From positions 8,943-72,942 of the forward strand of contig JAUNDE010000008.1 in NCBI GenBank assembly GCA_030526265.1: 64,000 bases of DNA. The letters are read 5' to 3'. This DNA comes from Eubacteriales bacterium. Lineage in GTDB: Bacteria > Bacillota > Clostridia > Lachnospirales > Lachnospiraceae. Positions 1 to 64,000 of the stretch are shown here, piece after piece; positions within the stretch are counted from its first letter, which is position 1; every line of letters begins with the position of its first letter. The notes under the pieces were generated by a model. That model was not told the DNA's origin. It ran no database searches and worked only from the letters and a program-made list of their open reading frames with translations. Position numbers and translations under genes: made by a program.

Positions 1-584
1 ATCCGGATGAAGTGGGAGATCTAAGTGAAGAGAACTTCCGGAAGATGAAAGGACAGTTTCAGAATGAAAAGGTCGTCGCTGTCGGAGAGATCGGTCTCGA
101 CTATTACTGGGATAATGAGCCGCGGGATGTTCAGAAGAAGTGGTTTATCAGACAATTGGAGCTTGCGCGTGAGCTTGATCTTCCTGTTCTTATCCACAGC
201 AGAGAGGCGGCAGCCGATACGATGGAGATCATGAAGGAGCATGGACAGGGACTGAGGGGTGTGATCCACTGTTATTCCTACTCTGCTGAAATGGCTGTGG
301 AATATGTGAAGATGGGTTACTACATCGGAGTTGGCGGTGTGGTGACATTCAAGAATGGAAGGAAGCTAAAGGAAACTGTCTTGAAGATCCCGCTTGAGTC
401 CATTGTTCTGGAGACGGACTGCCCGTACATGGCGCCGGTTCCGTTTCGCGGGAAACGCAATCAGTCCTCTTATATTCAATATATGGCACAGGAAATTGCT
501 TCGCTCAAAGGGGTGTCAGTGGAGGAGGTCATTGCGGTGACAGAAGCCAATGCAAGGAATTTGTATCAGATAAAGGGAGAATAA
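1..584 (+). CDS. tatD: TatD family deoxyribonuclease, 5'-truncated by the window edge
   Basis: Frame is open to the left edge (..PDEVGDL). Motifs AVGEIGLDYYW, LPVLIHSRE, GVIHCYS and LETDCPYMAP are TatD hallmarks; upstream of rsmA as is usual in Bacillota. Confidence 0.92.
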   Translation, partial: PDEVGDLSEENFRKMKGQFQNEKVVAVGEIGLDYYWDNEPRDVQKKWFIRQLELARELDLPVLIHSREAAADTMEIMKEHGQGLRGVIHCYSYSAEMAVEYVKMGYYIGVGGVVTFKNGRKLKETVLKIPLESIVLETDCPYMAPVPFRGKRNQSSYIQYMAQEIASLKGVSVEEVIAVTEANARNLYQIKGE

Positions 585-587
585 TCT

Positions 588-1493
588 ATGAAAACACCGG
601 TACCTACACTGGGGAATCCACAGAATACGATAGAAGTTTTAAAGAAATATAATTTTACATTTCAGAAAAAATACGGGCAGAATTTTCTGATCGACACGCA
701 TGTTCTGGATAAGATCATTGCAGCGGCTGAGATCACGAAAGATGATTTCGTCCTTGAGATCGGTCCGGGAATCGGAACGATGACACAGTATCTTGCCCGG
801 GCGGCGGGTAAGGTTGCCGCGGTCGAGATCGACAAGGCGCTCATCCCGATCCTTCAGGATACGCTGTCCGGATATGATAATGTAACAGTGATCAATGAAG
901 ATGTTCTGAAGCTTGATATCGCAAAGCTTGTCAATGAGGAAAATGGCGGGAAGCCGGTGAAGGTCGTTGCAAATCTTCCTTACTATATCACGACTCCGAT
1001 CATTATGGGGCTTTTTGAGAAGCATGTTCCGATTGAGAGTATTACGGTTATGGTGCAGAAGGAAGTGGCTGACCGTATGCAGGTTGGCCCCGGAACGAAA
1101 GATTACGGCGCATTGTCACTTGCTGTACAGTTCTATGCAGATCCGTATATCGTTGCCAATGTTCCGCCGAACTGCTTTATGCCGAGACCGAAGGTAGGTT
1201 CTGCCGTGATCCGGCTGACGTGTCACGATGAACCGCCGGTTCAGGTGGATGATGAAAAACTGATGTTTAAAATAATCCGTGCATCGTTCAACCAGAGAAG
1301 AAAGACACTTGCCAACGGACTGAACAATTCACCGGAATTATCGATCCCGAAAGAGACGATCATTGCAAGTATCGAAGAGCTCGGAAAGGGCGCAAGTGTC
1401 AGAGGAGAAGCTCTTACGCTGGAAGAATTTGCAGCACTCAGCAATATCATTGGAAGAAAGCTGCAGGATTTGAGAGAGGAGAATCTGCGATGA
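588..1493 (+). CDS. rsmA: 16S rRNA (adenine-N6,N6)-dimethyltransferase RsmA/KsgA
   Basis: KKYGQNFL, VLEIGPGIG (SAM binding), VVANLPYYIT, FMPRPKVGS and FNQRRKTLAN motifs. Confidence 0.97.
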   Translation: MKTPVPTLGNPQNTIEVLKKYNFTFQKKYGQNFLIDTHVLDKIIAAAEITKDDFVLEIGPGIGTMTQYLARAAGKVAAVEIDKALIPILQDTLSGYDNVTVINEDVLKLDIAKLVNEENGGKPVKVVANLPYYITTPIIMGLFEKHVPIESITVMVQKEVADRMQVGPGTKDYGALSLAVQFYADPYIVANVPPNCFMPRPKVGSAVIRLTCHDEPPVQVDDEKLMFKIIRASFNQRRKTLANGLNNSPELSIPKETIIASIEELGKGASVRGEALTLEEFAALSNIIGRKLQDLREENLR

Positions 1494-2422
1494 TGAAACA
1501 GGAATTCTATTATGGATCAAAGGATGGGAAGACAAAGATCCATGCGATCACATGGATCCCGGAAGGGGAAGTAAAAGCGGTTCTGCAGATCTGTCATGGA
1601 ATGGTGGAGTATATTGACCGTTATGATGGGTTTGCATCCTATCTTGCGGATAGAGGCATCTGTGTTGTCGGACATGATCATCTGGGGCACGGGAAATCGG
1701 TCACAGATGAAGCGTGCCTGGGACATTTCGAGCCGAAGGATGGAAATAAATATGTGATTTCCGATATTTATAATCTTCGTGTCCAGACGGAGAAGAAATA
1801 TCCGGGTGTGCCGTATTTCATGCTCGGACACAGCATGGGTTCCTTTCTTCTCAGACAGTATCTTACGATGAGAAGCGAAGGACTTGCCGGTGCGATCATT
1901 ATGGGAACAGGCTATATGCCATATGCGATACTTGCAGCAGGACAGATCGTCTGCAGGGTGATCGGAACAGTGAAAGGATGGAATTACCGCAGTGAATTCG
2001 TAAACAGACTCGGAATGGGTGGATATAACAAACAGTTTGAGCCAAGCGAGAGCACGAAGGACTGGATCACGTCCGATGATGAAATGCGTGCGAAATATGA
2101 GGCGGATCCGCTGTGCAGCTTTACCTTTACGGTGAGTGGATATTATCAGATGTTTGAAGGCATGAAAGTCATTGCGAAGAAAGAGTCCGCTGCAAAAGTA
2201 TCAAAGGAGCTTCCGGTCTTCTTCGTGGCAGGTGCACAGGATCCGGTAGGAGATAACGGAGAGGGTGTCCGGAAAGTATTTGAGAAATACAGTTCTGCAG
2301 GCATTCGGGATGTGCAGATCAAACTGTATGAAAATGACCGCCATGAGATCCTGAATGAGAGAGACCGTGAAACAGTGTATGCGGATCTCCATCATTGGAT
2401 TCAGGAACATATGACTCGATAG
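1490..2422 (+). CDS. Alpha/beta hydrolase, lysophospholipase/monoacylglycerol lipase-like
   Basis: HGMVEY, DHLGHGKS, nucleophile elbow GHSMG, GAQDPV (Asp) and RHEILNE (His); ATGA overlap with the rsmA stop. Confidence 0.88.
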   Translation: MMKQEFYYGSKDGKTKIHAITWIPEGEVKAVLQICHGMVEYIDRYDGFASYLADRGICVVGHDHLGHGKSVTDEACLGHFEPKDGNKYVISDIYNLRVQTEKKYPGVPYFMLGHSMGSFLLRQYLTMRSEGLAGAIIMGTGYMPYAILAAGQIVCRVIGTVKGWNYRSEFVNRLGMGGYNKQFEPSESTKDWITSDDEMRAKYEADPLCSFTFTVSGYYQMFEGMKVIAKKESAAKVSKELPVFFVAGAQDPVGDNGEGVRKVFEKYSSAGIRDVQIKLYENDRHEILNERDRETVYADLHHWIQEHMTR

Positions 2423-2446
2423 AAGTGTTGAAAGAGGAGTTTTGAG

Positions 2447-3346
2447 ATGAGGATAAGGAAACTGGTTGCGATCGAACCTGTGAATTTTCACGCAGAGGGA
2501 AGAGAAGAAGTCAAAAACTATTGTGACGAAGTGATTTTCTACGATACAGAGCCAAAGGATGCAGCAGAGATCACAGAAAGAATCGGAGATGCAGATGCAA
2601 TCTTCGTGAGTTACGTGAACCCGATCGGAGAAGATATTTTAAGCAAATGTCCGAATCTGAAATATATAGGAATGTGCTGCAGCCTTTATTCAGAGGCGAG
2701 TTCGAATGTTGATATCAGATATGCGAGAGAGCATGGTATCGTCGTCAAAGGCGTGAAGGACTATGGTGATGATGGTGTGGGCGAATTCGTGCTCTCAAAC
2801 CTGATCCGGAGACTGCATGGTGTGGACGGATTTGCGCCATTTAAAGGAAATGAATACGAAGTGTCCGGTGTGAAAGTCGGAATACTTGGCATGGGTGCCA
2901 GCGCACAGATGGTTGCAAAAGGGCTCACGGCATTTGGCGGAAATGTATTCTATTACAGCAGAACAAGAAAATCGGAGATCGAAGAGGCGTGCGGCTATCA
3001 GTACCTCGAACTTCATGATCTGCTCCGTGAATGTGATGTGATCTGCAGCTGCCTGAGTAAGAATGTATCACTTCTTTACAAAAAAGAATTTGAGATACTC
3101 GGAGAAAATAAGATCCTGTTCAACAGTGCGCTCAGTCCGTTCTTTGACGTAGAAGAGATGGATCAGTGGCTTGAGAAAGAAAATACATGGTATATCTGCG
3201 ATAATCTTATGGGACTTGGCAAAGAGGAATATCTTGAAAGAGAGAATGTATTCTGCGAAGGCAAATGCTCCGGTATGACGTGGCAGGCGGAAGAACGCCT
3301 GAATAAGAAAGTGATCGAGAATATGAAGGATTACCTTGGGATTTAG
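2447..3346 (+). CDS. D-isomer-specific 2-hydroxyacid dehydrogenase family protein with a divergent active site
   Basis: IGDADAIFV, LKYIGMCCSLY...NVDI...GIVVKG, Rossmann GILGMGASA and YYSRTRK; RBS GAGGAG upstream. Confidence 0.75.
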   Translation: MRIRKLVAIEPVNFHAEGREEVKNYCDEVIFYDTEPKDAAEITERIGDADAIFVSYVNPIGEDILSKCPNLKYIGMCCSLYSEASSNVDIRYAREHGIVVKGVKDYGDDGVGEFVLSNLIRRLHGVDGFAPFKGNEYEVSGVKVGILGMGASAQMVAKGLTAFGGNVFYYSRTRKSEIEEACGYQYLELHDLLRECDVICSCLSKNVSLLYKKEFEILGENKILFNSALSPFFDVEEMDQWLEKENTWYICDNLMGLGKEEYLERENVFCEGKCSGMTWQAEERLNKKVIENMKDYLGI

Positions 3347-3355
3347 TGCATAAAA

Positions 3356-3379
3356 CAACCACCCCTTGTGGGGTGGTTG
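3356..3379. terminator. Bidirectional intrinsic terminator between convergent genes
   Basis: CAACCACCCC-TTGT-GGGGTGGTTG perfect 10-bp stem between two stop codons. Confidence 0.75.
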
Positions 3380-3387
3380 CCTTATTT

Positions 3388-5070
3388 CTATGAGAAGATC
3401 GGTTTTAATGCTTCTGCAAGTTCATCTTTCTGTGCCTGAGCTTCAGCGAGATCCTTTCCAAGAGTTGTGAAATAGGTCTTGATCTTAGGCTCTGTTCCGG
3501 AAGGACGCACGATTGCTGTAGCGCCGCCTTCTAATTCATAGATCAGAACATTTGCTGCAGGGAGACCAGTCTCCTCCGGTTTCATGTAGTCTGTTGCTTT
3601 GACTACTTTGTATTTACCAATCTCTGCCGGCGGATTGTTACGAAGATCCTGCATGATACCAGTCATCTTGTCCATACCTGTAAGTCCAGGGAACTCGAAG
3701 CTGTCGATCTTGTTGAGGTAACGTCCGTATTCTGCGTAGATTTCTTCCATTCTCTGCTTGAGCGAGCTTCCGATGCTTCTGTAGTAAGCAGCCATCTCGC
3801 AGATAAGCATTGATCCTATCACGGCATCTTTGTCTCTTACGTAAGGTCCTGCAAGGTATCCATAGCTTTCTTCAAATCCGAAGATGAAGCGGTCTACTTC
3901 ACCAGCTGCCTCAAGACGTGCGATCTGGTCGCCGATCCATTTGAATCCTGTCAGTGTATGTCTGAGTTCTACACCGTAGTGTTCAGCCACTGCATCTGCA
4001 AGTGGAGTAGATACGATGGATTTTACTGCAACCGGATTCTCTGGCATTGTGCCTTTTTCGATACGACCTGCACAGATGTAGTCAAGAAGGAGAACACCTA
4101 CTTCGTTACCGCTTACGAGTTCGTAAGATCCATCCGGGCACTTCATTGCGATACCGACACGGTCTGCATCCGGGTCAGTAGCGAGCATAAGGTCAGCGTC
4201 TGTCTCTTTGGCAAGTTCAAGTCCTTTTTCAAGAGCTTCGAAAATTTCCGGGTTTGGATAACTGCATGTTGTAAAGTATCCATTTGGATATTCCTGCTCA
4301 GGAACGATCGTGATATCTGTGATACCGATATCTTTGAGTACCTGTGTGACCGGAATCAGTCCGGAACCGTTCAGTGGGCTGTATACAAGCTTCAGGCCGG
4401 CTTCTTTGCAGAGACCCGGACGAACCTGACGTGATTCGATTGCTTCGTACAGTGCTTTCTTGCAGTCATCGCCTACGAAACGGATGAGTCCTTTTTCCAC
4501 ACCTTCTGCGAATGATATGTAATTTGCCCCGGTAAGGACATCTGTTTTCTGGATCTCTTCGTATACGATCGCTGCTGCATCATCAGTCATCTGACATCCG
4601 TCCGGACCGTATGCTTTGTATCCGTTATATTTCGCCGGATTGTGAGATGCAGTAACCATGATACCTGCATTACAGTTGTAATAGCGTGTCGCAAAGGAAA
4701 GTGCAGGTACCGGCATCAATGCGTCATAGATGCGGACATTGATTCCGTTAGCAGCCAGTACTCCGGCTGCTGTCTTTGCGAAAACATCACTTTTCAGACG
4801 GCTGTCATAGCTGATCGCTACTGTCTGGGTTCCGCCCTGTGTTTTCACCCAGTTTGCAAGTCCCTGTGTTGCCTGACGAACAACATAAATATTCATACGG
4901 TTTGTTCCGGCGCCAAGCACTCCGCGAAGACCTGCTGTTCCAAATTTAAGAGCTACGGCAAAGCGCTCTTTGATTTCGTTGTCATTGTCTTTGATGCCGG
5001 ACAGTTCAGGCAATAAATCCGGATCTTCCAGATCAGCTGCCATCCAGCGCATATACTCTTCCTGATACAT
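3388..5070 (-). CDS. pgm: Phosphoglucomutase/phosphomannomutase (alpha-D-phosphohexomutase)
   Basis: FGTAGLRG, TASHNP (phospho-Ser), ATDPDADR (metal loop), FEESYG and RPSGTEPKIK. Start moved to the ATG at 5070 (MYQEEY), which has a GGAGTGG RBS; the ORF track starts at 5088. Confidence 0.93.
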   Translation of the reverse strand: MYQEEYMRWMAADLEDPDLLPELSGIKDNDNEIKERFAVALKFGTAGLRGVLGAGTNRMNIYVVRQATQGLANWVKTQGGTQTVAISYDSRLKSDVFAKTAAGVLAANGINVRIYDALMPVPALSFATRYYNCNAGIMVTASHNPAKYNGYKAYGPDGCQMTDDAAAIVYEEIQKTDVLTGANYISFAEGVEKGLIRFVGDDCKKALYEAIESRQVRPGLCKEAGLKLVYSPLNGSGLIPVTQVLKDIGITDITIVPEQEYPNGYFTTCSYPNPEIFEALEKGLELAKETDADLMLATDPDADRVGIAMKCPDGSYELVSGNEVGVLLLDYICAGRIEKGTMPENPVAVKSIVSTPLADAVAEHYGVELRHTLTGFKWIGDQIARLEAAGEVDRFIFGFEESYGYLAGPYVRDKDAVIGSMLICEMAAYYRSIGSSLKQRMEEIYAEYGRYLNKIDSFEFPGLTGMDKMTGIMQDLRNNPPAEIGKYKVVKATDYMKPEETGLPAANVLIYELEGGATAIVRPSGTEPKIKTYFTTLGKDLAEAQAQKDELAEALKPIFS

Positions 5071-5355
5071 TTTGACCACTCCCAACATTATTTATTGATT
5101 ATTTTTGTACAAAATAACAAATTGTTGTTTACAATATACCATGTTTTTAGGTATATAGCAATGAATCTAATTTGAAAAGTTGCTTTACTTTTATTTGACT
5201 TTAATTTCACAATTGTATGTAGTATACTTTTTTAATAAATGTATTTTATGGACAGAAAACCGAAAAAATGCATCGGTTTTCAAAAAAGGCCGGCTTATCT
5301 GAAAAGAAATCTGGAGTCCGGAAAATGAATGAATATGAGAAAGGGCGGTATTTTT

Positions 5356-6069
5356 ATGAGTGAGAATAAAGTGACTTGTCTGATCGAGCATCATGCGATG
5401 ATGTTTGCATTCCTTTCGAAGAATGCAATTGAGATGTGTGGGGAGAAAGGAAAAGAAGCGATTCTGAAAGGTATGACGGCTTACGGAAATGAGCGCGGCA
5501 AAAGAATGGCATTGAATGCAAAAGCGCACGGAGATAAACTCACTACAATGACGAATCAGGCATATGGGGAGTGGAAGACGGATTATCCGGAGCAGATGGA
5601 CTTCGGGCAGATTCGCACAGAGCCGACGCTTCAGACATATATCGCAAAATGTGCGTGGTGTGATGCGTGGAAAAAACACGATGTGCTTGAGTATGGAAAA
5701 TATTACTGTGTAAATGTGGACAATGCGGTCTATCAGGGATTTCGACCGGATTTTGTCTGTACTCCGACGACAACTTCTCTCAGCTGGGGAGGAGAGAGAT
5801 GTGAGTTCGACTGGGGACATCCGATCTCGGCAGAGGAGAAGGAACGTTTGGCAGAGTTGAAGGGGGAACTCGGAACATCCTGTATGAAGGATTTCAATTT
5901 TCACACAGCTCATTTAAGAACAACACTTGGACGAGTGCTTGAAGAAGAGCTTGGTGAGGATGGAAATAAGATTTCTCAGGCAGCGGATATGGATTTCGTG
6001 AAGACATTCGGACAGGAATACCTTGATGCGGCATGTGCAGTCAGCGAGAAAGAATTATACCCATTTTAA
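5356..6069 (+). CDS. L-2-amino-thiazoline-4-carboxylic acid hydrolase (ATC_hydrolase)-like protein
   Basis: Pattern GKEAILKGMTAYGNERG...CAWCDAWKK...GKYYCVNVD..VYQGF...C..TLSWGGERCEF resembles this Cys-rich family. Start at ATG 5356 preferred over 5329. Confidence 0.6.
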   Translation: MSENKVTCLIEHHAMMFAFLSKNAIEMCGEKGKEAILKGMTAYGNERGKRMALNAKAHGDKLTTMTNQAYGEWKTDYPEQMDFGQIRTEPTLQTYIAKCAWCDAWKKHDVLEYGKYYCVNVDNAVYQGFRPDFVCTPTTTSLSWGGERCEFDWGHPISAEEKERLAELKGELGTSCMKDFNFHTAHLRTTLGRVLEEELGEDGNKISQAADMDFVKTFGQEYLDAACAVSEKELYPF

Positions 6070-6188
6070 AGGTATCATTATGATTAAGAAATGATTCTGA
6101 GATTATTCACTTAGATAGGAGCACATGGTGACAGAAAATGATGATCGAAGAGGATGGTCATACATAGAAAAGACAGAGGACTGAAAAT

Positions 6189-7439
6189 ATGAATTTGATA
6201 AAAGACTGGATCGACAATCATGAGCAGGAATTGATCGATCTTGCGGCAGATATTTTCGCACATCCGGAGACGGCTTACAACGAAGTATATTCTTCAGCTG
6301 TACTTGCAAAATATCTGGAAAAAGAAGGTTTCGAAGTGACATGGAACACAGCCGGAATCGAGACTGCGTTCACTGCGACATGGGGAAGCGGAAGGCCGAT
6401 GCTCGGCTTTCTGGCGGAATATGATGCACTTCCGGCTGTTGGGCATGCGTGCGGACACAACCTGCTCGGCACAGGTGTATGCGGTGCGGCATGTGCACTG
6501 AAAAAGGATATGGAGGCGAGCAATGCTTCAGGGACGATCATTGTCTACGGCTGTCCGGCAGAAGAGATCATGTCCGGAAAAATCGTGATGGATAAGGCGG
6601 GGGTGTTCGATGATCTGGATGTCGGCGTGATGTGGCATCCGTTTGACAGAAACCGTATCAGCAATGATATCTGGCAGGCACAGGATATCAAAAATTATAC
6701 ATTTCACGGTGTGAGCGCTCATGCGTCGAAGTCGCCGGAGGACGGACGAAGCGCACTCGATGCGGCAGAGCTCATGAATATCGGTGTCAATTATCTGCGA
6801 GAGCACGTACCGGGAGATGTGCGGATGCACTATGCGTATATTGACAACGGGATTCCGGCGAATGTTGTGCCGGATGTGGCGAAAACGAATTACTTTATCC
6901 GTTCTTCGAAACGTTCCAGAGCGGAAGATGCGAGCAGGAGAGTCGATGACTGCGCGAGAGGTGCTGCGCTGATGACCGGGACAACGGTGGATATAGAGCT
7001 TGTGAAGTGCTGCAAGGAAATGAAAGTGAACCGTGTTCTCGCGGAAATCTATTATGAAGCGATGCAAAAGATCCCGACGCCGGAATACACGGAAGAGGAG
7101 ATCACGTTTGCAAAGGACATCTGCGCTGAGGCAGGATTCCCGATTCCGGAGGAACCGTTTGGAGGACTGGAGCCGCTGGAGAGCGAGCCGGTGCCGATCT
7201 CGATCGGAACGGATGCATCGGAAGTGAGCCATACGATCCCGCTTATCACGCTGAGTGCGGCGGCGATGTGTAAGGGAACACCGCTCCATCACTGGGCAGC
7301 TGCAAAGCAGGCCGGCATGAGCATTGGATTCAAAGCGATGCTGTATGTGGCCAGATGTATGGCAGAGGGCACGAAGCTTCTGATGGAAACACCGGGAGCA
7401 TTTGAGCGGGTGTGGGAATTCCACAGAAATCATGAATAG
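6189..7439 (+). CDS. M20 family amidohydrolase, AbgB-like
   Basis: HPETAYNE, LAEYDALP, GHACGHNL, GCPAEE, WHP, SAHAS..PEDGRSALDA and GTDASEVS motifs. Confidence 0.88.
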   Translation: MNLIKDWIDNHEQELIDLAADIFAHPETAYNEVYSSAVLAKYLEKEGFEVTWNTAGIETAFTATWGSGRPMLGFLAEYDALPAVGHACGHNLLGTGVCGAACALKKDMEASNASGTIIVYGCPAEEIMSGKIVMDKAGVFDDLDVGVMWHPFDRNRISNDIWQAQDIKNYTFHGVSAHASKSPEDGRSALDAAELMNIGVNYLREHVPGDVRMHYAYIDNGIPANVVPDVAKTNYFIRSSKRSRAEDASRRVDDCARGAALMTGTTVDIELVKCCKEMKVNRVLAEIYYEAMQKIPTPEYTEEEITFAKDICAEAGFPIPEEPFGGLEPLESEPVPISIGTDASEVSHTIPLITLSAAAMCKGTPLHHWAAAKQAGMSIGFKAMLYVARCMAEGTKLLMETPGAFERVWEFHRNHE

Positions 7440-7536
7440 TATTTGACCGTGAAAGACTCTGCTTCTTCAAGAGGAGCGGGGGAATCAGCATTTACAGAAT
7501 CAATGAACAATAAGAGACAGAAAGGACTGAAATGAA

Positions 7537-8334
7537 ATGATGAACGAAAAAATTGGTGTAATCGGAGTCGGCAATATGGGTGGTGCAATTCTTTCCGGTG
7601 CATTGGAGAGCGGAACAGTCGCAAAAGAAAATGTGTATGTATATGACATTAACCCGGCAATGATGGAGAAGGCAGCAGACTGGGGTGTGAATCTTGCGGC
7701 GAATGATGAAGAAGTATGTGAAAAAGCAGATATCATTCTTCTTGCTGTAAAACCGCAGAATGCCGCAGAAGCACTCGGCATGTGTAAAAAGGCACTGGAC
7801 GGAAAGGCAATGATGTCAATCGTTGCAGGGGTGACAGTAGAACGTCTTCAGAATATGATTGACGGAACACCTCGAATCCTTCGTCTTCTTCCGAATACTC
7901 CGGCAATGGTGTATGAGGGTGCATTTGCGGTGTGCTCAGACAATGACTTCACAGAGCAGGAATTTGAGTGTGCGCTTTCCATATATAAGTCAATCGGTGT
8001 TGTAGAACTGATTCCGGAGCATCTGATCGATGCAGCATGTGCATTGAATGGAGGAGGCCCGGCATTTGTGGCAATGTTTATCGAGGCGATGGCAGACGGT
8101 GGTGTAAAACAGGGACTTCCAAGAGCAACCGCATACCGGCTCGCTGCACAGACGTGTCTCGGAACAGCGAAAATGATCCTCGACAAGAACCTTCATCCTG
8201 GACAGATCAAAGATATGGTAACATCTCCGGGCGGAACAACGATCGAAGGCTGTGAGAAGCTCGAGGTAGCGGGAATGCGTGGCGCAGTCATCGAGTGCAT
8301 CAATGCGGCTGCAGAGAAAAGCAGGAAGCTGTAG
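7537..8334 (+). CDS. proC: Pyrroline-5-carboxylate reductase
   Basis: IGVGNMGGAI, LAVKPQ, SIVAGV, RLLPNTP, GGPAFV and VTSPGGTTIEG motifs. Confidence 0.96.
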   Translation: MMNEKIGVIGVGNMGGAILSGALESGTVAKENVYVYDINPAMMEKAADWGVNLAANDEEVCEKADIILLAVKPQNAAEALGMCKKALDGKAMMSIVAGVTVERLQNMIDGTPRILRLLPNTPAMVYEGAFAVCSDNDFTEQEFECALSIYKSIGVVELIPEHLIDAACALNGGGPAFVAMFIEAMADGGVKQGLPRATAYRLAAQTCLGTAKMILDKNLHPGQIKDMVTSPGGTTIEGCEKLEVAGMRGAVIECINAAAEKSRKL

Positions 8335-8349
8335 AGCTGAGAAGAGCAG

Positions 8350-8553
8350 AAAAAAGTAGCACAATAAAACAGAAAAAGATGTATCGATCAAAACAATCGG
8401 AAGACGACCGAGCTTCACAAGTTTGGCAACCGTATGAGGAGCAAACGTATTTATCGCGACGATATACGGGTGCGATAAAACCGAAGTGAAGCGAGGGTAA
8501 GTCGACGGTTTTGATGATACATCTTTTTCTGTTTATATTTGGAGTACTTTTTT
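8350..8553. repeat. Long palindromic (rod-like) intergenic element
   Basis: AAACAGAAAAAGATGTATC (8367-8385) pairs perfectly with GATACATCTTTTTCTGTTT (8516-8534); nested stems ATCAAAAC/GTTTTGAT, GCTTCAC/GTGAAGC and GCAACCGTAT/ATACGGGTGC. Confidence 0.7.
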
Positions 8554-8562
8554 ATACTGACA

Positions 8563-9372
8563 CTACTTCGTCAGCACCTCAATTCCTGTCTCCGTGACAA
8601 GCACCATGTACTCTACCTGTGCAGACAGCCCATCGTCTATTGTATAGACCGTCCATCCGTTATCCTCATCTATAAAGAAATCAGGGCTTCCTTCATTGAT
8701 CATTGGCTCAATCGTAAACATCATGCCCGGAACAAGCACCATTTCCGTTCCTTTTGGAGCGACATAGCTCACAAACGGTTCCTCGTGGAATTCCAGGCCG
8801 ATGCCGTGTCCGCCGATCTCTTCCACAACGGTGTAACCATTCTTTCGTGCATGAGTATTGATTGCATGGGCGATATCACCGAGGTGACCCCATGGTTTCG
8901 CAGCGGCAAGACCGAGCTCTACACATTCTTTTGTGACACGAACAATCTTCTCTGCTTCCGGTGAGACTTTTCCGATGGTAAACATACGGGAAGCATCCGA
9001 AAAATATCCGTTCAGGATGGTAGAAACGTCAACATTTATGATGTCGCCCTCTTCCAGTATTTCATTTTCATCAGGGATGCCGTGGCAGATGACATTGTTG
9101 ATCGATGTGCAGACACTTTTTGGAAATCCCTCGTAATTCAGCGGGGCAGGGATGCCGCCGTGCGCTGTTGTGTAATCGAAGACGAGTTTATCAATCTCTG
9201 CGGTGCTCATGCCGGCCCTTAAGTGTGCCTCTACATGATCGAGAACAGCAGTGTTGAGTGCGGCACTTTTTCTGATCGCTTCGATCTGCTCCGGTGTTTT
9301 TAACAGGCTTTTGTCCGGAACAATATGCCCCTGTGCCTGAAGTTTCAGAAGTTTCAAATCTAATTTATCCAT
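8563..9372 (-). CDS. map: Methionine aminopeptidase type I
   Basis: YEGFPKSVCTSINNVICHGIP, INVDVS, DASRMF, GGHGIG..FHEEP, FTIEPMIN and SAQVEY. Start at ATG 9372 (MDKLDL) after a GAAAGAGAGG RBS. Confidence 0.95.
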   Translation of the reverse strand: MDKLDLKLLKLQAQGHIVPDKSLLKTPEQIEAIRKSAALNTAVLDHVEAHLRAGMSTAEIDKLVFDYTTAHGGIPAPLNYEGFPKSVCTSINNVICHGIPDENEILEEGDIINVDVSTILNGYFSDASRMFTIGKVSPEAEKIVRVTKECVELGLAAAKPWGHLGDIAHAINTHARKNGYTVVEEIGGHGIGLEFHEEPFVSYVAPKGTEMVLVPGMMFTIEPMINEGSPDFFIDEDNGWTVYTIDDGLSAQVEYMVLVTETGIEVLTK

Positions 9373-9582
9373 TGACAGACCTCTTTCTTTCATTACCATT
9401 ATAGATATTTTCTCTTACAGGTGATGATATTACTATAAATCTGTAAAAAATATTTGTAAAGACAGTATATGCCATGATTTGGGGAGAGAGACAGTATACG
9501 GTTTTATATGAAAACGTTTCTGTAGTATAATCGGAATTCATGTGCTATAATATAAAAATATTACGAAAGGAGTGTACTGGAA

Positions 9583-10659
9583 ATGTTAAGAGTAGGAATG
9601 CTTACAAGCGGCGGAGATTGCCAGGCATTAAATGCCACTATGAGAGGCATTGTAAAGAGTCTTTACGGTAAACGGGATGATGTTGAGATCTACGGATTTC
9701 AGGAGGGATACAAAGGATTGATCTATTCGAACTTTAAGATGCTTACATCCAAAGATTTTTCCGGTATCCTTACTGTCGGAGGAACGATTCTCGGAACATC
9801 GAGACAACCATTTAAGAAGATGAGAGAACCGGATGAGAATGGACTGGATAAAGTGGAAGCTATGAAGCATACTTATCATAAGCTGAATCTTGACTGTCTT
9901 GTGATCCTCGGAGGAAACGGAACACAGAAGACAGCGAACCTTCTGAGAGAAGAAGGACTGAACATTGTGTCGCTTCCAAAGACAATCGACAATGACCTCT
10001 GGGGAACGGATATGACGTTTGGTTTCCAGAGCGCCGTTGATATTGCGACAGATGTAATTGATAAGATCCACACGACGGCGACATCGCACAGCCGTGTATT
10101 TATTGTAGAGATCATGGGACACAGAGTCGGATGGGTTGCCCTCCATGCAGGTATTGCAGGCGGGGCGGATATTATCCTTCTTCCGGAGATCCCATATGAT
10201 CCGGAAAATCTCGCGGACACGATCAACAGACGTGCGAAAGAAGGAAAGAGATTCACGATCATTGCGGTTGCTGAAGGAGCGATCACAAAGAAGGATGCGA
10301 AGCTTTCGAAGAAAGAAATGAAAGAAAAACAGGCGAACAGTCCATATCCATCTGTTGCATATGAAGTGGCTGCAGAACTTCAGAAGAGAACGGATCAGGA
10401 AGTCCGCATCACTGTTCCGGGACATACACAGCGTGGAGGAATTCCATGCGCTTATGACCGTGTGCTCTCTACACGCCTCGGTGCGTCAGCAGCGCAGATG
10501 ATTCTTGATGGAGAGTTCGGCTATATGGCAGCGATGGTGGACGGTGAGACGACAAAGATTCCGTTGTCAGAAGTTGCGGGCAAATTGAAGTATGTGGATC
10601 CAAAATCCAGCATTATCAAAGAAGCGAAGCTGGTGGGAATCAGTTTTGGTGACGAATAA
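9583..10659 (+). CDS. pfkA: 6-phosphofructokinase, group III type
   Basis: TSGGDCQALN, GGTILGTSR, LGGNGT, PKTIDND, EIMG and GHTQRGG. The GGNG plus K(TIDND) combination suggests an ATP-dependent group III enzyme. Confidence 0.93.
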   Translation: MLRVGMLTSGGDCQALNATMRGIVKSLYGKRDDVEIYGFQEGYKGLIYSNFKMLTSKDFSGILTVGGTILGTSRQPFKKMREPDENGLDKVEAMKHTYHKLNLDCLVILGGNGTQKTANLLREEGLNIVSLPKTIDNDLWGTDMTFGFQSAVDIATDVIDKIHTTATSHSRVFIVEIMGHRVGWVALHAGIAGGADIILLPEIPYDPENLADTINRRAKEGKRFTIIAVAEGAITKKDAKLSKKEMKEKQANSPYPSVAYEVAAELQKRTDQEVRITVPGHTQRGGIPCAYDRVLSTRLGASAAQMILDGEFGYMAAMVDGETTKIPLSEVAGKLKYVDPKSSIIKEAKLVGISFGDE

Positions 10660-10682
10660 AGCATAAGCAGGAGAGTGGCAGC

Positions 10683-12251
10683 ATGAGTTATACAGCGCTG
10701 TACCGCAAATTCCGTCCGAATGAGTTCAAAGATGTGAAGGGGCAGGATGCGGTTGTAAAAACATTAAAAAACCAAATAAAGACAGGGCGTATAGGGCATG
10801 CATATCTTTTCTGTGGAACAAGAGGAACAGGAAAGACAACGGTTGCAAAGATTTTTGCGAAAGCAGTGAATTGTATGCATCCGGTAGATGGAAGTCCTTG
10901 TGAAGAGTGCGAGATGTGCCGGGCAATCTCGTCCGGTACATCTATGAATGTGATAGAGATTGATGCGGCTTCTAACAATGGAGTGGACAATATCCGCGAG
11001 ATCAGAGAAGAAGTTGCATATCGTCCGACAGAGGGACGGTATAAGGTGTATATTATCGACGAGGTGCATATGCTTTCTATAGGAGCGTTTAATGCGCTTC
11101 TCAAAACACTGGAAGAACCGCCGGAGTATGTTATTTTTATTCTGGCGACGACCGAGGCACACAAGATTCCGGTGACGATCTTAAGCAGATGCCAGAGATA
11201 TGATTTTAAGCGTATTTCGATCGATACGATCTGTGAAAGACTGCATGAATTGATCGAAGCGGAAGGACTGGATGTGGAAGAAAAGGCCGTTCGATACATT
11301 GCCCGCATGGCAGACGGAGCGATGCGTGATGCGCTGAGTCTTCTGGATCAGTGCGTGGCATTTTACATTGGAGAACGTCTGACGTACGATCATGTACTGG
11401 AGGTGCTCGGAGCGGTTGACACCGATGTGTTTGGAAGACTGTTCCGCCAGGTCCTGAAGCGGAATGTCAAAGAGGTGATCCGTGTTCTGGATGAGCTTGT
11501 GATGCAGGGAAGAGAGCTTTCGCAGCTCGCAGCAGACTTTACGTGGTATCTGCGCAATCTTCTGCTCCTGAAAACATCTGATGATATGGAAGATGTGCTT
11601 GATGTTTCGAGTGAGAATCTGATACAGTTGAAAGAAGATGCGAAGCTGGTGGAAGCAGAGGAACTGATCCGTTACATTCGTATTTTTTCAGAACTCACAG
11701 GAGAATTAAAGTATTCTACACAGAAGAGAGTGTTATTAGAAGTGACCTTTATCAAGCTGTGTAAGCCTCAGATGGAGACGAATGCAGATACTCTTCTCTC
11801 AAGAATTCGGGCATTGGAAGAGGAAGTGGAGAATGGGATTGCAGTGGCTGCGACGCAGCCACGCCCGATGTACACAGACGTGGATATTCAGCCGGTCAAG
11901 AAAGAAAAACCTGTGCTTCCAAAGGCGCTTTCTGAGGATGTGAGAGAAGTTGCGAAAGATTTCAGGAAGATCGCAGAAGGTGCGTCTGTTATGCTGAGGC
12001 AGTACCTCAAAAAGGCGAAGCTCAGTGTCGGAGAGAATGACAGACTTATCCTTGTACTTCCGGATGAAGTGACAGCCGGATTTGTGGCGAAGAAGGAACA
12101 CAAGGATGAGATGGTTCATCTGATTGAAGAGAAAATCGGCAAAACCGTTGAGATAGACGTCCGTCATGTAGAAGAGGGCAGGCGTTTTGAAGACAGTTTT
12201 GTAGATATAGAAAAAGTTGTCCACATGGATATTACAATTGAAGATTTTTAA
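10683..12251 (+). CDS. dnaX: DNA polymerase III subunit gamma/tau
   Basis: LYRKFRP, GTRGTGKT (Walker A), C..CEECEMC zinc module, EIDAASN, IIDEVHML and SRCQR. Confidence 0.97.
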   Translation: MSYTALYRKFRPNEFKDVKGQDAVVKTLKNQIKTGRIGHAYLFCGTRGTGKTTVAKIFAKAVNCMHPVDGSPCEECEMCRAISSGTSMNVIEIDAASNNGVDNIREIREEVAYRPTEGRYKVYIIDEVHMLSIGAFNALLKTLEEPPEYVIFILATTEAHKIPVTILSRCQRYDFKRISIDTICERLHELIEAEGLDVEEKAVRYIARMADGAMRDALSLLDQCVAFYIGERLTYDHVLEVLGAVDTDVFGRLFRQVLKRNVKEVIRVLDELVMQGRELSQLAADFTWYLRNLLLLKTSDDMEDVLDVSSENLIQLKEDAKLVEAEELIRYIRIFSELTGELKYSTQKRVLLEVTFIKLCKPQMETNADTLLSRIRALEEEVENGIAVAATQPRPMYTDVDIQPVKKEKPVLPKALSEDVREVAKDFRKIAEGASVMLRQYLKKAKLSVGENDRLILVLPDEVTAGFVAKKEHKDEMVHLIEEKIGKTVEIDVRHVEEGRRFEDSFVDIEKVVHMDITIEDF

Positions 12252-12266
12252 AGGAGGAAATGATCC

Positions 12267-12614
12267 ATGGCAAAACGTGGTGGGTTCCCGGGCGGAGGAA
12301 TGCCGGGAAATATGGCGAATCTTATGAAGCAGGCGCAGAAAATGCAGCGTCAGATGGAAGAGCAGGCAAAGGAACTCGAGACAAAAGAGTTCACAGCTAC
12401 AGCAGGCGGCGGTGCTGTTGAGGTGACAGTATCCGGTAAAAAACAGATCTTAAAACTCCAGCTTGACGAAGAAGTGGTTGATCCGGATGATATCGAAATG
12501 TTGGAAGATCTGATCATTGCAGCAGTGAACGAGGCACTTGATAAAGTGGATGAAGAGTCTGCAGGAGCAATGTCTAAGCTTACAGGCGGAATGGGAATGC
12601 CTGGAATGTTTTAA
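12267..12614 (+). CDS. ybaB: YbaB/EbfC family nucleoid-associated protein
   Basis: [16 protein letters not shown] and [17 protein letters not shown]; sits between dnaX and recR. Confidence 0.94.
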
Positions 12615-12637
12615 TGTGAGACGGGGAGAGCGTTTGA

Positions 12638-13237
12638 ATGGATTACTACAGTAGTCAGATCAGTAAATTAATTGAACAGTTCTCAAGGCTTCCGGGAATC
12701 GGACCAAAGTCAGCCCAAAGGCTGGCTTTTCATTTGATACATATGCCTGCGGAACAGGTAAGAGAGCTTGCGGATACAATGGTCAGCGCAAGGGAAAATG
12801 TCAGGTATTGCAAGTGCTGCCATACACTGACAGATCAGGAAATCTGTCCGATCTGTGCGAACAGCAAGAGGAACCATAAAACGATCATGGTCGTTGAGAC
12901 GACGAGAGATCTGGCAGCGTACGAGAAAACAGGGAAGTATGACGGTGTTTATCATGTACTTCACGGAGCGATATCGCCAATGCTTGGAGTCGGTCCAAAT
13001 GATATTAAGCTGAAGGAACTGATACAGCGGCTGCAGCAGGAAGATGTTGAGGAAGTGATCATCGCGACGAATTCCAGTCTGGAAGGAGAGACGACAGCGA
13101 TGTATATCAGCAAGCTGATCAAACCGACAGGAATCAAAGTGAGCAGGATCGCAAGCGGTGTTCCGGTCGGCGGAGATCTGGAATATATCGATGAAGTAAC
13201 GCTTCTGCGTGCGCTGGACGGTCGTGTCGAGTTGTAG
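12638..13237 (+). CDS. recR: Recombination mediator RecR
   Basis: LPGIGPKSAQRL (HhH), CKCCHT...CPIC zinc finger, YHVLHG and ASGVPVGGDLEYID. Confidence 0.97.
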   Translation: MDYYSSQISKLIEQFSRLPGIGPKSAQRLAFHLIHMPAEQVRELADTMVSARENVRYCKCCHTLTDQEICPICANSKRNHKTIMVVETTRDLAAYEKTGKYDGVYHVLHGAISPMLGVGPNDIKLKELIQRLQQEDVEEVIIATNSSLEGETTAMYISKLIKPTGIKVSRIASGVPVGGDLEYIDEVTLLRALDGRVEL

Positions 13238-13307
13238 AAATGTGTGATTTTGTATAAAAATCGTGAATAATCGTTCGATGTGATTGGTTATCATGACAAG
13301 GATTCTA

Positions 13308-13336
13308 TTGACCGGGGCAGGCGAAAAAGATATAAT
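13308..13336 (+). promoter_or_regulatory. Sigma-A promoter of the transketolase genes
   Basis: TTGACC-17 bp-TATAAT. Confidence 0.7.
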
Positions 13337-13392
13337 ATTTTTACAATGTATTTAGTTTTTATGAGGACAGAAAATGATAGGAGGCAATTTTC

Positions 13393-14229
13393 ATGAACAA
13401 AGTAGAACTTATGAAGACTGCTAATGAAGTCCGCAAAGGTATTGTGACAGCAGTACACAGCGCAAAGTCCGGACATCCGGGCGGCTCATTATCAGCTGCA
13501 GATATTTATACATATCTGTATTTTGAAGAAATGAATGTAGATCCAAAGGATCCAAAGAAAGCAGACAGAGACCGTTTCGTATTATCCAAGGGTCACACAT
13601 CACCGGGATATTACTCAACACTGGCGCACAGAGGATTCTTCCCTGTAGAGGATCTTCCTACATTCCGTCATACAGGATCATACCTTCAGGGACATCCATG
13701 TATGCAGCATGTACCGGGGGTTGATATGTCATCAGGATCTCTGGGACAGGGCATCTCAGTAGCTGTTGGTATGGCAATTTCAGCAAAATTGTCAGGAGAG
13801 GACTATCGAGTATATACACTTCTTGGAGACGGAGAGATCCAGGAAGGACAGGTATGGGAAGCATCCATGCTTGCAGCACACAGAAAACTGGACAACCTTG
13901 TTGTTATTGTAGATAATAATAACCTTCAGATCGATGGAGATATCAGCAAAGTAAACTCTCCATACCCGATCGATGAGAAGTTCAAAGCGTTTAACTTCCA
14001 TGTGATCAATTGTGATGGTCATGACTTTGATTCACTTGCAGCAGCATTCAAAGAAGCAAGAGAGACAAAGGGACAGCCGACAGCAATTATCGCTAAGACA
14101 GTAAAAGGTAAAGGTGTTTCCTTCATGGAAGACAATGCAGGATGGCATGGAAAAGCTCCTAACGATGAGCAGTATGCTGTCGCAATGGAAGATTTAGAGA
14201 AAGCAGGTGAAGCATTATGTCAGAAGTAA
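13393..14229 (+). CDS. Transketolase, N-terminal (ThDP-binding) subunit
   Basis: SGHPGGSLS, DRFVLSKGH, LQGHP, GSLGQG and GDGE...W E...DNN ThDP motif. Confidence 0.93.
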   Translation: MNKVELMKTANEVRKGIVTAVHSAKSGHPGGSLSAADIYTYLYFEEMNVDPKDPKKADRDRFVLSKGHTSPGYYSTLAHRGFFPVEDLPTFRHTGSYLQGHPCMQHVPGVDMSSGSLGQGISVAVGMAISAKLSGEDYRVYTLLGDGEIQEGQVWEASMLAAHRKLDNLVVIVDNNNLQIDGDISKVNSPYPIDEKFKAFNFHVINCDGHDFDSLAAAFKEARETKGQPTAIIAKTVKGKGVSFMEDNAGWHGKAPNDEQYAVAMEDLEKAGEALCQK

Positions 14230-15155
14230 AGAAGATCGCTACGAGAGCAAGTTATGGTAATGCTTTATTAGAACTTGGTAAATTACATGACAATGTAATT
14301 GCGCTTGACGCAGACCTTGCAGGCGCAACACAGACAGCTATTTTCATGAAAGAATTCCCGGAGCGCCACATTGACTGTGGTATTGCAGAGGGTAATATGA
14401 TGGGCGTTGCAGCTGGTCTTTCATTAACAGGAAAGGTTCCGTTTGCAAGTACATTCGCCATGTTTGCAGCAGGACGTGCTTTTGAGCAGGTTCGTAACTC
14501 AATCGGATATCCACACTGTAATGTTAAGATCGGTGCTACACATGCCGGTATCACAGTAGGTGAAGACGGTGCTACACATCAGTGTAACGAGGATATTGCT
14601 CTTATGAGAACCATTCCTGGAATGACAGTGATCTGTCCTGCAGACGACGTGGAAGCAAGAGCAGCAGTATTTGCAGCTTATGAATTTGAAGGACCTGTTT
14701 ACATGAGATTTGGACGTGCAGCAGTTCCTGTGATCAATGATACACCGGATTACAAGTTTGAGATCGGTAAAGGAGTTACTCTCAGAGAAGGTAAAGACGT
14801 TACGATCATCGCAACAGGTATCATGGTAGCGAACTGTCTGGAAGCAGCTGAGAAGCTTGCAGCAGACGGAATCGACGCAGAAGTGATCAATATCCATACG
14901 ATCAAACCGATCGATGCAGATCTTATCGTGGCATCAGCTAAGAAGACAGGTAAGGTTGTTACAGCTGAAGAGCATTCAGTAATCGGAGGACTTGGCGGAG
15001 CAGTTGCAGAAGTGCTTGCAGAGAAAGCTCCTACAAAACAGCTTCGTATCGGTATCAATGATGTATTCGGAGAGTCTGGACCGGCCGGAGAACTCGTGAA
15101 GAAATACGGACTTGACGGAGAAAGCGTTTACGAGAAAATCAAAGCATTTGTATAA
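14217..15155 (+). CDS. Transketolase, C-terminal (pyrimidine-binding) subunit
   Basis: ATRASYG, CGIAEGNM, RAFEQVR, GEDGATHQ and EEHSVIGGLG; overlaps the N-terminal subunit gene. Confidence 0.93.
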   Translation: MSEVKKIATRASYGNALLELGKLHDNVIALDADLAGATQTAIFMKEFPERHIDCGIAEGNMMGVAAGLSLTGKVPFASTFAMFAAGRAFEQVRNSIGYPHCNVKIGATHAGITVGEDGATHQCNEDIALMRTIPGMTVICPADDVEARAAVFAAYEFEGPVYMRFGRAAVPVINDTPDYKFEIGKGVTLREGKDVTIIATGIMVANCLEAAEKLAADGIDAEVINIHTIKPIDADLIVASAKKTGKVVTAEEHSVIGGLGGAVAEVLAEKAPTKQLRIGINDVFGESGPAGELVKKYGLDGESVYEKIKAFV

Positions 15156-15170
15156 TCAATAAAGTATTCT

Positions 15171-15201
15171 ATAGGCTGTCACTTCGGTGGCAGCTTATTT
15201 T
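15171..15201 (+). terminator. Intrinsic terminator after transketolase
   Basis: AGGCTGTCAC-TTCG-GTGGCAGCTT followed by ATTTT. Confidence 0.75.
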
Positions 15202-15281
15202 GTCTTATTATAAAGATAAGGAATAGAATTTTTCTGTGGTTGGTACTGCTATATTTCAGGCTCTTTCTTCTACATATACAG

Positions 15282-15318
15282 AAAACAGACTGCCACACGA
15301 AGTGACAGTCTGTCAAAA
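15282..15318 (-). terminator. Intrinsic terminator after nfo
   Basis: Minus strand ACAGACTGTCAC-TTCGT-GTGGCAGTCTGT followed by a T run. Confidence 0.75.
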
Positions 15319-15321
15319 ACC

Positions 15322-16227
15322 TTATTCGTTGTCTGCAAGGATGCGGTCTAACAGCGTCTCATCGAAACGATTCTCACGCAGCATCTCGATCTCATATTTA
15401 TACGGCGCATAGGAATTCTTTGGATTTACCAGCGACTTCACATAAGGTGTCTCCAGAATCTTTGGAACATTTTCAAAGTCCGGATGATGCACGATATAAG
15501 AAAGAGCATCAAAACCAAGATTTCCGAAACCAAGATTCGCGTGGCGGTCTTTGGAAGCCCCGCGCTCGTTCTTGCTGTCATTGATATGGAAGACAGCGAT
15601 CTGATCTTTGCCGATGATCCGGTCAAATTCATCGATGACGCCGTCAAAATCATGGATGACATCGTATCCGCTGTCATTTGTATGACATGTGTCAAAGCAG
15701 ACGCGGAGTTTGTCGTTGTGAACGACACCGTCATAGATTCTTGCAAGCTCCTCGAAGCTTCTTCCAAGCTCCGAACCCTTTCCGGCCATCGTCTCAAGTG
15801 CAATGAACACGTCGGTATCTTTTGTGAGAACCTCATTGATTCCTTTTACGATCTGTGCGATTCCTGCATCGACGCCGGCTCCGACATGAGAGCCCGGATG
15901 AAGAACCATCACATTACTTTTACAGGCACTGCTTCGCTCCAGCTCAAGAGCGAGGAAGTTCACTGCGATCTCAAATGTTTCCGGTTTGACCGTATTTGCA
16001 AGATTGATGATATAAGGAGCATGGACAATGATGTCACTGATCCCGTGTGCATTCATATATTCCCATGCCGGGTCAATGTTCAGCTCACTGATTGCTTTTC
16101 TCTTTGTGTTCTGTGGAGCGCCTGTGTAGAACATAAATGTGTTCGCACCGTAAGAGGCGGCTTCCTTCGCGGAACCGAGCAGCATATCCTTTCCACTCAT
16201 TTTTACATGTGATCCAATTTTTAACAT
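15322..16227 (-). CDS. nfo: Endonuclease IV (AP endonuclease)
   Basis: [51 protein letters not shown] and ILETP. Start at ATG 16227 (MLKIGSH); the longer ORF call overlaps the upstream gene. Confidence 0.95.
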
Positions 16228-16238
16228 AATCGATTTCC

Positions 16239-18026
16239 TTAGATTTCTCTTGTATATTTCTTCAGCCATTCCACTTCGTCAGCTTCAAGTCTTGGAGAAA
16301 GCTTCTCAAATACCTGTCTGTGGTAATCGTTGAGACGTTTCTTATCGACATCTGTCATGATGTCCGGGTTGATCGCGTCAAGATCCATCGGGATGAATGT
16401 GATTGGCTCAAAGTACATGAACTGTCCGTATTCATTCTTCTCGCCCTTGCATGTGAGCAGTTCATTTTCGATACGGATTCCGTGAGAGCCTTCGATGTAG
16501 ATACCCGGCTCATCAGTGATGATCATGCCTTCCTCAAATACATGTGCTTCATTTGGACGGAACTGCCAGCGGAAACCTGTAGGGCCTTCATGAATGTTCA
16601 GAAGATATCCAACACCATGGCCTGTTCCATGATTGTAGTTCAGATTTCTCTGCCAGAATGGCTCTCTTGCGAGGTAGTCGAAATTCATACCGGTACATCC
16701 ATAAAGGAATCTTGCACTTGCAAGGTTCAGGTTACTGATACATACGAGTGTGAAATGATCTTTCATTTCCTGTGTGATCTCACCAAAAGCGTAAGTTCTT
16801 GTGATATCTGTAGAGCCTTCATAGAATCCGGCGCCTGTGTCAGTGAGGAAAAGTCCGCCTTCTGTCACTTCGATATCTGTCTCAGGAGATGAAGTGTAGT
16901 GAACGATCGCAGCATGTTCGCCAAATGAGCTGATTGGTTCGAAGCTTGGCCGGATGAATGACGGGAACTGTGCACGGAATTCATCCAGCTTGTCAGAAGC
17001 ACTCATCTCTGTGATTTTCATTTTTCCAACATTTTCTTTGAGCCATTTCATGAAACGTACATGCGCAATGCTGTCCATGATCTGTGCTTCTTTGATATTG
17101 GCGATCTCAACAGGATTCTTCATTGCCTTGAAAAGGATCTCCGGATTCTGTGCGCTGATCGTTTTGATCTCTTTTGGAATATTGTTGAACAGTGCATAGT
17201 TCAGTTTGCCAGGGTCGATCAGGAGTACTTCGTCTGAAGATACTTTCTTGATATCTTCGTAGATGTCATTGTATGGGAGGATATTTACATTATCTTTCGC
17301 AAATGCTGCCTTGATCTCATCGCTCAATTTGCATTCGTTGATGTAAAGATCCATTTTATCCATTGTGATGATCGCGTAAGACAGCACGAGCGGGAAGAAT
17401 TCGATATCGTTTCCACGCATGTTGAGTGTCCAGCAGATGTCGTCGAGTGTCGTGAGGACATGAGCCGTCGCGCCCTGTGCCTTCATGGCTTCACGGATGC
17501 GGGCAAGCTTGTCTGTCGTCGATTCACCTGTATATTTGAGGTCAAGTAAGAAGACTGGTTCTTCAGAAAGAGGCGGGCGGTCTTCCCAGATCTCGTCGAT
17601 CAGATCTTCGCTGTAGATTACGCTGGCCTTTGCCTTCGCTGCGATCTCTTCGTATTCGGCGCCCTCTCCGGTTGATACGACACGTCCGTCAAATCCGAGT
17701 ACATTGCCTTCCTTTAATGTATCGGCAAGGTATTCTGTAAGAGTTGGCACCCCTGGCTCACCCATTTTCATAAGTTCAACAGTTGTACCCTCAAGCTGCT
17801 TTGCTGCCTGGATAAAGTAACGTCCGTCTGTCCAGAGTCTTGCCTCTGTAAGTGTGATCACTGCAGTACCTGCAGAACCGGAAAAACCTGTGATAAATTT
17901 TCTTGCTTTGAAATGTTCACCTACATATTCGCTCTGGTGAAAATCGGCAGTTGGTACGATATAAGTATCAATGCCTTTTGCCTGCATGAGAGCACGCAAC
18001 TTCTGTAATCTTTCAACAATCGTCAT
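16239..18026 (-). CDS. Aminopeptidase P (M24B, Xaa-Pro aminopeptidase)
   Basis: [59 protein letters not shown] and GIRIEN. Confidence 0.93.
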
Positions 18027-18094
18027 GATTAATCCTCCTTATTAAAAAGCTTTCCCGTCCGGGAGCTTTATGATTAATAAAATACTTACATATT

Positions 18095-18123
18095 ATTATA
18101 TATTTTTTGGTACTTTCATGCAA
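18095..18123 (-). promoter_or_regulatory. Sigma-A promoter of the aminopeptidase P-nfo unit
   Basis: Minus strand TTGCAT-17 bp-TATAAT. Confidence 0.65.
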
Positions 18124-18318
18124 TGGATTTGACTTGTCCATTTTACAGGAATCGAAGAAAAATGAGGGATTTCAGGAAAAAGTTTGGTGTGCGCAGGGAA
18201 ACAGAGTCGCAACAAAGAAAAACTTGCGGTAATTCTATTTGAATGGACTGCATAAACTGCTAAAATACGCAATCTTCAGATGATATGATGGACAAAAATT
18301 TGGATGAGGTGAGTATAA

Positions 18319-19389
18319 ATGGAGAGAAATTTTCCTAAAAATGTAAAGCAGATCGGAAATGTAAGTGATACGCCAAAGGTGTATGTGGAAGATTATGTGG
18401 ATACCTTTTTGAACGAACTAATAGATAAAGAAAGTGAACTAGTGACAGGTGCATTTTTGACGGGAGAAAAAGTAACGCTGGATGAAAAAGAGTGTGTATT
18501 TGTGACAGGTGCGGTCAAGATGAGAGAACTGGACAGAGAAAAGAAAGAGCCGGAGATTACAAAAGATTATCTGGAAATTGCAAAGATGGAGTGTAAAGAG
18601 TACTTCCGGGGAAAGGAGATCGTCGGATGGTTTTTCGCGACTCCGGACAGGCCTGTGACATTGACCAAAAAAATGCTTCAGATACATGAATCATTATTTA
18701 CGGAAAAGAACAGCTTGTTTATTCTGAAGGACGGCGAAGGAGAAGACCAGATCTTTGCCTATAAATTTCATGATCTGATGAAAATGGGAGGATACTGTAT
18801 CTTTTACGAGAAAAATCCGGAAATGCAGAGTTATATGATCAATGAACGCAGACAGATCGGCGTGACTCCCAGTGAGGTGGTTGAAGATCGAGCTGCAAAG
18901 GATTTTCGCAATACAATAAGAGGAAGGATCGAGCTGAAAGAACAGCGAAGAGAATCCAGATATGTATATTTGACGAGTGTATTGCTCGTTGTCGTTGTTC
19001 TCGCGATCGGGATATCAACGATGAATAATTATGATAAGATCAATTCGGTCCAGACATCGATAGAGACATTGTCGGCAGTAATGCAGAAAGACGGCGCAGG
19101 TGGAGAGGACAGTCAGCAGGTGAATGCCGGGATCGCAGAGAATGCAGAATCAGAAGAACAGGATACAGGTGGAGATACAGACGGGGATACCAATATGGAA
19201 CCACAGAAGTCGACGATACAGGAGGAGCTGAGTGATGCGGAATATTACATTGTTCAGAGAGGAGACACGCTTGATACGATCAGTAAAAAGCTTTATGGAA
19301 CAACACTTGAAGCAGATGCAATCTGTAAAATGAATGGGCTTGAAGACGGGAATCTTATATTCATCGGACAGAAATTGTTATTACCGTAG
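18319..19389 (+). CDS. Membrane-anchored LysM-domain protein with an N-terminal MPN/JAB-like domain
   Basis: C-terminal YYIVQRGDTLDTISKKLYG...ICKMNGL....IFIGQKLLLP (LysM); one hydrophobic helix (YVYLTSVLLVVVVLAIGI); N-terminal KVYVEDYV...GAFL.G...IVGWF pattern. Confidence 0.75.
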   Translation: MERNFPKNVKQIGNVSDTPKVYVEDYVDTFLNELIDKESELVTGAFLTGEKVTLDEKECVFVTGAVKMRELDREKKEPEITKDYLEIAKMECKEYFRGKEIVGWFFATPDRPVTLTKKMLQIHESLFTEKNSLFILKDGEGEDQIFAYKFHDLMKMGGYCIFYEKNPEMQSYMINERRQIGVTPSEVVEDRAAKDFRNTIRGRIELKEQRRESRYVYLTSVLLVVVVLAIGISTMNNYDKINSVQTSIETLSAVMQKDGAGGEDSQQVNAGIAENAESEEQDTGGDTDGDTNMEPQKSTIQEELSDAEYYIVQRGDTLDTISKKLYGTTLEADAICKMNGLEDGNLIFIGQKLLLP

Positions 19390-19508
19390 AGTTGTGTTAT
19401 AATGAAAAACAATCACATTCACGATGAAGAAACCAATATTGGAGATGAGGGCTATTCATTGTGAGTCAGAAATGATCAGATGACTGGCCATGGACAAGAG
19501 GTTATAAC

Positions 19509-20771
19509 ATGAAGATAAGAAAGAAAACAACGCTTAATGTCGTTAAGAATACAGAAGACTCCACAGATGCGGTGATTGACCAGGTACTTGAAGAGCTTCG
19601 TAAAGAAGATGAAGAAGAATCATCAGGTTCGACAGAAAATCATATGATGGAATCAAAAAAGAAGATAAGGAAAAAAAGAATTGCCATCGGCATTGCTGCT
19701 GTCGTGGTCGTGACAGCTGCGTTTCTTGTTATTCAGATGCAGACATATTCGACAGCGAGAATATCAACAACTTATGCCTGTGATGATTCCGGTAATAACA
19801 GTTACCTGCAGTTTTCGAACGGGGTATTGAAATACAGCAGAGATGGTATTGCGTTTCTGGACCGCAAAGGTGAGGAGCGGTGGAATCAGCCCTATCAGAT
19901 AAAGTCTCCAATCGTGGCAACATACTATGATAAGGCAATCGTTGTTGCAGACAAGGGTGGAAATGACATGCTCGTTCTGGATAATGAAGGATTGAAAGGG
20001 GAATTGCATGCGAATCTTCCGATAAAAAAGGTGTCGGTTTCAGCGCAGGGAATTGTGTGTGCTGTGCTCGGAGATGAAGGGTCGCCGAAGATCGTGTGCT
20101 ACGATGCTGCGGGTAATATTCTTGTAGAGCTTACGACATCACTCAAAGGAACCGGATATCCAATGGATGCGAGTATGTCTGAAGATGGAAAGATGCTGCT
20201 GGTTTCATATCTGTGTATTGAAAATAACAAAATTGTGACTAAAGTAGTATATTATGACTTTGACGGGAAGAAAAATAATGTGCAGGATTATGAAGTGACT
20301 TCGGATCGGTATGAGGATGTTGCGGCAGCAGAGGTGTTTTTTATGAATAAGAAAGAATCTGCAGTTATTTGTGACGACAAGATTTTGTTTTATCGAGGAG
20401 AGAAAACACCAAAGCTTACAGAAACAGTCCTTTTGAATAAAAAGATCAAGAGTGTTTTTCATGATCAGAAATATGTGGGACTGATCCTGAAAAATGAAGG
20501 GAAAGCAGGATATGAGCTGTGCCTGTTCAATACGTCGGGAAAGAAACTTCTATCTCAGGAGTTTGTGGGAGATTATTCGAATGTGAAGATAGATCAGGGA
20601 CAGGTAATGATGTATGACGGTAAGAAATGCAGAGTCTTTGCAAAGAATGGTCTGGAGAAATTTGACGGAGAAATGAGTGAGCCGATCTATGAAATGTTCC
20701 CGGTAGTTGGTGTTAATAAATACGTTGTGATGAGTCCAAATGGAATGAATGTCATTCGATTTGTGAAGTAA
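19509..20771 (+). CDS. Membrane-anchored predicted beta-propeller protein (DUF5711-like)
   Basis: Basic stretch plus a TM helix near the N-terminus, then repeated beta-strand-rich units; the family name is from recall. Confidence 0.6.
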   Translation: MKIRKKTTLNVVKNTEDSTDAVIDQVLEELRKEDEEESSGSTENHMMESKKKIRKKRIAIGIAAVVVVTAAFLVIQMQTYSTARISTTYACDDSGNNSYLQFSNGVLKYSRDGIAFLDRKGEERWNQPYQIKSPIVATYYDKAIVVADKGGNDMLVLDNEGLKGELHANLPIKKVSVSAQGIVCAVLGDEGSPKIVCYDAAGNILVELTTSLKGTGYPMDASMSEDGKMLLVSYLCIENNKIVTKVVYYDFDGKKNNVQDYEVTSDRYEDVAAAEVFFMNKKESAVICDDKILFYRGEKTPKLTETVLLNKKIKSVFHDQKYVGLILKNEGKAGYELCLFNTSGKKLLSQEFVGDYSNVKIDQGQVMMYDGKKCRVFAKNGLEKFDGEMSEPIYEMFPVVGVNKYVVMSPNGMNVIRFVK

Positions 20772-20781
20772 GGAGTCGAGG

Positions 20782-21690
20782 ATGAACTGGTTAGGAATTA
20801 CAGTTTTGGTTATTTTGCTGATAGGTATGATCGTAGGGATTGTCCGGGGAGCAATCAAGATCGCAGTGTCGTTAGTGGCAACGCTGTTGACTTTTGTGAT
20901 TGTGTTCTATGCAACTCCGTATGTGTCAAAGGCGATTACGGAGGTGACACCGATTCAGGATGTTGTTGAGACAAAGATTTCCAATATGATCACGGGGATG
21001 ATGTCCGGTACATCGGAGGATCAGGGAAGCGGATATGGGGATGAAGCGATCATCCGCAGTGCACTTCAGGCGGCGGGTGTGAGTGAAGACGAGCTTGCAG
21101 CGTACGGAATTTCAGTTCGGGATATCGCAGAAGGAAAAGTTGGAGCGGATGAGCTGGCGGGTTATGGAATCTCCAGAAATGTTTTGGATGGCATGAAGAA
21201 TGTAGAGCCTGAAGTGATGGAACAGATTGAAATCCCGAGAGACACTCAGATGATGCTGATAGAGAATGCAGATATTCCAAATATATTTAAAAAGCTGTTG
21301 CTGACAAATAACAATGATTCAGAGTATCAGAAACTGGAAGCTCTTACATTTGCGGATTATATTGCAAAATATATGGCAAAAATAATCGTGAACATTATTG
21401 CATTCTTACTTACACTTGCGGTTGTGACGATCGTGTTCCGTGCAGTTCTGTTCGCGCTGAATGTGATCGAAGACCTCCCGGTGCTTGGACTCATGAACCG
21501 GCTTGCGGGCGGTGTGCTCGGAATCGGCGGATCACTGATCGTTATCTGGGTTATGTTTGTTGTGATCACACTGCTTTATACGACGGATATCGGAGGAGAA
21601 ATATTCACGATGATCAGAGGAAATTCGCTGCTTTCTTTTCTCTATGAAGTGAATCCGATCATGAAACTGGCAACGATCCTCAGAGGCTGA
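20782..21690 (+). CDS. CvpA family membrane protein with a large soluble insert
   Basis: N-terminal TM segments with VGIVRGAIK; C-terminal LPVLGLMNRLAGGVLG typical of CvpA. Confidence 0.75.
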   Translation: MNWLGITVLVILLIGMIVGIVRGAIKIAVSLVATLLTFVIVFYATPYVSKAITEVTPIQDVVETKISNMITGMMSGTSEDQGSGYGDEAIIRSALQAAGVSEDELAAYGISVRDIAEGKVGADELAGYGISRNVLDGMKNVEPEVMEQIEIPRDTQMMLIENADIPNIFKKLLLTNNNDSEYQKLEALTFADYIAKYMAKIIVNIIAFLLTLAVVTIVFRAVLFALNVIEDLPVLGLMNRLAGGVLGIGGSLIVIWVMFVVITLLYTTDIGGEIFTMIRGNSLLSFLYEVNPIMKLATILRG

Positions 21691-21726
21691 TTATTTTGTC
21701 GAAAGAAATTTGGAATAATATGAAAA

Positions 21727-21761
21727 AACCCCTTGCACAATTCAGTGCGAGGGGTTATACT
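21727..21761 (+). promoter_or_regulatory. Sigma-A promoter of tRNA-Asn embedded in an inverted repeat
   Basis: TTGCAC (21733-21738)-17 bp-TATACT (21756-21761); AACCCCTTGCAC/GTGCGAGGGGTT hairpin overlaps it. Confidence 0.7.
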
Positions 21762-21780
21762 AAGCGAGTAAGTTAAATAT

Positions 21781-21853
21781 TCCTCCTTAGCTCAGTCGGT
21801 AGAGCACTCGGCTGTTAACCGAGTTGTCGTTGGTTCAAGTCCAACAGGGGGAG
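21781..21853 (+). tRNA. tRNA-Asn (GTT)
   Basis: Acceptor stem TCCTCCT/AGGGGGA, D arm GCTC/GAGC, anticodon loop CTGTTAA and T loop TTCAAGT; CCA not encoded. Confidence 0.97.
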
Positions 21854-21859
21854 CTTTAG

Positions 21860-21892
21860 AAGCCTGCAGAAGATTTCTTCTGCAGGCTTTTT
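21860..21892 (+). terminator. Intrinsic terminator after tRNA-Asn
   Basis: AAGCCTGCAGAAG-ATTT-CTTCTGCAGGCTT followed by T residues. Confidence 0.85.
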
Positions 21893-22370
21893 CCTTTGAA
21901 CGAATCGTATTTTCAGTCATGATAACAAAATATACAGAGAAGCGTTCAAAGAAAGGGTGGGGGAGTGTGATATCATCAAATCATATTGTAATAATGCTTG
22001 AAAAGCTTGGTATTGCTCCAATTGTAATTGCATCGGAGTTTGATTTCGGTAATCTGTGCGGATGAAGACCTGCGGGGACTTCGCGGAGCCATGGAAGAAT
22101 CAGGCGTTTCAATTACGAATCTGGAAGTAGAAGATAAAGGTATTTACAAAGATGTGGATAATTACCGAAAAATGGCAATCGAGGTGCAGGAATATACAGA
22201 AGAGACATTCCGAAAATAATTTTAACATGGTTTTCGTGCATAAATGAGCAATTGCTTTACTGATAAAGGAAGTATACAATATGAAGAAAAGCAATGTAAG
22301 AAATTTTTATTTAGAGTCCGGTGGAAAAAACTATAATTGTATGTAGAAAAGGCACGAGGAGGAAAAACAT

Positions 22371-23402
22371 ATGAAATTAATCAGAACTGAAGATGCTGAG
22401 GGGCATGTGCTGTGTCATGACATTACCCAGATTATCAAAGGTGTTACGAAGGATGCCGTATTTCGCAAGGGGCATGTCGTGACCAAAGAGGATATTCCGG
22501 TTCTGTTATCCGTGGGTAAAGAGCATCTCTATGTGTGGGAGAAGAAAGAGGGGATGCTTCACGAGAATGAGGCAGCTGAGATTCTTCAGGAGATCTGTCA
22601 GGGTAAGAATCTTCATCCGTCAGAGGTAAAAGAAGGAAAAATTGAGCTGATTGCCGACTGCGACGGTGTGCTGAAGGTCGATGGAGAGAAGCTTCGGAAA
22701 ATCAATTCTCTGGGCGAGATGATGATTGCCAGCAGGCATGGCAATTTCCCGGTGAAAAAGGGAGACAAGATTGCCGGAACCAGAGTGATTCCGTTAGTTA
22801 TATCTGAAGAAAAGATGAAGAAGGCCAAAGAAACAGCAGGGGAAAAGCCAATCTTTAAGGTGGTTCCTTACATGCAAAAGAAAGTCGGGATCGTAACTAC
22901 GGGAAGCGAAGTGTATCACAATCGGATCGAGGATACTTTTACACCCGTGATCGAGCAGAAACTGTCAGAGTTCCCTGTGGAAATCTGTGGACATGAAATC
23001 TGCGATGATGACCCGGGAATGATTACAGCAGCGATCCATGATCTTCTGAAGAGAGGCTGTAATATGATCATCTGTACCGGCGGAATGAGTGTGGATCCGG
23101 ATGACAGAACACCTCTTGCAATTAGAACTGTTGCTACGGAGGTCGTGAGTTACGGTGCGCCGGTGCTTCCGGGAGCAATGTTCTTATTAGCTTATTATGG
23201 TGGTGACTTACCGATTATGGGTCTTCCGGGATGTGTGATGTATGCAAAAAGGACGATTTTTGACCTGGTCCTTCCGCGGATCATGACAGGAGAGGTGCTT
23301 ACAGAAGAAGACCTGAACGGGTTGGGAGAAGGCGGACTATGCCTGAATTGTCCGGCTTGTACATTTCCGAATTGTGGATTCGGCAAAAGTGGAAGCAAAT
23401 AG
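22371..23402 (+). CDS. MoeA-like molybdopterin-binding protein with a C-terminal four-Cys cluster
   Basis: GIVTTGSEVY, ICTGGMSVDPDDRTP.AI, YGAPVLPGAMF and MGLPGC; ends CLNCPACTFPNCGFG. Confidence 0.8.
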   Translation: MKLIRTEDAEGHVLCHDITQIIKGVTKDAVFRKGHVVTKEDIPVLLSVGKEHLYVWEKKEGMLHENEAAEILQEICQGKNLHPSEVKEGKIELIADCDGVLKVDGEKLRKINSLGEMMIASRHGNFPVKKGDKIAGTRVIPLVISEEKMKKAKETAGEKPIFKVVPYMQKKVGIVTTGSEVYHNRIEDTFTPVIEQKLSEFPVEICGHEICDDDPGMITAAIHDLLKRGCNMIICTGGMSVDPDDRTPLAIRTVATEVVSYGAPVLPGAMFLLAYYGGDLPIMGLPGCVMYAKRTIFDLVLPRIMTGEVLTEEDLNGLGEGGLCLNCPACTFPNCGFGKSGSK

Positions 23403-23430
23403 GTATTTCATAAGAGAAGTTGGAGGAAAA

Positions 23431-24462
23431 ATGTACGGATTATTTGATGCGATTGAGAATTGTGAATCTGGCTCCGCAAATCTGGTGGTGACGGTACTGG
23501 AAGGAGAACATCTGGGAGAAAAGGCACTGTTTTCTGACGGGAAACTTGTCTGGCAGAATCATGAACATGGATTTTTCTCTGAAAACAGAGAGAAGGTCTC
23601 CTCTTTCACTGAGAGCGGTGTCGTAGAGATCGACGGAATCCGGGTGTTTTGTGATACTTTAGGACAGGAAAAGAGGATCGTTATCTGTGGCGGAGGTCAT
23701 GTGTCGATACCGGTGATCAAGATTGGCGTTATGATGGGATACGATGTGACGGTGTTGGAAGATCGCCCTAAATTTGCAGATAATGCGAGAGGAGCCGGGG
23801 CTGCCCATGTCATCTGTGAACCTTTCGAAGATGGTCTTGATAAGGTAGAAGGAAGTACGGATACATATTTTGTGATCCTGACGAGAGGTCACCGGTATGA
23901 TCAGGTGTGTCTGGAAAAGATTGCAAAGAAGGAGCATGCGTATATCGGAATGATCGGAAGCAGGCGGAGAGTTGCGCTGGTAAAACAGAATCTGATTGAA
24001 AACGGAAGCGATAAAGAGGTCCTGGATGCGGTGTATACCCCGATCGGGCTGGATATCGGAGCGGAGACACCGGCTGAGATCGCAGTGGCGATTATGGCTG
24101 AGATCATAGAGGTGAAAAACAAAAAGAAGAGTACGTGTGGATATTCCAGAGAAATAATACGGGCGATTATGGATCCGGACAAATATCCGGGGAAAAAGGT
24201 GATGGCAACGATTGTTTCCAGAAAGGGCTCGGCACCGCAGGGAATCGGCGTTAAAATGCTCGTTCTTTCAGACGGAAGATGTATTGGAACCATTGGCGGC
24301 GGATGTATGGAAGCGGCAGTTTTGCGGAAGGCTCTTTTTATGATAAGGACAGACGAGCCGGAGGCGAGACTGTGTAACGTTGATCTGACGGGCGAGGCTG
24401 CTGAGTATGAAGGTATGGTATGCGGAGGCACGGTTGATGTGCTGCTTGAAAAGATCAGATAG
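23431..24462 (+). CDS. XdhC/CoxI family molybdoenzyme maturation factor
   Basis: ICGGGHVS, LTRGHRYD, YIGMIGSRRR, PIGLDIGAETPAEIAVAI and a C-terminal GSAP..G.KM...GTIGGGC...CGG domain. Start at ATG 23431 after GGAGG. Confidence 0.88.
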   Translation: MYGLFDAIENCESGSANLVVTVLEGEHLGEKALFSDGKLVWQNHEHGFFSENREKVSSFTESGVVEIDGIRVFCDTLGQEKRIVICGGGHVSIPVIKIGVMMGYDVTVLEDRPKFADNARGAGAAHVICEPFEDGLDKVEGSTDTYFVILTRGHRYDQVCLEKIAKKEHAYIGMIGSRRRVALVKQNLIENGSDKEVLDAVYTPIGLDIGAETPAEIAVAIMAEIIEVKNKKKSTCGYSREIIRAIMDPDKYPGKKVMATIVSRKGSAPQGIGVKMLVLSDGRCIGTIGGGCMEAAVLRKALFMIRTDEPEARLCNVDLTGEAAEYEGMVCGGTVDVLLEKIR

Positions 24463-24476
24463 AAGGAGGAGATGGC

Positions 24477-25442
24477 ATGAAGGATATGCGGGGAAGAACG
24501 ATAGACTACATGCGGATATCCATTACGGACCGCTGTAATCTTCGATGCAAATACTGCATGCCGGATGGAATTCAAAATGTGTCTATGGATGAAATCCTGA
24601 CATATGAGGAAATTGTGGCTGTCTGCATGGAAGCGGCAGCACTGGGCATCCGAAAATTCAAGATTACCGGAGGAGAACCGCTGGTTCGAAAAGGCTGTTC
24701 GGAACTGATTCGACAGATAAAACAGATACCGGGGGTGGAGCAGGTTACGATGACGACCAATGGAATTCTGTTAAAAAAGAATCTGGAATCACTTCTTGCA
24801 TCCGGACTCGATGCAGTAAATATCAGTCTGGATACGCTGGATACGAAACGGTTCCGGGAAATTACAGGATTTGACAGGCTGGATGAGGTTCTTGCATCCA
24901 TTGATGCAGCGGCGGAGAGCGGACTGAAGGTAAAGATCAACAGTGTACTTCAGTCAGGGCTAAATGACGGGGAGTGGAATCAGCTTCTGAAACTGGCAAA
25001 AAGTAAGAATATTGATGTACGTTTCATCGAGATGATGCCAATTGGTGACGGAAAGCAGTGCAGACCGGTATCGAATCAGGAGATTCTTGGAAAGATTGAA
25101 CAGGAATATCCAGGTGTGGAAAAGGATGAGAGTATTCACGGAAATGGTCCGGCAGTGTATTACCGCATTCCCGGTTTTGTGGGAAGCGCAGGATTTATCA
25201 GCCCAATTCATGGAGTATTTTGCGACAGATGTAACCGGATCCGAATGACGGCGACCGGAGAGCTGAAACCCTGTCTGTGTTATCAGGATGCGTTTTCCGT
25301 GCGGGAAATGGTCAGAGCCGGAAGAACAGATGAGGTGAGAAATATTATCAGTAAAGTAATACTGATGAAGCCGGAGAGGCATTGCTTTGAGCAGAAAAAG
25401 GATGTTACAGAATCAAGGAAGATGGTTCAGATCGGAGGATAG
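24477..25442 (+). CDS. moaA: GTP 3',8-cyclase MoaA
   Basis: RISITDRCNLRCKYCMP (radical SAM), KITGGEPLVR and C-terminal FCDRCNRIR...LKPCL...GG. Confidence 0.96.
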   Translation: MKDMRGRTIDYMRISITDRCNLRCKYCMPDGIQNVSMDEILTYEEIVAVCMEAAALGIRKFKITGGEPLVRKGCSELIRQIKQIPGVEQVTMTTNGILLKKNLESLLASGLDAVNISLDTLDTKRFREITGFDRLDEVLASIDAAAESGLKVKINSVLQSGLNDGEWNQLLKLAKSKNIDVRFIEMMPIGDGKQCRPVSNQEILGKIEQEYPGVEKDESIHGNGPAVYYRIPGFVGSAGFISPIHGVFCDRCNRIRMTATGELKPCLCYQDAFSVREMVRAGRTDEVRNIISKVILMKPERHCFEQKKDVTESRKMVQIGG

Positions 25443-25446
25443 ATAA

Positions 25447-26382
25447 GTGGAAGGAAAAGTAGTTGGGATCTGTATCAGCGAAAAGAGAGGAACGCAGAAG
25501 ACAGAGATCGCGGAAGCAGATATCGTAAAAGGATGGGGAATTGAAGGAGATGCCCATGGTGGTAAATGGCACCGGCAGGTGAGCCTTCTGTCATTTGAAA
25601 AGATTGAAGATTTTCGTGCCAAAGGTGCCGATGTGAAGTTCGGGGCATTTGGGGAGAATCTGATCATGGAAGGATTTGACCTTAGAAGGCTTCCGGTGGG
25701 AACCAGATTTCGTATCGGGGATGTGATACTGGAGCTTACTCAGATCGGAAAAGAATGTCACAGCCATTGTGAAATATATAAGAAAATGGGCGATTGTATC
25801 ATGCCTAGGGAAGGTGTATTTACAGAGGTGATAGCAGGTGGTCATATCCGGGTCGGGGATCTTGTTCAGATAATAGAACCGGAGAAAAATCGACCATTTA
25901 CAGCAGCAGTCATTACACTAAGTGATAAAGGGGCTGCCGGGCAGAGAGAGGATAAGAGCGGACCGAAGATTGTGGAAATGGCAGCGCAGGCCGGATATGA
26001 TGTAAAGGAGTCGCTTCTTCTTCCGGATGGAAGAGGAGCGCTTGAGAGGCAGCTGATCCGGTTGGCAGACCAGCGGCAGATCAATGTGATTTTTACCACT
26101 GGAGGAACCGGATTTTCGCAGAGAGATGTGACGCCGGAGGCGACGATTGCAGTGTGTGACCGGATGGCGAACGGAATCGCAGACGCGATCCGAAATTACT
26201 CCATGACGATTACACCTCGTGCCATGTTCAGCCGGGCAGTGTCCGGTATCCGGGGGAAGACCCTGATCATCAATCTGCCGGGAAGTCCGAAGGCCGTACA
26301 GGAAGCGCTGGAATTTCTGCTTCCGCAGCTGGAACATGGTCTTGGAATACTCCGGGGAAGCGAGGGAGAATGTGCCAGATAA
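25447..26382 (+). CDS. MOSC domain-MogA (molybdopterin adenylyltransferase) fusion
   Basis: N-terminal GIEGDAH...RQVSLL...FGENL...TQIGKECH...CIMPREG (MOSC); C-terminal ITLSD...REDKSGP...TTGGTG..RDVTPEAT...INLPGSPKA (MogA/MoaB). GTG start. Confidence 0.88.
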   Translation: MEGKVVGICISEKRGTQKTEIAEADIVKGWGIEGDAHGGKWHRQVSLLSFEKIEDFRAKGADVKFGAFGENLIMEGFDLRRLPVGTRFRIGDVILELTQIGKECHSHCEIYKKMGDCIMPREGVFTEVIAGGHIRVGDLVQIIEPEKNRPFTAAVITLSDKGAAGQREDKSGPKIVEMAAQAGYDVKESLLLPDGRGALERQLIRLADQRQINVIFTTGGTGFSQRDVTPEATIAVCDRMANGIADAIRNYSMTITPRAMFSRAVSGIRGKTLIINLPGSPKAVQEALEFLLPQLEHGLGILRGSEGECAR

Positions 26383-26476
26383 TCATGGTACTTTCTTCGG
26401 AAGCGTTCGATTTTTAAAAATAGTACGATTATTAAATGAAAAACTACATAGTCAAAAGAAAAAAAGGAGAAGAATT

Positions 26477-27367
26477 ATGAAAAAGAGATTTTTAGCATCA
26501 ATGTTTGCAGCAGTTCTGGTACTTGGAATGATGGGATGTGGAAATAACGCGTCTGAGGAAAGCAGCGAGCCAGAGGCTGCGGAAGAGACAACTGAGGAAA
26601 CAGATCAGTTTGATGATACAACGGTGACCATATTTGCGGCAAAGAGTTTGAATGGTGTGGTGGATGAGCTGATTTCAATGTATAATGAAACACAGCCGAA
26701 TGTGGAGATTGTTACAAGCTATGACAGTTCCGGAACACTGATGGAGCAGATCGAGGAAGGAGCGGCCTGTGACGTTTTCTTCTCAGCAGCTCAGAAACAG
26801 ATGGATCAGCTGGAAACAGACGAACTGGTGGTAGATGGAACCAGAGCAAATGTAGTGAACAATCAGGTATGCGTGGTTACCTATAAAGACAGCGGCACAG
26901 GTGTGACCGGTCTTGAGAATATCGCAGACGCAGAGAGCTTTGCACTGGCAGACGGAAGTGTTCCGGTCGGAAAATACACCCGTCAGGCTATGGTAAATGT
27001 AGGCATGCTTCCGGAAGTCGAGGATGTATCTGTCATTACAACACAGGAAGTTTCCGATGCGCTGAGTGGAATCGAGATTAATGAATGTGCGAATGTCGGC
27101 GCTGTTACTGCAGCAGTTGCAGAAGGATCCAATGAAGTCGGTACGGTATATAAATCAGATACATATGGTCTTGAGGATCAGCTTGAGATTCTGGAAATCG
27201 TAAGCTATGATCTGACCGGCAATGTGATTTATCCAATCGCTCAGATCGTAAATGAGGAAGCAGATGATCTTCAGAAAGAAGCAGCACTTGATTTTATCAG
27301 ATTCCTGACATCAGACGCTGCGAAGGAAGTATACGAGAAATATTATTTTGACACAGACGTAGAATAA
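26477..27367 (+). CDS. modA: Molybdate ABC transporter substrate-binding lipoprotein
   Basis: Lipobox LGMMGC; FAAKSL, SYDSSGTL, FFSAA, VPVGKY and VYKSD. Start at ATG 26477 after AGGAGA. Confidence 0.92.
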   Translation: MKKRFLASMFAAVLVLGMMGCGNNASEESSEPEAAEETTEETDQFDDTTVTIFAAKSLNGVVDELISMYNETQPNVEIVTSYDSSGTLMEQIEEGAACDVFFSAAQKQMDQLETDELVVDGTRANVVNNQVCVVTYKDSGTGVTGLENIADAESFALADGSVPVGKYTRQAMVNVGMLPEVEDVSVITTQEVSDALSGIEINECANVGAVTAAVAEGSNEVGTVYKSDTYGLEDQLEILEIVSYDLTGNVIYPIAQIVNEEADDLQKEAALDFIRFLTSDAAKEVYEKYYFDTDVE

Positions 27368-27381
27368 TCAGGAGGAACATT

Positions 27382-28086
27382 ATGGAAGAGATTATGGAAA
27401 TACTGAAAGAACTGGACTGGAGTCCGTTACTCATATCGCTTAAGACAGGGGTGGTGGCAACCATAATCTCTTTCTTTCTTGGGATATTTGCGGCGAGAAA
27501 GGTGATTAAGGCGGGACCGAAAGTAAAGGCAGTGGCAGATGGTATTCTGACGCTGCCAATGGTGCTGCCGCCTACAGTTGCGGGATTTTTTCTGCTTCTT
27601 CTGTTCAGCCGCAGAAGACCGCTTGGTATATATTTATATGAAAATTTTGATATTAAAGTGGTACAGACCTGGCTTGGCTGCATCATCGCAGCCACAGTCA
27701 TTGCATTTCCGTTGATGTACCGCAATGCCAGGGCGGCATTTGAGCAGGTTGATGTGAATCTTATTTATGCGGGTAGAACGCTTGGAATGAGCGAAACGGC
27801 TATTTTCTGGAAAGTTGTTGTGCCGACAGCAGGACCGGGAATCATATCGGGCACGATTCTTACGTTTGCCAGAGCCATGGGTGAATATGGAGCCACATCC
27901 ATGCTGGCAGGCAACATTCCGGGAAAGACAGGAACGATTTCCCAGAGAATAGCGATGGTCATACAGGACGGAGATTACCTGACCGCAGGTGTGTGGGTTA
28001 TCATCGTGATGCTGATTGCATTTGTGGTGATCTTTCTGATGAACCTGATTTCAGGTAAGAAGATGAAACAGGTAAAACGCTGGTAA
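27382..28086 (+). CDS. modB: Molybdate ABC transporter permease
   Basis: LPMVLPPTVAGF, FPLMYR and FARAMGEYGAT. Confidence 0.94.
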   Translation: MEEIMEILKELDWSPLLISLKTGVVATIISFFLGIFAARKVIKAGPKVKAVADGILTLPMVLPPTVAGFFLLLLFSRRRPLGIYLYENFDIKVVQTWLGCIIAATVIAFPLMYRNARAAFEQVDVNLIYAGRTLGMSETAIFWKVVVPTAGPGIISGTILTFARAMGEYGATSMLAGNIPGKTGTISQRIAMVIQDGDYLTAGVWVIIVMLIAFVVIFLMNLISGKKMKQVKRW

Positions 28087-28100
28087 GATAAAGGAGAAGA

Positions 28101-28598
28101 ATGGATATGGGAGAATTTACACATTTTAACAGGCAGGGTGAGGCCATCATGGTGGATGTCAGTGATAAAAAGGATACTGTAAGAGAGGCGATTGCGTCCG
28201 GAACGATCCGCATGTCAGAGGAATGCTATCTTCTGGTGAAAGATGGCGGTATGAAGAAAGGGGATGTGCCTGGGGTTGCCCGGATCGCCGGAATCATGGG
28301 TGCCAAGAAGACTTCGGAATTGATCCCGCTTTGTCACATCCTGAACTTAAGTAAAGTAGAGGTTGATTTTATCTTCCATGATGAAATCTGTGGAATCGAG
28401 GCCAGGTGTACGGCAAAGACGACGGGTAAGACCGGTGTGGAGATGGAAGCGCTGACCGGTGTAAGCGTGACGCTGCTTACCATTTACGATATGTGCAAGG
28501 CTGTGGATAAGGGAATGGAGATCGGAGAGATAAAATTGCTTCGCAAATCCGGCGGAAAGAGCGGATTGTGGGAACGGGGACAGACGTATGGCGATTAA
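28101..28598 (+). CDS. moaC: Cyclic pyranopterin monophosphate synthase MoaC
   Basis: [34 protein letters not shown] and KSGGKSG. Confidence 0.96.
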
Positions 28599-29658
28599 GG
28601 TAAGAATTGAGAAATCTGTGGGAAGGTTTAAGCTCGATGTGGGATTTCAGACGGAGAGCAGGCGAATCGGTATTCTGGGAGCATCCGGCTGCGGGAAAAG
28701 CATGACATTGAAGTGCATTGCCGGAATCGAAACGCCGGATCAGGGCAGTATTGTGATTGATGAACGTGTATTATATGACCGGAATGTCAATATCAAACCC
28801 CAGAAACGAAAGGTGGGTTACCTGTTCCAGAATTATGCACTGTTTCCCACAATGACTGTTGAGGATAACATCGGAGCAGGCCTTAAGGGGAAAAAAGAAG
28901 AGAAAAAGCAGATGATCAGTAAAATGATCGAAAAGTTCCGCCTGGAAGGGTTAAGAGATCGTTTGCCGGGAGAATTGTCAGGAGGGCAGCAGCAGAGAGT
29001 GGCGCTGGCAAGGATCATGGCATATGAGCCGGAGGTGATTCTTCTGGACGAGCCCTTTTCCGCGTTGGATGAATTTTTAAAGGATCGTTTGCAGCAGGAA
29101 TTGATGCAGATGCTTGAGGACTATGGTGGTACGGTAATTCTGGTATCTCACAGCCGGGATGAAATATACAGGTTCAGTGAAGAACTTATTATCATGGATG
29201 AGGGGAAAACCATCTGTCAGGGAAAGACAAAGGAAATCTTTGCTAATCCAGAATGGAAAGAAGCGGCAAGGCTGACCGGATGTAAGAATATCACAGAGGC
29301 GAAGCGTATAGACAGGCATCATGTGAGCGTGCCTGCATGGGGAGTTACGCTTATATTGCGGAAAGAAGTTCCTGAAGGTCTGCATTGGATCGGAGTCAGG
29401 GCGCATGATTTCATTCCAATATGGAAAAAGGCAGGAGAAGAAAAGCTGCAGAGGGATGAATCATCAGAAAATCGGATTCTGTTAGTGACAGACAGCGTGG
29501 CAGAGCTACCGTTTGAGAAAAAGTATTTTCTGAAGACAGCGTATGAAACAGAGCATATCTGCTGGTTTGTACAGCGAGAGCAATGGGATCTGCTGGATGA
29601 AAGGGGAATGCCGGACTATCTGGAGATTCCTGAAGAAAAAATTTTGTTGTTACAGTAA
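28588..29658 (+). CDS. modC: Molybdate ABC transporter ATP-binding protein
   Basis: [31 protein letters not shown] and VSH; in operon with modAB. Confidence 0.9.
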
Positions 29659-29673
29659 TGGTATGGTCATATA

Positions 29674-29710
29674 AAATGCGGCAAGGAGATGGATTCTCTT
29701 TGCCGCATTT
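29674..29710. terminator. Bidirectional terminator between modC and the cupin gene
   Basis: AAATGCGGCAAGGAGA/TCTCTTTGCCGCATTT stem. Confidence 0.75.
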
Positions 29711-29734
29711 GAGTTATTCTAAGCAAAGATATTG

Positions 29735-30058
29735 TTAAAAGGAAACAGTAAGCTGCATCTTGAACTGCTCTTCTCCATACACCGCATGAGGGATATCTTT
29801 CGGCATAATAAGAGTTTCTCCCTCATTCAAAATAAACACTTCTCCACCCACAGTAAATCTGCCTGTACCTTCCAGCACGGTAACCATGGCATCACCACCG
29901 GACGCATGAGTCGAAATTTCTTCGCCTTTGTCAAAGGAAAAAATCGTCACACTCATCTTGTCGTTCTGTACCAGTGTTTTGCTGACTACCTGGCCTTCCT
30001 GATAATTCACTAAATCTTTCAGTTTCAAACATACCTGTTTTTCAATGTTTTTATACAT
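29735..30058 (-). CDS. Cupin domain protein
   Basis: QVVSKTL, FSFDKGEEISTHASGGDAMV.VLEG and IMPKDIPHAV cupin motifs; GGAGG RBS. Confidence 0.85.
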   Translation of the reverse strand: MYKNIEKQVCLKLKDLVNYQEGQVVSKTLVQNDKMSVTIFSFDKGEEISTHASGGDAMVTVLEGTGRFTVGGEVFILNEGETLIMPKDIPHAVYGEEQFKMQLTVSF

Positions 30059-30222
30059 GCGAATACCTCCGTCATATTTCGTTTATCATTATTATTTTCC
30101 AATATCTTGAAAATAATTTCAATCTTATTTTTATATCTGATTAACATCCATTTTCCTTGTCGGATACCATGAAAAAGGTATATAATTTCCATAGGATATA
30201 ACATACAGAAGGCGATAGGGAT

Positions 30223-30921
30223 ATGAATGGAAAAGAACGGTTAAGTGAGCTTGACTTTTTTAAGCATGTATCAGATGAAACATTGAATGAACTATGGGCT
30301 AAGGGAACGGTGGAACGATGTCTGAAGGGAACGGTGATACGCAGGGCGAAGGAATTGAATCAGAATGTCTATTTTCAGGTGAGCGGCAAGTCTGTCGTAT
30401 ACAATCTGACTCATACCGGAAGAAGAAAGATTATTTTTATATTGGGCAAAGGACATATGCTGAATGGACATATCATTCAGAATCATGTGGCTTCCCTTTT
30501 CATCGAGACAATTGAGGAAAGCAGTATCTTTCGCGTTCCAATCTCTGCTTTCATAAATGCAATGAAAAAAGATTTTACACTTGTGGAAGCCGTACTGACC
30601 GCACAGGAGACGAAAATCTGGAGACTTGGGCATCAGTTGAAAAATACGATGGGAAGTATTTATATGGAACGCAAACTTGCTGCAAAGCTTTGGAAATTAT
30701 CGAGAGATTTCGGAAAAGAAACGAAAGATGGCATCGAAATTGATCTTAATCTGCCGATCACCTTCCTGGCGGACATGCTTGGCGCACCGCGAGAGACAAC
30801 ATCGAGACTGTGCAGTACATTGATGGAGTATGATTTGATCAGAATCAATAAGAAAAGAATTACGATTGTGGACAAAGATCGAATGGCTCATTTTTATAAA
30901 ACAGGAGAATATTATTTATAA
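30223..30921 (+). CDS. Crp/Fnr family transcriptional regulator (HcpR/Dnr-like; no Fnr Cys cluster)
   Basis: N-terminal cNMP-binding-like domain; C-terminal ERKLAAKL...LPITFLADMLGAPRETTSR helix-turn-helix. Confidence 0.92.
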   Translation: MNGKERLSELDFFKHVSDETLNELWAKGTVERCLKGTVIRRAKELNQNVYFQVSGKSVVYNLTHTGRRKIIFILGKGHMLNGHIIQNHVASLFIETIEESSIFRVPISAFINAMKKDFTLVEAVLTAQETKIWRLGHQLKNTMGSIYMERKLAAKLWKLSRDFGKETKDGIEIDLNLPITFLADMLGAPRETTSRLCSTLMEYDLIRINKKRITIVDKDRMAHFYKTGEYYL

Positions 30922-30931
30922 TGCAAAAATC

Positions 30932-30974
30932 TGTGACTTTTGTCACGGATTTTTTTTGATAATTTTGAGACAAT
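30932..30974 (+). promoter_or_regulatory. Crp-family box at -41.5 plus extended -10 upstream of asrA; the same inverted repeat can also terminate the regulator gene
   Basis: TGTGA-CTTTTG-TCACG (30932-30947, centre 30939.5) and TG-A-GACAAT (30966-30974). Confidence 0.65.
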
Positions 30975-31007
30975 GTACTTAAATATAAAGACGCGAAAGG
31001 AGACATT

Positions 31008-31997
31008 ATGGGATATCAGTTATCAAAACAAGAAGCTTCAAAACTGTTTGCAAAATGGACAGAATGTTTTGACGTATTTGCTCCTGTTCTGAAAAAAGGA
31101 GAGGGATGTTTTTCGGATACGGATATCATCCGTTATGACAAAGTAAAGAATCTGGATGAGATTGAGTGGGAGAAAAAATCGGATTATTCATTCAAAGAGG
31201 CATTGCTGTCGATCAATCAGACTATTTTTTATTACACGGAAGATCAGACAACTGTTCCGAAAGGACCGGAAAAGGATCTTTTGATTTTCCTTCGTTCGTG
31301 TGACCTTCATGCGGTGAGGAGACTTGACGATATTTATCTGAACAATGGCTTTGAAGATCTCTACTATTCGAGAGTGCGCGAGCGGGCAAAATTCATTCTT
31401 ATGGGATGTGAGGAGACTTGTTCGACCGGATTTTGTGTAAGTATGGGAACAAACAGATCAGACAATTATGACGCATACATCAAACTGGACGGTGACGTAT
31501 GCTTCATGGACGTGAAATGTGCTGATCTGAACCCTGAAAATGCTGATGTGAAAGAAGTGGTTCCTGATTTCGTGTCAGAGAATAAGGAAAAAGTGACGCT
31601 GCCAAAGAATCTTTCCAATGAGAGCTTTACAAAGGAAATCTGGCAGGAGTACGGCGACCGCTGTATCGAATGTGGCAGATGTAATTTTGTATGTCCGACA
31701 TGTACCTGCTTCACCATGCAGGATATATTTTACAAAGATAATGCGAAGGTTGGAGAGCGAAGAAGAGTGTGGGCGTCGTGCCAGGTTGGAGGATACGATG
31801 AGATCGCCGGAGGAATTACATTCAGAAGAACCAAAGGCGACAAAGTTCGTTTTAAAGTCATGCACAAGATCCATGATCATGAAAAGCGCTTCGGATATCC
31901 GATGTGCGTAGGATGCGGACGCTGTGATGCAGTATGTCCGGAGTACATTTCCTATTCTAATTTGGTCAACCGGTTAGCAAAGGAGGAGAATGAATAA
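31008..31997 (+). CDS. asrA: Anaerobic sulfite reductase subunit A (Fe-S)
   Basis: FLRSCDLHA, RCIECGRCNFVCPTCTCF, RRRVWASC and CVGCGRCDAVCPEYI. Confidence 0.92.
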   Translation: MGYQLSKQEASKLFAKWTECFDVFAPVLKKGEGCFSDTDIIRYDKVKNLDEIEWEKKSDYSFKEALLSINQTIFYYTEDQTTVPKGPEKDLLIFLRSCDLHAVRRLDDIYLNNGFEDLYYSRVRERAKFILMGCEETCSTGFCVSMGTNRSDNYDAYIKLDGDVCFMDVKCADLNPENADVKEVVPDFVSENKEKVTLPKNLSNESFTKEIWQEYGDRCIECGRCNFVCPTCTCFTMQDIFYKDNAKVGERRRVWASCQVGGYDEIAGGITFRRTKGDKVRFKVMHKIHDHEKRFGYPMCVGCGRCDAVCPEYISYSNLVNRLAKEENE

Positions 31998-32788
31998 TGA
32001 AAAATGAATATATTCCTCAGTTGTCAAAAATTTTAAAAGTAGTGAAACATACAAATTTAGAATACACATTCACAATGGAATTTGAAGGAGATGTGAAACC
32101 GGGACAGTTCTTCGAAGTGTCAATTCCGAAATTTGGAGAGGCACCGATCTCGGTAAGCGGAATCGGAGAAGGGACTGTTGATTTTACGATCCGCCGTGTG
32201 GGCAAAGTGACAAACGAAATCTTTGAAAACTATGTTGGTGATTCTTTCTTTATCCGTGGACCATATGGAAATGGGTTTGATGTAGAGAATTACAAAGGAA
32301 AAGAAATCGTTGTTGTTGCCGGTGGTACAGGTCTTTCCCCTGTTCGTGGAGTCGTGGATTACTTTGCGGAACATACAGATGAAGCGGTAAGCACGACACT
32401 GATCTCAGGATTCAAATCTCCTGACGATGTGCTCTTCAAGGAAGATTTTGAAAGATGGAATGAAAAAATCAATGTAATCAAAACTGTCGACCGTGCACCG
32501 GAAGGATATGACGGACCGGTTGGAATGGTTACGCAGTACATTCCGGATCTTACATTTGAAAATATCAAAAATGCGGTATTTATCTGTGTAGGACCTCCGA
32601 TCATGATCAAATTTACAATCATGGCAATTCAGAAGCTTGGCGTGACAGATCAGCAGATCTGGGTTTCTCATGAGAGAAAGATGTGTTGTGGTCTTGGTAA
32701 ATGCGGACACTGCAGAATCGGCTCTACATATATCTGCCTTGACGGACCTGTATTTAACTATGTGGACGGAAAAGAATTAATCGATTAA
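31997..32788 (+). CDS. asrB: Anaerobic sulfite reductase subunit B (FAD/NAD, 2Fe-2S)
   Basis: PGQFFEVS, GEAPIS, IRGPYGNGF, AGGTGLSP, VGPPIM and ERKMCCGLGKCGHC...CLDGPVF. Confidence 0.93.
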   Translation: MKNEYIPQLSKILKVVKHTNLEYTFTMEFEGDVKPGQFFEVSIPKFGEAPISVSGIGEGTVDFTIRRVGKVTNEIFENYVGDSFFIRGPYGNGFDVENYKGKEIVVVAGGTGLSPVRGVVDYFAEHTDEAVSTTLISGFKSPDDVLFKEDFERWNEKINVIKTVDRAPEGYDGPVGMVTQYIPDLTFENIKNAVFICVGPPIMIKFTIMAIQKLGVTDQQIWVSHERKMCCGLGKCGHCRIGSTYICLDGPVFNYVDGKELID

Positions 32789-32800
32789 GGGGGCACTGGT

Positions 32801-33775
32801 ATGGGATTAGATATTAATACAAAGAAATTAAAGAAGAATGCATTCCGTGTATCAAAAGTTCGTGGAATCGGTGCATCCAGAATTCGTGTTCCAGGTGGTT
32901 ATCTGAATGCAGAAGTTCTCGGAATGGTTCAGGAAATTGCGCAGGAATATGGTAATGGATATGTGCATCTGACAACAAGACAGGGATTTGAGATCGAAGG
33001 TATCCGCTATGAAGACATGGATGAGATCAATAAAAAGCTTCAGCCAATCATCGACATGGTGGGAACGAATCAGACGGATCCGGGCACAGGATATGCTGCA
33101 TCGGGAACAAGAAATATCTCGGCCTGTATCGGAAATAATGTCTGTCCGTTTGCGAACTATAATACAGCGGAACTGGCAAGAAGGATCGATAAGGCGATAT
33201 TCCCGAATGACCTTCATTTCAAAATTGCGTGTACTGGATGTTCCAATGACTGTGCAAAGGCGAGAATGCATGATTTCGGCATTATCGGACAGACGATCCC
33301 ACAGTATGATCCGACACGCTGTGTGGCATGTCAGGCTTGTATCAAGGGCTGCAAGAGTTTGTCTGTAGATGCGCTTCGCATGGAAAATTACAAAATTATA
33401 AGAGATACAGAGAAATGTATCGGGTGCGGTGTCTGTATCACCAAATGTCCGACACGTGCGCTCACAAGAAGTCCGAAGAAATACTATAAGCTTGCAATCA
33501 TGGGAAGAACAGGAAAGAAGAATCCAAGACTGGGTCAGGATTTTCTTGTCTGGGCAGATGCCGACAATATCATTAAGATCATTCAGAATACATACGCATT
33601 TGTTGAAGAATATATTTCTCCGGATGCACCTGCAAGAAAAGAGCATATCGGCTACATTATTGACCGCGTAGGATTTGAAGAATATAAAAAATGGGCACTT
33701 AAAGATGTTGAACTGATGCCGGAGACCATCATGAAAGAATGCGTATACTGGAATGGTATCGATTTTAAACATTAG
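32801..33775 (+). CDS. asrC: Anaerobic sulfite reductase subunit C (siroheme-[4Fe-4S])
   Basis: RIRVPGG, HLTTRQGFEI, SACIGNNVC, KIACTGCSNDC (siroheme ligands) and two ferredoxin motifs CVACQAC..C and CIGCGVC..KC. Confidence 0.93.
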   Translation: MGLDINTKKLKKNAFRVSKVRGIGASRIRVPGGYLNAEVLGMVQEIAQEYGNGYVHLTTRQGFEIEGIRYEDMDEINKKLQPIIDMVGTNQTDPGTGYAASGTRNISACIGNNVCPFANYNTAELARRIDKAIFPNDLHFKIACTGCSNDCAKARMHDFGIIGQTIPQYDPTRCVACQACIKGCKSLSVDALRMENYKIIRDTEKCIGCGVCITKCPTRALTRSPKKYYKLAIMGRTGKKNPRLGQDFLVWADADNIIKIIQNTYAFVEEYISPDAPARKEHIGYIIDRVGFEEYKKWALKDVELMPETIMKECVYWNGIDFKH

Positions 33776-33790
33776 TGAGGGGAGAGCAGT

Positions 33791-35899
33791 ATGAAAAAAG
33801 TACAATCTATCTGTAATTATTGTGCGATTGATTGCAGTCTTGATTTTTTTGTAAATGAAGATGCGAATCAGATTGAAGCTGTGAAGCCTACACCTGGGTA
33901 TCCGGTCAATGACGGTTTCTGCTGTATCAAGGGCTTGTCGCTTGATAAACAGCAGACGGTTGTGGATAAACCACACACTCCGAGAGTCCGTATGCAGGAC
34001 GGCAGCTACGCATATCCGGGATGGGATTACACGTTTGCATATATTGCGAAACGCTTCAGAGAGATTCAGGAGAAATATGGATATGAAGCGATTGCAGGAA
34101 TTTCTACCGGACAGCTTACGATGGAGGAATTTGCGATTAACGGACATATTTTACGTGACCATATGCACACAAATGTGGATGGCAATACGAGACTTTGCAT
34201 GGCATCCGCTGTGGTTGCCCATAAGCAGAGTTACGGCTTTGATGCTCCCGGATATACACTGAAAGATTTAGAACTGTCTGACACGATCATACTGATCGGC
34301 TCTAATCCGGTTGTTGCGCATCCGATCGTATGGGATCGAATCAGAAAAAACACAGATAAAAAATTAATCGTGATCGACCCGAGAAGATCCGAGACAGCAA
34401 AAAATGCGGACTACCATTACCGGATTAAGTCCAAAATGGATTCAACACTTTTCTACGGACTTGCAAATTATTTTATTTCAAATGATCTGATTGACCATGC
34501 GTTTATCGAGACACATACCAATCGTTTTGAGGAATATAAAGAGTTCGTGAAAGATTTTCCGATGGAAAAGGTTGCAGCGGATACGGATCTGTCAGTAGAT
34601 GAGATCCATGAACTGATTGAACTGATCAAGAATGGAAAACGGGTATCGATGTGGTGGACAATGGGAATCAACCAGTCTCACAACGCGGTTCGTGCTGCAC
34701 AGTCTATCATCAATCTCCAGCTGCTGCTTGGCAATTATGGAAAACCAGGTACAGGAGCGAACTCGATCACCGGTCAGTGTAATGCGATGGGATCGCGATT
34801 ATTCTCCAACCAGGCATCACTATACGGACATCCATTCGATAATCCGGATGCAAGGAAGAAGGTTGCAGGTATTTTCCACTGCGACGAGGAGATTCTGGCA
34901 AAAGGTCCGACGAAGACATACAACCAGATAATCGAGGGAATCAACAATGGGGACATCAAAGCACTTTGGATTATCTGTACGAACCCGAGGCATTCCTGGA
35001 CAAACAATGTGACATTTAAAAAAGCGATTGAGAACCTTGAGTTTTATGTCGTTCAGGATATTTATGATGATATTGAGAGTGCGGATGATTATGATGTATT
35101 TCTCCCGGCAGTACCAGGAATCAAGAAGGAAGGTACGTATGTGAATCTGGAACGTCGTCTTGGCCGTATGATTCCGGCTTTGAAACCTGATGAAGATGAG
35201 AAAAATGATTATCAGATCATGTACGGAATCGCGAAGGCGATGGGATTCGAGGACATCATCGAGTATTGGAAGACGCCGGAAGACTGCTTTAATCTGATGA
35301 GAGCGTGTTCAAAGGGACGTCCATTCGATTTTACAGGAGTGTCATACAGGGGACTTGAGTTCTCGCATGGTGTTCAGTGGCCATTCAGGGAAGGCGAAGT
35401 GTTAGAAGAAGATGAGCGAAGACTGTACGCGGACGGTAAGTTTTTCCATCCGGATGGAAAAGCAGTCTTTATGTTCGAGCCGGTACCGGAAAATCCGCTG
35501 CCGCAGACAGAAGAATTCCCTTATATTTTTAATACAGGACGTGGTTCCGTAGGTCAGTGGCATACGCAGTCAAGAACAAGAGAAGTTCAGTTCGTTGAGG
35601 GTGTCAGTGCCCATCATCCATATTGTTACATTCATCCGGCTGTGGCAGACAAGTTTGGTCTGAAGCATGAAGACTGGATTATGATTCATTCCTGTAACGG
35701 GGAGAGCGCTCCGTTTGCAGTTCGTGTTACAGATGATGTGAAAGAGGATGAGATATATTGTCCGATTCATTATATCGAATGTAACAGACTGACCCCGTCT
35801 GTCTATGATCCGTATTCAAAAGAGCCAAGCTATAAGGCTGCAGTCGTAAATATTAGACCGGTTGAGGAGGGATTTGTATATGTACCGTATAAAAATTGA
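33791..35899 (+). CDS. Cytoplasmic molybdopterin oxidoreductase, Nas/NarB-type nitrate reductase catalytic subunit
   Basis: CNYCAIDC...FCCIKG ([4Fe-4S]), NTRLCMASA (Mo-Cys ligand), WWTMGINQ, SITGQCNAMG and NTGRGSVGQWHT; no Tat signal. Confidence 0.82.
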   Translation: MKKVQSICNYCAIDCSLDFFVNEDANQIEAVKPTPGYPVNDGFCCIKGLSLDKQQTVVDKPHTPRVRMQDGSYAYPGWDYTFAYIAKRFREIQEKYGYEAIAGISTGQLTMEEFAINGHILRDHMHTNVDGNTRLCMASAVVAHKQSYGFDAPGYTLKDLELSDTIILIGSNPVVAHPIVWDRIRKNTDKKLIVIDPRRSETAKNADYHYRIKSKMDSTLFYGLANYFISNDLIDHAFIETHTNRFEEYKEFVKDFPMEKVAADTDLSVDEIHELIELIKNGKRVSMWWTMGINQSHNAVRAAQSIINLQLLLGNYGKPGTGANSITGQCNAMGSRLFSNQASLYGHPFDNPDARKKVAGIFHCDEEILAKGPTKTYNQIIEGINNGDIKALWIICTNPRHSWTNNVTFKKAIENLEFYVVQDIYDDIESADDYDVFLPAVPGIKKEGTYVNLERRLGRMIPALKPDEDEKNDYQIMYGIAKAMGFEDIIEYWKTPEDCFNLMRACSKGRPFDFTGVSYRGLEFSHGVQWPFREGEVLEEDERRLYADGKFFHPDGKAVFMFEPVPENPLPQTEEFPYIFNTGRGSVGQWHTQSRTREVQFVEGVSAHHPYCYIHPAVADKFGLKHEDWIMIHSCNGESAPFAVRVTDDVKEDEIYCPIHYIECNRLTPSVYDPYSKEPSYKAAVVNIRPVEEGFVYVPYKN

Positions 35900-36305
35900 T
35901 CGTAACCGTTGTATCGGTTGTCTTATGTGCGTTACATCGTGCTGTGTCTCTCATGATACGCATGATGCGAGAAATCGTGTCGTAATCGACTCGCAGACAA
36001 AACCGGCACCAATCTTTTGCCGTCACTGTGACCGTCCGGAATGTGCGATTACCTGTATGACCGGTGCGATGAGAAAAGATGAGAAAACAGGATATGTGAT
36101 GTACGACAGAGAGCACTGCGCACATTGTTTTATGTGTGTGATGGGATGTCCGTACGGTGTGCTGAAGCCGGATGCGATTCACAATACCGAAGTAATGAAA
36201 TGTGATATGTGTGTTCACAGGAGTGAAGATGGCTCGGGGAATCCGATGTGTGTCGAGAAATGTCCGATGCATGCGATTACATTAGTGGAGGTGAGCGAAT
36301 CATGA
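35880..36305 (+). CDS. 4Fe-4S ferredoxin-type electron transfer subunit (HydN/DmsB-like)
   Basis: CIGCLMCVTSC, CRHCDRPECAITC, CAHCFMCVMGCP and KCDMC...CVEKC. Start at ATG 35880 after GAGGAGG. Confidence 0.9.
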   Translation: MYRIKIDRNRCIGCLMCVTSCCVSHDTHDARNRVVIDSQTKPAPIFCRHCDRPECAITCMTGAMRKDEKTGYVMYDREHCAHCFMCVMGCPYGVLKPDAIHNTEVMKCDMCVHRSEDGSGNPMCVEKCPMHAITLVEVSES

Positions 36306-37558
36306 AATTTGTAGTAATTGGAGCAAGTGCTGCGGGAACAAATACTGTTCGTAAACTCCGCGAACTGAACCCGGATGCTCAGATTGTGATGATTTCAGAG
36401 GATACAGCGATCTATTCCAGATGTATCCTGTATCATCACCTCAAAGGCGAACGTGATCTGGAAGGACTGAACTTTGTAGGACCAGACTTTGCGGAGCGTT
36501 TTCGGGTTGAATGGATCAAGGGTGTAAAGGCAAGCGGCATTGATACAGACCGAAATGTAGTATTGCTTGAGAATGGGGACGAAGTTTCCTATGATAAGCT
36601 CTGCATCGCGACAGGTTCTCATCCGAATTTCTTTCCGATTCCGGGACTCCGTGAAGGGAAGAATGTGACAGGCTTCCGTAATTTTTCTGACGTGGAATTT
36701 ATTGAAGAGAGAATTGAACAGGCGGAAAATATCTTTGTTCTGGGAGCCGGTCTTGTCGGTATCGATGTAGTGGCAGGTCTCATCAAATATAAAAAGCATA
36801 TTACGATTGCAGATATGGCCCCTTATATGCTGGGAATCCAGCTGGATGAATACTCGGCAGGCGTGTATCAGGAAATGTTCGCGGCTCACAATGTGGATCA
36901 GTATTATAATATGGGAGTCAGAGATTTTGTCCTGAATGAAGAGGGAAATGTTTACAAAGTCATTTTGAATGACGGAACAGAGATTCCGACCGATCTGGTC
37001 GTGAATTGTGCAGGTGTACGTGCAACAGTAGAGTTCCTGGAGGGAAGTAAGATTGAGACGGATCGGTTCGGACTTGTATTTGATACGCATGGGCAGACAA
37101 ATATACCGGATGTATATGGTGCGGGCGATGTGTCAGGGCGCGGTCCGATCTGGCCGGTAGCTGTGAAAGAAGGAATGATTGCCGCTTATAACATGAGCGG
37201 GGTTGAGATGACAATGGATGATTTTTTTACTTCCAAATCTACAATGAATTTCCTCGGACTTGCGAGCATGTCACTTGGAAAAGCAAACAGGTATGATGAT
37301 TCCTATACAGAAGAAATCTTTAAAGATCCGGAAAAGAAAATATATAAGAAGATCGTACACAAAGATGGTGTGATCACAGGTGCGATCCTTCAGGGAGACC
37401 TTTCTTACTGTGGAGTTTTGACTCAGCTGATCCGGCGAAAGATTGATGTTTCAAAGATTAAAAAGCCATTATTTGACGTCGATTATTCTGATTTCTTCCG
37501 CGTGAAAGATAACTTTGAGTTCTTGTACGAAAAGGAAGAAGAGATTGAGGTACTGTAA
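36302..37558 (+). CDS. NAD(P)H:FAD oxidoreductase (NirB N-terminal/rubredoxin reductase-like)
   Basis: VIGASAAG, YSRCIL, LCIATGS, VLGAGLVG and VYGAGDV. Start at ATG 36302 (ATGA overlap). Confidence 0.88.
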   Translation: MKFVVIGASAAGTNTVRKLRELNPDAQIVMISEDTAIYSRCILYHHLKGERDLEGLNFVGPDFAERFRVEWIKGVKASGIDTDRNVVLLENGDEVSYDKLCIATGSHPNFFPIPGLREGKNVTGFRNFSDVEFIEERIEQAENIFVLGAGLVGIDVVAGLIKYKKHITIADMAPYMLGIQLDEYSAGVYQEMFAAHNVDQYYNMGVRDFVLNEEGNVYKVILNDGTEIPTDLVVNCAGVRATVEFLEGSKIETDRFGLVFDTHGQTNIPDVYGAGDVSGRGPIWPVAVKEGMIAAYNMSGVEMTMDDFFTSKSTMNFLGLASMSLGKANRYDDSYTEEIFKDPEKKIYKKIVHKDGVITGAILQGDLSYCGVLTQLIRRKIDVSKIKKPLFDVDYSDFFRVKDNFEFLYEKEEEIEVL

Positions 37559-37603
37559 AAAGCGGTTATCCAGAAACCAGATGAAAAGAAAAGGAATAGA
37601 GTT

Positions 37604-38533
37604 ATGGAGAGATTAGAAAGAATTCCTGTTCCGGTGATTCCTACCTTTGTTGGTGCACTCACACTGAGCAACATATATGGCGGAATGGGATATACATGGG
37701 TGCGGCATTTATCAATGTGGGCGGCAACAGTGTTTATGATTTGTTATATTATAAAAATCGTAAAGTACCCGTCTACATGCAAAAAAGAATATTGTCAGGT
37801 GATCCCGGGCAGTTTATATGCTGCGTTCGCGATGGTATTGATGATACTTGGAAGTTACTATTATGATTATGCTCCGGCTGTCGGAAAAGCAATCTGGTCG
37901 ATCGCAATCGTGATCCATGCAACACATATTTTGATTTTTACATATCGCAATGTCATCAGAAAGCGCGATATGAATACATTTATGCCAAGCTGGTATGTGA
38001 CATACAATGGAATCATGGTCAGCTGCGTGACTGGCGGTGCCATGAATGCATCCGGTGTGCTTCGTGTGATTGTATTTTACGGAATTGCAGTTTATTTTGT
38101 AATCCTGCCGTTCATGCTCAGACGCCTGCTTACGGTAGAAGTCAAGGATGCGGTATATCATACAATGGCAGTTCTTCTTGCACCGTGCAGTTTGTGTGTT
38201 GTGAGTTATCTGAATGTGATTCAGAATCCAAATGCAGTCGTTCTCTATATTTTGTATGCATGCGTATTGGCTTCGTTATTATTTATCATTGTCAAGCTTC
38301 CGAAATTCTTCGCATTTTCATTTGTACCGGGTTATGCAGGGCTTACATTCCCGATGGCTATCGGTACGGTTGCGACATCAAAGATGACGGCGTTCCTTAC
38401 GGCGCAGGGAAAGGATTCTCTGGCTGCTATGACAACGCAGCTGAACGGAATTCAGCTTTATCTGACAACGATGATTGTGGGATATGTCCTTGTTAATTTT
38501 GTTGTCATGCTACTAAAGATCGAACGTAAATAG
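37604..38533 (+). CDS. TDT (TehA/SLAC1/Mae1/Ssu1) family anion transporter
   Basis: About ten hydrophobic segments, FMPSWYV and the TM9-like motif LTFPMA. Confidence 0.8.
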   Translation: MERLERIPVPVIPTFVGALTLSNIYGGMGYTWVRHLSMWAATVFMICYIIKIVKYPSTCKKEYCQVIPGSLYAAFAMVLMILGSYYYDYAPAVGKAIWSIAIVIHATHILIFTYRNVIRKRDMNTFMPSWYVTYNGIMVSCVTGGAMNASGVLRVIVFYGIAVYFVILPFMLRRLLTVEVKDAVYHTMAVLLAPCSLCVVSYLNVIQNPNAVVLYILYACVLASLLFIIVKLPKFFAFSFVPGYAGLTFPMAIGTVATSKMTAFLTAQGKDSLAAMTTQLNGIQLYLTTMIVGYVLVNFVVMLLKIERK

Positions 38534-38612
38534 AGAAAAGGGCAAAGTCTGGATTTGTGAAATGTTTATAGAATAAATATTCATTTCAATGAATTTTTAT
38601 TAAAATTAGGAG

Positions 38613-38641
38613 TTGATTGAAGAAAGGGTTTCCGTTATAAT
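38613..38641 (+). promoter_or_regulatory. Sigma-A promoter of gltBD
   Basis: TTGATT-17 bp-TATAAT. Confidence 0.7.
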
Positions 38642-38694
38642 AGACAAAAAAATAGTTGGGGCTTTAGACCCCGGCATCATTATATGGAAAGCAA

Positions 38695-38748
38695 CACAAG
38701 GGCGTGCTGTGATTTTACGAAAGTGAAATTGCGGTGCGCCCTTTTATG
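38695..38748 (+). promoter_or_regulatory. Leader attenuator: ANTAR-like hairpin overlapping a terminator upstream of gltB
   Basis: CAC-AAGGGC-GTG overlaps the 5' arm of a 19-bp stem (38700-38741, GAAA loop, several G-U pairs) followed by TTTT. Confidence 0.6.
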
Positions 38749-38876
38749 TATCAGGGAAATGCCTGCAGTATGCACCTGATACATAAAACGCACTTTGTGC
38801 GCTGATGCGCAGCACGCTCGCGCGCGAAGATTGCGCATGAAACGCAATCTATCAGATATGAAGGGAGAATGCACAG

Positions 38877-41800
38877 ATGAGTGGATTTGAGAGCCAGGGC
38901 CTTTACAGGCCAGAGTTTGAACACGATAACTGCGGTATTGGCGCGGTGGTCAATATCAAAGGAAAGAAATCTCACAAGACCGTCGAGAATGCGCTGGAGA
39001 TCGTGGAGAATCTGGAACACAGAGCAGGTAAAGACGCAGAGGGAAAGACTGGTGACGGTGTGGGAATCCTGATGCAAGTATCACATAGATTTTTCAAAAA
39101 AGTATGTAAGCCGCTTGGGATCGAGCTTGGATCAGAGCGGGATTACGGTGTTGGAATGTTCTTCTTTCCGCAGGATGAGCTGAAAAGAAATCAGGCAAAG
39201 AAGCTCTTTGAGGTGATCACTGAGAAAGAGGGGATGGAATTCCTCGGCTGGAGAAAGGTTCCAGTTCAGGCGGATGTGCTCGGGAAAAAAGCGCTCGAGT
39301 GTATGCCGTGTATTGAGCAGGCATTTATCAAGCGTCCGAAAACAATTGAAAAAGGTCTGGACTTTGACCGCAGACTGTATGTGGTACGCAAGGTGTTTGA
39401 GCAGAGCAATGACACTTATGTATGTTCTCTTTCCAGCAGAACGATCGTATATAAAGGAATGTTTCTCGTTAAACAGCTGAGACTGTTCTTCGGGGATCTT
39501 CAGGATAAAGACTATGAATCTGCAGTTGCCATTGTGCATTCGAGATTCAGCACGAACACGAACCCGAGCTGGGAACGTGCGCATCCGAACCGGTTTATCG
39601 TACATAACGGAGAGATCAACACCATTCGGGGAAATGCGGATAAGATGCGCGGAAGGGAAGAGACGATGGAATCTTCCTACCTGAAAGGAGAAATGCTGAA
39701 GGTGCTTCCTGCGATCGACACGTCCGGTTCCGATTCTGCCATGCTTGACAATACGCTGGAATTTATGGTGATGAACGGAATGGAACTTCCTCTGGCAGTG
39801 ATGATCTCAATTCCGGAGCCATGGGCAAACAACCGGAGTATGCCTCAGAATCAGAAGGACTTCTATCAGTACTATGCGACGATGATGGAACCATGGGATG
39901 GACCTGCATCCATTCTGTTCTCAGACGGAGACTGTATGGGAGCAGTGCTTGATAGAAACGGACTTCGTCCGTCCAGATATTATATTACCGATGACGATAT
40001 GCTCATATTATCTTCGGAGGTAGGAGTTCTGAAAGAGGATCCTGCCAAAATCGTTATGAAAGAAAGAATTCATCCGGGCAAAATGCTGCTCGTAGATATG
40101 GTAAAGGGCTGTGTGATCGATGATCAGGAGCTCAAAAATATGTATGCAGACCGTCAGCCATACGGTGAATGGCTGGACGGCGAGCTGATTGAGCTGAAGG
40201 ATCTGAAGATCCCGAATGAATCCATTCCATCGTATACGAATGAGGAGTGTAAGCGGCTGCAGAAGGCGTTCGGCTATTCTTATGAAGATGTGCGGACAAA
40301 TATCCTTCCTATGGCGGTAAATGGAAGTGAAAGCATTTCCTCTATGGGTATCGATGTGCCGCTTGCAGTGCTTTCGGATAAGAGACAGTCAATGTTCGGA
40401 TATTTTAAGCAGCTGTTCGCGCAGGTGACAAATCCTCCGATTGATGCGATCCGTGAAAAAATCGTGACCTCCACAGCCGTTTATCTCGGGCGGGACGGAA
40501 ACCTTCTGAAAGATCAGGCTGTGAACTGCCGTATGCTGAAGGTGAACAATCCGATCCTGACAGATACTGATCTGATCAAGATCAAACATATGAAGCAGGA
40601 AGGATATAAGGTAGAGGTGATTCCGACTACCTATTATAAGAACTCCAACCTGGAAACGATGATGGATTATCTGTTCGTGCAGGTGGATAAGGCGATCAAT
40701 GAGGGTGCGAACATCCTGATCCTTTCCGACCGTGGCGTGGATGAATTCCATGTGGCGATCCCGTCTCTTCTCGCAGTATCGGGCGTACAGCAGCATCTCG
40801 TGCGCACGAAGAAGAGAACAACAGTTGGAATTATCATTGAGACCGGTGAGCCGAAAGCAGTCCATGAATTTGCGACGCTTCTCGGATATGGCGCCTGTGC
40901 GGTCAACCCATATCTGGCATACGCAACGATCCGCCAGCTGATCGACGAGAACATGATCCAGAAGGATTATTATGCGGCAGTCGATTCGTTTGCAAATGGA
41001 ATCCTTTCCGGAATCGTCAAGATTGCTTCCAAGATGGGTATTTCGACAATACAGTCTTATCAGGGCGCAAAGATTTTCGAAGCGATCGGTCTCAGGCAGT
41101 CGTTTATCGATAAATATTTTACAAATACAGTGAGCAGAATCGGCGGTATCGGCATTCAGGAGATTGCGGCGGACTATGCGGCAATGCACACAGAGGCATT
41201 TGATCTGCTCGGATATGATACCGATATGACACTGGACAGCATCGGACAGCACAAGAGCAAGAGTCAGGGTGAGCAGCATCTTTACAACCCACAGACGATC
41301 CACATGCTGCAGCAGTCTACGAGAACCGGAAACTACGAAATGTTTAAGCAGTATACAGAACTCGTAAATGAAGAAGGTGCGGGCATCAATCTGCGCGGTC
41401 AGTTTGAATTCAATTTCCCTGAGAAGGGCGTGCCGATCGAGGAAGTGGAGCCGGTAGACGAGATCGTAAAGAGATTCAAGACAGGAGCCATGTCTTATGG
41501 TTCCATCTCCAAGGAGGCGCACGAGACGCTGGCCATTGCCATGAATTCGCTTCACGGCAAGTCAAACAGTGGCGAAGGCGGCGAGGAGATTGAAAGACTT
41601 GACACGGACAGATGCTCTGCGATCAAGCAGGTCGCTTCCGGGCGATTCGGTGTGACGAGCCGCTATCTCGTGAGTGCACAGGAGATCCAGATTAAGATGG
41701 CACAGGGCGCAAAGCCTGGTGAGGGCGGGCATCTTCCGGCAGGAAAGGTGTACCCGTGGATCGCAAAGACACGTTATTCGACACCGGGTGTGGGACTGAT

Positions 41801-43400
41801 CTCACCACCGCCGCACCATGATATTTATTCCATTGAAGATCTGGCTCAGTTGATCTATGACTGTAAAAATGCAAATAAAGATGCCCGCATTTCGGTAAAA
41901 CTGGTATCCGAGGCGGGAGTCGGAACGATCGCAGCGGGTGTTGCCAAAGCGGGAGCAGGACTGATCCTGATCTCCGGCTATGACGGAGGAACCGGTGCGG
42001 CACCGGGAAGTTCGATCCACAATGCAGGACTTCCGTGGGAGCTCGGACTCGCAGAGACACATCAGACACTTCTCCAGAACGGACTGCGTGACCGTGTCCG
42101 CATCGAGACGGACGGTAAGCTGATGAGCGGAAGAGATGTCGCGATCGCAGCGATCCTCGGAGCGGAGGAATTCGGATTTGCCACAGCGCCGCTCGTGACG
42201 ATGGGCTGTGTGATGATGAGAGTCTGCAATCTGGACACCTGTCCGGTCGGCATCGCGACACAGAATCCGGAGCTTCGGAAGCGCTTTAGCGGAAAGCCGG
42301 AGTACGTAATCAATTTCATGCGGTTTATGGCAGAAAACTTACGTGAATATATGGCGAAGCTTGGTGTCCGTTCCATTGATGAACTCGTAGGACGCACCGA
42401 CCTGCTGAAGGTGAAAGAGCATCCGAAGTCAAGATATGCGGCAGCGCTTGATCTGTCCGGAATTCTTCATCAGGGTTATGCCGGATCAAAGGAGCAGATC
42501 TATAATCCTGCAAGAAAATATGACTTTGAACTCGAAAAGACACTGGATGAGCGGGTGCTGATGAAAGAACTGAAAGCTTCTCTTGAGAAAAAACAGAAGA
42601 AGAGCATTCATGTGAAAGTATCCAATGTTGACCGTACATTCGGAACGATCTTCGGATCTGAGATCACGAAGCGCTATCCGGAAGGACTGCCGGAGGATAC
42701 GTACGTGATCCATTGTGAGGGTGCGGGCGGACAGAGCTTCGGCGCATTCATCCCGAAAGGACTGACGTTAGAGCTTACCGGTGACAGCAATGACTACTTC
42801 GGAAAAGGTCTGTCAGGCGGAAAATTAGTTGTGTTCCCGCCAAAGGAAGTGACTTACAAACACGATGAAAATATTATTATCGGAAATGTGGCACTTTACG
42901 GTGCGACCGGCGGATATGCTTACATCAACGGTGTGGCAGGAGAACGTTTCTGCGTCCGCAACTCCGGAGCGATGGCAGTTGTGGAAGGTGTCGGAGATCA
43001 CGGATGCGAATATATGACCGGAGGCCGTGTGGCGATTCTTGGCCAGGTAGGCAAGAACTTTGCGGCAGGTATGAGCGGCGGCATTGCCTACGTGCTGGAT
43101 GAGGACAATACACTGTACCGTAAGATTAATAAAGGAATGGTAAATATGGTTCATGTGACATCCAAGTACGATATCATCGAGCTGAAGAGCATGATCGAAA
43201 ACCATGTAAAACATACGAAATCTGAGATCGGTGCTCAGATCCTGGAGCATTTTGATGAGTATCTGCTGAAATTCAAGAAGGTCATCCCATTTGACTATGA
43301 GAAGATGCTGACCTATGTCCTTCAGATGGAGGAAAAGGGCTTAAGCAGTGAACAGGCCAAGATTGAGGCGTTCTATGCGATCAGAAACGGAAAGGAATAG
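38877..43400 (+). CDS. gltB: Glutamate synthase large subunit
   Basis: HDNCGIG (catalytic Cys), HSRFSTNT, HNGEINT, EPWDGP, AMSYGSIS, KQVASGRFG, QGAKPGEGG, CVMMRVCNLDTC and GXGXXG-repeat C-terminal domain. Confidence 0.98.
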   Translation: MSGFESQGLYRPEFEHDNCGIGAVVNIKGKKSHKTVENALEIVENLEHRAGKDAEGKTGDGVGILMQVSHRFFKKVCKPLGIELGSERDYGVGMFFFPQDELKRNQAKKLFEVITEKEGMEFLGWRKVPVQADVLGKKALECMPCIEQAFIKRPKTIEKGLDFDRRLYVVRKVFEQSNDTYVCSLSSRTIVYKGMFLVKQLRLFFGDLQDKDYESAVAIVHSRFSTNTNPSWERAHPNRFIVHNGEINTIRGNADKMRGREETMESSYLKGEMLKVLPAIDTSGSDSAMLDNTLEFMVMNGMELPLAVMISIPEPWANNRSMPQNQKDFYQYYATMMEPWDGPASILFSDGDCMGAVLDRNGLRPSRYYITDDDMLILSSEVGVLKEDPAKIVMKERIHPGKMLLVDMVKGCVIDDQELKNMYADRQPYGEWLDGELIELKDLKIPNESIPSYTNEECKRLQKAFGYSYEDVRTNILPMAVNGSESISSMGIDVPLAVLSDKRQSMFGYFKQLFAQVTNPPIDAIREKIVTSTAVYLGRDGNLLKDQAVNCRMLKVNNPILTDTDLIKIKHMKQEGYKVEVIPTTYYKNSNLETMMDYLFVQVDKAINEGANILILSDRGVDEFHVAIPSLLAVSGVQQHLVRTKKRTTVGIIIETGEPKAVHEFATLLGYGACAVNPYLAYATIRQLIDENMIQKDYYAAVDSFANGILSGIVKIASKMGISTIQSYQGAKIFEAIGLRQSFIDKYFTNTVSRIGGIGIQEIAADYAAMHTEAFDLLGYDTDMTLDSIGQHKSKSQGEQHLYNPQTIHMLQQSTRTGNYEMFKQYTELVNEEGAGINLRGQFEFNFPEKGVPIEEVEPVDEIVKRFKTGAMSYGSISKEAHETLAIAMNSLHGKSNSGEGGEEIERLDTDRCSAIKQVASGRFGVTSRYLVSAQEIQIKMAQGAKPGEGGHLPAGKVYPWIAKTRYSTPGVGLISPPPHHDIYSIEDLAQLIYDCKNANKDARISVKLVSEAGVGTIAAGVAKAGAGLILISGYDGGTGAAPGSSIHNAGLPWELGLAETHQTLLQNGLRDRVRIETDGKLMSGRDVAIAAILGAEEFGFATAPLVTMGCVMMRVCNLDTCPVGIATQNPELRKRFSGKPEYVINFMRFMAENLREYMAKLGVRSIDELVGRTDLLKVKEHPKSRYAAALDLSGILHQGYAGSKEQIYNPARKYDFELEKTLDERVLMKELKASLEKKQKKSIHVKVSNVDRTFGTIFGSEITKRYPEGLPEDTYVIHCEGAGGQSFGAFIPKGLTLELTGDSNDYFGKGLSGGKLVVFPPKEVTYKHDENIIIGNVALYGATGGYAYINGVAGERFCVRNSGAMAVVEGVGDHGCEYMTGGRVAILGQVGKNFAAGMSGGIAYVLDEDNTLYRKINKGMVNMVHVTSKYDIIELKSMIENHVKHTKSEIGAQILEHFDEYLLKFKKVIPFDYEKMLTYVLQMEEKGLSSEQAKIEAFYAIRNGKE

Positions 43401-43412
43401 GAGGGGTGAACG

Positions 43413-44918
43413 ATGGGAAAAGCAACAGGATTTTTAGAATATGAAAGACAGGACAAGAAAGCAGAAGCTCCAAAAGAGAGAATCAGCCATTTCAGAGAGT
43501 TTCATGATCCGCTTACAAAAGAAGAACAGAAGCGCCAGGGCGCAAGGTGCATGGACTGTGGCGTGCCGTTCTGTCAGGCGGGTGTCATGATCGCGGGAAT
43601 GGCAAGCGGATGCCCTCTGAACAACCTTGTTCCGGAGTGGAATGACCTCGTGTATCATGAGAACTGGCAGGCGGCTTACAACCGCCTGCATAAGACAAAT
43701 AATTTCCCGGAATTTACTTCAAGAGTATGTCCGGCTCTCTGTGAGAAGGCATGTACGTGTAACCTGAACGGCGATGCGGTGGCGACACGGTCCAATGAGT
43801 ATGCCATCATTGAAAATGCCTATGAGGCAGGTTATGCTGCACCGAAGCCGCCAAAGAGCCGCACCGGGAAGAAGGTGGCTGTCATCGGATCCGGCCCTTC
43901 CGGGCTCGCGGCGGCTGATCAGCTCAACAAGAGAGGCCATCTCGTAACTGTGTTTGAGCGTGATGACAAGGCAGGCGGTCTGCTTCGGTATGGTATTCCG
44001 AACATGAAGCTTGAAAAGCATATCATTGACCGGAAGATCGATGTGATGGAGAAAGAAGGCGTGACCTTCGTCTATAACTGTAATGTCGGCAAAGATAAGA
44101 AGGCGGCAGAGCTTCTGAAGGAATTTGATCGTGTGATCCTCGCCTGCGGGGCAAAGAATCCAAGGGATATCAAAGTTCCGGGAAGAGATGCGAAGGGGAT
44201 CTACTATGCGGTGGATTTTCTGGTCTCCACGACGAAGGCGCTCTGGGCAGATCCGGAGAAGGGAAAGACAGCGAAGGTATCGGATCTGAAGGCAGGAAGC
44301 TTTATCTCTGCAAAAGGCAAGCGTGTCATGATCATCGGCGGTGGTGACACCGGAAATGACTGCTGCGGAACTGCAATGCGCCACGGCGCGAAGTCTGTAC
44401 TGCAGCTTGAGATGATGCCGAAGGCGCCGGAGGAACGCCTTCCGTCCAATCCGTGGCCGGAATGGCCAAGGGTCTCAAAGACGGATTACGGACAGGAAGA
44501 GGTGGCAGCAGTATTTGGCAAGGATCCACGCGTGTATCAGACGACCGTAAAGGAATTTATCAAGGATAAGAACGGAAATGTGTGTAAGGCGGTCCTTGTC
44601 AAACTGGAAAGCAAAAAGGACGAAAAGACCGGTCGCATGATGATGGCTGAAGTTGCCGGAAGCGAGTATGAGGTGGCAGTAGACCTCGTGCTGATCGCAG
44701 CAGGATTTCTTGGCTGTGAAGAGTACGTAACGAAAGCATTTGGCGTGGAGCGGAATGCCCGTACGAATGTCCAGACAGAGGCAGGCGGGTATGCGACAAA
44801 TGTGAAACACGTTTACACCGCAGGGGATATGCATCGGGGGCAGTCCCTTGTCGTGTGGGCGATCCGTGAAGGAAGAGATGCAGCCAGAGCAGTGGATTAC
44901 AGCCTTCTTGGATATTAG
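43413..44918 (+). CDS. gltD: Glutamate synthase small subunit
   Basis: RCMDCGVPFC...CP, SRVCPALCEKAC, IGSGPSGLAAA, YGIP, IIGGGDTGNDC and AGDMHRGQSLVVWAI. Confidence 0.97.
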   Translation: MGKATGFLEYERQDKKAEAPKERISHFREFHDPLTKEEQKRQGARCMDCGVPFCQAGVMIAGMASGCPLNNLVPEWNDLVYHENWQAAYNRLHKTNNFPEFTSRVCPALCEKACTCNLNGDAVATRSNEYAIIENAYEAGYAAPKPPKSRTGKKVAVIGSGPSGLAAADQLNKRGHLVTVFERDDKAGGLLRYGIPNMKLEKHIIDRKIDVMEKEGVTFVYNCNVGKDKKAAELLKEFDRVILACGAKNPRDIKVPGRDAKGIYYAVDFLVSTTKALWADPEKGKTAKVSDLKAGSFISAKGKRVMIIGGGDTGNDCCGTAMRHGAKSVLQLEMMPKAPEERLPSNPWPEWPRVSKTDYGQEEVAAVFGKDPRVYQTTVKEFIKDKNGNVCKAVLVKLESKKDEKTGRMMMAEVAGSEYEVAVDLVLIAAGFLGCEEYVTKAFGVERNARTNVQTEAGGYATNVKHVYTAGDMHRGQSLVVWAIREGRDAARAVDYSLLGY

Positions 44919-45012
44919 ACAGAAGAAATGGATGGTAGTGTAGTGAAAATTCATAAAGATTCGGGGAAAAAGATGTTATTTTCTCTACATGTACCAAAAA
45001 TGTATGTTTTTA

Positions 45013-45041
45013 TTGACAATAAAATAACGGGATGATATCAT
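45013..45041 (+). promoter_or_regulatory. Sigma-A promoter of amt
   Basis: TTGACA-17 bp-TATCAT with an extended TG. Confidence 0.75.
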
Positions 45042-45051
45042 TCAGACATCG

Positions 45052-45090
45052 AACAAAGGCGTTATAGATTGATTTCTATAGCGCCTTTTT
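45052..45090 (+). promoter_or_regulatory. Leader attenuator: ANTAR-like hairpin overlapping a terminator upstream of amt
   Basis: AAC-AAAGGC-GTT overlaps the stem GGCGTTATAGA/TCTATAGCGCC, which is followed by TTTTT. Confidence 0.65.
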
Positions 45091-45175
45091 CGTTTATATA
45101 ATATCCGGCATTGTGACGAAAGTCGGGATGCACGGAGAAAACGATAATAAGGTAGAGTAAAGAGGAGGTCGTCTT

Positions 45176-46921
45176 ATGACAGAAGAAATTATGAGCGCAG
45201 TCAGCGGACAGGTATTTGGCGTATGGTTCCTCATCGGAGCAGCACTGGTATTCTGGATGCAGGCAGGATTCGCTATGGTAGAGGCAGGTTTTACGAGAGC
45301 GAAGAATACAGGTAACATCATTATGAAAAACCTGATGGACTTCTGTATCGGAACCTGTACATTTATCCTGATCGGTTTCAGTTTACTGTTAGGTGAAGAT
45401 ATGCTTGGTCTGATCGGAAGACCTGGATTTGATATTTTTACAGCATATGCAGGATTTGACTGGTCAAACTTCGTATTTAACCTTGTGTTCTGCGCAACAA
45501 CAGCAACGATCGTTTCCGGAGCAATGGCAGAGAGAACCAAGTTCTTATCTTACTGTATTTATTCCGGAGTGATCTCAGCACTGATCTATCCGATCGAGGC
45601 ACACTGGATCTGGGGCGGTGGCTGGCTTTCCCAGATGGGATTCCACGATTTCGCAGGTTCCTGTGCGATCCATATGGTAGGTGGTATCGCAGCTCTTGTC
45701 GGAGCTAAGATGCTCGGTCCTAGAATCGGTAAATTTACAAAAGACAAAGATGGAAATATCACGAAGGTAAATGCTTTCCCTGGCCACAATCTGGCACTCG
45801 GAGCTCTTGGTGTATTTATCCTCTGGCTTGGCTGGTACGGATTTAACGGAGCTGCAGCAACTTCTGTAGAGCAGCTTGGATCAATCTTCCTTACAACAAC
45901 AGTTGCACCGGCAGTAGCAACCGTTGTATGCATGATCTTTACATGGATCAAATATGGTAAGCCGGATGTGTCTATGTCACTGAACGCTTCCCTTGCGGGA
46001 CTTGTAGCGATCACAGCACCTTGTGATGTGACAGATGCTTTCGGAGCAATCGTGATCGGAGCCGTTGCCGGTGTACTCGTTGTATTCGGTGTGTGGCTTC
46101 TTGATTATAAATTGAGAATCGATGACCCGGTAGGTGCCGTGGCAGTTCACTGCATGAACGGTATCTGGGGAACAATCGCAACAGGACTCTTCGCAACAAC
46201 AAGTGCTCCTGGAAATGATACACTCGTTGGTCTCTTCTACGGCGGAGGATTCGGACTGCTTGGAATTCAGCTCGTTGGTGTACTCGCAGTTGCAGCATGG
46301 ACGGTTGTCACAATTACAATCGTATTTGCAGTCATCAAGGCAACGGTCGGACTTCGTGTCTCAGAGGAAGAAGAGATCGAAGGTCTGGATTCTACAGAGC
46401 ATGGTCTTACATCTGCATACGCAGGCTTCAGTCTGATGGATGTATCCGGATCTATGATCATGGAAGCAAACGAGAATACACAGCTTGGTGAAGATGAGTA
46501 TGAAGCTGCTTCAGAAGTACAGAAGAATGCCGCAGTCAGGGTTGTGAAGACACCTGCTGTCGATACGGGCATGTACAAGGTCGTTATCATTGCGAAACTG
46601 TCTCGCTACGATAAATTGCGTAAAGCAATGAACGATGTTGGTGTAACCGGAATGACTGTAACACAGGTGATGGGCTGTGGCATCCAGAAGGGAAGCGGTG
46701 AGAAATACCGTGGAGCAGAAGTCGATGCAACACTCCTTCCAAAGGTTAAGGTTGAAGTGGTAATCGGAAATCTTCCTGTTGACAGCGTAGTGGAAGCTGC
46801 TAGAAAAGCTCTTTACACAGGCCATATCGGAGATGGCAAGATCTTCGTATACAGTGTGGATAAGATCGTCAAGATCAGAACAGGTGAAGAAGATTTTGAA
46901 GCATTGAAAGATGTAGAATAA
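45176..46921 (+). CDS. amt: Ammonium transporter fused to a C-terminal PII (GlnK-like) domain
   Basis: MQAGFAMVEAG, SGAMAER, HDFAGS..IH (twin His 1), WYGFNG and DDPV..VAVH (twin His 2); C-terminal GVTGMTV...GCGIQKG...YRG...GHIGDGKIF PII motifs. Confidence 0.95.
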   Translation: MTEEIMSAVSGQVFGVWFLIGAALVFWMQAGFAMVEAGFTRAKNTGNIIMKNLMDFCIGTCTFILIGFSLLLGEDMLGLIGRPGFDIFTAYAGFDWSNFVFNLVFCATTATIVSGAMAERTKFLSYCIYSGVISALIYPIEAHWIWGGGWLSQMGFHDFAGSCAIHMVGGIAALVGAKMLGPRIGKFTKDKDGNITKVNAFPGHNLALGALGVFILWLGWYGFNGAAATSVEQLGSIFLTTTVAPAVATVVCMIFTWIKYGKPDVSMSLNASLAGLVAITAPCDVTDAFGAIVIGAVAGVLVVFGVWLLDYKLRIDDPVGAVAVHCMNGIWGTIATGLFATTSAPGNDTLVGLFYGGGFGLLGIQLVGVLAVAAWTVVTITIVFAVIKATVGLRVSEEEEIEGLDSTEHGLTSAYAGFSLMDVSGSMIMEANENTQLGEDEYEAASEVQKNAAVRVVKTPAVDTGMYKVVIIAKLSRYDKLRKAMNDVGVTGMTVTQVMGCGIQKGSGEKYRGAEVDATLLPKVKVEVVIGNLPVDSVVEAARKALYTGHIGDGKIFVYSVDKIVKIRTGEEDFEALKDVE

Positions 46922-46949
46922 TTCCTTCATATTGAATAATAGAATAGAA

Positions 46950-46993
46950 ACAGATTCAGGGGCATCCGCAGTTGTGGGTGCCCCTGAATCTGT
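46950..46993. repeat. 20-bp palindrome after amt (terminator or REP-like)
   Basis: ACAGATTCAGGGGCATCCGC-AGTT-GTGGGTGCCCCTGAATCTGT; no clear U tract. Confidence 0.65.
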
Positions 46994-47130
46994 GTACAGG
47001 ATGAAAGTAAGCAATTAAATAAATAATAAGATATGTTATAATAATTGAGAGCCCAGGCCTCTGCCGCAAATGTGGCAGAGGCTGTGTTTTCGAAAATAGT
47101 GTTTGATCTGAACGGAAAGGAGAAAAGGGA

Positions 47131-48291
47131 ATGGAAGAACTGATTTTTGTGGATCGAAAAAATACAAATAGTGTGAAATGGGATGGACAGACAGGAATGT
47201 TTGGGACAGAAGGACTGCATGCAATGTGGGTTGCCGACATGGATATCAAAAGTCCTGCCTGTGTTCGTAAGGCACTGGCTGATTATGTGGAATTTGGGGC
47301 AATTGGATATTACAAAATCCCGGACATCTATTATGAAGCGTTCTTAAACTGGGAGAAATCACATCATGGATTTGAGGGGAAGAAGGAATGGATGCGTTTT
47401 TCTCCGGGTGTAGTGGCCGCATTTAACTGGCTGGTACAGATGATGAGTGAGCCTGGGGATGCTGTCATTGTTAATACACCGGTTTATTATCCGTTTCTCC
47501 ATGCAGTTACAAATAATGGAAGAAAGCTTGTTACGTCAGAGTTAATAAACGAAAATGGAATCTATCGTATCGATTTTGAGGATTTTGAAAATCAGATCGT
47601 AAATCATCAGGTGAAAGTATTTATCCTCTGCTCTCCGCACAATCCGGTCGGACGTGTATGGTCGAAGGACGAGCTTAAGCGGATTCTTGAAATCTGCAGA
47701 CGCCATGGTGTGTTCGTAATATCAGATGAGATTCATCAGGATCTGACATTTTACGGGCATGAACATACGCCGTCTTTCCTGGCGACGGATGACTGGAGTA
47801 ATATTGTCACATTGACTGCTGCGTCAAAGACGTTCAACCTTGCGGGCGGACAGCATGCAATCGTATTGATTCCGGATGAAGCATTAAGAAAGAAATGGGA
47901 TAGTTTCACACTGAAAATACGCATGATGAATGGAAATGCATTCGGATATATTGCAACTGAGGCGGCATATTCCGGGGGAGAAGAATGGTATCAGAATGTC
48001 ATAAAACAAATTCAGGAAAACGATACATACCTGAGAGAGACTTTGAAGAAAGCTTTGCCGGATCTTGTGATCTCGCCGCTAGAAGGAACATATCTCGTCT
48101 GGATCGATCTTCGGGCATATATGGATGCTAAGAAAGTGAAGCCATTTATTATGAATAAGTGTAAACTTGCGGTGGATTTCGGAGACTGGTTTGGAGGAAA
48201 GAAATTCGAGGGCTTTATTCGAATGAATCTGGCCACATCAAAGAAGAATGTGAAGATCGGTGTAGAGAGGATGATTGAAGCTCTGAAATAA
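47131..48291 (+). CDS. MalY/PatB family PLP-dependent C-S lyase (cystathionine beta-lyase-like)
   Basis: NSVKWD, MWVADMD, TPVYYPF, LCSPHNPVGRVW, SDEIHQD, ASKTFNLAG and EGTYLVWID. Confidence 0.93.
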   Translation: MEELIFVDRKNTNSVKWDGQTGMFGTEGLHAMWVADMDIKSPACVRKALADYVEFGAIGYYKIPDIYYEAFLNWEKSHHGFEGKKEWMRFSPGVVAAFNWLVQMMSEPGDAVIVNTPVYYPFLHAVTNNGRKLVTSELINENGIYRIDFEDFENQIVNHQVKVFILCSPHNPVGRVWSKDELKRILEICRRHGVFVISDEIHQDLTFYGHEHTPSFLATDDWSNIVTLTAASKTFNLAGGQHAIVLIPDEALRKKWDSFTLKIRMMNGNAFGYIATEAAYSGGEEWYQNVIKQIQENDTYLRETLKKALPDLVISPLEGTYLVWIDLRAYMDAKKVKPFIMNKCKLAVDFGDWFGGKKFEGFIRMNLATSKKNVKIGVERMIEALK

Positions 48292-48424
48292 TGTTTATAG
48301 ATTTACATAAAGCAATTGAACATGCATTTTTTGTTTGATATGATTTGAGAGTATAATCGAATAGAAACGGATGCGAGATTCTGATTATGTTGCCCTCGTG
48401 TTATACGAAGGGAGGGTGATGCCT

Positions 48425-48505
48425 ATGAATACAATGGAAGTCTTGACTTTATTGTTAGTAATATTTACAGCATTAACCTACATAGATCAGCATAAAAAGA
48501 AATAA
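48425..48505 (+). CDS. Small hydrophobic peptide, putative type I (holin-like) toxin, 26 aa
   Basis: MNTMEVLTLLLVIFTALTYIDQHKKK: one TM helix plus a basic tail; RBS GGAGG at 48411-48415. Too short for the ORF track. Confidence 0.75.
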   Translation: MNTMEVLTLLLVIFTALTYIDQHKKK

Positions 48506-48592
48506 GCATCCCACACGCCAAAGTGAAAATGCTTAAATTCTTTCGATTTACATTTTTACGAGGGCAATCGGATGTTGTGTCCGATTACTTTC
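48495..48592 (-). ncRNA. Putative type I antitoxin antisense RNA
   Basis: Minus-strand promoter TTGATT (48628-48623)-17 bp-TATAAT (48605-48600); hairpins AATCGGA/TCCGATT and AAGCAT/ATGCTT followed by a T run on the minus strand; ends approximate. Confidence 0.6.
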
Positions 48593-48610
48593 TAATTAGA
48601 TTATACATTC

Positions 48611-48640
48611 GGGCACTTGTGAAATCAAGTGCCCTTTTTA
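48611..48640 (+). terminator. Terminator of the toxin transcript, overlapping the antisense promoter
   Basis: GGGCACTTG-TGAAAT-CAAGTGCCC followed by TTTTT. Confidence 0.8.
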
Positions 48641-48666
48641 TTTTTTGTTCAGATTTACTCTATACA

Positions 48667-49038
48667 TTATCTCTTCGCTGGAATGATCTCGAGCCAGTAT
48701 CCGTCCGGATCTGTGATGAAATAGATGCCCATCGCTTTATTTTCGAAGCAGATGCATCCCATCGCTTCGTGTTTTGCGTGAGCAGCTTCGTAGTCATCTA
48801 CAGAAAATGCGAGATGGAATTCGCAGTCGCCGAGGTCGTATGGTCTGTCCATATCCCGAAGCCATGTGAGCTCCAGTTCAAAGTCGGACTCTTCGTTTGC
48901 TACATAGACGATGATGAAAGAGCCGTCTTCGGCTGTTTTTCTTCTTGTCTCTTTCAGACCGAGTGCTTCATCGTAGAATTTCAGTGACTTGTCTAAATCT
49001 GCTACATTGTAATTTTCGTGAATCATTTTAAATTTCAT
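48667..49038 (-). CDS. gloA: Lactoylglutathione lyase (glyoxalase I)/VOC family protein
   Basis: HENYNV.DLDKSL.FY..ALGL, ELELTW, HLAF and FITDPDGYWLEI. Start at ATG 49038. Confidence 0.82.
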   Translation of the reverse strand: MKFKMIHENYNVADLDKSLKFYDEALGLKETRRKTAEDGSFIIVYVANEESDFELELTWLRDMDRPYDLGDCEFHLAFSVDDYEAAHAKHEAMGCICFENKAMGIYFITDPDGYWLEIIPAKR

Positions 49039-49735
49039 AATCTTCATTCTCCTTTTCTATCATATGAATCGCAGTGTCCGGATGAAATGCTTCCGTGTAT
49101 TTCGCTATGATATCGTACTGCTCCCAGAAATGCATCGGGAAAACGTGTTCTGCACATGTCGTTTCCAGGAAATAATTCATTCCATAGCAAAAGGCATCTT
49201 CAAGCCTCGGATCGAGCGGGACGAAGGCCACTTTAAAATGCCAGCCGGCGAGCTTGTCGATCTCCCGCTTGTAGTTCACTTCCATGTTCCGGTTCCATGC
49301 GAGCGGCTCGCCCTCCCAGTGCCACCAGTTCAGATCACCTGCGTGATAAATTGATGTTCCGTCTGTTTCCCTGATCGCAAAAGCAGCTCCCTCATCGGTG
49401 GATTTCAGCGACAGGATACTGCATGACGGAAGAGTAAAGGTCTGTCCGCATTCCGCCCAGATCACCTTGTCAGCCACTTCATCCGGGAGTGAAAACCGCT
49501 TCTTTTTCAGGACCTTTCGGATATCTGTTCCGAAGATGTAGGCATTTGCCTGTTCTGATAACGGATGTTCCAAAATCATTTTGTCAAAGTGGTCTGCATG
49601 TGCATGACTTGCAAAAATATAGAGCGGTTTTTCCGGTTTCAAAACGGGGAGATTTCCCTTGATATAGTCAAACAGATAATATGCAAGTTCTGTTTCTGCG
49701 AGAAATCCGCTGTGCGAAAGATAACGTATGTTCAT
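49028..49735 (-). CDS. MBL-fold metallo-hydrolase
   Basis: YLSHSGF, ASHAHADHF (HxHxDH), STDEG and IYHAGDLN. Start at ATG 49735 (MNIRYL). Confidence 0.85.
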   Translation of the reverse strand: MNIRYLSHSGFLAETELAYYLFDYIKGNLPVLKPEKPLYIFASHAHADHFDKMILEHPLSEQANAYIFGTDIRKVLKKKRFSLPDEVADKVIWAECGQTFTLPSCSILSLKSTDEGAAFAIRETDGTSIYHAGDLNWWHWEGEPLAWNRNMEVNYKREIDKLAGWHFKVAFVPLDPRLEDAFCYGMNYFLETTCAEHVFPMHFWEQYDIIAKYTEAFHPDTAIHMIEKENEDYEI

Positions 49736-49991
49736 TTTCTGTCCCTCCGGAGTTCTTTGAACGGCACATGGAAATGGAGTGATCGAGCGTGATTTCTGTG
49801 CCGAATTTATCTGTATTATATCCTGTATTGGAAGAATATTCAAATGATTCATCCAGCTTCCTTCGGGTGATCCGCATTCATTCTGTCATAATAAAAAAGA
49901 TTGTATATTTTTCGGAACAAGTAGGACAAAATATTAACAATGTGTTACTCTATGGGCGTACAAAAAACAGAAAAAAAGGAGAATATAAAAA

Positions 49992-52259
49992 ATGATTAAT
50001 CCAAAGACAATTGATTACCCGGAATGGGCTGGTTTTCTTGGAAATGACTGGAAATACAGTGTGAATGTCAGAGACTTTATTCAGACAAACTACCAGCCAT
50101 ATGATGGAAATGAAGATTTCCTGGAAGGTCCAACAGAGGCAACAGATAAGCTTTGGGGACGTTTGCAGGAACTTCAGAAAGAAGAACGCGCGAAGGGTGG
50201 AGTGCTTGACATGGATACAGATGTTGTGTCTTCCCTCACTTCACACGGACCGGGATATATAGATGAATCCATGAAAGAACTCGAGCAGGTCGTAGGTCTT
50301 CAGACAGACAAGCCGCTCAAACGTGCATTTATGCCATACGGTGGTATCGCAATGGCTGAGAAATCTCTCAAGATGTACGGATATGAGCCAAGCGAAAAAA
50401 TGCATGAGATTTTCACAAAATACCACAAGACACACAATCAGGGAGTATTTGACATCTACACACCTGAGATGAAGCTTGCCCGCCACAATAAGATCCTTAC
50501 AGGTCTTCCGGACACATACGGACGCGGACGTATCGTCGGGGATTACCGCCGTGTCGCTCTCTATGGTATCGATGCCCTTATTGCATACAAAGAGAATGAT
50601 TTCGCCGCTACAAACCGTCACGGTATGCGCCGTTATGACTTCCAGCTCAGAGAGGAGATCACAGACCAGATCAACGCGCTGAAGGGAATGAAAGAAATGG
50701 CAGCAATCTACGGATATGACATTTCCCGTCCTGCAAAAAATGCAAAAGAAGCATTCCAGTGGCTGTACTTCGGATACCTCGCAGCGATCAAGACTCAGAA
50801 CGGAGCTGCAATGAGTGTCGGACGTGTGTCTACATTCCTCGATATCTATATTCAGAGAGATCTGGAGAGCGGAACACTCACAGAGAAAGAAGCTCAGGAG
50901 CTTGTAGATCATATCGTAATGAAATTCCGTATGGTGAAGTTCGCAAGACCGGATTCATACAATCAGCTGTTCTCCGGTGACCCGGTATGGGCAACACTTG
51001 AAGTTGCAGGTAAAGGACTTGACGGACGTCATATGGTCACAAAGACAGACTACCGTTTCCTTCAGACACTGATCAACATGGGACCTTCACCGGAACCAAA
51101 CCTTACTGTACTTTACTCTTCAGCGCTTCCGGAGAACTTCCGTAAGTTTGCTTCGAAGATCTCGATCGAGACAAGCTCTGTACAGTACGAAAACGATGAT
51201 GTCATGAGAGTAGAATGGGGCGATGACTATTCCATCTGCTGCTGTGTATCTGCGACAGAGACAGGTAAAGAGCTTCAGTTCTTCGGCGCCCGTGCAAACC
51301 TTGCAAAGTGTCTTCTTTACGCGATCAACGGTGGTGTTGACGAGAAGACAGGTCAGCAGGTAGGTCCGGAGTACAAGGCGATCACAAGTGAATATCTTGA
51401 CTTCGATGAAGTTACAAAGAGATTTGACGATATGCTTGACTGGCTTGCACACCTCTATGTTGGAACACTGAACATGATTCACTATATGCATGACAAATAT
51501 TACTATGAGGCTGCTCAGATGGCATTGATCGACTCACACGTGCGCCGTTCATTTGCGACAGGTATCGCAGGATTCTCACACTGTGTAGACTCATTGTCAG
51601 CGATCAAATATGCGAAAGTAAAACCGATCAGAAATGAGAAGGGAATCGCAGTTGATTTCGAGATCGAAGGTGATTTCCCGCGTTACGGAAATGACGACGA
51701 CAGAGCAGATAAGATCGCGGTTGAACTGCTCAACGATTTCATGCACAAGCTTCGTCACATTCACACATACAGAGATTCAAAAGCTACAACATCAATCCTT
51801 ACAATCACATCAAATGTTGTATATGGTAAGGCGACAGGATCTCTTCCGGATGGTAGAAAAGCAGGAGAACCACTTTCTCCTGGAGCAAATCCGTCATACG
51901 GAGCAGAGCAGAATGGTCTTCTTGCTTCCCTTAACTCTGTTGCGAAGCTTCCGTATGAGCAGGCGCTTGACGGAATCTCAAATACACAGACGATCAACCC
52001 TGAGGCACTTGGAAATACAGCAGATGAGAGAGTTGAGAATCTCGTGAACGTACTTGACGGATACTTCGATCAGGGAGCACATCACCTGAATGTCAATGTA
52101 TTCGGAAAAGAGAAACTCATCGATGCGATGGAACACCCGGAGAAGGAAGAATACGCAAACTTCACAATCCGTGTATCCGGATATGCGGTTAAGTTCATTG
52201 ATCTTACAAGAGAGCAGCAGCTTGATGTAATCTCAAGAACCTGCCACGCAGCAATGTAA
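49992..52259 (+). CDS. pflB: Pyruvate formate-lyase (formate C-acetyltransferase)
   Basis: [24 protein letters not shown] active-site cysteines and TIRVSGYAV glycyl-radical motif. Confidence 0.97.
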
Positions 52260-52282
52260 TCGGTTCATCGATTCGATACAGA

Positions 52283-53038
52283 ATGGGAAATGCAATGTCA
52301 GAAATGAATGTAAAAGGATATGTGCATTCACTGGAAAGCTTCGGGTCGGCAGACGGCCCGGGTGTGCGCTATGTGATCTTCCTGAGCGGATGCCATATGA
52401 GATGTCAGTACTGCCACAATCCGGACACATGGAAAGTGGGAGCAGGAAAAGAATATACGCCGGATGAACTTTTGAAAACGGCACTGAAATACCGTGCTTA
52501 CTGGAAAAAGGACGGTGGGATCACAGTGAGCGGCGGAGAGCCGCTCCTGCAGATCGACTTTCTGATCGAGCTGTTCCGCAGGGCGAAACAGCAGAGAGTT
52601 CACACCGTGATCGACACAAGCGGGAATCCATTTACAAGGAAAGAGCCGTTCTTTGGTAAGTGGAAAGAGCTGATGAAGTACACAGACCTCGTGCTTCTGG
52701 ATATCAAACACATCGACGATGTGAAGCACAGGGAACTGACGGGACAGACGAATGAGAATATCCTCGATATGGCACGGGCGCTGAATGAGATCGGGAAGCC
52801 GGTCTGGATCAGGCACGTCCTCGTTCCGGAGCGGACGGATGATGATGAGAGTCTCGGACGACTTTCGGATTTCCTCGCACAGATGGACAACATTGAGCGA
52901 ATTGATGTACTTCCGTACCACACACTCGGAACATTCAAGTGGAAAGAACTCGGAGTGCCTTATCAGCTCGAAGGAATCTCACCGCCTGGTGCAGAGCGGG
53001 TAGAGAACGCAAAGCAGATACTGCGCTGCGGAAAGTAA
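52283..53038 (+). CDS. pflA: Pyruvate formate-lyase activating enzyme
   Basis: SADGPGVR, GCHMRCQYCHNPDTW, GITVSGGEPLLQ and LPYHTLG; the true start may be at 52295 or later. Confidence 0.96.
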   Translation: MGNAMSEMNVKGYVHSLESFGSADGPGVRYVIFLSGCHMRCQYCHNPDTWKVGAGKEYTPDELLKTALKYRAYWKKDGGITVSGGEPLLQIDFLIELFRRAKQQRVHTVIDTSGNPFTRKEPFFGKWKELMKYTDLVLLDIKHIDDVKHRELTGQTNENILDMARALNEIGKPVWIRHVLVPERTDDDESLGRLSDFLAQMDNIERIDVLPYHTLGTFKWKELGVPYQLEGISPPGAERVENAKQILRCGK

Positions 53039-53072
53039 CATCATTCATTGACAGGGAAACAAAAACACAGAT

Positions 53073-53106
53073 GAAGCTCTCGATGCCAGCGTTGAGAGCT
53101 TCTTTT
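53073..53106 (+). terminator. Intrinsic terminator after pflA
   Basis: GAAGCTCTCGA/TTGAGAGCTTC followed by TTTT. Confidence 0.8.
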
Positions 53107-53154
53107 CTGTAACGGGGAAATGCTCCGAAATTCCTCTGTTACAGAAAGCATGCT

Positions 53155-54075
53155 GTGTGTGACGATGCTGTATCAACAGGAGAGGAGAGGGTTTTTACGA
53201 AGACAAATAGAAAAAATGTGCTATATTTACATATTGCGGTTATGTTGTTTGGACTGGCAGGAGTGATCGGTCAGTTTGTTGAAGTTCCGGCGGTAATGGT
53301 CGCATTCGGACGAGTGGTGTGTTCTTCCTTGCTGCTGCTTTTGATATCGCTTGTAAAGAGAGAATCATTAAAACTGGAATGCAGAAAAGATTATGCCTTT
53401 ATCATACTGACTGGTCTTGTGATGGCGATACACTGGACGACTTTTTTTCAATCGATCCAGGTATCTTCGGTGGCGATCGGAACAATCACGTTTTCTACAT
53501 TTCCGCTGTTTTTGACCTTTATGGAACCAATCGTGTTTCATGAGAAACTTCATGTGAAGAGCATTCTTTGTGCCATAGTTCTTCTGATCGGCGTTGTGAT
53601 CACGATTCCGAGATTTTCGCTGGAAAATCAGACGACGGTAGGAATTATATGGGGAATGATCTGCAGTCTGACATATGCTGTCATGACACTTGCCAATCGC
53701 TATTTTTCTTCTAAATATTCCGGCAGGACGATCTGTTTTTATGAGCAGGCTTCGGCAGCAGTCTTTCTCCTGCCGGCAGCATTTGTGGTGAATGTTCACT
53801 GGAGAGTACAGGATATTGCAGGAGTAGCAGTTCTTGGATTTGTATGTACGGCTTTTGCATATTCTCTGTATGTGTCGGCGCAGAAGGGCGTGAAGGCTCA
53901 GACAGCAGGAATTATCTCGGGAATGGAAACCGTATATGGAATTGTATATGCGTTTTTGATTCTGGGAGAGATTCCGGCAGGAAGAGAGATCGTCGGCGGT
54001 GCTGTTATTTTGGGTGTGGCATTGTATTCTTCCCTCCAAAAAGAAAATGGTAAAAATAAGAATGATCAGCAATAA
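53155..54075 (+). CDS. DMT/EamA family transporter
   Basis: Ten hydrophobic segments in two repeats, with HWTTFFQS, TFPLFLTFMEP and METVYG; start uncertain. Confidence 0.88.
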   Translation: MCDDAVSTGEERVFTKTNRKNVLYLHIAVMLFGLAGVIGQFVEVPAVMVAFGRVVCSSLLLLLISLVKRESLKLECRKDYAFIILTGLVMAIHWTTFFQSIQVSSVAIGTITFSTFPLFLTFMEPIVFHEKLHVKSILCAIVLLIGVVITIPRFSLENQTTVGIIWGMICSLTYAVMTLANRYFSSKYSGRTICFYEQASAAVFLLPAAFVVNVHWRVQDIAGVAVLGFVCTAFAYSLYVSAQKGVKAQTAGIISGMETVYGIVYAFLILGEIPAGREIVGGAVILGVALYSSLQKENGKNKNDQQ

Positions 54076-54078
54076 AAT

Positions 54079-54111
54079 AATCGAGCCATCCGTTCACCGG
54101 ATGGCTCGATT
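54079..54111. terminator. Bidirectional terminator
   Basis: AATCGAGCCATCCG-TTCAC-CGGATGGCTCGATT between convergent genes. Confidence 0.8.
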
Positions 54112-54134
54112 TGTCAATGCGTATAGTTCGGTAA

Positions 54135-55397
54135 TTAAGATTCTTTGAACACATTCACGTCCATAGATTTGTTCTGGTATGAAACGATCGTTGTACATAC
54201 AGCATCACCTGTGATATTGACAGCGGTACGCATCATGTCAAGGATACGGTCGATACCCATGATAAGAGCGATACCCTCTGTCGGAAGTCCAACGGAATTC
54301 AGCACCATCGCAAGTGTTACAAGACCTACGGAAGGAACTCCTGCTGTTCCGATCGAAGCAATCGTCGCTGTGGCAACAACGGTAAGGAGCTGTGCAGGTG
54401 TAAGAGAAATTCCGTATACCTGAGCGATGAAGATAACTGCCACACCCTGCATGATGGATGTACCGTCCATGTTAACGGTTGCGCCAAGAGGGATCGTGAA
54501 GGAAGAAATCTTCTTGGAAACGCCCATCTTCTTCGACAATGTGTCGATCGACATCGGGATGGTTGCGTTTGATGTTGCTGTTGTAAATGCGAACATCATA
54601 ACCGGCGCGAATTTCTTCAGGAACTTCATCGGGTTGAGTCTCGTAAATACAAACAGCAGGATCTGGTATACGATAAAGCACTGAACGGCGAGAGCGAATG
54701 TTACAGATCCCATGTACTTGAGCATCGGAAGGAACGCGCTGAATCCGATCTCTGAAAATGTCTTCGCGATCAGACAGAACACACCGATCGGTGCGAGCTT
54801 CATGACCGCCATTGTCATTTCCATCATCAGGTCATTGAACTGGCTGAAGAAATTTGAAACAGTGGAAGCCTTGCCGCCAAGTTTCGCGAGCAGTACGCCG
54901 ACGAACAGTGCGAATACGATCGTTGGGAGCATATCGCCGTTGGCCATGGCGCCGATTGGGTTCTTCGGGATGATGTTCAGAAGCGTGTCAGCGAATTTGG
55001 CTGTCTCTGCTGCGGTTACCTCTGATTTCTCAACAGCATCCAGTGCGATGCCGTGACCCGGATTTACGACGAGAGCCGTCGCGAGCGCAACACATACGGC
55101 AAGAGCGGTCGTACACAGATAAAATCCGATCGTCTTTACGCCAACTTTACCGAGTGTTTTTGTGTCGCCAATCGCCATACTTCCGCATACGAGCGAGCAG
55201 AATACAAGCGGTACGACAAGCATCTGCATCAGACGGATGAATCCCTGGCCGACTACATAGAAAATACCGCCGACAAGGATCGTATCTTTAAAATATCCTG
55301 ACGGGACATAGTAGTGGATCAGTACACCGAGAAGGGCACCGGAGATCAGGGAAATGAAAATGATAGTCGAAAGACCCGGTTTTTTCTTTTCTTTCAT
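54135..55397 (-). CDS. Dicarboxylate/amino acid:cation symporter (DAACS)
   Basis: FIRLMQMLVVPLVF, AFTTATSNAT, PLGATVNMDG and DRILDMMRTAVNITGD. Confidence 0.95.
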   Translation of the reverse strand: MKEKKKPGLSTIIFISLISGALLGVLIHYYVPSGYFKDTILVGGIFYVVGQGFIRLMQMLVVPLVFCSLVCGSMAIGDTKTLGKVGVKTIGFYLCTTALAVCVALATALVVNPGHGIALDAVEKSEVTAAETAKFADTLLNIIPKNPIGAMANGDMLPTIVFALFVGVLLAKLGGKASTVSNFFSQFNDLMMEMTMAVMKLAPIGVFCLIAKTFSEIGFSAFLPMLKYMGSVTFALAVQCFIVYQILLFVFTRLNPMKFLKKFAPVMMFAFTTATSNATIPMSIDTLSKKMGVSKKISSFTIPLGATVNMDGTSIMQGVAVIFIAQVYGISLTPAQLLTVVATATIASIGTAGVPSVGLVTLAMVLNSVGLPTEGIALIMGIDRILDMMRTAVNITGDAVCTTIVSYQNKSMDVNVFKES

Positions 55398-56242
55398 TAT
55401 ACGTTTCCTCCTGTGTCATCTAAAAATTTTCTGAGTTCTTCTTTCCAGTCGCCTGGCTCTTCGATCTGATCAAGACGCAGCATCATCGTGTCAAGAACGG
55501 AATAGTTCGGGCGAATCCTGCCCTCCCCTTCTGTCGGGATCAGCTCAAGAGCGTCTGACTGACCTGTGAATTCAAGAATTGTTTTGGCAAATTCATAACG
55601 GCTGCAGCTTCCCTTGCTTACGATGTGATAAATACCGTAGAGATCATTGTCGATCAGGCGTTTGATCACGGAAGCGAGAGTGGAAGCGCTTGTCGGTGAA
55701 GACACCTGATTGATCGGTGCTTCGAGAGAACCTCCCTTTTTCGCAGCGCCCAGTACGAAATTGACATAGTCACGTCCGATGCCGTATACCCACGAGCTTC
55801 GAACGATCGCATAACGGTTGGAAAGGCTTGATACAAGCTGCTCTCCGGCGAGTTTTGATTTTCCATAGACAGAACATGGTTCTGTTGCATCGAATTCGCA
55901 ATGAGGAATGAGTTTCTCGTTTGCGAACACATCGTCTGTAGAAATCTGAATCAGTTTGCATTCGTGAGCGTCGGCCTCGATCGCGAGGTTTCGTGCACCG
56001 ATCGCATTTACGTGATAGGCAAGATCCGGGTTCTTTTCACATGTTTCCACATCAGTGATACCGGCGCAGTTGATGATTACGTCCGGTCTTGTGATACGCA
56101 TAAAGGATGCCACACTTTCGCGGTCTGTGACATCAACTTCATCGATATCTGTTTCAAATAATTCATATTCTGTACAGTCTAAAAGCCTGGCAAGAGCACT
56201 TCCGACATGCCCTTTTGCGCCAACGATCCATACCTTTGTCAT
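55397..56242 (-). CDS. RmlD/RfbD-like NAD(P)-dependent reductase (extended SDR)
   Basis: IVGAKGHVG, IINCAG, ISTDDVF, YGKSKLAGE (YxxxK), RSSWVYG and SPT. Start at ATG 56242 after GAGGAGA. Confidence 0.85.
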   Translation of the reverse strand: MTKVWIVGAKGHVGSALARLLDCTEYELFETDIDEVDVTDRESVASFMRITRPDVIINCAGITDVETCEKNPDLAYHVNAIGARNLAIEADAHECKLIQISTDDVFANEKLIPHCEFDATEPCSVYGKSKLAGEQLVSSLSNRYAIVRSSWVYGIGRDYVNFVLGAAKKGGSLEAPINQVSSPTSASTLASVIKRLIDNDLYGIYHIVSKGSCSRYEFAKTILEFTGQSDALELIPTEGEGRIRPNYSVLDTMMLRLDQIEEPGDWKEELRKFLDDTGGNV

Positions 56243-56527
56243 TTCTCCTCTCATGATTCATACACTCCTTTCATTCTAATATGTGAGTCTATTTTATTGT
56301 GATGCGGATGCTGTGTCAAGAAAATTTATAAGAGATGACATAATATGTAATAAGATTTTGATTTCGCATATTAATGCAGGATTCGACAAGAACAGTTGCA
56401 TTATAAAGTAAAAAGATTGTGAAAGGATTATTTAATGGAAAATTGCGCGATGTCGTTGATTTTCTAAAAAATAGCGAGTAGAATTTAAAGATGCAGTGAA
56501 AAACTTAGAAAATGGAGGTATTGGAAA

Positions 56528-57613
56528 ATGGATCAGGCTAAATTGGGTAAAATCCTTGAAAAAATGAACGAGCAGGGAATGCCGCAGATGATTATCTCAG
56601 ATCCACCGGCGATTTTTTATCTGACAGGAAAGTGGATCATTCCTGGAGAGAGAATGCTGGCTCTGTATTTGAATGTAAATGGCAATCACAAGCTCGTAAT
56701 CAATAAGCTGTTTCCACAGGAGAGAGATCTTGGTGTAGAGCTTGTATGGTATGATGATGTGGAGGATGCAGTTGAGATCCTCAGCCAGTTTGTTGAGAAA
56801 GACAAACCGATCGGTATCGATAAAGTATGGCCGGCAAGATTCCTTCTCCGTCTTCAGGAGCTTGGAGCAGGAAGCAAATTCCTCAATGGTTCCATGATCG
56901 TTGACTATGTTCGTATGATCAAGAACGAAGAAGAGCAGGAAAAGATGCGCAAGGCTTCTCTTGCGAATGATGAGATCATGGAAAAGCTGATCCCGCTTGT
57001 AGTGAAGGGATATGATGAGATCGAACTGAACAAGATCGTACGCGATATGTATGCAGAGACAGGTCATTCAGGAGTTTCGTTTGACCCGATCACAGGATAC
57101 GGTAAGTCAGGTGCAGACCCGCATCATGTGACAGACCACACGAAGGGTAAACGCGGTGATTCCGTAGTGCTTGACATCGGTGGTATTCTTGATGATTACT
57201 GCTCAGATATGACAAGAACCGTATTCATCGGAGAGGTTTCTGACAGAGCCCGTGAAGTATATGAAGTTGTTAAGGAAGCGCAGAGACTTGGTATCGAAGC
57301 AGCGAAACCGGGCAACAGAATGTGCGACGTTGACCTCGCCTGCAGAAATTATATCGAATCAAAAGGATTTGGCGAATACTTCACACACAGAACCGGTCAT
57401 TCCATCGGTATGGAAGATCATGAGTTCGGCGATGTTTCTTCTGTCAATGAAGACATCATTCAGGTAGGACAGGTATTCTCTATTGAGCCGGGTATCTACC
57501 TGCTGGATGAGGGAATCGGCGTTCGTATCGAGGACCTTGTACTGATTACAGAAGACGGATGTGAAGTTTTGAATAAGTTCACAAAAGATCTGATCGTTGT
57601 TCCGGAAGAGTAA
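56528..57613 (+). CDS. Xaa-Pro dipeptidase/peptidase (M24B, PepQ-like)
   Basis: LDIGG...YCSDMTRT, FTHRTGHSIGMEDHE, SIEPGIY and GVRIEDLV. Confidence 0.92.
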   Translation: MDQAKLGKILEKMNEQGMPQMIISDPPAIFYLTGKWIIPGERMLALYLNVNGNHKLVINKLFPQERDLGVELVWYDDVEDAVEILSQFVEKDKPIGIDKVWPARFLLRLQELGAGSKFLNGSMIVDYVRMIKNEEEQEKMRKASLANDEIMEKLIPLVVKGYDEIELNKIVRDMYAETGHSGVSFDPITGYGKSGADPHHVTDHTKGKRGDSVVLDIGGILDDYCSDMTRTVFIGEVSDRAREVYEVVKEAQRLGIEAAKPGNRMCDVDLACRNYIESKGFGEYFTHRTGHSIGMEDHEFGDVSSVNEDIIQVGQVFSIEPGIYLLDEGIGVRIEDLVLITEDGCEVLNKFTKDLIVVPEE

Positions 57614-57653
57614 GATATCTGATACGGAAATAATTAATATTAGAATGAGATTG

Positions 57654-57698
57654 GCACGATTGTTCAAATTATTTGTACAATCGTGCTATTTTGTTTTT
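57654..57698 (+). terminator. Intrinsic terminator after the peptidase gene
   Basis: GCACGATTGT/ACAATCGTGC followed by TATTTTGTTTTT. Confidence 0.7.
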
Positions 57699-57772
57699 GG
57701 CATATTGTATAAAAAAATAAAATTTGTTACATTTATTTTATAAAAAATAACGAAAATCATTAGGAAAGGGGG

Positions 57773-58507
57773 ATGAGTGAAATGAAAGTTTACAGAGTTC
57801 CGGATTATAAAACAATGAGCAGACTGGCAGCAAATATTCTCTCGGCACAGATCATTTCCAAACCGGACAGTGTACTTGGACTTGCGACAGGATCTACGCC
57901 GGAGGGAACTTATGCAAAGCTTGTTCAGTGGTATAACAATGGAGATCTGGATTTTTCAAAGATCGTGACAGTGAATCTTGATGAGTACAGAGGTCTTTCG
58001 GGAGATCATAATCAGAGCTACAAGTATTTCATGCACAAGCATCTGTTCGATAAGGTGAATATCGATCCTGCAAACACATATCTTCCAAACGGTCTTGCCG
58101 AAGATCCGCAGGAAGAGGGAAAGAGATATGACCGGTTGATCGAAGATCTTGGAGGAGTAGATATACAGCTTCTTGGTATGGGACATAACGGACACATCGG
58201 ATTCAATGAGCCGGGTACTCCGTTTGATATCGGAACACATTGTGTCGATCTTCACGAGACAACGATCCAGGCAAATCAGAGATTTTTTGATACTTATGAG
58301 GATGTTCCAAAACAGGCATATTCAATGGGAATCAAAACGATCATGAATGCGAGGAAGATTTTGATTCTTGTGAACGGAGAGGACAAGGCGGAGATTTTGA
58401 AAAAAGCATTTTATGGACCTGTGACACCGGAAGTACCTGCTTCGATCCTGCAGACTCATAAAGATGTGATCCTGATCGCCGATGATGCGGCAATGTCAAA
58501 AGTGTAA
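57773..58507 (+). CDS. nagB: Glucosamine-6-phosphate deaminase
   Basis: LGLATGSTP, NLDEY, QLLGMGHNGHIGFNEP, SMGIKTI and PASILQ.H. Confidence 0.97.
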   Translation: MSEMKVYRVPDYKTMSRLAANILSAQIISKPDSVLGLATGSTPEGTYAKLVQWYNNGDLDFSKIVTVNLDEYRGLSGDHNQSYKYFMHKHLFDKVNIDPANTYLPNGLAEDPQEEGKRYDRLIEDLGGVDIQLLGMGHNGHIGFNEPGTPFDIGTHCVDLHETTIQANQRFFDTYEDVPKQAYSMGIKTIMNARKILILVNGEDKAEILKKAFYGPVTPEVPASILQTHKDVILIADDAAMSKV

Positions 58508-58657
58508 AAGTGCACAAAGAAACAGAGGATAATATTGTCAAAAAAGAAACAAAAATGCAGATTGTACAAAGTTTAAAACTGATAAGATAAAGATATTTGT
58601 GCAAATCTGTGAGACAATAGAAAAAAGAGATTCTTAAAAGAAAAAAGGAGGAGAATT

Positions 58658-59914
58658 ATGAAAAAAAGATTAGTAGCATCACTTTTGATGCTTACAATGT
58701 CAATTGGTCTTCTTGCCGGATGCGGCGGAAATAAAGAGGAAGCTTCTGAAGAATCAGAAGGCGGCAAGATCACGATTGATGTTGTAGCAGCTCAGTATGG
58801 TAACAACACAAAAGACTGGTGGGCAGGCTTCGTTGAGGACTTCAACAAAGAATACACAGATTATGAATTGAAGGTAGACGTTGTTTCATGGAACGACATT
58901 TACACAGAAGTTTCTACACGTATCAAGAATGATCAGGCTCCTGATATTCTGAATATCGACGTATTTGCTGACTATCAGGCAGACGGTCTTCTTCTTCCTG
59001 CACAGGATTATGTGTCAGAAGAGACATATGCGAAATTCTACGAGTCATTCCTTGACCAGTCAGTTGTAGATGATACAGTATGGGCAGTTCCGGACCTTGC
59101 TTCTGCTCGTGCTCTTTACTACAACAAAGACATCCTTGAAGCAGCGGGTGTTGAAGTTCCTGCAACATGGGATGAACTCAAAGCTGCATGTGAAGCGATC
59201 AAGGCTTATGACGACAGCATTTATCCATGGGGTATCGATATGACAACTGACGAAGGTCAGGCAGCATTCGCTTACTATACATGGAACAATGGCGGCGGAT
59301 TCGTTGATGAAGAAGGAAACTGGACACTCAACAGCGACGAGAACGTAGAAGCTGTCGAGTATGCGATCGACCTTGTTAACTCAGGATATACAAACACAGA
59401 TCCTGCAAATGAAACACGTTACGACCTTCAGGATATGTTCGGTGCCGGACAGATCGCTATGGTAATCGCTCCTAACAGCCTTCCAACATATGTTGCTGAC
59501 GGCGGATACGAAGTGAATTATGAAGTAGCTCCTATTCCTACAAACTCCGGCGAGTCTGTATCAGCAGGTGTTATGGACAGATTTATGTGCTTCGACAATG
59601 GTTACTCAGATGAGAAGATCGAAGCAATCAAGACATTCTTCGATTACTTCTATGATGATGCCCGCTACTCTGACTGGGTACTTATGGAAGGATTCCTCCC
59701 GGCTACAAAAGCAGGTGGAGAGGCAGTTGCTGCAGCAGACGAGTCAATGGCAGCATGGGTAGAGATCGTTGGATCTTCTAAATTCTATCCAACAGCTAAA
59801 GCTGAATGGGCAGATGTAAAACAGGGCGTTATCGAAGTTGAGCAGAATGCATTGCTTGGCGGAAATGTAAAAGAATTGTTGGATGCACTTCAGGCAGATA
59901 TCGCAGGAGAGTAA
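58658..59914 (+). CDS. Carbohydrate ABC transporter substrate-binding lipoprotein
   Basis: Lipobox LLAGC, APDI, LYYNKDIL and VPATWDEL (CUT1 family). Confidence 0.92.
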   Translation: MKKRLVASLLMLTMSIGLLAGCGGNKEEASEESEGGKITIDVVAAQYGNNTKDWWAGFVEDFNKEYTDYELKVDVVSWNDIYTEVSTRIKNDQAPDILNIDVFADYQADGLLLPAQDYVSEETYAKFYESFLDQSVVDDTVWAVPDLASARALYYNKDILEAAGVEVPATWDELKAACEAIKAYDDSIYPWGIDMTTDEGQAAFAYYTWNNGGGFVDEEGNWTLNSDENVEAVEYAIDLVNSGYTNTDPANETRYDLQDMFGAGQIAMVIAPNSLPTYVADGGYEVNYEVAPIPTNSGESVSAGVMDRFMCFDNGYSDEKIEAIKTFFDYFYDDARYSDWVLMEGFLPATKAGGEAVAAADESMAAWVEIVGSSKFYPTAKAEWADVKQGVIEVEQNALLGGNVKELLDALQADIAGE

Positions 59915-59960
59915 TCTATACAGTATACAAAGATTCGTTGATTAACGGATAGAGTAAATT

Positions 59961-59993
59961 GGCCGTGGGTTGATTTATGATCAACCCGCGGTC
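59961..59993 (+). promoter_or_regulatory. Intercistronic hairpin after the binding-protein gene (mRNA stabiliser or partial terminator)
   Basis: GGCCGTGGGTTGAT-TTATG-ATCAACCCGCGGTC. Confidence 0.55.
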
Positions 59994-60018
59994 TTATACC
60001 TTATTATATACAGGAGGT

Positions 60019-60942
60019 ATGAAGTCTATGAAAAGCACGAATACATCCGCTTCGTCGCAGAATAAGAAAAGGGCATTTCCTAAGGTGGAGCCATATCTTT
60101 GGCTGCTTCCTAGTATTGCGCTGATGGCAATCTTCGTATTGTATCCGATCATTGTCGTATTTAAGACTTCTTTCAGTGAAGTGAGCAGATCGGGACTTAT
60201 CAGAGGATATGCAGGATTTGAGAATTTTAAGGATGTTCTCTCTGACCCTACATTTGCGATGGTATTAAAAAACACAGTAGTCTGGACAGTTGTGGTAGTG
60301 GGCCTGTCCACGCTTTTTGGTATTATCCTTGGTCTTGTGCTGGATAACAAGTTCAAGGGCAGAAAGTTTGCCCGTGCGGTGATCGTATTCCCTTGGGCAA
60401 CATCTCTGATTATTCAGGCGAGTGTCTGGAAATTTATTATTAACACAGATTATGGTACATTAAACACACTGTTGATGCGTCTCGGCATTATCAGTAAAGC
60501 GATCAACTGGACACCAAGCCCGGGTGCATATTTTGCATGGGAATGCTGGGTTGGTATTTTTGTAACAGTTCCGTTTGTTACGTTTTGCGTATTATCAGGC
60601 TTACAGAGTATTGATGAATCGTATTATGAGGCAGCTACCGTTGACGGGGCGACATATTGGCAGAAGCTGTTCAACATTACGATTCCGCTTTTGAAGAATT
60701 CACTTACGGTCAGTACGGTATTGAATATCATCTATGTATTCAATTCGTTCCCGATTATCTGGACAATTACAAAGGGAGATCCGGCGAGCAGAACAGATAC
60801 CCTTGTTACATATTTGTATAAACTGGCATTCTATAAGAGCAGATCCGGTCAGGCTGCAGCAGTATCCGTGATCGGTTTCCTGATTCTTCTTGCATGTGCC
60901 GGAGTATATATGGTACTTACATTGAGAGGGGAGGAAGATTAG
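60019..60942 (+). CDS. Carbohydrate ABC transporter permease 1
   Basis: YLWLLPS, GFENF and LQSIDESYYEAATVDGA (EAA loop). Start at 60019 or 60028 after GGAGG. Confidence 0.92.
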   Translation: MKSMKSTNTSASSQNKKRAFPKVEPYLWLLPSIALMAIFVLYPIIVVFKTSFSEVSRSGLIRGYAGFENFKDVLSDPTFAMVLKNTVVWTVVVVGLSTLFGIILGLVLDNKFKGRKFARAVIVFPWATSLIIQASVWKFIINTDYGTLNTLLMRLGIISKAINWTPSPGAYFAWECWVGIFVTVPFVTFCVLSGLQSIDESYYEAATVDGATYWQKLFNITIPLLKNSLTVSTVLNIIYVFNSFPIIWTITKGDPASRTDTLVTYLYKLAFYKSRSGQAAAVSVIGFLILLACAGVYMVLTLRGEED

Positions 60943-60943
60943 T

Positions 60944-61810
60944 ATGAGTAATTCAAGTCAGAATCCTAAGAAAAAATTAAATGGACAGCAGGTAGCGCTC
61001 AGAGTTTTACTCTATCTGTTTATCTTTGTTGTCGTTATCGTTACTCTCTATCCATATTTTGTAATGTTCACTTCTGCTGCAAAGAGCCGTGCTGAGATAT
61101 ATTCCATCAATGGAACACTGCTTCCAAAGCAGTGGCTGTTATCAAACTTTGTGGATATCTGGAAAAAGGCACCGATTGCAAGATATATGCTCAATTCGGT
61201 TGTAGTAGCCGGTGGATCCACTGCGATTGCGATCCTTTGTGGAATTCCTGCAGCCTATGCGCTGTCCCGTATGAAATTCAAAGGACAGAAGGTGTTCCTT
61301 GGCATTGTTATCGTTTCCCAGATGTTCGCACCGGTAGTGCTTCTGGAAGGTATCTATCGTGTGATGATGAACTTCAATCTTTCAGACTCAGTCGTAGGAT
61401 TGATCTTTATCAATGCGGCATTCAACCAGGCATTTGCAGTCTGGCTGCTGAGAGGAACATTCCTTTCTATTTCTTCTGAGATGGAGCAGGCAGCGAAAAT
61501 CGACGGATGTAATAAATTACAGTCGATGATAAAGGTGCTTCTTCCGATGGCGGCACCGGGTATTGTGACGAGTCTGATCTTCGTATTCATCAATGCGTGG
61601 AATGAATACACGGTAGCACTTACACTTGTGTCTACAGATCTTAACAAGCCGATCACAGTCGGTATCAACATCTTCAACGGATACAATATGATTGAGTGGC
61701 AGTATCTGTTTGCTGCATCCATCTTTGCAACGATTCCGGTTGTAATTCTCTTTATGTGTATTGAGAAACACCTTGTCGGTGGATTGACATCCGGTGGAGT
61801 AAAAGGTTAG
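60944..61810 (+). CDS. Carbohydrate ABC transporter permease 2
   Basis: AAYALSR, EMEQAAKIDG (EAA loop) and AWNEY. Confidence 0.93.
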   Translation: MSNSSQNPKKKLNGQQVALRVLLYLFIFVVVIVTLYPYFVMFTSAAKSRAEIYSINGTLLPKQWLLSNFVDIWKKAPIARYMLNSVVVAGGSTAIAILCGIPAAYALSRMKFKGQKVFLGIVIVSQMFAPVVLLEGIYRVMMNFNLSDSVVGLIFINAAFNQAFAVWLLRGTFLSISSEMEQAAKIDGCNKLQSMIKVLLPMAAPGIVTSLIFVFINAWNEYTVALTLVSTDLNKPITVGINIFNGYNMIEWQYLFAASIFATIPVVILFMCIEKHLVGGLTSGGVKG

Positions 61811-61837
61811 TGATTCTTTCGTAATACGAAAAAAATT

Positions 61838-61873
61838 AAAATCGGGAAGTCCGGTAAGGGACTTCCCGATTTT
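61838..61873. terminator. Bidirectional terminator
   Basis: AAAATCGGGAAGTCC/GGACTTCCCGATTTT. Confidence 0.85.
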
Positions 61874-61916
61874 TATAGAAACTGCGTTTTTACCGAGTCT
61901 AAATGATTTGTAACGG

Positions 61917-62825
61917 CTATGAACGCTCTGAAATGGCCTTGATAGAGGAGGCGTATTCAGACGGTGTCATGCCGGTGACTTTCTTGAACTGTCTGGAGAA
62001 ATAGTGGATGGAGCTGTATCCCATGATATCGGAAATCTGTGTAAAATTACGATGGCCTGTTCGAATCAATTCTTTTGCAGTCTTTATTTTTAAATAGGAA
62101 AAATATTCAATGATCCCCATTCCGCAGTGTTCTTTGAAAATCTTCTGAAGCTGCGATCGTCCGACAAGATTTTTCTTGCAGATCTGATCGATGGTAAGAT
62201 GATCGTTCAGATGTGCATCCATATAGTCAACGACCCGTTGAAAAATTTCGGAGTCATTCTTTGACTTTGTCATCTTTGGAGATGATTTGAGGTCAAGGAT
62301 CGCGGACGGAACAATGTTCATATAACGCCGTTTCAGATGAATAAGAAATTGCTCGATATATAAGCGCAGTAACTGCTGGGAGCCGTATGCTTCATTTTCC
62401 TTCAGTGTAAGAGAGTACTGATATGTGAGGTCCAGGCGGTCATTAAGACATCTTCTTGCCTCGATGATAATATTCGCAAGCAGATTTTTTTCGAAATCAT
62501 TCAATTTGAGTATTTTGTTTTTGAAAAATTCTATCTCAGGACTCTTCGTGCTGAAAGAGACAATGATGAGATTCGGCGCCACATTTCTTCTTGCAGTGAC
62601 ATTGTGGAATTCATTTGGTTTGTGAAAAATGATTTCATCTTTTTTGAGAAGGATACTATGTTTGTCGGAAGTGATTTCAACGATGCCTTTGTCTACATAG
62701 ACAAATTCCCAAAAGTTGTGAGACTCACCTTCGAAAGAAAAATCGCTCATATACTCAAAATAATGAACACTGTATAACCGGTCGATTTCAATTGAATTTT
62801 TTAGAGTTGTTCCCGTGTATTGCAT
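61917..62825 (-). CDS. AraC family transcriptional regulator with an N-terminal cupin
   Basis: ESHNFWEFVYVDKG, FHKPNEFH and C-terminal ISDIMGYSSIHYFSRQFKKVTGMTPSEY. Confidence 0.95.
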   Translation of the reverse strand: MQYTGTTLKNSIEIDRLYSVHYFEYMSDFSFEGESHNFWEFVYVDKGIVEITSDKHSILLKKDEIIFHKPNEFHNVTARRNVAPNLIIVSFSTKSPEIEFFKNKILKLNDFEKNLLANIIIEARRCLNDRLDLTYQYSLTLKENEAYGSQQLLRLYIEQFLIHLKRRYMNIVPSAILDLKSSPKMTKSKNDSEIFQRVVDYMDAHLNDHLTIDQICKKNLVGRSQLQKIFKEHCGMGIIEYFSYLKIKTAKELIRTGHRNFTQISDIMGYSSIHYFSRQFKKVTGMTPSEYASSIKAISERS

Positions 62826-62992
62826 AGTATTTTACTTCCTTTTTATTTCTACTTTGAGCATAACTCTGGCAGGCAAAAAATGCAAATAAATAATGTGGAT
62901 TGTGCAAATATAGGGAGAAATCAGACAAAGATTTTTTGATGGTATTATATTACAATATAGATAATATATGATATAGGAGGAAGTCGTTCGTG

Positions 62993-64000
62993 ATGAAAGC
63001 GATAAGAGCACAAAAAGCAGAGGCAATCAACCATTTTCAGTTTGAGGGTCGTCTTGTAAAAGAGATCCCGTTTGGTAATGGACATATAAATGATACGTTT
63101 CTTTTGACATTTGAAGTGAAAAAAATGGGTAAGATCAAAGCGATTCTCCAGAGAATGAATCAGAATGTATTCAATAATCCGATTGAACTGATGGAGAATA
63201 TCGTTGGAGTAACTTCATATCTCAGAGAAAAAATTATCGAACAGGGAGGAGATCCGGAGAGAGAAACTTTGAATGTCATTCCTGCAACAGACGGGAAACC
63301 ATATTATAAGGATTCGTTTGGTGATTACTGGCGCTCATACATTTTCATCACAGATGCGACAAGCTACGATCTGATCGAGGATCCGGATATTTTCTATGAG
63401 AGCGGACTTGCCTTCGGTAACTTCCAGAAGCTACTTTCGGACTATCCGGCTGATACTCTTTATGAAGTAATTGAAGGATTCCATGATACAGCAGCGAGAC
63501 TTGAGCGTTTTAAGAAGGCAGTAAAAGAGGATGTGATGGGGCGTGCAGCTGAAGTGCAGGATGAGATCAGGTTCGTCCTTGAAAGACAGGATGTAGCGGA
63601 GTTCTTTGGCAAATGTCTTGCAAGCGGTGAAGTTCCGCTTCGTGTTACACACAACGATACGAAGCTTAACAATATTATGATTGATAATAAGTCTGGAAAA
63701 GGTGTCTGTGTCATTGACCTTGATACGGTAATGCCAGGGCTTGCAATGAATGACTTCGGAGATGCGATCCGGTTTGGTGCAAGCACTGCAGCAGAAGATG
63801 AGAAAGATCTCGATAAAGTGAGCTGCAGCATGGAACTTTATGAGCTCTTCGCAAAAGGATTTATCGAGGGATGTGACGGAAGACTGACGGATAAAGAAAT
63901 TGAGCTTCTGCCGATGGGTGCTAAGGTGATGACATACGAGTGTGGTATGCGTTTCCTTACAGACTATCTTGAGGGAGATAAATACTTCAAGATCCACAGA
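62993..64000 (+). CDS. N-acetylhexosamine 1-kinase-like (APH/phosphotransferase fold), 3'-truncated by the window edge
   Basis: Not in the ORF track because there is no stop. My translation from ATG 62993 (AGGAGG RBS): FGNGHINDTF...LQRMN...FHDT...VTHNDTKLNN...VIDLDTVMPG...DFGDAIR...GMRFLTDYLEGD.YFK. Confidence 0.82.
   Translation, partial: MKAIRAQKAEAINHFQFEGRLVKEIPFGNGHINDTFLLTFEVKKMGKIKAILQRMNQNVFNNPIELMENIVGVTSYLREKIIEQGGDPERETLNVIPATDGKPYYKDSFGDYWRSYIFITDATSYDLIEDPDIFYESGLAFGNFQKLLSDYPADTLYEVIEGFHDTAARLERFKKAVKEDVMGRAAEVQDEIRFVLERQDVAEFFGKCLASGEVPLRVTHNDTKLNNIMIDNKSGKGVCVIDLDTVMPGLAMNDFGDAIRFGASTAAEDEKDLDKVSCSMELYELFAKGFIEGCDGRLTDKEIELLPMGAKVMTYECGMRFLTDYLEGDKYFKIHR

Follow-up and report, generated by a model that had tools for sequence, protein, structure and literature searches.

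The window (the whole 64,000-nt stretch of DNA analysed here, taken from a Eubacteriales bacterium of the Lachnospiraceae; GCA_030526265.1, contig JAUNDE010000008.1, positions 8,943-72,942 of the forward strand) contains a Crp/Fnr-family regulator gene, followed on the same strand by a seven-gene operon (Table 1). Matches to PF00027 (E = 9e-8) and PF13545 (E = 4e-13), both over the gathering cut-off, place the encoded protein in the Crp/Fnr superfamily. The products of the first three genes of the operon, AsrA, AsrB and AsrC, each correspond to an NCBIfam equivalog with a score over the cut-off; further along, the nitrate reductase is of the molybdopterin type, cytoplasmic and NasC/NarA-like, and the NADH oxidoreductase is NirB-N-like. 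Intergenic gaps throughout asrABC-narABC-tdt are no longer than 45 nt, with a ribosome-binding site, AAAGGAGA, at 30996-31003 ahead of the asrA ATG at 31008. To the 5' side of the locus we see genes for Moco biosynthesis along with modABC; past the operon come gltB, gltD and an amtB-glnK fusion. A cupin-only open reading frame of 107 aa (PF07883; 29735-30058, minus strand), resembling the C-terminal domain of PuuR without an HTH, sits just 5' of the regulator gene. The 5' neighbours of the regulator gene vary between relatives, and the regions upstream of the regulator genes hold no motif common to the species compared.

Table 1. Genes and predicted elements at the locus, in window positions.
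Feature	Positions	Strand	Details
Crp/Fnr-family regulator gene, 232 aa	30223..30921	+	cNMP-binding-like sensor domain plus HTH_Crp_2; recognition helix R-E-T-T-S-R; stop codon TAA, 30919-30921
Predicted intrinsic terminator of the regulator gene	30925..30957	+	begins 3 nt past the stop codon; stem AAAAATCTGTGAC (30925-30937)/GTCACGGATTTTT (30942-30954); loop UUUU (TTTT, 30938-30941); T8 at 30950-30957, overlapping the end of the right arm
Predicted Crp-type operator TGTGAC-TTTT-GTCACG	30932..30947	.	half-sites TGTGA 30932-30936 and TCACG 30943-30947; family core GTGA 30933-36, N6, TCAC 30943-46; centre (midpoint) 30939.5
Degenerate copy (12/18) of second palindrome TTGATAAAATATTATCAA	30965..30982	.	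window reads TTGAGACAATGTACTTAA
Extended -10 element TG-a-GACAAT	30966..30974	+	TG 30966-67, A 30968, GACAAT 30969-74; register equals TGnTAAAAT of relatives; hexamer start 29.5 bp from box centre
Predicted transcription start of the asrABC-narABC-tdt operon, ~30981	30979..30983	+	placed from the -10 position; leader ~27 nt
Putative target operon: asrA, asrB, asrC, NasC/NarA-like nitrate reductase, Fe-S subunit, NADH oxidoreductase, TDT-family anion transporter	31008..38533	+	NCBIfam equivalogs plus family matches

The gap between the regulator gene and asrA holds a palindrome that can be read at two levels: as a compact Crp-type ‘box’ and as the core of a longer hairpin running into a tract of T's, with an extended -10 element lying beyond. 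The coordinates that the initial annotation gave for box, hairpin, T run and extended -10 are all correct on direct reading. The 13-bp arms are fully complementary save for a single T.G (30932/30947), the stem core TCTGTGAC/GTCACGGA having one U.G. A Crp-type box is indeed present, but the ‘one mismatch to the Crp consensus’ with which it had been described has little bearing here; measured against the family's own consensus, YGTGAY-N4-RTCACR, TCACG is a normal variant.

Taken by itself the box is no rarity. A match with at most one mismatch turns up in 71 of 100 shuffles of the window, and the genome scan for GTGAC-N4-GTCAC that had been proposed as a check, whilst it recovers the window site, yields 2 exact copies in the 2.23-Mb genome, equal to the ~2 that we estimate from composition. 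The other copy falls inside a tet(M/W)-like coding gene. This 900-aa open reading frame (C105:3028-5730), which holds the genome's only other exact match, resembles tetracycline-resistance genes of the Tet(M/W/O) ribosomal-protection type. With the box alone at chance level, the case rests on comparison with relatives. A 24-nt scoring matrix built from 31 orthologous sites gives the window site 32.6 bits in its own genome, the runner-up reaching 15.8 bits within a long open frame; neither this matrix nor the pattern scan finds a second high-scoring site there, a pattern pointing to a local regulator.

A first scan of relatives covered 32 loci, nearly all from Lachnospiraceae MAGs, with regulators 48-64% identical. 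GTGA-N6-TCAC lies 3' of the regulator gene in 31 of them, preceding asrA in most and the nitrate-reductase gene (narA) in L015, L018, L020, L025 and L029-31. In a gap-free alignment of the 32 loci, all of GTGA and all but one base of TCAC are invariant, that one base changes rarely, and the 4-nt loop is variable. A profile-based scan took in 217 relatives, with counts drawn from the best 80 species: a box of at least 17 bits lies downstream of the regulator, before asrA or the nitrate-reductase gene, in 75 of these 80, the other five having either a variant or truncated box (four) or an upstream box (one). The regulators of these ~80 species are 47-65% identical, GTGA/TCAC nonetheless remaining fixed. 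The distance from regulator to box ranges from 6 to 1075 nt across species, and where genes have been inserted between the two on the opposite strand (L009, L017, L021) the box still adjoins asrA; judging from these arrangements, the box travels with the target promoter and not with the 3' end of the regulator gene. The inserted genes are, by eye, a 187-aa Uma2-like gene in L009 (3782-4345, minus strand), another Uma2-like insert in L017, and genes of 105 aa and 125 aa in L021 (3835-4658, minus strand), the former antitoxin-like. A pattern scan of the whole collection is far less selective; among the matches listed, most are chance occurrences in unrelated phyla, with true sites beside the regulator or asr/nar genes at 14 of 80 loci.

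Read as RNA of the regulator gene, the same palindrome has the features of an intrinsic terminator. The window hairpin scores -16.1 kcal/mol (z = -5.55 against shuffles); for boxes downstream of the regulator the median is ~-15 kcal/mol, with at least six T's in the eight positions after the stem in 68 of 75. The lower stem varies by compensatory change: pair 14/29 occurs as UA (15), CG (11) or UG (4), and pair 11/32 as UA (20) or AU (6). All 500 column shuffles score below the observed covariation, and sliding the register lowers pairing from 93% to ~40%. Among flank pairs, G.U is preferred over C.A by 44 to 5, as expected of a plus-strand RNA. The T-run and common descent both swell this ratio, which stands at 11 to 2 for the two flank positions next to the core. 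Some of the half-site covariation could reflect co-evolution with the protein instead of RNA pairing. A simple terminator scan missed the plus-strand hairpin of the window; we think that it counted the paired T's as stem, leaving its tail rule short of T's.

One lineage with an indel (L002, L003, L009, L011, L017) keeps GTGA-N6-TCAC but has its left half-site in the loop, an outer arm, TCYGTGGCA, restoring a 9-bp stem. Seen for example at L009:4451-4492, this variant reads a-TCYGTGGCA-tttt-GTGA-tcaa-TGTCACRGA-tttttt, with the GTG arm duplicated and the left half-site lying within a 12-nt loop.

Relatives in which operator and terminator have come apart provide, on this comparison, the strongest evidence that two functions share one sequence. 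In L028 the regulator and asrA are only 38 nt apart with no box between them; two boxes lie instead in the divergent narA/regulator gap, each accompanied in register by TGtTAAAAT or TGtTAAGAT, lacking a T-run and folding weakly. This locus (L028:2320-2965, an Oscillospiraceae MAG) has its nitrate-reductase gene divergent from a regulator-asrABC operon, with one box per promoter, an arrangement suggesting autoregulation. A further box, lacking a T-run (z = -1.4), lies upstream of the regulator gene in L236 and L238. The regulator gene of L223 ends in a separate hairpin (-22.8 kcal/mol, followed by U7); the box comes 90 nt later and lacks a T-run, with z = -0.07. Across these five ‘non-terminator’ boxes (two in L028, one each in L223, L236 and L238) the -10 register is kept within 1 bp and there is neither a T-run nor a significant hairpin; the distal flank, TTCY elsewhere, is not conserved, and the promoter-side RGA is mostly kept.

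These loci bear directly on the idea that the palindrome is an operator and nothing more, its extended stem and T-run being incidental to an AT-rich or promoter context and the regulator and operon not being insulated from one another. Two observations lean that way: low-depth metatranscriptome contigs from relatives cross the hairpin, which could reflect either read-through or DNA, and in L009 and L017 the T-run persists although the box no longer directly abuts the regulator gene. (Logan contigs from Enterocloster bolteae and a Blautia-like relative lack the depth and continuity needed to place starts or ends.) Saying this, the T-run accompanies the box in 68 of 75 cases downstream of the regulator and in 0 of 5 where the box closes no gene or stands behind a separate terminator; within the single genome of L236, the fold energy of the box behind the regulator is -16.7 kcal/mol (z = -5.1), as against z = -1.4 for the upstream box; and the distal flank is conserved solely where it is able to pair. 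We thus consider an operator without terminator function unlikely. The claim in the initial annotation that the same sequence doubles as the regulator's own terminator agrees well with these data: the extended stem and T-run are present directly behind the regulator and absent from the five non-terminator boxes.

Turning to the promoter, and counting alignment columns from the G of GTGA as column 0, we see TG at columns 33-34 and TAnnnT at columns 36-41; the hexamer is found in 30 of the 32 loci, 26 of which also have the TG, and GACAAT of the window, without the usual first T, occupies the same columns. In 68 species of the wider set of 75, 58 of them having TG as well, TAnnnT begins exactly 29.5 bp from the centre of the box; in the remainder it is shifted by one base, and at other offsets the hexamer shows no enrichment (at most 3 loci) apart from a +5 echo of the palindrome. 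Such a fixed register in relatives identifies the -10 named in the initial annotation as the window's version of a conserved element. The position of a -35 reads CRGAAT, with 2 of 6 matches to TTGACA. The box centre would accordingly lie at -41.5, a figure that presumes +1 at 7 nt past the hexamer; the class II spacing first put forward for the window, with an extended -10 and without a -35, thus appears to be a geometry kept in ~70 species. A promoter-scan match at 30893-30922 (TTTATA-18-TATAAT) would start its transcript in the hairpin's left arm, so that this would probably terminate at once. In L095 (Clostridium nigeriense; 3941-3962) the same box, with 18-bp perfect arms, is found between the last narABC-tdt gene and a second TDT-transporter gene, its TATAAT one base off the usual register, which suggests that the regulon can include a separate transporter promoter.

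Spacing this exact, to the base pair, speaks for stereospecific contact with the polymerase and so favours activation over simple occlusion. Were the regulator instead a repressor, the extended -10 would be active alone, and a dimer placed over the -35 region would block polymerase until released by an inducer; extended -10 promoters can indeed function without a -35, and a protein lying over ~-50 to -33 would get in the way of sigma region 4. Repression of this kind does not depend on precise helical phase; the spacing, however, is the same in 68 of 75 species and matches the class II distance; moreover, the -10 of the window (GACAAT) is weak, and Crp/Fnr proteins sited at -41.5 mostly activate. 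We regard a repressor as rather improbable.

The reading that we favour, and hold to be moderately probable, is one in which a single palindrome serves both as the operator for class II activation by the regulator encoded upstream and as the intrinsic terminator of that regulator's gene. As double-stranded DNA, the core GTGA-N6-TCAC would be the operator for the Crp/Fnr-family protein encoded just upstream; the bound dimer, at about -41.5 with an extended -10 and no -35, would most likely recruit RNA polymerase as a class II activator and so switch on the seven-gene asrABC-narABC-tdt operon. As RNA of the regulator gene, core, complementary flanks and eight U's together would form the terminator, and by stopping read-through this would leave the operon dependent on activation. 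That the palindrome might be a terminator alone, its likeness to a Crp box being coincidental and asrA being expressed by read-through or from an unregulated promoter, we consider very unlikely: a textbook hairpin with T8 just 3 nt past a stop codon, and a box that occurs at chance level in this genome, would fit, yet stems drift by compensatory change whereas GTGA/TCAC is fixed in ~80 species, the same core recurs at the same -10 distance (within 1 bp) without terminator features (twice in L028, and in L223 and L236/L238), and it remains with the promoter despite gene insertions.

We next consider which protein reads the box under this dual-function model. All 32 orthologues retain R-E in the recognition helix, with the third contact residue R in 28 and K in 4; Arg and Glu thus occupy the positions of Crp R180 and E181, and Arg or Lys that of R185, as expected of Crp-type specificity. 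Within the Crp/Fnr family this R-E pair correlates with G and A in GTGA-type boxes (PMC1274295). Assignment of the box to the adjacent regulator, as proposed in the initial annotation, gains from the comparison: box and regulator are co-localised in nearly all of the best 80 species, the helix is kept throughout the 32 orthologues and the genome has one site, so that binding by this protein is what we would infer. A second Crp/Fnr protein of the genome (C33:1923-2591), whose helix, R-E-V-I-T-R, carries the R-E-x-x-x-R signature too, could in principle read the box as a global regulator whilst the adjacent regulator acts elsewhere, but this is highly improbable given that in nearly all of the 80 species the box is found together with a member of the adjacent regulator's family and that a single site, with no further high-scoring site for a global factor, is the pattern of a local regulator.

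By family profile, the best solved relatives of the regulator are NtcA (1e-19) and mycobacterial Crp (7e-16), followed by CAP and DNR (7e-14). An Fnr identity was rejected: the Fnr-type Cys cluster is absent, the window protein having just two cysteines (residues C33 and C197, of which C33 is not conserved), and the box is of GTGA type as opposed to TTGAT-N4-ATCAA. Clostridial HcpR2 recognises GTAAC-N4-GTTAC, has Pro at the Crp E181 position and travels with hcp (PMC1274295); here Glu occupies the E181 position, the box is GTGA-type and the neighbours in 80 species are asrABC/narABC and not hcp, and HcpR2 was likewise set aside. NtcA was rejected since both box and helix differ and, in the alignment, the 2-oxoglutarate ligands R87 and R128 are replaced by a variable hydrophobic residue and by Lys, respectively; the NCBIfam NtcA model gives the regulator 51 bits against a cut-off of 245. 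The search, which covered published literature rather than curated regulon databases, yielded no description of this regulator family or its operator.

As for the signal, the Arg that binds cAMP or 2-oxoglutarate in the respective relatives aligns to Ser or to a hydrophobic residue, and with this key residue absent from the alignments we rate both Crp-like sensing of cAMP and NtcA-like sensing of 2-oxoglutarate, in their canonical forms, as unlikely. The initial annotation had proposed a nitrogen-oxide signal by analogy with HcpR/Dnr-type proteins. This analogy finds no support in the protein, with Glu and not Pro at the E181 position, a GTGA box and NtcA ranking above DNR; going only by what the regulon contains, one may still reasonably guess at a nitrogen oxide, nitrate or nitrite. 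The accompanying argument, that lack of an ANTAR-like leader favours a dissimilatory or detoxifying role, is weak in view of the NasC-like enzyme and the gltBD and amtB-glnK neighbours; nitrate-to-ammonium assimilation, or else fermentative ammonification, would suit a neighbourhood of Moco/molybdate genes, gltBD and amtB-glnK no less well.

Most relatives have a second, 18-bp palindrome, TTGATAAAATATTATCAA, that spans -16 to +2 and so includes the extended -10 and the predicted start; it occupies columns 32-49 after the box in L001-L027 (L007:3767-3784, for example). Its 7-4-7 shape resembles the operator of Rex, for which the general consensus is TTGTGAANNNNTTCACAA (PMC6391272). The Rex DNA-binding domain (PF06971) has no match in the window's own genome (93% complete) and is present in 31 of 32 relatives, including those without the second palindrome. 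An exact copy occurs once per genome in 7 of 8 genomes searched, which argues against a global factor such as Rex; the element may be the operator of a second, repressing factor.

More tentatively, we would extend the dual-function reading as follows. The 33-bp sequence may lie under two layers of selection, one on DNA (activator) and one on RNA (terminator), separable across the ~80 species in that the core would be frozen by the protein, with distal flank and T-run kept where a gene needs closing. [quoted passage not shown]

What results is a regulatory model, open to test, for asrABC-narABC, an operon for nitrate/nitrite reduction that is found widely among gut Lachnospiraceae and related Clostridia. 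The model has a single dedicated activator of the Crp/Fnr family, a single operator (YGTGAY-N4-RTCACR) and class II geometry with set spacing; a model this specific makes the operon's inducing signal directly assayable. The loci also form a natural data set for an operator and a terminator sharing bases, with ~70 tandem cases against 5 non-terminator cases; software that looks for terminators and for binding sites in separate steps would assign such an element to just one of the two classes.

The mode of control is in itself ordinary, but is clearly documented here, and the box, a 14-base palindrome that about 80 species of gut Clostridia keep at one set distance from the -10, is very probably the activation site of the regulator. 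Class II CRP promoters of the Escherichia coli galP1 type have in common with it GTGA-N6-TCAC, predicted here to lie at about -41.5, a TGn extended -10, the lack of a usable -35 and an R-E-x-x-x-R helix; the clostridial case differs in having a local regulator with a single site, and in the distal flank and T-run that would add a terminator. In the protein, the sensor-domain Arg that contacts the cAMP phosphate (Crp R82) aligns to Ser. Cyanobacterial nirA operon promoters controlled by NtcA resemble the arrangement predicted here in placing a Crp/Fnr activator at -41.5, with a TAN3T -10 and no -35, before an operon for nitrite and nitrate reductases. NtcA itself is a global regulator with a GTA-N8-TAC box and an R-V-T-V-T-R helix, as opposed to the local regulator, GTGA-N6-TCAC and R-E-T-T-S-R found here, and its 2-oxoglutarate-binding residue, Arg87, is here a variable hydrophobic one.

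HcpR/HcpR2 and DNR/NnrR belong to the same superfamily, also lack the cysteine cluster of Fnr and regulate redox genes for nitrogen oxides or sulfur, with Desulfovibrio HcpR recognising a Crp-like box, wTGTGA-N6-TCACAw (PMC1274295); DNR scores below NtcA and Crp as a relative of the window regulator. Lastly, in its 8-13 bp stem, 4-nt loop and 7-8 U's directly past a stop codon the element matches ordinary intrinsic terminators, from which it differs in that the upper stem is frozen in sequence and the lower stem alone covaries; the upper stem would be held fixed, we propose, because it is also the protein-binding site.

Follow-up and report, generated by a model that had tools for sequence, protein, structure and literature searches.

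Clostridium perfringens reportedly possesses a soluble NarABC nitrate reductase with adjoining Moco genes, for which we know of no described linkage to asrABC or to a TDT channel gene. By description, this system resembles the locus analyzed here in its cytoplasmic three-subunit architecture, its Moco neighbors and its fermentative host. In Clostridium ljungdahlii, asr homologs (CLJU_RS11690-11680) are located beside a nitrate symporter gene and nar genes (CLJU_c23710-30) (Nagarajan 2013; Aklujkar 2017; Klask 2022), and the layout in Clostridium sp. AWRP is the same. The C. ljungdahlii asr homologs are induced more than 400-fold by nitrate, were named nitrite reductase in 2013 and have been modeled as such (PMC4222884, PMC5640608), in a pathway model that also requires Hcp, and deletion of the three nar subunit genes homologous to those described below abolishes nitrate reduction (PMC9124969). 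The same asr-nar inference has been published for Clostridium sp. AWRP (PMC6757427). In Acididesulfobacillus acetoxydans, AsrABC, which is up 195-fold in the proteome on nitrate, was proposed in 2024 to fill the vacant role of nitrite reductase in nitrate ammonification (Egas et al., 2024; PMC10949509), with a NirA-like protein as the second candidate for this role; unlike in the present locus, the nitrate reductase of this organism is the membrane-bound NarGHI and is not adjacent to asrABC. The idea that AsrABC serves as a nitrite reductase, which the first-pass annotation of this DNA also put forward, is thus already published for all three organisms, and the nitrate-to-ammonium reading of asr-nar loci is plausible but not new, having been proposed for acetogenic clostridia.

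The present locus lies within a 64-kb stretch of DNA from a gut Lachnospiraceae bacterium (hereafter the window) and consists of seven co-oriented genes on the plus strand (31008-38533), namely asrA, asrB, asrC, narA, narB, narC and a gene for a TDT/SLAC1-family anion channel, with gaps of at most 45 bp. The asrA and asrB genes overlap by 1 nt, asrB is separated from asrC by 12 nt, and the 15-nt gap between asrC and narA contains the ribosome-binding site GAGGGGAG; narA and narB overlap by 20 nt, narB and narC by 4 nt, and 45 nt separate narC from the channel gene (the starts of narB and narC were corrected to match the annotation of an identical public contig). All these open reading frames are on the plus strand and belong to the families that the first-pass annotation had assigned to them. 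As in C. ljungdahlii, the genes of an asrABC-type siroheme reductase adjoin those of a soluble nitrate reductase composed of three subunits (catalytic, Fe-S electron-transfer and NADH oxidase-like); the differences are that the C. ljungdahlii transporter is described as a proton/nitrate symporter rather than a TDT/SLAC1 channel and that its host is an acetogen rather than a gut Lachnospiraceae. The kinship between the two loci is anchored via C. drakei and C. carboxidivorans, where NarA and a protein annotated as 'nitrate reductase' are 59% and 60% identical, respectively, to NarA of the window. A block of Moco accessory and molybdate uptake genes, identified by NCBIfam and Pfam matches, is located upstream on the same strand (22371..29658) and comprises genes for a MoCF_biosynth protein and an XdhC-like maturation factor followed by moaA, MOSC-moaB, modA, modB, moaC and modC. 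Many related loci likewise have homologous Moco genes on the flanks of nar; no mobA was found in the 64-kb window.

The asr-nar arrangement is real and widespread, as a synteny survey of 80 species-level genomes with the same NarA type demonstrates. The asrABC genes are located directly upstream of narA in 56 of these 80 loci, with a median asrC-narA gap of 18 bp, and within 10 kb in 5 more; they are absent nearby in 8, including those of Hungatella, Blautia and C. paraputrificum, and in the remaining 11 the flank is too short to tell, so that the two gene sets adjoin in 61 of the 69 informative loci. The carriers include Clostridium butyricum, in which the complete cluster is present, Enterocloster, Tissierella and Fusobacterium. 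The earlier claim that asrABC is wired to a nitrate reductase is borne out by this adjacency, the tight spacing and the common Crp box described below. Contigs from two probable RNA runs (the run type is guessed), probably metatranscriptomes, cover the genes from asrA to the TDT gene evenly in an Enterocloster relative and run across the asrC-narA junction.

The gene content, the active-site motifs, the conserved linkage and the common regulatory box are directly observed, and we consider it probable that the block is a single operon under Crp control that serves to reduce nitrate to ammonium in the cytoplasm at the expense of NADH. In such a system, the FAD-containing NarC would accept electrons from NADH, and these would reach NarA via the four [4Fe-4S] clusters of NarB; NarA would reduce nitrate to nitrite (2 electrons). 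AsrB, with its FAD and [2Fe-2S] center, would similarly accept electrons from NADH, with AsrA relaying them to the siroheme-[4Fe-4S] center at which AsrC would reduce nitrite to ammonium (6 electrons). The TDT/SLAC1 channel might carry nitrate in and/or nitrite out. The AsrABC-type siroheme reductase thus probably removes the nitrite made by the nitrate reductase. The first-pass annotation had called AsrABC the only candidate for nitrite removal, given that nirB/nirD, nrfA and hcp were missing from the window; indeed, none of these was found among the main open reading frames of at least 120 aa, and no NirB or NirD family match in the window reaches its cut-off. The statement holds within the window but was too strong as a general one, given that the window covers 64 kb of one genome. 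The proposed system resembles the assimilatory NirBD/NasBC systems in that a cytoplasmic, NADH-driven siroheme nitrite reductase is combined with a Nas-type Mo enzyme, and NarC is similar to the FAD domain at the N-terminus of NirB, but the flavin, Fe-S and siroheme functions are split over AsrB, AsrA and AsrC.

A gene for a Crp/Fnr-family regulator (30223..30921, plus strand; cNMP_binding and HTH_Crp_2 domains) is located upstream of asrA. It has a CRP-type recognition helix (RETTSR) and lacks the N-terminal oxygen-sensing Cys cluster of the FNR type, Cys33 and Cys197 being the only cysteines of the protein. A Crp-type box, TGTGACTTTTGTCACG (TGTGA-N6-TCACG; 30932..30947), lies 61-76 nt 5' of the asrA start codon, and the neighboring regulator is predicted to bind this box of the TGTGA-N6-TCACA type. 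Of the 80 species-level loci, 55 have a Crp-family gene in the vicinity of the operon, in most cases directly upstream. In 44 of 69 species-level loci, the 260 bp preceding the first operon gene contain a TGTGA-N6-TCACA box, compared to 10 of 4765 control windows (0.2%). Operons that start with asrA and those that start with narA are headed by the same box. The block is flanked by two terminator-like hairpins on the plus strand, one with a 16-pair stem after modC (29674..29710), which separates the Moco block from the regulator gene, and one with a 20-pair stem between the TDT gene and gltB (38699..38742). The original description of one promoter and no internal terminator fared less well: the counts of promoter-like sites (28 vs. 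23.5+/-4.6 in shuffled sequences) and terminator-like sites (10 vs. 6.7+/-2.1) carry no statistical meaning alone, but the two strongest hairpins are those that flank the block.

The location of gltB, gltD and an amtB-glnK fusion directly downstream of the operon (38877-46921) raises the alternative that the pathway is mainly assimilatory, with the ammonium feeding the encoded glutamate synthase and ammonium/PII proteins and with expression under nitrogen limitation. Some sources label homologs 'assimilatory nitrate reductase catalytic subunit', and nitrate supports the growth of C. ljungdahlii as a nitrogen source. However, glt or amt genes are found beside the operon in none of the 80 species-level loci surveyed, the strong hairpin intervenes between the TDT gene and gltB, and the associated regulator is of the Crp type, with a CRP-like box, rather than a nitrogen regulator. 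Furthermore, C. ljungdahlii consumes nitrate even under nitrogen sufficiency. A mainly assimilatory function accordingly appears unlikely, albeit the most credible of the alternatives; physiologically, the operon most likely serves as an electron sink and removes nitrite, and the ammonium formed would be usable for assimilation.

Somewhat less likely still is the possibility that AsrABC is a plain sulfite reductase, with the nitrite being excreted via the TDT channel or reduced elsewhere by Hcp, NrfA or a NirA-like protein; asr and nar would then share an operon as two soluble electron sinks that consume NADH and obey the same anaerobic or redox regulator. AsrA (329 aa, 31008..31997), AsrB (263 aa, 31997..32788) and AsrC (324 aa, 32801..33775), all on the plus strand, exceed the NCBIfam equivalog cut-offs for the respective AsrABC subunits (TIGR02910, 463 bits vs. 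323; TIGR02911, 417 vs. 289; TIGR02912, 501 vs. 324), and the subunits, their order and their domains are those of the Salmonella-type enzyme, from which the present one differs in being encoded together with a nitrate reductase. AsrA is the iron-sulfur subunit, AsrB is the FAD/NAD(H)-binding subunit with NAD_binding_1 and DHODB_Fe-S_bind domains, and AsrC is the siroheme-[4Fe-4S] catalytic subunit, which combines NIR_SIR and NIR_SIR_ferr domains with a ferredoxin insert (Fer4). The closest solved structure to AsrC is the sulfite/nitrite reductase domain of Fsr (7np8), an enzyme whose apparent Km in nitrite reduction is 2.5 uM. Residues R27, R104 and K141 of AsrC align with R355, R423 and K462 of Fsr, and in the position of K460 every AsrC examined has a His (H139); this R/R/H/K pocket is common to all AsrC types except that the C. 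botulinum/C. paraputrificum type has Ser in place of Arg27. AsrC of the latter type is 40-45% identical to that of the window, which falls in a separate deep clade in a neighbor-joining distance tree built without a Salmonella sequence. The standalone C. botulinum/C. paraputrificum-type AsrC presumably groups with the characterized Salmonella enzyme.

The suggestion that AsrABC has been repurposed found no support in the phylogenetic comparison of nar-linked and FNT-linked AsrC: the nar-linked proteins form neither a distinct clade nor an active-site variant, and the FNT-linked AsrC of Peptostreptococcaceae nests beside the nar-linked AsrC of Tissierella. Close relatives of AsrC (77-86% identical) occur without nar genes, and in an AsrC-centered metagenome scan, 11 of the 24 informative loci (AsrC identity of at least 76%) are Crp-asrABC without nar genes, so the enzyme also serves in loci that lack a nitrate reductase. 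Some of these relatives are encoded in Crp-asrABC loci alone and others with FNT channels, under the same Crp box. The FNT3-asrABC loci of Peptostreptococcaceae (e.g., C. difficile) share with the window a Crp-type asrABC, the same AsrC clade and an anion channel partner, but the channel is an FNT rather than a TDT, and nitrate reductase is missing; the FNT-asrABC loci examined adjoin flavodiiron, ScdA/RIC and hemerythrin-PAS genes. FNT3 has reportedly been studied as a hydrosulfide channel (HSC). Nitrite extrusion has been proposed elsewhere for TDT and TehA-like transporters, and the Hcp required in the C. ljungdahlii model also fits a plain sulfite reductase. Against this stand the close spacing of asrC and narA across 56 species, although there is no obvious link between sulfite and nitrate, the published inducer of asr homologs, which is nitrate, and the nitrate MFS and FNT genes located between nar and asr in C. 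drakei; moreover, excretion of nitrite would forfeit 6 of the 8 electrons of the sink capacity. Under the preferred reading of AsrABC as the nitrite-removing enzyme, its capacity for sulfite reduction is probably retained.

The predicted nitrate reductase is encoded by narA (702 aa, 33791..35899), narB (141 aa, 35880..36305) and narC (418 aa, 36302..37558), all on the plus strand. NarA, assigned as a cytoplasmic Mo-bis-PGD catalytic subunit on the basis of Pfam domains and active-site motifs, contains Molybdop_Fe4S4 (residues 1-53), Molybdopterin and Molydop_binding domains. Its N-terminus, MKKVQSICNYCAIDC (MKKVQSICNYC), has the Cys motif for a [4Fe-4S] cluster and lacks a signal peptide or Tat signal, and the Nas/Nap signatures noted initially (RLCMASA, WTMGINQ and GQCNAMG) are all present, with NVDGNTRLCMASAV and SITGQCNAMG matching NapA of D. 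desulfuricans (2jim) nearly letter for letter. That NarA is instead a formate dehydrogenase or some other Mo enzyme not acting on nitrate, which would make the operon unrelated to nitrate, is highly improbable: Fdh-alpha (TIGR01591, 455 bits) and FdhH (E = 4.7e-79) are the top-scoring NCBIfam and PDB matches of NarA, but the former score is below the cut-off of 666, the Sec140-His141 pair of FdhH is Cys136-Met137 in NarA, the essential Arg333 is Thr327 (in T327-G-Q-C-N-A-M-G), the motifs are those of NapA, and the homologs that are 59-60% identical belong to acetogen clusters like that of C. ljungdahlii, where the nar deletion abolished nitrate reduction. These features support the assignment of NarA to the Nap/Nas type and of the putative cytoplasmic nitrate reductase to the clostridial NarABC enzymes. 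NarB, the electron-transfer subunit, was delineated by its Fer4_11 domain, its sequence with four Cys4 motifs and the gene call; NarC, the FAD/NADH oxidoreductase subunit, combines Pyr_redox_2 and Rubredoxin_C domains, and among solved structures it is best matched by 8c0z_E, which is the FAD subunit of a pterin enzyme linked to NAD. Both genes directly follow narA, and the subunit types are as named for C. ljungdahlii.

The TDT/SLAC1-family channel (309 aa, 37604..38533, plus strand) matches PF03595 over residues 36-302 (63.4 bits vs. the cut-off of 27.9) and, weakly, the structures of H. influenzae TehA, but does not reach the cut-off of the TIGR00816 subfamily (54 vs. 237). Nitrate uptake and/or nitrite export is proposed as its role. 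Wherever the flank suffices, the species-level loci have the TDT gene after narC; the one exception is C. drakei, in which the order is narABC-MFS-FNT-asrABC-crp, all co-oriented, so that MFS and FNT genes are found where the TDT gene would be.

The seven genes of the operon at 31008-38533 are all encoded on the plus strand and are tightly packed: three neighbouring pairs overlap (by 1, 20 and 4 nt) and the other three are separated by 12, 15 and 45 nt; the 15-nt asrC-narA spacer contains the ribosome-binding site GAGGGGAG. AsrA, AsrB and AsrC pass the NCBIfam AsrABC equivalog cut-offs with 463, 417 and 501 bits, respectively. They are followed by NarA (molybdopterin subunit, 702 aa), NarB (Fe-S protein, 141 aa, 35880-36305), NarC (FAD/NAD flavoprotein, 418 aa, 36302-37558), with the starts of NarB and NarC set according to the genes called on a public contig of identical sequence, and a TDT/SLAC1-family membrane protein of 309 aa. 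Reading frames, families and spacing thus bear out the co-oriented seven-gene operon proposed in the first-pass annotation. The statements there on a single predicted promoter and the lack of an internal terminator carry no statistical weight, as promoter and terminator consensus scans of the window gave counts not above the shuffled expectation. The unit is bracketed by the two strongest hairpins of the region (29674-29710 and 38699-38742). Immediately 5' of the operon lies a gene for a Crp-family regulator (30223-30921), with the palindrome TGTGACTTTTGTCACG (30932-30947) between this gene and asrA, and further upstream there is a cluster for molybdenum cofactor synthesis and molybdate transport in the same orientation (22371-29658). 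A small cupin-domain gene on the minus strand (29735-30058) separates the terminator of modC from the Crp regulator gene. On the 3' side, the operon is followed by gltB, gltD and an amtB-glnK fusion. The gltB leader is about 340 nt long (38540-38876) and contains the downstream hairpin, of 20 pairs, followed by more inverted repeats; it has no Rfam match (a tRNA is the sole match in the window) and may act in the regulation of gltBD, not merely as the terminator of the nar operon.

The asr and nar genes are wired together far beyond this contig. When NarA was aligned against one genome per species, 426 genomes contained a relative, and the best 80 loci were retrieved. In 56 of these, asrABC lies immediately 5' of narA on the same strand, and in five it is found within 10 kb in another arrangement, including a Tissierella locus with asrC directly 5' of narA that was missed by the script filter. 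The apparent AsrC-NarA fusion in this Tissierella locus is an artefact of ORF extension because a stop codon is present. The flank at hand lacks asrABC in eight loci, among them Hungatella effluvii, Blautia hominis and C. paraputrificum, and is too short for a verdict in 11. The distance from the asrC stop to the narA start has a median of 18 nt and is at most 39 nt in 48 of the 56 loci. Carriers include many Lachnospiraceae (Enterocloster, Lacrimispora and MAGs labelled Dorea, Roseburia or Fimousia), Tissierella, Fusobacterium ulcerans, Erysipelotrichales and Oscillospiraceae MAGs, and Clostridium. The cluster is present in cultured species, namely C. butyricum, Enterocloster, Lacrimispora and Tissierella praeacuta, and the complete genome of C. 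butyricum shows the arrangement crp-asrABC-narABC-TDT-Moco genes. Closest to the window, with 86-87% identity in NarA, are Candidatus Fimousia MAGs and a Lachnospiraceae MAG from horse faeces. Comparison with L008-L010 and L071/L074 shows that similarity to the window is mosaic: loci with NarA 86-87% identical have AsrC merely 83% identical, whereas loci with AsrC 91% identical (Ca. Fimousia stercorigallinarum, L074) have NarA just 61% identical, so that the asr and nar modules appear, from these identities, to have been recombined between lineages. In one metagenome contig (L091, 10990-13074), asrABC is intact but the narA homologue is broken into two ORFs of 390 and 274 aa, which points to a pseudogene or else to a mistake in assembly.

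The TDT gene is found 3' of narC in all of the best 80 loci with enough flank, except C. drakei, where the order is narABC-MFS-FNT-asrABC-crp and the place of TDT is taken by an MFS transporter and an FNT channel. This non-homologous replacement is our main argument that the TDT protein is a putative carrier of nitrate and/or nitrite. TehA-like transporters in NsrR regulons have been suggested earlier to be nitrite extruders (Rodionov et al.). In a metagenome locus (L111, 7113-12500), the TDT gene is apparently located between narB and narC, not 3' of narC.

The linked genes also have a common regulatory site. The motif TGTGA-N6-TCACA, with one outer mismatch allowed and within 260 nt 5' of the first operon gene, is present in 44 of 69 species-level loci compared with 10 of 4765 control windows drawn from those loci. 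It precedes both asrA-first (32/49) and narA-first (12/20) operons, so that the asr genes are placed behind a site that elsewhere heads nar-only operons. The recognition helix of the Crp regulator, RETTSR, is of the CRP type, and its sequence has no FNR-type Cys cluster. The window sequence occurs in no RNA run searched, and a homologous locus from an Enterocloster clostridioformis-like organism (L029) served as a stand-in. Two runs, RNA by the tool's guess, cover this locus from asrA through TDT without a break at a depth of 7-10, and contigs of probable RNA runs span the asrC-narA junction, with patchy or empty flanks. This coverage is compatible with a single transcript but is weak evidence.

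As for the role of the operon, we favour a soluble, NADH-consuming electron sink combined with nitrite removal, which would take up eight electrons (four NADH), judging from the cofactor domains, and yield ammonium open to assimilation. The gltBD and amt genes that adjoin the operon in the window suggest instead a mainly assimilatory function. However, none of the best 80 related loci has glt or amt neighbours, a strong hairpin separates the operon from these genes, the regulator of the operon is not a nitrogen regulator, and C. ljungdahlii reduces nitrate even under sufficient nitrogen; for these reasons the sink role is preferred.

The first step of such a sink would be performed by an enzyme of the clostridial NarABC type, as indicated by architecture and active-site motifs. 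The whole-protein scores of NarA are ambiguous (Fdh-alpha 455, NasC 387 and NasA 363 bits, each under its cut-off) and its top PDB match is the formate dehydrogenase FdhH, but the predicted active site is unambiguously Nap-type. A formate dehydrogenase is ruled out by Cys136-Met137 and Thr327 of NarA, which align with FdhH Sec140-His141 and Arg333, respectively. In the alignment, the D. desulfuricans NapA motifs NVDGNPRLCMASAV and SLTGQPNACG correspond to NVDGNTRLCMASAV and SITGQCNAMG of NarA, and the N-terminus of NarA contains a [4Fe-4S] Cys motif and no signal peptide, in support of the earlier assignment to Nas/Nap nitrate reductases without a Tat signal. NarB contains four Cys4 groups, and among solved structures NarC is best matched by the FAD subunit of an NAD-linked pterin enzyme complex. 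NarA shares 59-60% identity with the 'nitrate reductase' of C. drakei and C. carboxidivorans; the C. ljungdahlii and C. perfringens NarA are absent from the top 120 matches of the C. drakei query. Deletion of the C. ljungdahlii nar cluster, in which the same three subunit types are named, abolishes nitrate reduction (PMC9124969).

The candidate for the second step is AsrABC. As the first-pass annotation noted, the window encodes no alternative: among the main ORFs of at least 120 aa in the rest of its 64 kb, there is no NirBD, NrfA, Hcp or NirA-like protein. In C. ljungdahlii, asr homologues lie beside nar, nitrate pathway genes are induced more than 400-fold, and asr has been modelled as the nitrite reductase (PMC4222884; restated in PMC5640608); the same inference has been made for Clostridium sp. 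AWRP, and AsrABC is 195-fold up in the proteome of A. acetoxydans on nitrate. For Fsr, the nearest solved relative of AsrC, the apparent Km in nitrite reduction is 2.5 uM. Thus, conserved operonic coupling, published nitrate induction and the activity of Fsr speak for nitrite removal by AsrABC, but no sequence signature marking nar-linked AsrC was found among the AsrC types compared. His139, at the position of the 'perfectly conserved' Lys460 of Fsr, is not a nitrite-specific mark, being present in every AsrC type, including the FNT-linked and the standalone C. botulinum-type ones.

A neighbor-joining (distance) tree of AsrC from nar-linked and FNT-linked loci did not recover a separate nar-linked subfamily: the FNT-linked Peptostreptococcaceae AsrC are placed beside the nar-linked Tissierella AsrC, and the sole deep split sets off the standalone AsrC of the C. 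botulinum/C. paraputrificum type. A search of 50%-identity representatives returned mostly fragments and added few full-length outgroups. Of the 24 informative loci that an AsrC-centred metagenome scan yielded at an AsrC identity of 76% or more, 13 are nar-linked and 11 contain crp-asrABC alone; at 55-64% identity, most loci are linked to FNT, and the same Crp box is often present. The crp-asrABC unit is therefore an independent module, frequently fused to crp-narABC-TDT but not in every case. With neither a clade nor a signature of its own, and with close relatives that also occur without nar, nar-linked AsrC lends no support to the earlier notion of an AsrABC 'repurposed' for nitrite.

In a Peptostreptococcaceae MAG (L095, 3514-11362; also L096 and L097), the FNT-linked asrABC lies beside genes for flavodiiron, ScdA/RIC, pyridoxamine-oxidase-like and hemerythrin-PAS-DUF1858 proteins, so that a supposed sulfite reductase has a neighbourhood that, by gene content, resembles one for nitrosative stress. 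Such neighbours raise the possibility that the whole AsrC clade handles nitrite. We put forward, as a tentative and rather doubtful proposal, that this clade, to which the common 'anaerobic sulfite reductase' of Peptostreptococcaceae, Tissierellales and gut Lachnospiraceae belongs (be it linked to nar, linked to FNT or standalone behind the same Crp box), might be primarily a nitrite (or nitrite/NO-stress) reductase, not a sulfide-producing sulfite reductase, with the TDT partner as a bacterial relative of plant SLAC1 that would conduct nitrate/nitrite. In current inventories of gut hydrogen-sulfide genes, asrABC of Clostridia is listed as a source of sulfide (PMC11482014); under this proposal, such surveys would misassign much of the signal.

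Of the systems described, the asr-plus-nar nitrate cluster found in C. ljungdahlii and related acetogens comes closest; the window differs from it in having TDT instead of MFS/FNT, as well as in gene order and host. Its Asr proteins are members of the AsrABC family by curated profile and fall outside the C. botulinum-type clade. The idea of asr as a nitrite reductase beside nar is already in the literature; what is new is the breadth of the asr-nar linkage, the common Crp box and the consistent TDT partner, and no relevant description of an asr-nar-TDT cluster in gut Lachnospiraceae was found in the literature searched. The cluster is real, and we consider its proposed nitrate-to-ammonium mechanism plausible and fairly probable. 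If AsrABC is a nitrite reductase, a complete soluble nitrate-to-ammonium pathway would be present in some Fusobacteria and in many fermentative Firmicutes of gut and soil, and would be overlooked because pipelines annotate its parts as 'sulfite reductase' and 'molybdopterin oxidoreductase'. This would bear on how commensal Clostridia use nitrate when the gut is inflamed, on nitrogen retention versus loss in anoxic habitats, and on the hydrogen-sulfide inventories.

Several other features of the window deserve mention. In a single 581-aa ORF (45176-46921), an ammonium transporter domain is followed at the C-terminus by a P-II (GlnK-like) domain. Genes for pyruvate formate-lyase and its activating enzyme lie at 49992-53038, consistent with the lifestyle of a fermentative anaerobe. 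Finally, a tRNA gene (21781-21853) is located just 5' of the Moco/regulator/asr-nar block, and G+C across 30000-34000 is 0.39-0.42 versus about 0.45-0.47 in the flanks, which is compatible with an acquired island.

Follow-up and report, generated by a model that had tools for sequence, protein, structure and literature searches.

The intergenic gap at 48292-48666 of the window (the whole 64,000-nucleotide stretch of DNA analysed here), which lies between two metabolic genes, is filled by a single module of ~330 bp (48316-48649) that is conserved as a unit across a large family. From the order and nature of its parts we consider this to be an autonomous module of type I toxin-antitoxin design, with a probability of around 70%. 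On sequence grounds it represents a new family of type I toxin-antitoxin-like modules, with a layout closest to those of bsrG/SR4 and txpA/RatA. All the sequence features that the initial annotation listed are found at the positions it gave. It had likened the locus to txpA/RatA, and with regard to architecture (of the 3′-overlapping kind known from Bacillus, conserved as a unit) this holds, but the peptide falls outside the TxpA/BsrG family. The features of the module are listed in Table 1.

Table 1. Elements of the module in the window; SD, Shine-Dalgarno sequence
Feature	Position	Strand	Details
Sense promoter P1	48316-48344	+	-35 TTGAAC (48316-48321), 17-nt spacer, -10 TATGAT (48339-48344), TG upstream
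5′ leader, left inverted-repeat arm	48351-48399	+	Clamp 48351-48362 and 48363-48367; GGATGCG 48369-48375; anti-SD TTGCCCTCGT 48390-48399
TATAAT	48352-48357	+	Possible second -10 (start near 48364) or paired 5′ end of P1 transcript
SD, GGGAGGG	48410-48416	+	8-9 nt before ATG at 48425; paired with anti-SD in predicted ground state
ORF, 26-aa peptide MNTMEVLTLLLVIFTALTYIDQHKKK	48425-48505	+	Stop TAA 48503-48505; predicted single-helix membrane toxin
Lys codons AAAAAGAAA, stop and hairpin AAGCAT..ATGCTT	48492-48534		On the minus strand, predicted antisense terminator hairpin and U tract
Predicted antisense RNA, ~100 nt	48492-48593	-	Ends predicted from promoter and hairpin
A/T-rich spacer	48535-48557	+	Sequence and length variable across the family
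3′ UTR, right inverted-repeat arm	48558-48606	+	ACGAGGGCAA 48558-48567; hairpin ATCGGA..TCCGAT 48567-48585; TTTCT 48589-48593; ATTAGATTATAC 48595-48606
Antisense promoter	48600-48628	-	-35 TTGATT 48628-48623 (in terminator loop and 3′ arm), 17-nt spacer, -10 TATAAT 48605-48600
Intrinsic terminator of sense mRNA	48611-48646	+	Stem 48611-48619/48626-48634 (9 bp, 6 GC), T run 48635-48646

At least 438 loci in species-representative genomes, almost exclusively of Lachnospiraceae, carry the module, as do 31 viral contigs. Cultured carriers include Roseburia faecis JCM 17581 (module near 2,920,900 of NZ_CP173697.1), Eubacterium ramulus and Mediterraneibacter faecis. A protein search returned 44 peptide matches with an invariant core, and the peptide family has 338 cluster representatives in a library of 1.84 billion proteins. 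Conservation is sharply bounded, running from the sense -35 to just past the terminator, and the recurrence of the arrangement in hundreds of unrelated loci indicates that it is not a product of chance. Several copies are found per genome, at chromosomal intergenic sites between housekeeping genes and on phage contigs, with no fixed gene neighbour as a possible partner, and a divergent phage subfamily retains the antisense promoter with differing UTR sequences. A plasmid search gave no match to the module, and a single record among annotated phages, an unannotated faecal phage, contains it. The initial annotation had proposed a search for paralogues of the peptide; none was found within the 64-kb window. 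In 80 patB loci from other genera (≤65% identity) neither the peptide nor the intergenic sequence was found, leaving no orthologous comparison at the window site. That the family has gone unannotated reflects the size of its peptides, which at 25-28 aa are below gene-caller limits; most database entries are mis-extended ORFs.

The ribosome-binding site and the hydrophobic 26-aa peptide with a basic tail are present as originally described, and the peptide is kept in more than 100 loci. In the program-made list of ORFs it lies inside a 44-aa ORF. The peptide has an acidic N-terminal end, a hydrophobic helix of 14-16 residues (core V6-I20) and a KKK tail, and ORFs of 25-28 codons account for 107 of 111 copies. 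Loss of the ORF from homologous loci was among the results that the initial annotation held would refute its reading; the ORF is instead conserved, with 558 synonymous against 190 nonsynonymous substitutions, a relationship that is reversed in the other frames (164/606 and 35/751), and with variation distributed over the three codon positions as 284/55/618. This pattern indicates an ORF that is translated and under coding selection.

Comparison with known families gave no relative of the peptide. No match was obtained, at E-values up to 10, in Pfam (including Hol_Tox) or NCBIfam, which covers Fst/Ldr, Hok/Gef, Ibs, TisB and other named type I toxins, nor was there one in PADLOC or PHROGs. As positive controls, BsrG (its identity verified in SPbeta) and TxpA matched Hol_Tox PF16935 at 1.8e-8 and 1.8e-7, respectively. 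Thus the comparison with holin-like toxins suggested at the outset identifies no detectable member of the Hol_Tox (TxpA/BsrG) family here. Kinship with BsrG/TxpA had also been considered from an N-terminal M-x-T-x-E-x-L resemblance, and was not supported given the lack of a Hol_Tox match and an hhalign probability of 14% for the peptide family against BsrG. A profile search of 1.84 billion representatives recovered only the same tight family among the 150 matches listed, and so offered no bridge to a known toxin family. At the RNA level, the sole match to Rfam 15 at gathering score in the 64-kb window was a tRNA, and a permissive scan of 48250-48700 gave only sub-threshold matches at chance level, the best of which, GcvB, reached 19.6 bits where the cut-off is 42.

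With the peptide conserved and translated yet matching no toxin family, it could be argued that it is a non-toxic small membrane protein, such as a transporter modulator or stress factor, regulated by the cis-antisense RNA and the structured UTRs and having no toxin-antitoxin relationship. The position of many copies between housekeeping genes would suit such a role, as would the masking of the SD in every modelled state, which fits tight regulation of any kind. Against this, the module has no constant neighbour to act as a partner and moves between chromosomes and phages in several copies. A tiny hydrophobic peptide that ends in a polybasic tail, is encoded by a locked mRNA and is opposed by a convergent antisense promoter, as predicted here, is the signature of type I toxins such as TxpA, BsrG, Fst and Hok. 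We therefore regard a non-toxic protein as unlikely and favour a toxin, toxicity being something we infer by analogy with these systems.

In metatranscriptomes of pig, bovine and other origin, the module is covered by assembled RNA contigs, which are direction-less, whilst the flanks are without coverage. The module is transcribed in gut samples, the contigs not distinguishing the strand. Two RNA contigs begin 7-8 nt downstream of the TATAAT at 48352 or its equivalent; contig ends are noisy, and because those at a third locus are scattered (2861, 2939 and 2986) they were not used to fix the start site.

It was this TATAAT that had originally been singled out on the sense strand. The hexamer is indeed present, but it is perfect in only 31 of 79 relatives, with variants (GTGTAAT and GTATAAC, for example) many of which break key -10 positions; it has no usable -35, and it sits within the left arm of the 5′/3′ inverted repeat. 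P1, in contrast, is conserved across the family, where a -35 of TTGAAC, TTGAGA or TTGAGC is combined with a -10 of TATAAT or TATACT and where the onset of conservation coincides exactly with P1. The sense promoter is thus probably TTGAAC-17-TATGAT (48316-48344), with an expected transcription start near 48351, rather than TATAAT 48352 alone, which may be a second -10 or merely the paired 5′ end of the mRNA.

The two UTRs of the predicted mRNA are extensively complementary. The initial annotation had noted a perfect 10-nt inverted repeat, TTGCCCTCGT at 48390-48399 and ACGAGGGCAA at 48558-48567 (chance expectation ~0.07 in 381 nt), and the possibility of local pairing beside the ribosome-binding site. 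Both are present, the latter as CCCTCGT/ACGAAGGG, but the 10-nt repeat turns out to be only the core of a longer, imperfect one of ~50 nt, in which the leader and the 3′ UTR, taken as its reverse complement, share ~72% identity (family median). The energy of the 5′ UTR/3′ UTR duplex is -45.6 kcal/mol in the window copy versus -17.3 in shuffles, with family medians of -40.8 versus -15.9 kcal/mol and z below -2 in 72 of 72 sequences (z about -7). The RNA from 48364 to 48645 folds with z = -5.2 relative to dinucleotide shuffles, and the MFE of the window copy has the clamp formed and the SD masked.

Evidence that these helices are conserved comes from their variation across the family. RNAalifold applied to the full alignment recovered only 15 pairs, as competing helices and indels blur the consensus, and helices were for this reason tested singly. 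The long-range set is 77.7% paired; sliding it lowers this to 38-45%, and none of 500 shuffles is as high. In 30 pairs both partners have changed, although the related sequences are phylogenetically linked and the shuffle controls are inflated accordingly. The local set is 78.7% paired across the family; since alternative helices often share strands, such pair counts cannot tell which of them form in vivo. The two clamp helices are 82.5% and 74.5% paired, 10 of 17 clamp pairs having changed on both sides, and the CCC/GGG pairs between SD and anti-SD are retained in 70-72 of 79 sequences, with UA/GC replacements. Directly after the stop codon, GCATCC (48506-48511) pairs with the 5′ GGATGC in a helix that is 95.9% paired and shows AU to GC changes. 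The 5′ GGAUGYR also covaries with the loop of the 3′ UTR hairpin and with the 3′ arm of that hairpin (CG 33/UA 22; GC 44/AU 13/GU 11). The core pairs between the anti-SD and the 3′ UTR are almost invariant and therefore carry little covariation.

Imperfect inverted-repeat arms at both ends, in a unit found in multiple copies at many intergenic sites and missing from the patB loci of related genera, might alternatively denote a miniature mobile element, in which the ~50-nt arms would serve as terminal inverted repeats for a transposase supplied in trans and would carry the ORF and promoters along as passengers. A 99%-identical copy from a bovine sample has a different left flank starting at 48299, and an 8-nt direct repeat, AGATTTAC, occurs at 48299 and 48651. 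The occurrence of AGATTTAC on both sides was considered as the target-site duplication of a MITE and rejected, flanking direct repeats across the family being no commoner than in shuffled controls. The arms lie inside the promoters, not at the ends of the conserved block, and they vary as RNA does, with G-U-compatible changes and compensatory pairs; moreover, the ORF is under coding selection and no transposase is associated with the module. Taken together, these points make a mobile element a very remote prospect.

The minus strand carries what is, with a match of 10/12, the best promoter-like site in the region. As proposed in the initial annotation, this convergent promoter (TTGATT-17-TATAAT) overlaps the sense terminator, and it proves to be the best conserved element of the module: in 91 representatives the TATAAT is perfect in 80 and the 17-nt spacer is kept in 86, with TTGAAA, TTGATT or TTGCAA as the -35, and 75 of the 91 score at least 10 of 12 where shuffles reach no more than 9.5. 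Similarly, ATTATA (the antisense -10) is kept in 76 of 79 aligned modules. At a fixed distance from this promoter lies a hairpin with a U tract, the AAGCAT..ATGCTT hairpin being 93.6% paired across the family. The sequence AAAAAGAAAT is nearly invariant, third codon positions included, as would be expected if the run of Lys codons doubles as the U tract of the antisense RNA.

From the promoter and the hairpin we infer an antisense transcript of ~100 nt (48492-48593) that would cover the 3′ UTR, the stop codon and the last codons of the ORF, in good agreement with the RNA envisaged originally. Its predicted order is 5′ AGAAAG, a hairpin, GCCCUC, an A/U linker, and a 3′ hairpin with U tract; the two-hairpin fold is also predicted for four homologues (z from -2.9 to -4.6). 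An antisense RNA over the 3′ end of the toxin mRNA, as in the TxpA and BsrG systems, is thus predicted for the module as well, its promoter lying downstream of the stop codon.

A bidirectional terminator might, however, produce a minus-strand promoter match as a mere by-product, in which case there would be no antisense RNA and control would be exerted by mRNA folding alone. A minus-strand glyoxalase gene ends 30 nt away, and one RNA contig extends from glyoxalase through the terminator to 48580, so that minus-strand RNA over the 3′ UTR could be read-through. What argues against a by-product is the constancy of the -10 and of the 17-nt spacing, whilst the surrounding terminator stem varies freely: the stem covaries strongly, both partners having changed in 7 of its 9 pairs, and the -35 embedded there has nonetheless retained its TTG. 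The promoter is also kept in the divergent phage subfamily and beside unrelated downstream genes, and is followed by the hairpin and U tract at their fixed distance. We judge the by-product explanation to be highly improbable, and a dedicated antisense promoter to be the better account.

How these elements might work together can be outlined as follows. A sigma-A-type promoter at 48316-48344 (possibly also a -10 at 48352) would give rise to an mRNA of ~285-295 nt ending at the terminator at 48611-48646, and peptide made in excess would be predicted to insert into the membrane and damage it. In its ground state the mRNA is predicted to be silent: the first ~17 nt would form a clamp with the stretch that immediately precedes the terminator, GGAUGC would pair with the GCAUCC that follows the stop codon directly, and the SD would be covered by the anti-SD UGCCCUC. 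The minus-strand promoter (48628-48600) would drive synthesis of the ~100-nt RNA, a full complement of the 3′ UTR, stop codon and last Lys codons whose 5′ half is a near copy of the mRNA 5′ leader and which would compete with the leader for the 3′ UTR. With the antisense RNA bound, the anti-SD would be left with the SD as its sole partner and translation would stay off, whilst the long perfect duplex would be a likely substrate for a double-strand RNase, leading to mRNA decay. With the antisense RNA absent, the 3′ UTR could capture the anti-SD, partly freeing the SD.

The RNA conformational switch put forward in the initial annotation fares unevenly in silico. Across the family, modelled SD accessibility is 0.28 with the 3′ UTR free versus 0.16 with it masked (47 versus 3 of 68; p = 2e-10), which weakly suggests a switch whose direction is such that a free 3′ UTR leaves the SD more open. 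In the window copy, however, accessibility is 0.22 both with and without the 3′ UTR, so the switch may here work differently (after processing, for example) or not at all.

A further and more doubtful possibility, offered tentatively, is that mimicry lies at the heart of this control, the leader and the antisense RNA being diverged copies of one sequence that compete for the 3′ UTR. Which of the two near-identical RNAs sits on the 3′ UTR would then report the level of antitoxin: with the leader bound, the anti-SD would be captured and the SD could open; with the antisense RNA bound, the anti-SD would be returned to the SD and the mRNA would decay. If true, this would be a form of control not described before among type I systems, and it would belong to a family that is abundant but has not been studied; a module controlled in this way might also have a part in maintaining prophages or excluding phages.

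Amongst known systems, the closest to the predicted layout is bsrG/SR4 of the B. subtilis SPbeta prophage, which likewise pairs a small hydrophobic toxin with a KKK tail and a convergent, 3′-overlapping antisense RNA, and is found, like the module, in prophage and chromosome. The two differ in that there is no detectable homology (the window peptide has 26 aa, BsrG 38 aa), the antisense promoter of the window module sits inside the sense terminator, and its mRNA leader is a near copy of the antisense RNA with ~50 nt of 5′/3′ complementarity, a relationship that to our knowledge is undescribed for bsrG. In free bsrG mRNA the SD is partly sequestered, and distant binding of the antitoxin tightens this: when SR4 binds the mRNA at its 3′ end, SD sequestration is extended and the mRNA is more readily degraded (PMC3834814), much as proposed for the module.

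In txpA/RatA, located in the B. subtilis skin element, a convergent antisense RNA lies over the 3′ end of the gene for a membrane peptide, as predicted for the module, and the mobile-element location is a further likeness; TxpA, however, is a 59-aa member of Hol_Tox, and the window RNA has no Rfam antitoxin match. RatA acts through RNase III-dependent decay. In the par system (fst RNA I/RNA II of Enterococcus faecalis pAD1), convergent RNAs share a bidirectional terminator region, repeats are common to both ends of the locus and the structure of the toxin mRNA masks the SD. The module is predicted to have a shared terminator region, end repeats and a masked SD as well, but whereas the par repeats give RNA II its complementarity to the 5′ translation-initiation region of RNA I, the module repeat gives the antisense RNA a likeness to the 5′ leader and not a complementarity to it, and there is no Fst model match.

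In hok/Sok of plasmid R1 and aapA1/IsoA1 of Helicobacter pylori, the full-length toxin mRNA is kept inert by long-distance 5′-3′ pairing, and the MFE of the module contains a family-conserved clamp of this kind. In those systems, which have Gram-negative hosts and unrelated peptides, the antisense RNA is directed at the 5′ region and the mRNA becomes active only once its 3′ end is trimmed, whereas the predicted antisense RNA of the module would target the 3′ UTR and stop codon. In Clostridioides difficile, type I systems with small membrane toxins of ~50 aa and cis-antisense RNAs occur in prophages and beside CRISPR arrays; class Clostridia and the prophage association are shared with the module, but the toxins are longer and unrelated in sequence to the window peptide.

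What is understood of type I toxin-antitoxin systems comes almost wholly from work on Enterobacteria, Bacillus, Enterococcus, Staphylococcus, Helicobacter and C. difficile. A literature search found neither the peptide sequence nor a type I system described for Lachnospiraceae, and yet this unannotated family is present in hundreds of Lachnospiraceae species, often in multiple copies, and in their phages. Should these be genuine toxin-antitoxin modules, they would open a way to study the physiology of stress or persistence, the stabilisation of prophages and possibly defence against phages in key gut commensals of humans and livestock. They would also supply a small, transferable kill switch under RNA control for anaerobes that are hard to manipulate genetically, and a natural test case for long-range communication between 5′ and 3′ UTRs; supposedly empty intergenic gaps in Lachnospiraceae genomes would also be seen to harbour conserved genes. 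Among gut Lachnospiraceae, the module family extends across the dominant butyrate producers, and it occurs in their phages too.

The gap downstream of the PatB/MalY-type aminotransferase gene contains a real module, conserved and previously unannotated, that has the design of a type I toxin-antitoxin system and represents a new family. The elements reported there in the initial annotation (a TATAAT hexamer, a strong RBS, a 26 amino acid peptide, a terminator, a convergent promoter and a perfect 10-nt inverted repeat) are all present, the last being recovered by a repeat search that also found a second, 12-nt repeat. A promoter scan returned the convergent promoter as the top promoter-like match in the region, together with a plus-strand promoter not mentioned before, and folding of the module RNA gave z = -5.2 against shuffles.

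Features of the module and of the surrounding window
Feature	Position	Strand	Description
tRNA gene	21781-21853		the window's sole match at Rfam gathering level
581-aa ORF	45176-46921		apparent ammonium transporter with C-terminal P-II-like domain fusion (translation judged by eye)
PatB/MalY-type aminotransferase gene	47131-48291	+	left border of gap
Direct repeat, 8 nt	48299-306 and 48651-58		AGATTTAC
Candidate main sense promoter	48316-44	+	TTGAAC-17-TATGAT, TG upstream
Inverted repeat, 12 nt	48351-62/48595-606
Hexamer	48352-57		TATAAT
Inverted repeat, 10 nt	48390-99/48558-67		perfect
RBS	48410-16	+	GGGAGGG, 8-9 nt from ATG 48425
Second ATG	48419-48427	+	in frame, 6 nt 5' of ORF start; ATGCCTATG
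Peptide ORF	48425 to TAA 48503-05	+	product MNTMEVLTLLLVIFTALTYIDQHKKK
Antisense promoter	48628 to 48600	-	TTGATT-17-TATAAT, score 10/12
Terminator	48611-34	+	9-bp hairpin, then T run
Glyoxalase/VOC-family gene	48667-49047	-	right border, convergent

In a DNA alignment of module loci, conservation extends from the sense -35 to just past the terminator, and the unit is a self-contained module of ~330 bp. The consensus runs from the sense promoter (TTGAnn-17-TATAAT) through (T)TGTATAATTGAAAAGAAAG, GGATGYG, ATGCCCTCTAG, a loop and AGAGGGTGATGCCC-ATG to an ORF terminating in AAAAAGAAATA(A), which is followed by a hairpin (GCATCC...GGATGC), a variable A/T spacer, CTGAGGGCA, a second hairpin (ATCGGA...TCCGAT), CTTTCT..TAGATTATAC and the terminator. 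Eight loci, largely from viral contigs (L163, L172, L175, L177, L133, L151, L190 and L159), form a divergent subfamily that differs in its leader (GGGATAGTCTGGTG...), its 3' UTR and the hairpin formed by the anti-SD, the leader segment complementary to the Shine-Dalgarno (SD) sequence (here CTTTCTGG-AAA-CAGAAAGGGGG), and that retains 5'/3' complementarity and the antisense promoter with its TATAAT.

The ORF, whose absence from homologous loci had been named as evidence against a toxin gene, is conserved in them. It is 25-28 codons long in 107 of 111 copies and starts with ATG in 108. Among 87 distinct sequences, non-consensus letters at codon positions 1, 2 and 3 number 284, 55 and 618, and codon changes are 558 synonymous versus 190 nonsynonymous, compared with 164/606 and 35/751 in the two other frames. 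Judged by this codon pattern the ORF is translated, and we have very high confidence in a translated small-peptide gene within a conserved module; that the peptide is toxic, with the RNA as its antitoxin, is held with moderate confidence. The exception to synonymous variation is the run AAAAAGAAAT at the ORF end, nearly invariant at third positions also, which indicates an extra constraint at the nucleotide level. At the second ATG a GTGATGCC spacer, which repeats the anti-SD UGCCC, is conserved; in many relatives that ATG is shifted out of frame by one additional base, so this conservation is probably at the RNA level.

The module region has no match in Rfam, Pfam, NCBIfam, PHROGs or PADLOC, and a literature search found no paper with the peptide sequence or a type I system in Lachnospiraceae. 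Searching with a 44-aa ORF that encloses the peptide identified 44 predicted proteins, all sharing an invariant core (MNTMEVLTL.LV.F.AL, then Y-I-D-x-H and a basic tail) behind mutually unrelated N-terminal extensions, which thus have the look of mis-called starts. Searches with back-translated patterns confirmed at least 438 loci among species-representative genomes, several of which carry two or more copies. Among the matches listed these are nearly all Lachnospiraceae, including Blautia, Roseburia faecis, Eubacterium ramulus, Dorea, Mediterraneibacter faecis, Enterocloster lavalensis, Agathobacter, Lachnospira, Acetatifactor and Kineothrix. IMG/VR viral contigs added 31 loci, and a profile search gave 338 matches among 1.84 billion cluster representatives; no copy was found on the plasmids searched, and patB loci from other genera (<=65% identity) lack the module. 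A widespread copy has groES-groEL/focA on one side and coaX/radA/clpC on the other, a viral copy adjoins an HU-like gene and a tail-fibre chaperone domain, and at some loci two copies lie no more than 1-2 kb apart.

No signal in the module is better conserved than the antisense promoter. Of 91 representatives (<93% identical), 80 have a perfect TATAAT as their minus-strand -10 and 86 have a 17-nt spacer, with TTGAAA, TTGATT and TTGCAA as -35 variants; scores reach at least 10/12 in 75, shuffled controls never exceeding 9.5. The -35 falls inside the sense terminator, in the loop and 3' arm, and the TTG of this -35 is retained even though 7 of the 9 stem pairs have changed on both sides. Further along the minus strand, some 100 nt downstream, comes the post-stop hairpin's complement, followed by UAUUUCUUUUU, the complement of the Lys codons. 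Four homologues share one predicted antisense fold (5' hairpin, linker, 3' hairpin and U tract; z -2.9 to -4.6), and both this conserved fold and the distance from promoter to hairpin and U tract agree with the minus-strand RNA of ~100 nt guessed previously. We therefore propose, with high confidence at the sequence level, a convergent candidate antisense RNA gene.

The choice of sense promoter is less straightforward. The 48352 hexamer (TATAAT) belongs to the left arm of an inverted repeat, facing the antisense -10, and is perfect in just 31 of 79 relatives; common variants (GTGTAAT, GTATAAC, GTATAGC) disrupt key -10 positions, some of them still able to form G-U pairs with the invariant partner on the 3' side. 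The upstream TTGAnn-17-TATAAT is a standard promoter and coincides with the conservation edge. For these reasons we take the upstream pair, rather than the hexamer originally noted, as the main promoter, with a predicted start near 48351 that would give an mRNA with a paired 5' end. RNA contigs begin at 48364 and at the equivalent position of a Blautia-type copy (L082), leaving room for a second start or 5' processing there; at a third locus contig ends are scattered.

The 10-nt pairing noted initially is only the core of a larger complementarity. Leader 48351-99 and the reverse complement of 3' UTR 48558-606 share ~72% identity (family median), making mRNA leader and predicted antisense RNA near copies, and the predicted duplex has an energy of -45.6 kcal/mol in the window versus -17.3 for shuffles (family median z -7.3; z < -2 in 72/72). 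Helices were tested singly on a 79-sequence alignment. A long-range set, comprising the clamp between the mRNA 5' end (48351-67) and sequence just before the terminator, the anti-SD with CUGAGGGCA, the post-stop hairpin, the terminator, and the helix between GGAUGYR and the 3'-UTR hairpin (loop and 3' arm), is 77.7% paired versus 38-45% with slid partners; 30 pairs show changes in both partners, and none of 500 shuffles attains the observed values. Covariation is clearest for GGAUGYR and its partner (CG 33/UA 22; GC 44/AU 13/GU 11), whilst the core anti-SD pairs are conserved with little covariation because they hardly vary. A local set (GGAUGC with post-stop GCAUCC, anti-SD with SD, 3'-UTR hairpin and terminator) is 78.7% paired, its GGAUGC/GCAUCC helix 95.9%. 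Two conserved partners are available to several of the strands, so the RNA probably adopts alternative states.

At minimum energy (-94.2 kcal/mol) the full-length mRNA of the window copy is predicted to form the clamp together with the GGAUGC/GCAUCC helix and an anti-SD/SD hairpin; this ground state would be inert, like that of toxin mRNAs from other type I systems. Antisense binding would send the anti-SD back onto the SD. In 68 canonical relatives mean SD unpairedness is 0.28 with the 3' UTR free versus 0.16 with the antisense target masked or absent (47 versus 3 sequences, p = 2e-10), the direction expected if antisense binding has that effect; the shift is small, however, and nil in the window copy (0.22 in every modelled state), and the modelled switch merits low to moderate confidence.

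The nearest experimentally studied parallel is bsrG/SR4, in which SR4 binds the 3' end of bsrG mRNA, lengthening the pairing that sequesters the SD from 4 to 8 bp and promoting decay as well (PMC3834814). BsrG (sequence verified in SPbeta) and TxpA both match Pfam Hol_Tox, whereas the window peptide does not, and profile comparison of its family with BsrG gave 14%; of the txpA/holin-like comparison made earlier, the similar working layout stands, and by analogy the module would work like these systems yet without detectable membership. The clamp resembles those of hok and aapA1, but the predicted antisense target differs, the antisense RNA binding the 5' end in hok and aapA1.

A bovine metatranscriptome contig covers 48364-48562 with two differences, L082 is covered from 2942 to 3160 in three runs with zero coverage over 340 nt upstream and over 440 nt downstream, and the R. 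faecis copy yields discrete contigs in three RNA-type libraries (one labelled metagenomic RNA-Seq). The module is thus transcribed in vivo above its surroundings, as seen in unstranded assemblies in which sense and antisense RNA are not separable.

One RNA contig (48580-48745) extends from within the minus-strand glyoxalase gene across the terminator, so read-through from this convergent gene may contribute antisense RNA covering the 3' UTR of the toxin mRNA. In a Lachnospiraceae MAG (L095, 3191-3263) a minus-strand tRNA-Gly(GCC) gene replaces the terminator, lying directly upstream of the antisense -10 as read on the minus strand, and the antisense part may be co-transcribed with this tRNA; the sense promoter region is replaced too. 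A pig metatranscriptome contig (X27, record 9; 48566-48609) joins minus 48609->48566 to plus 48587->48609, matching the fold-back expected of hairpin self-priming at the ATCGGA/TCCGAT stem of a molecule ending at ~48566, and a sense contig from another sample stops at 48562; the 3'-UTR hairpin could have a processing or cleavage site on its 5' side.

A contig of 1223 nt from a bovine-gut metagenome (X13) matches 48299-48670 with 4 differences and 1 gap but is wholly different left of 48299, 8 nt past the patB stop codon; the module at ~99% identity thus occupies another genomic context, which hints at recent transfer. Contig depth at the ORF core (48397-48504) is 5-25x that of the flanks in metagenomes X7, X16 and X20, and many contigs diverge on both sides, indicating many different family copies in single gut communities. 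Paired copies within one 6-kb locus, tandem or nearby, occur at L104, L135, L145, L119, L088, L128 and L140, and several genomes have further copies on separate contigs. Decayed copies are found among L126 (ORF 1731-1808), L129 (668-742) and L140 (4036-4345): one has a stop at codon 7, another ACG in place of ATG, and a third has lost the 5' leader and ORF start, keeping the 3' UTR and antisense promoter as a possible orphan antitoxin.
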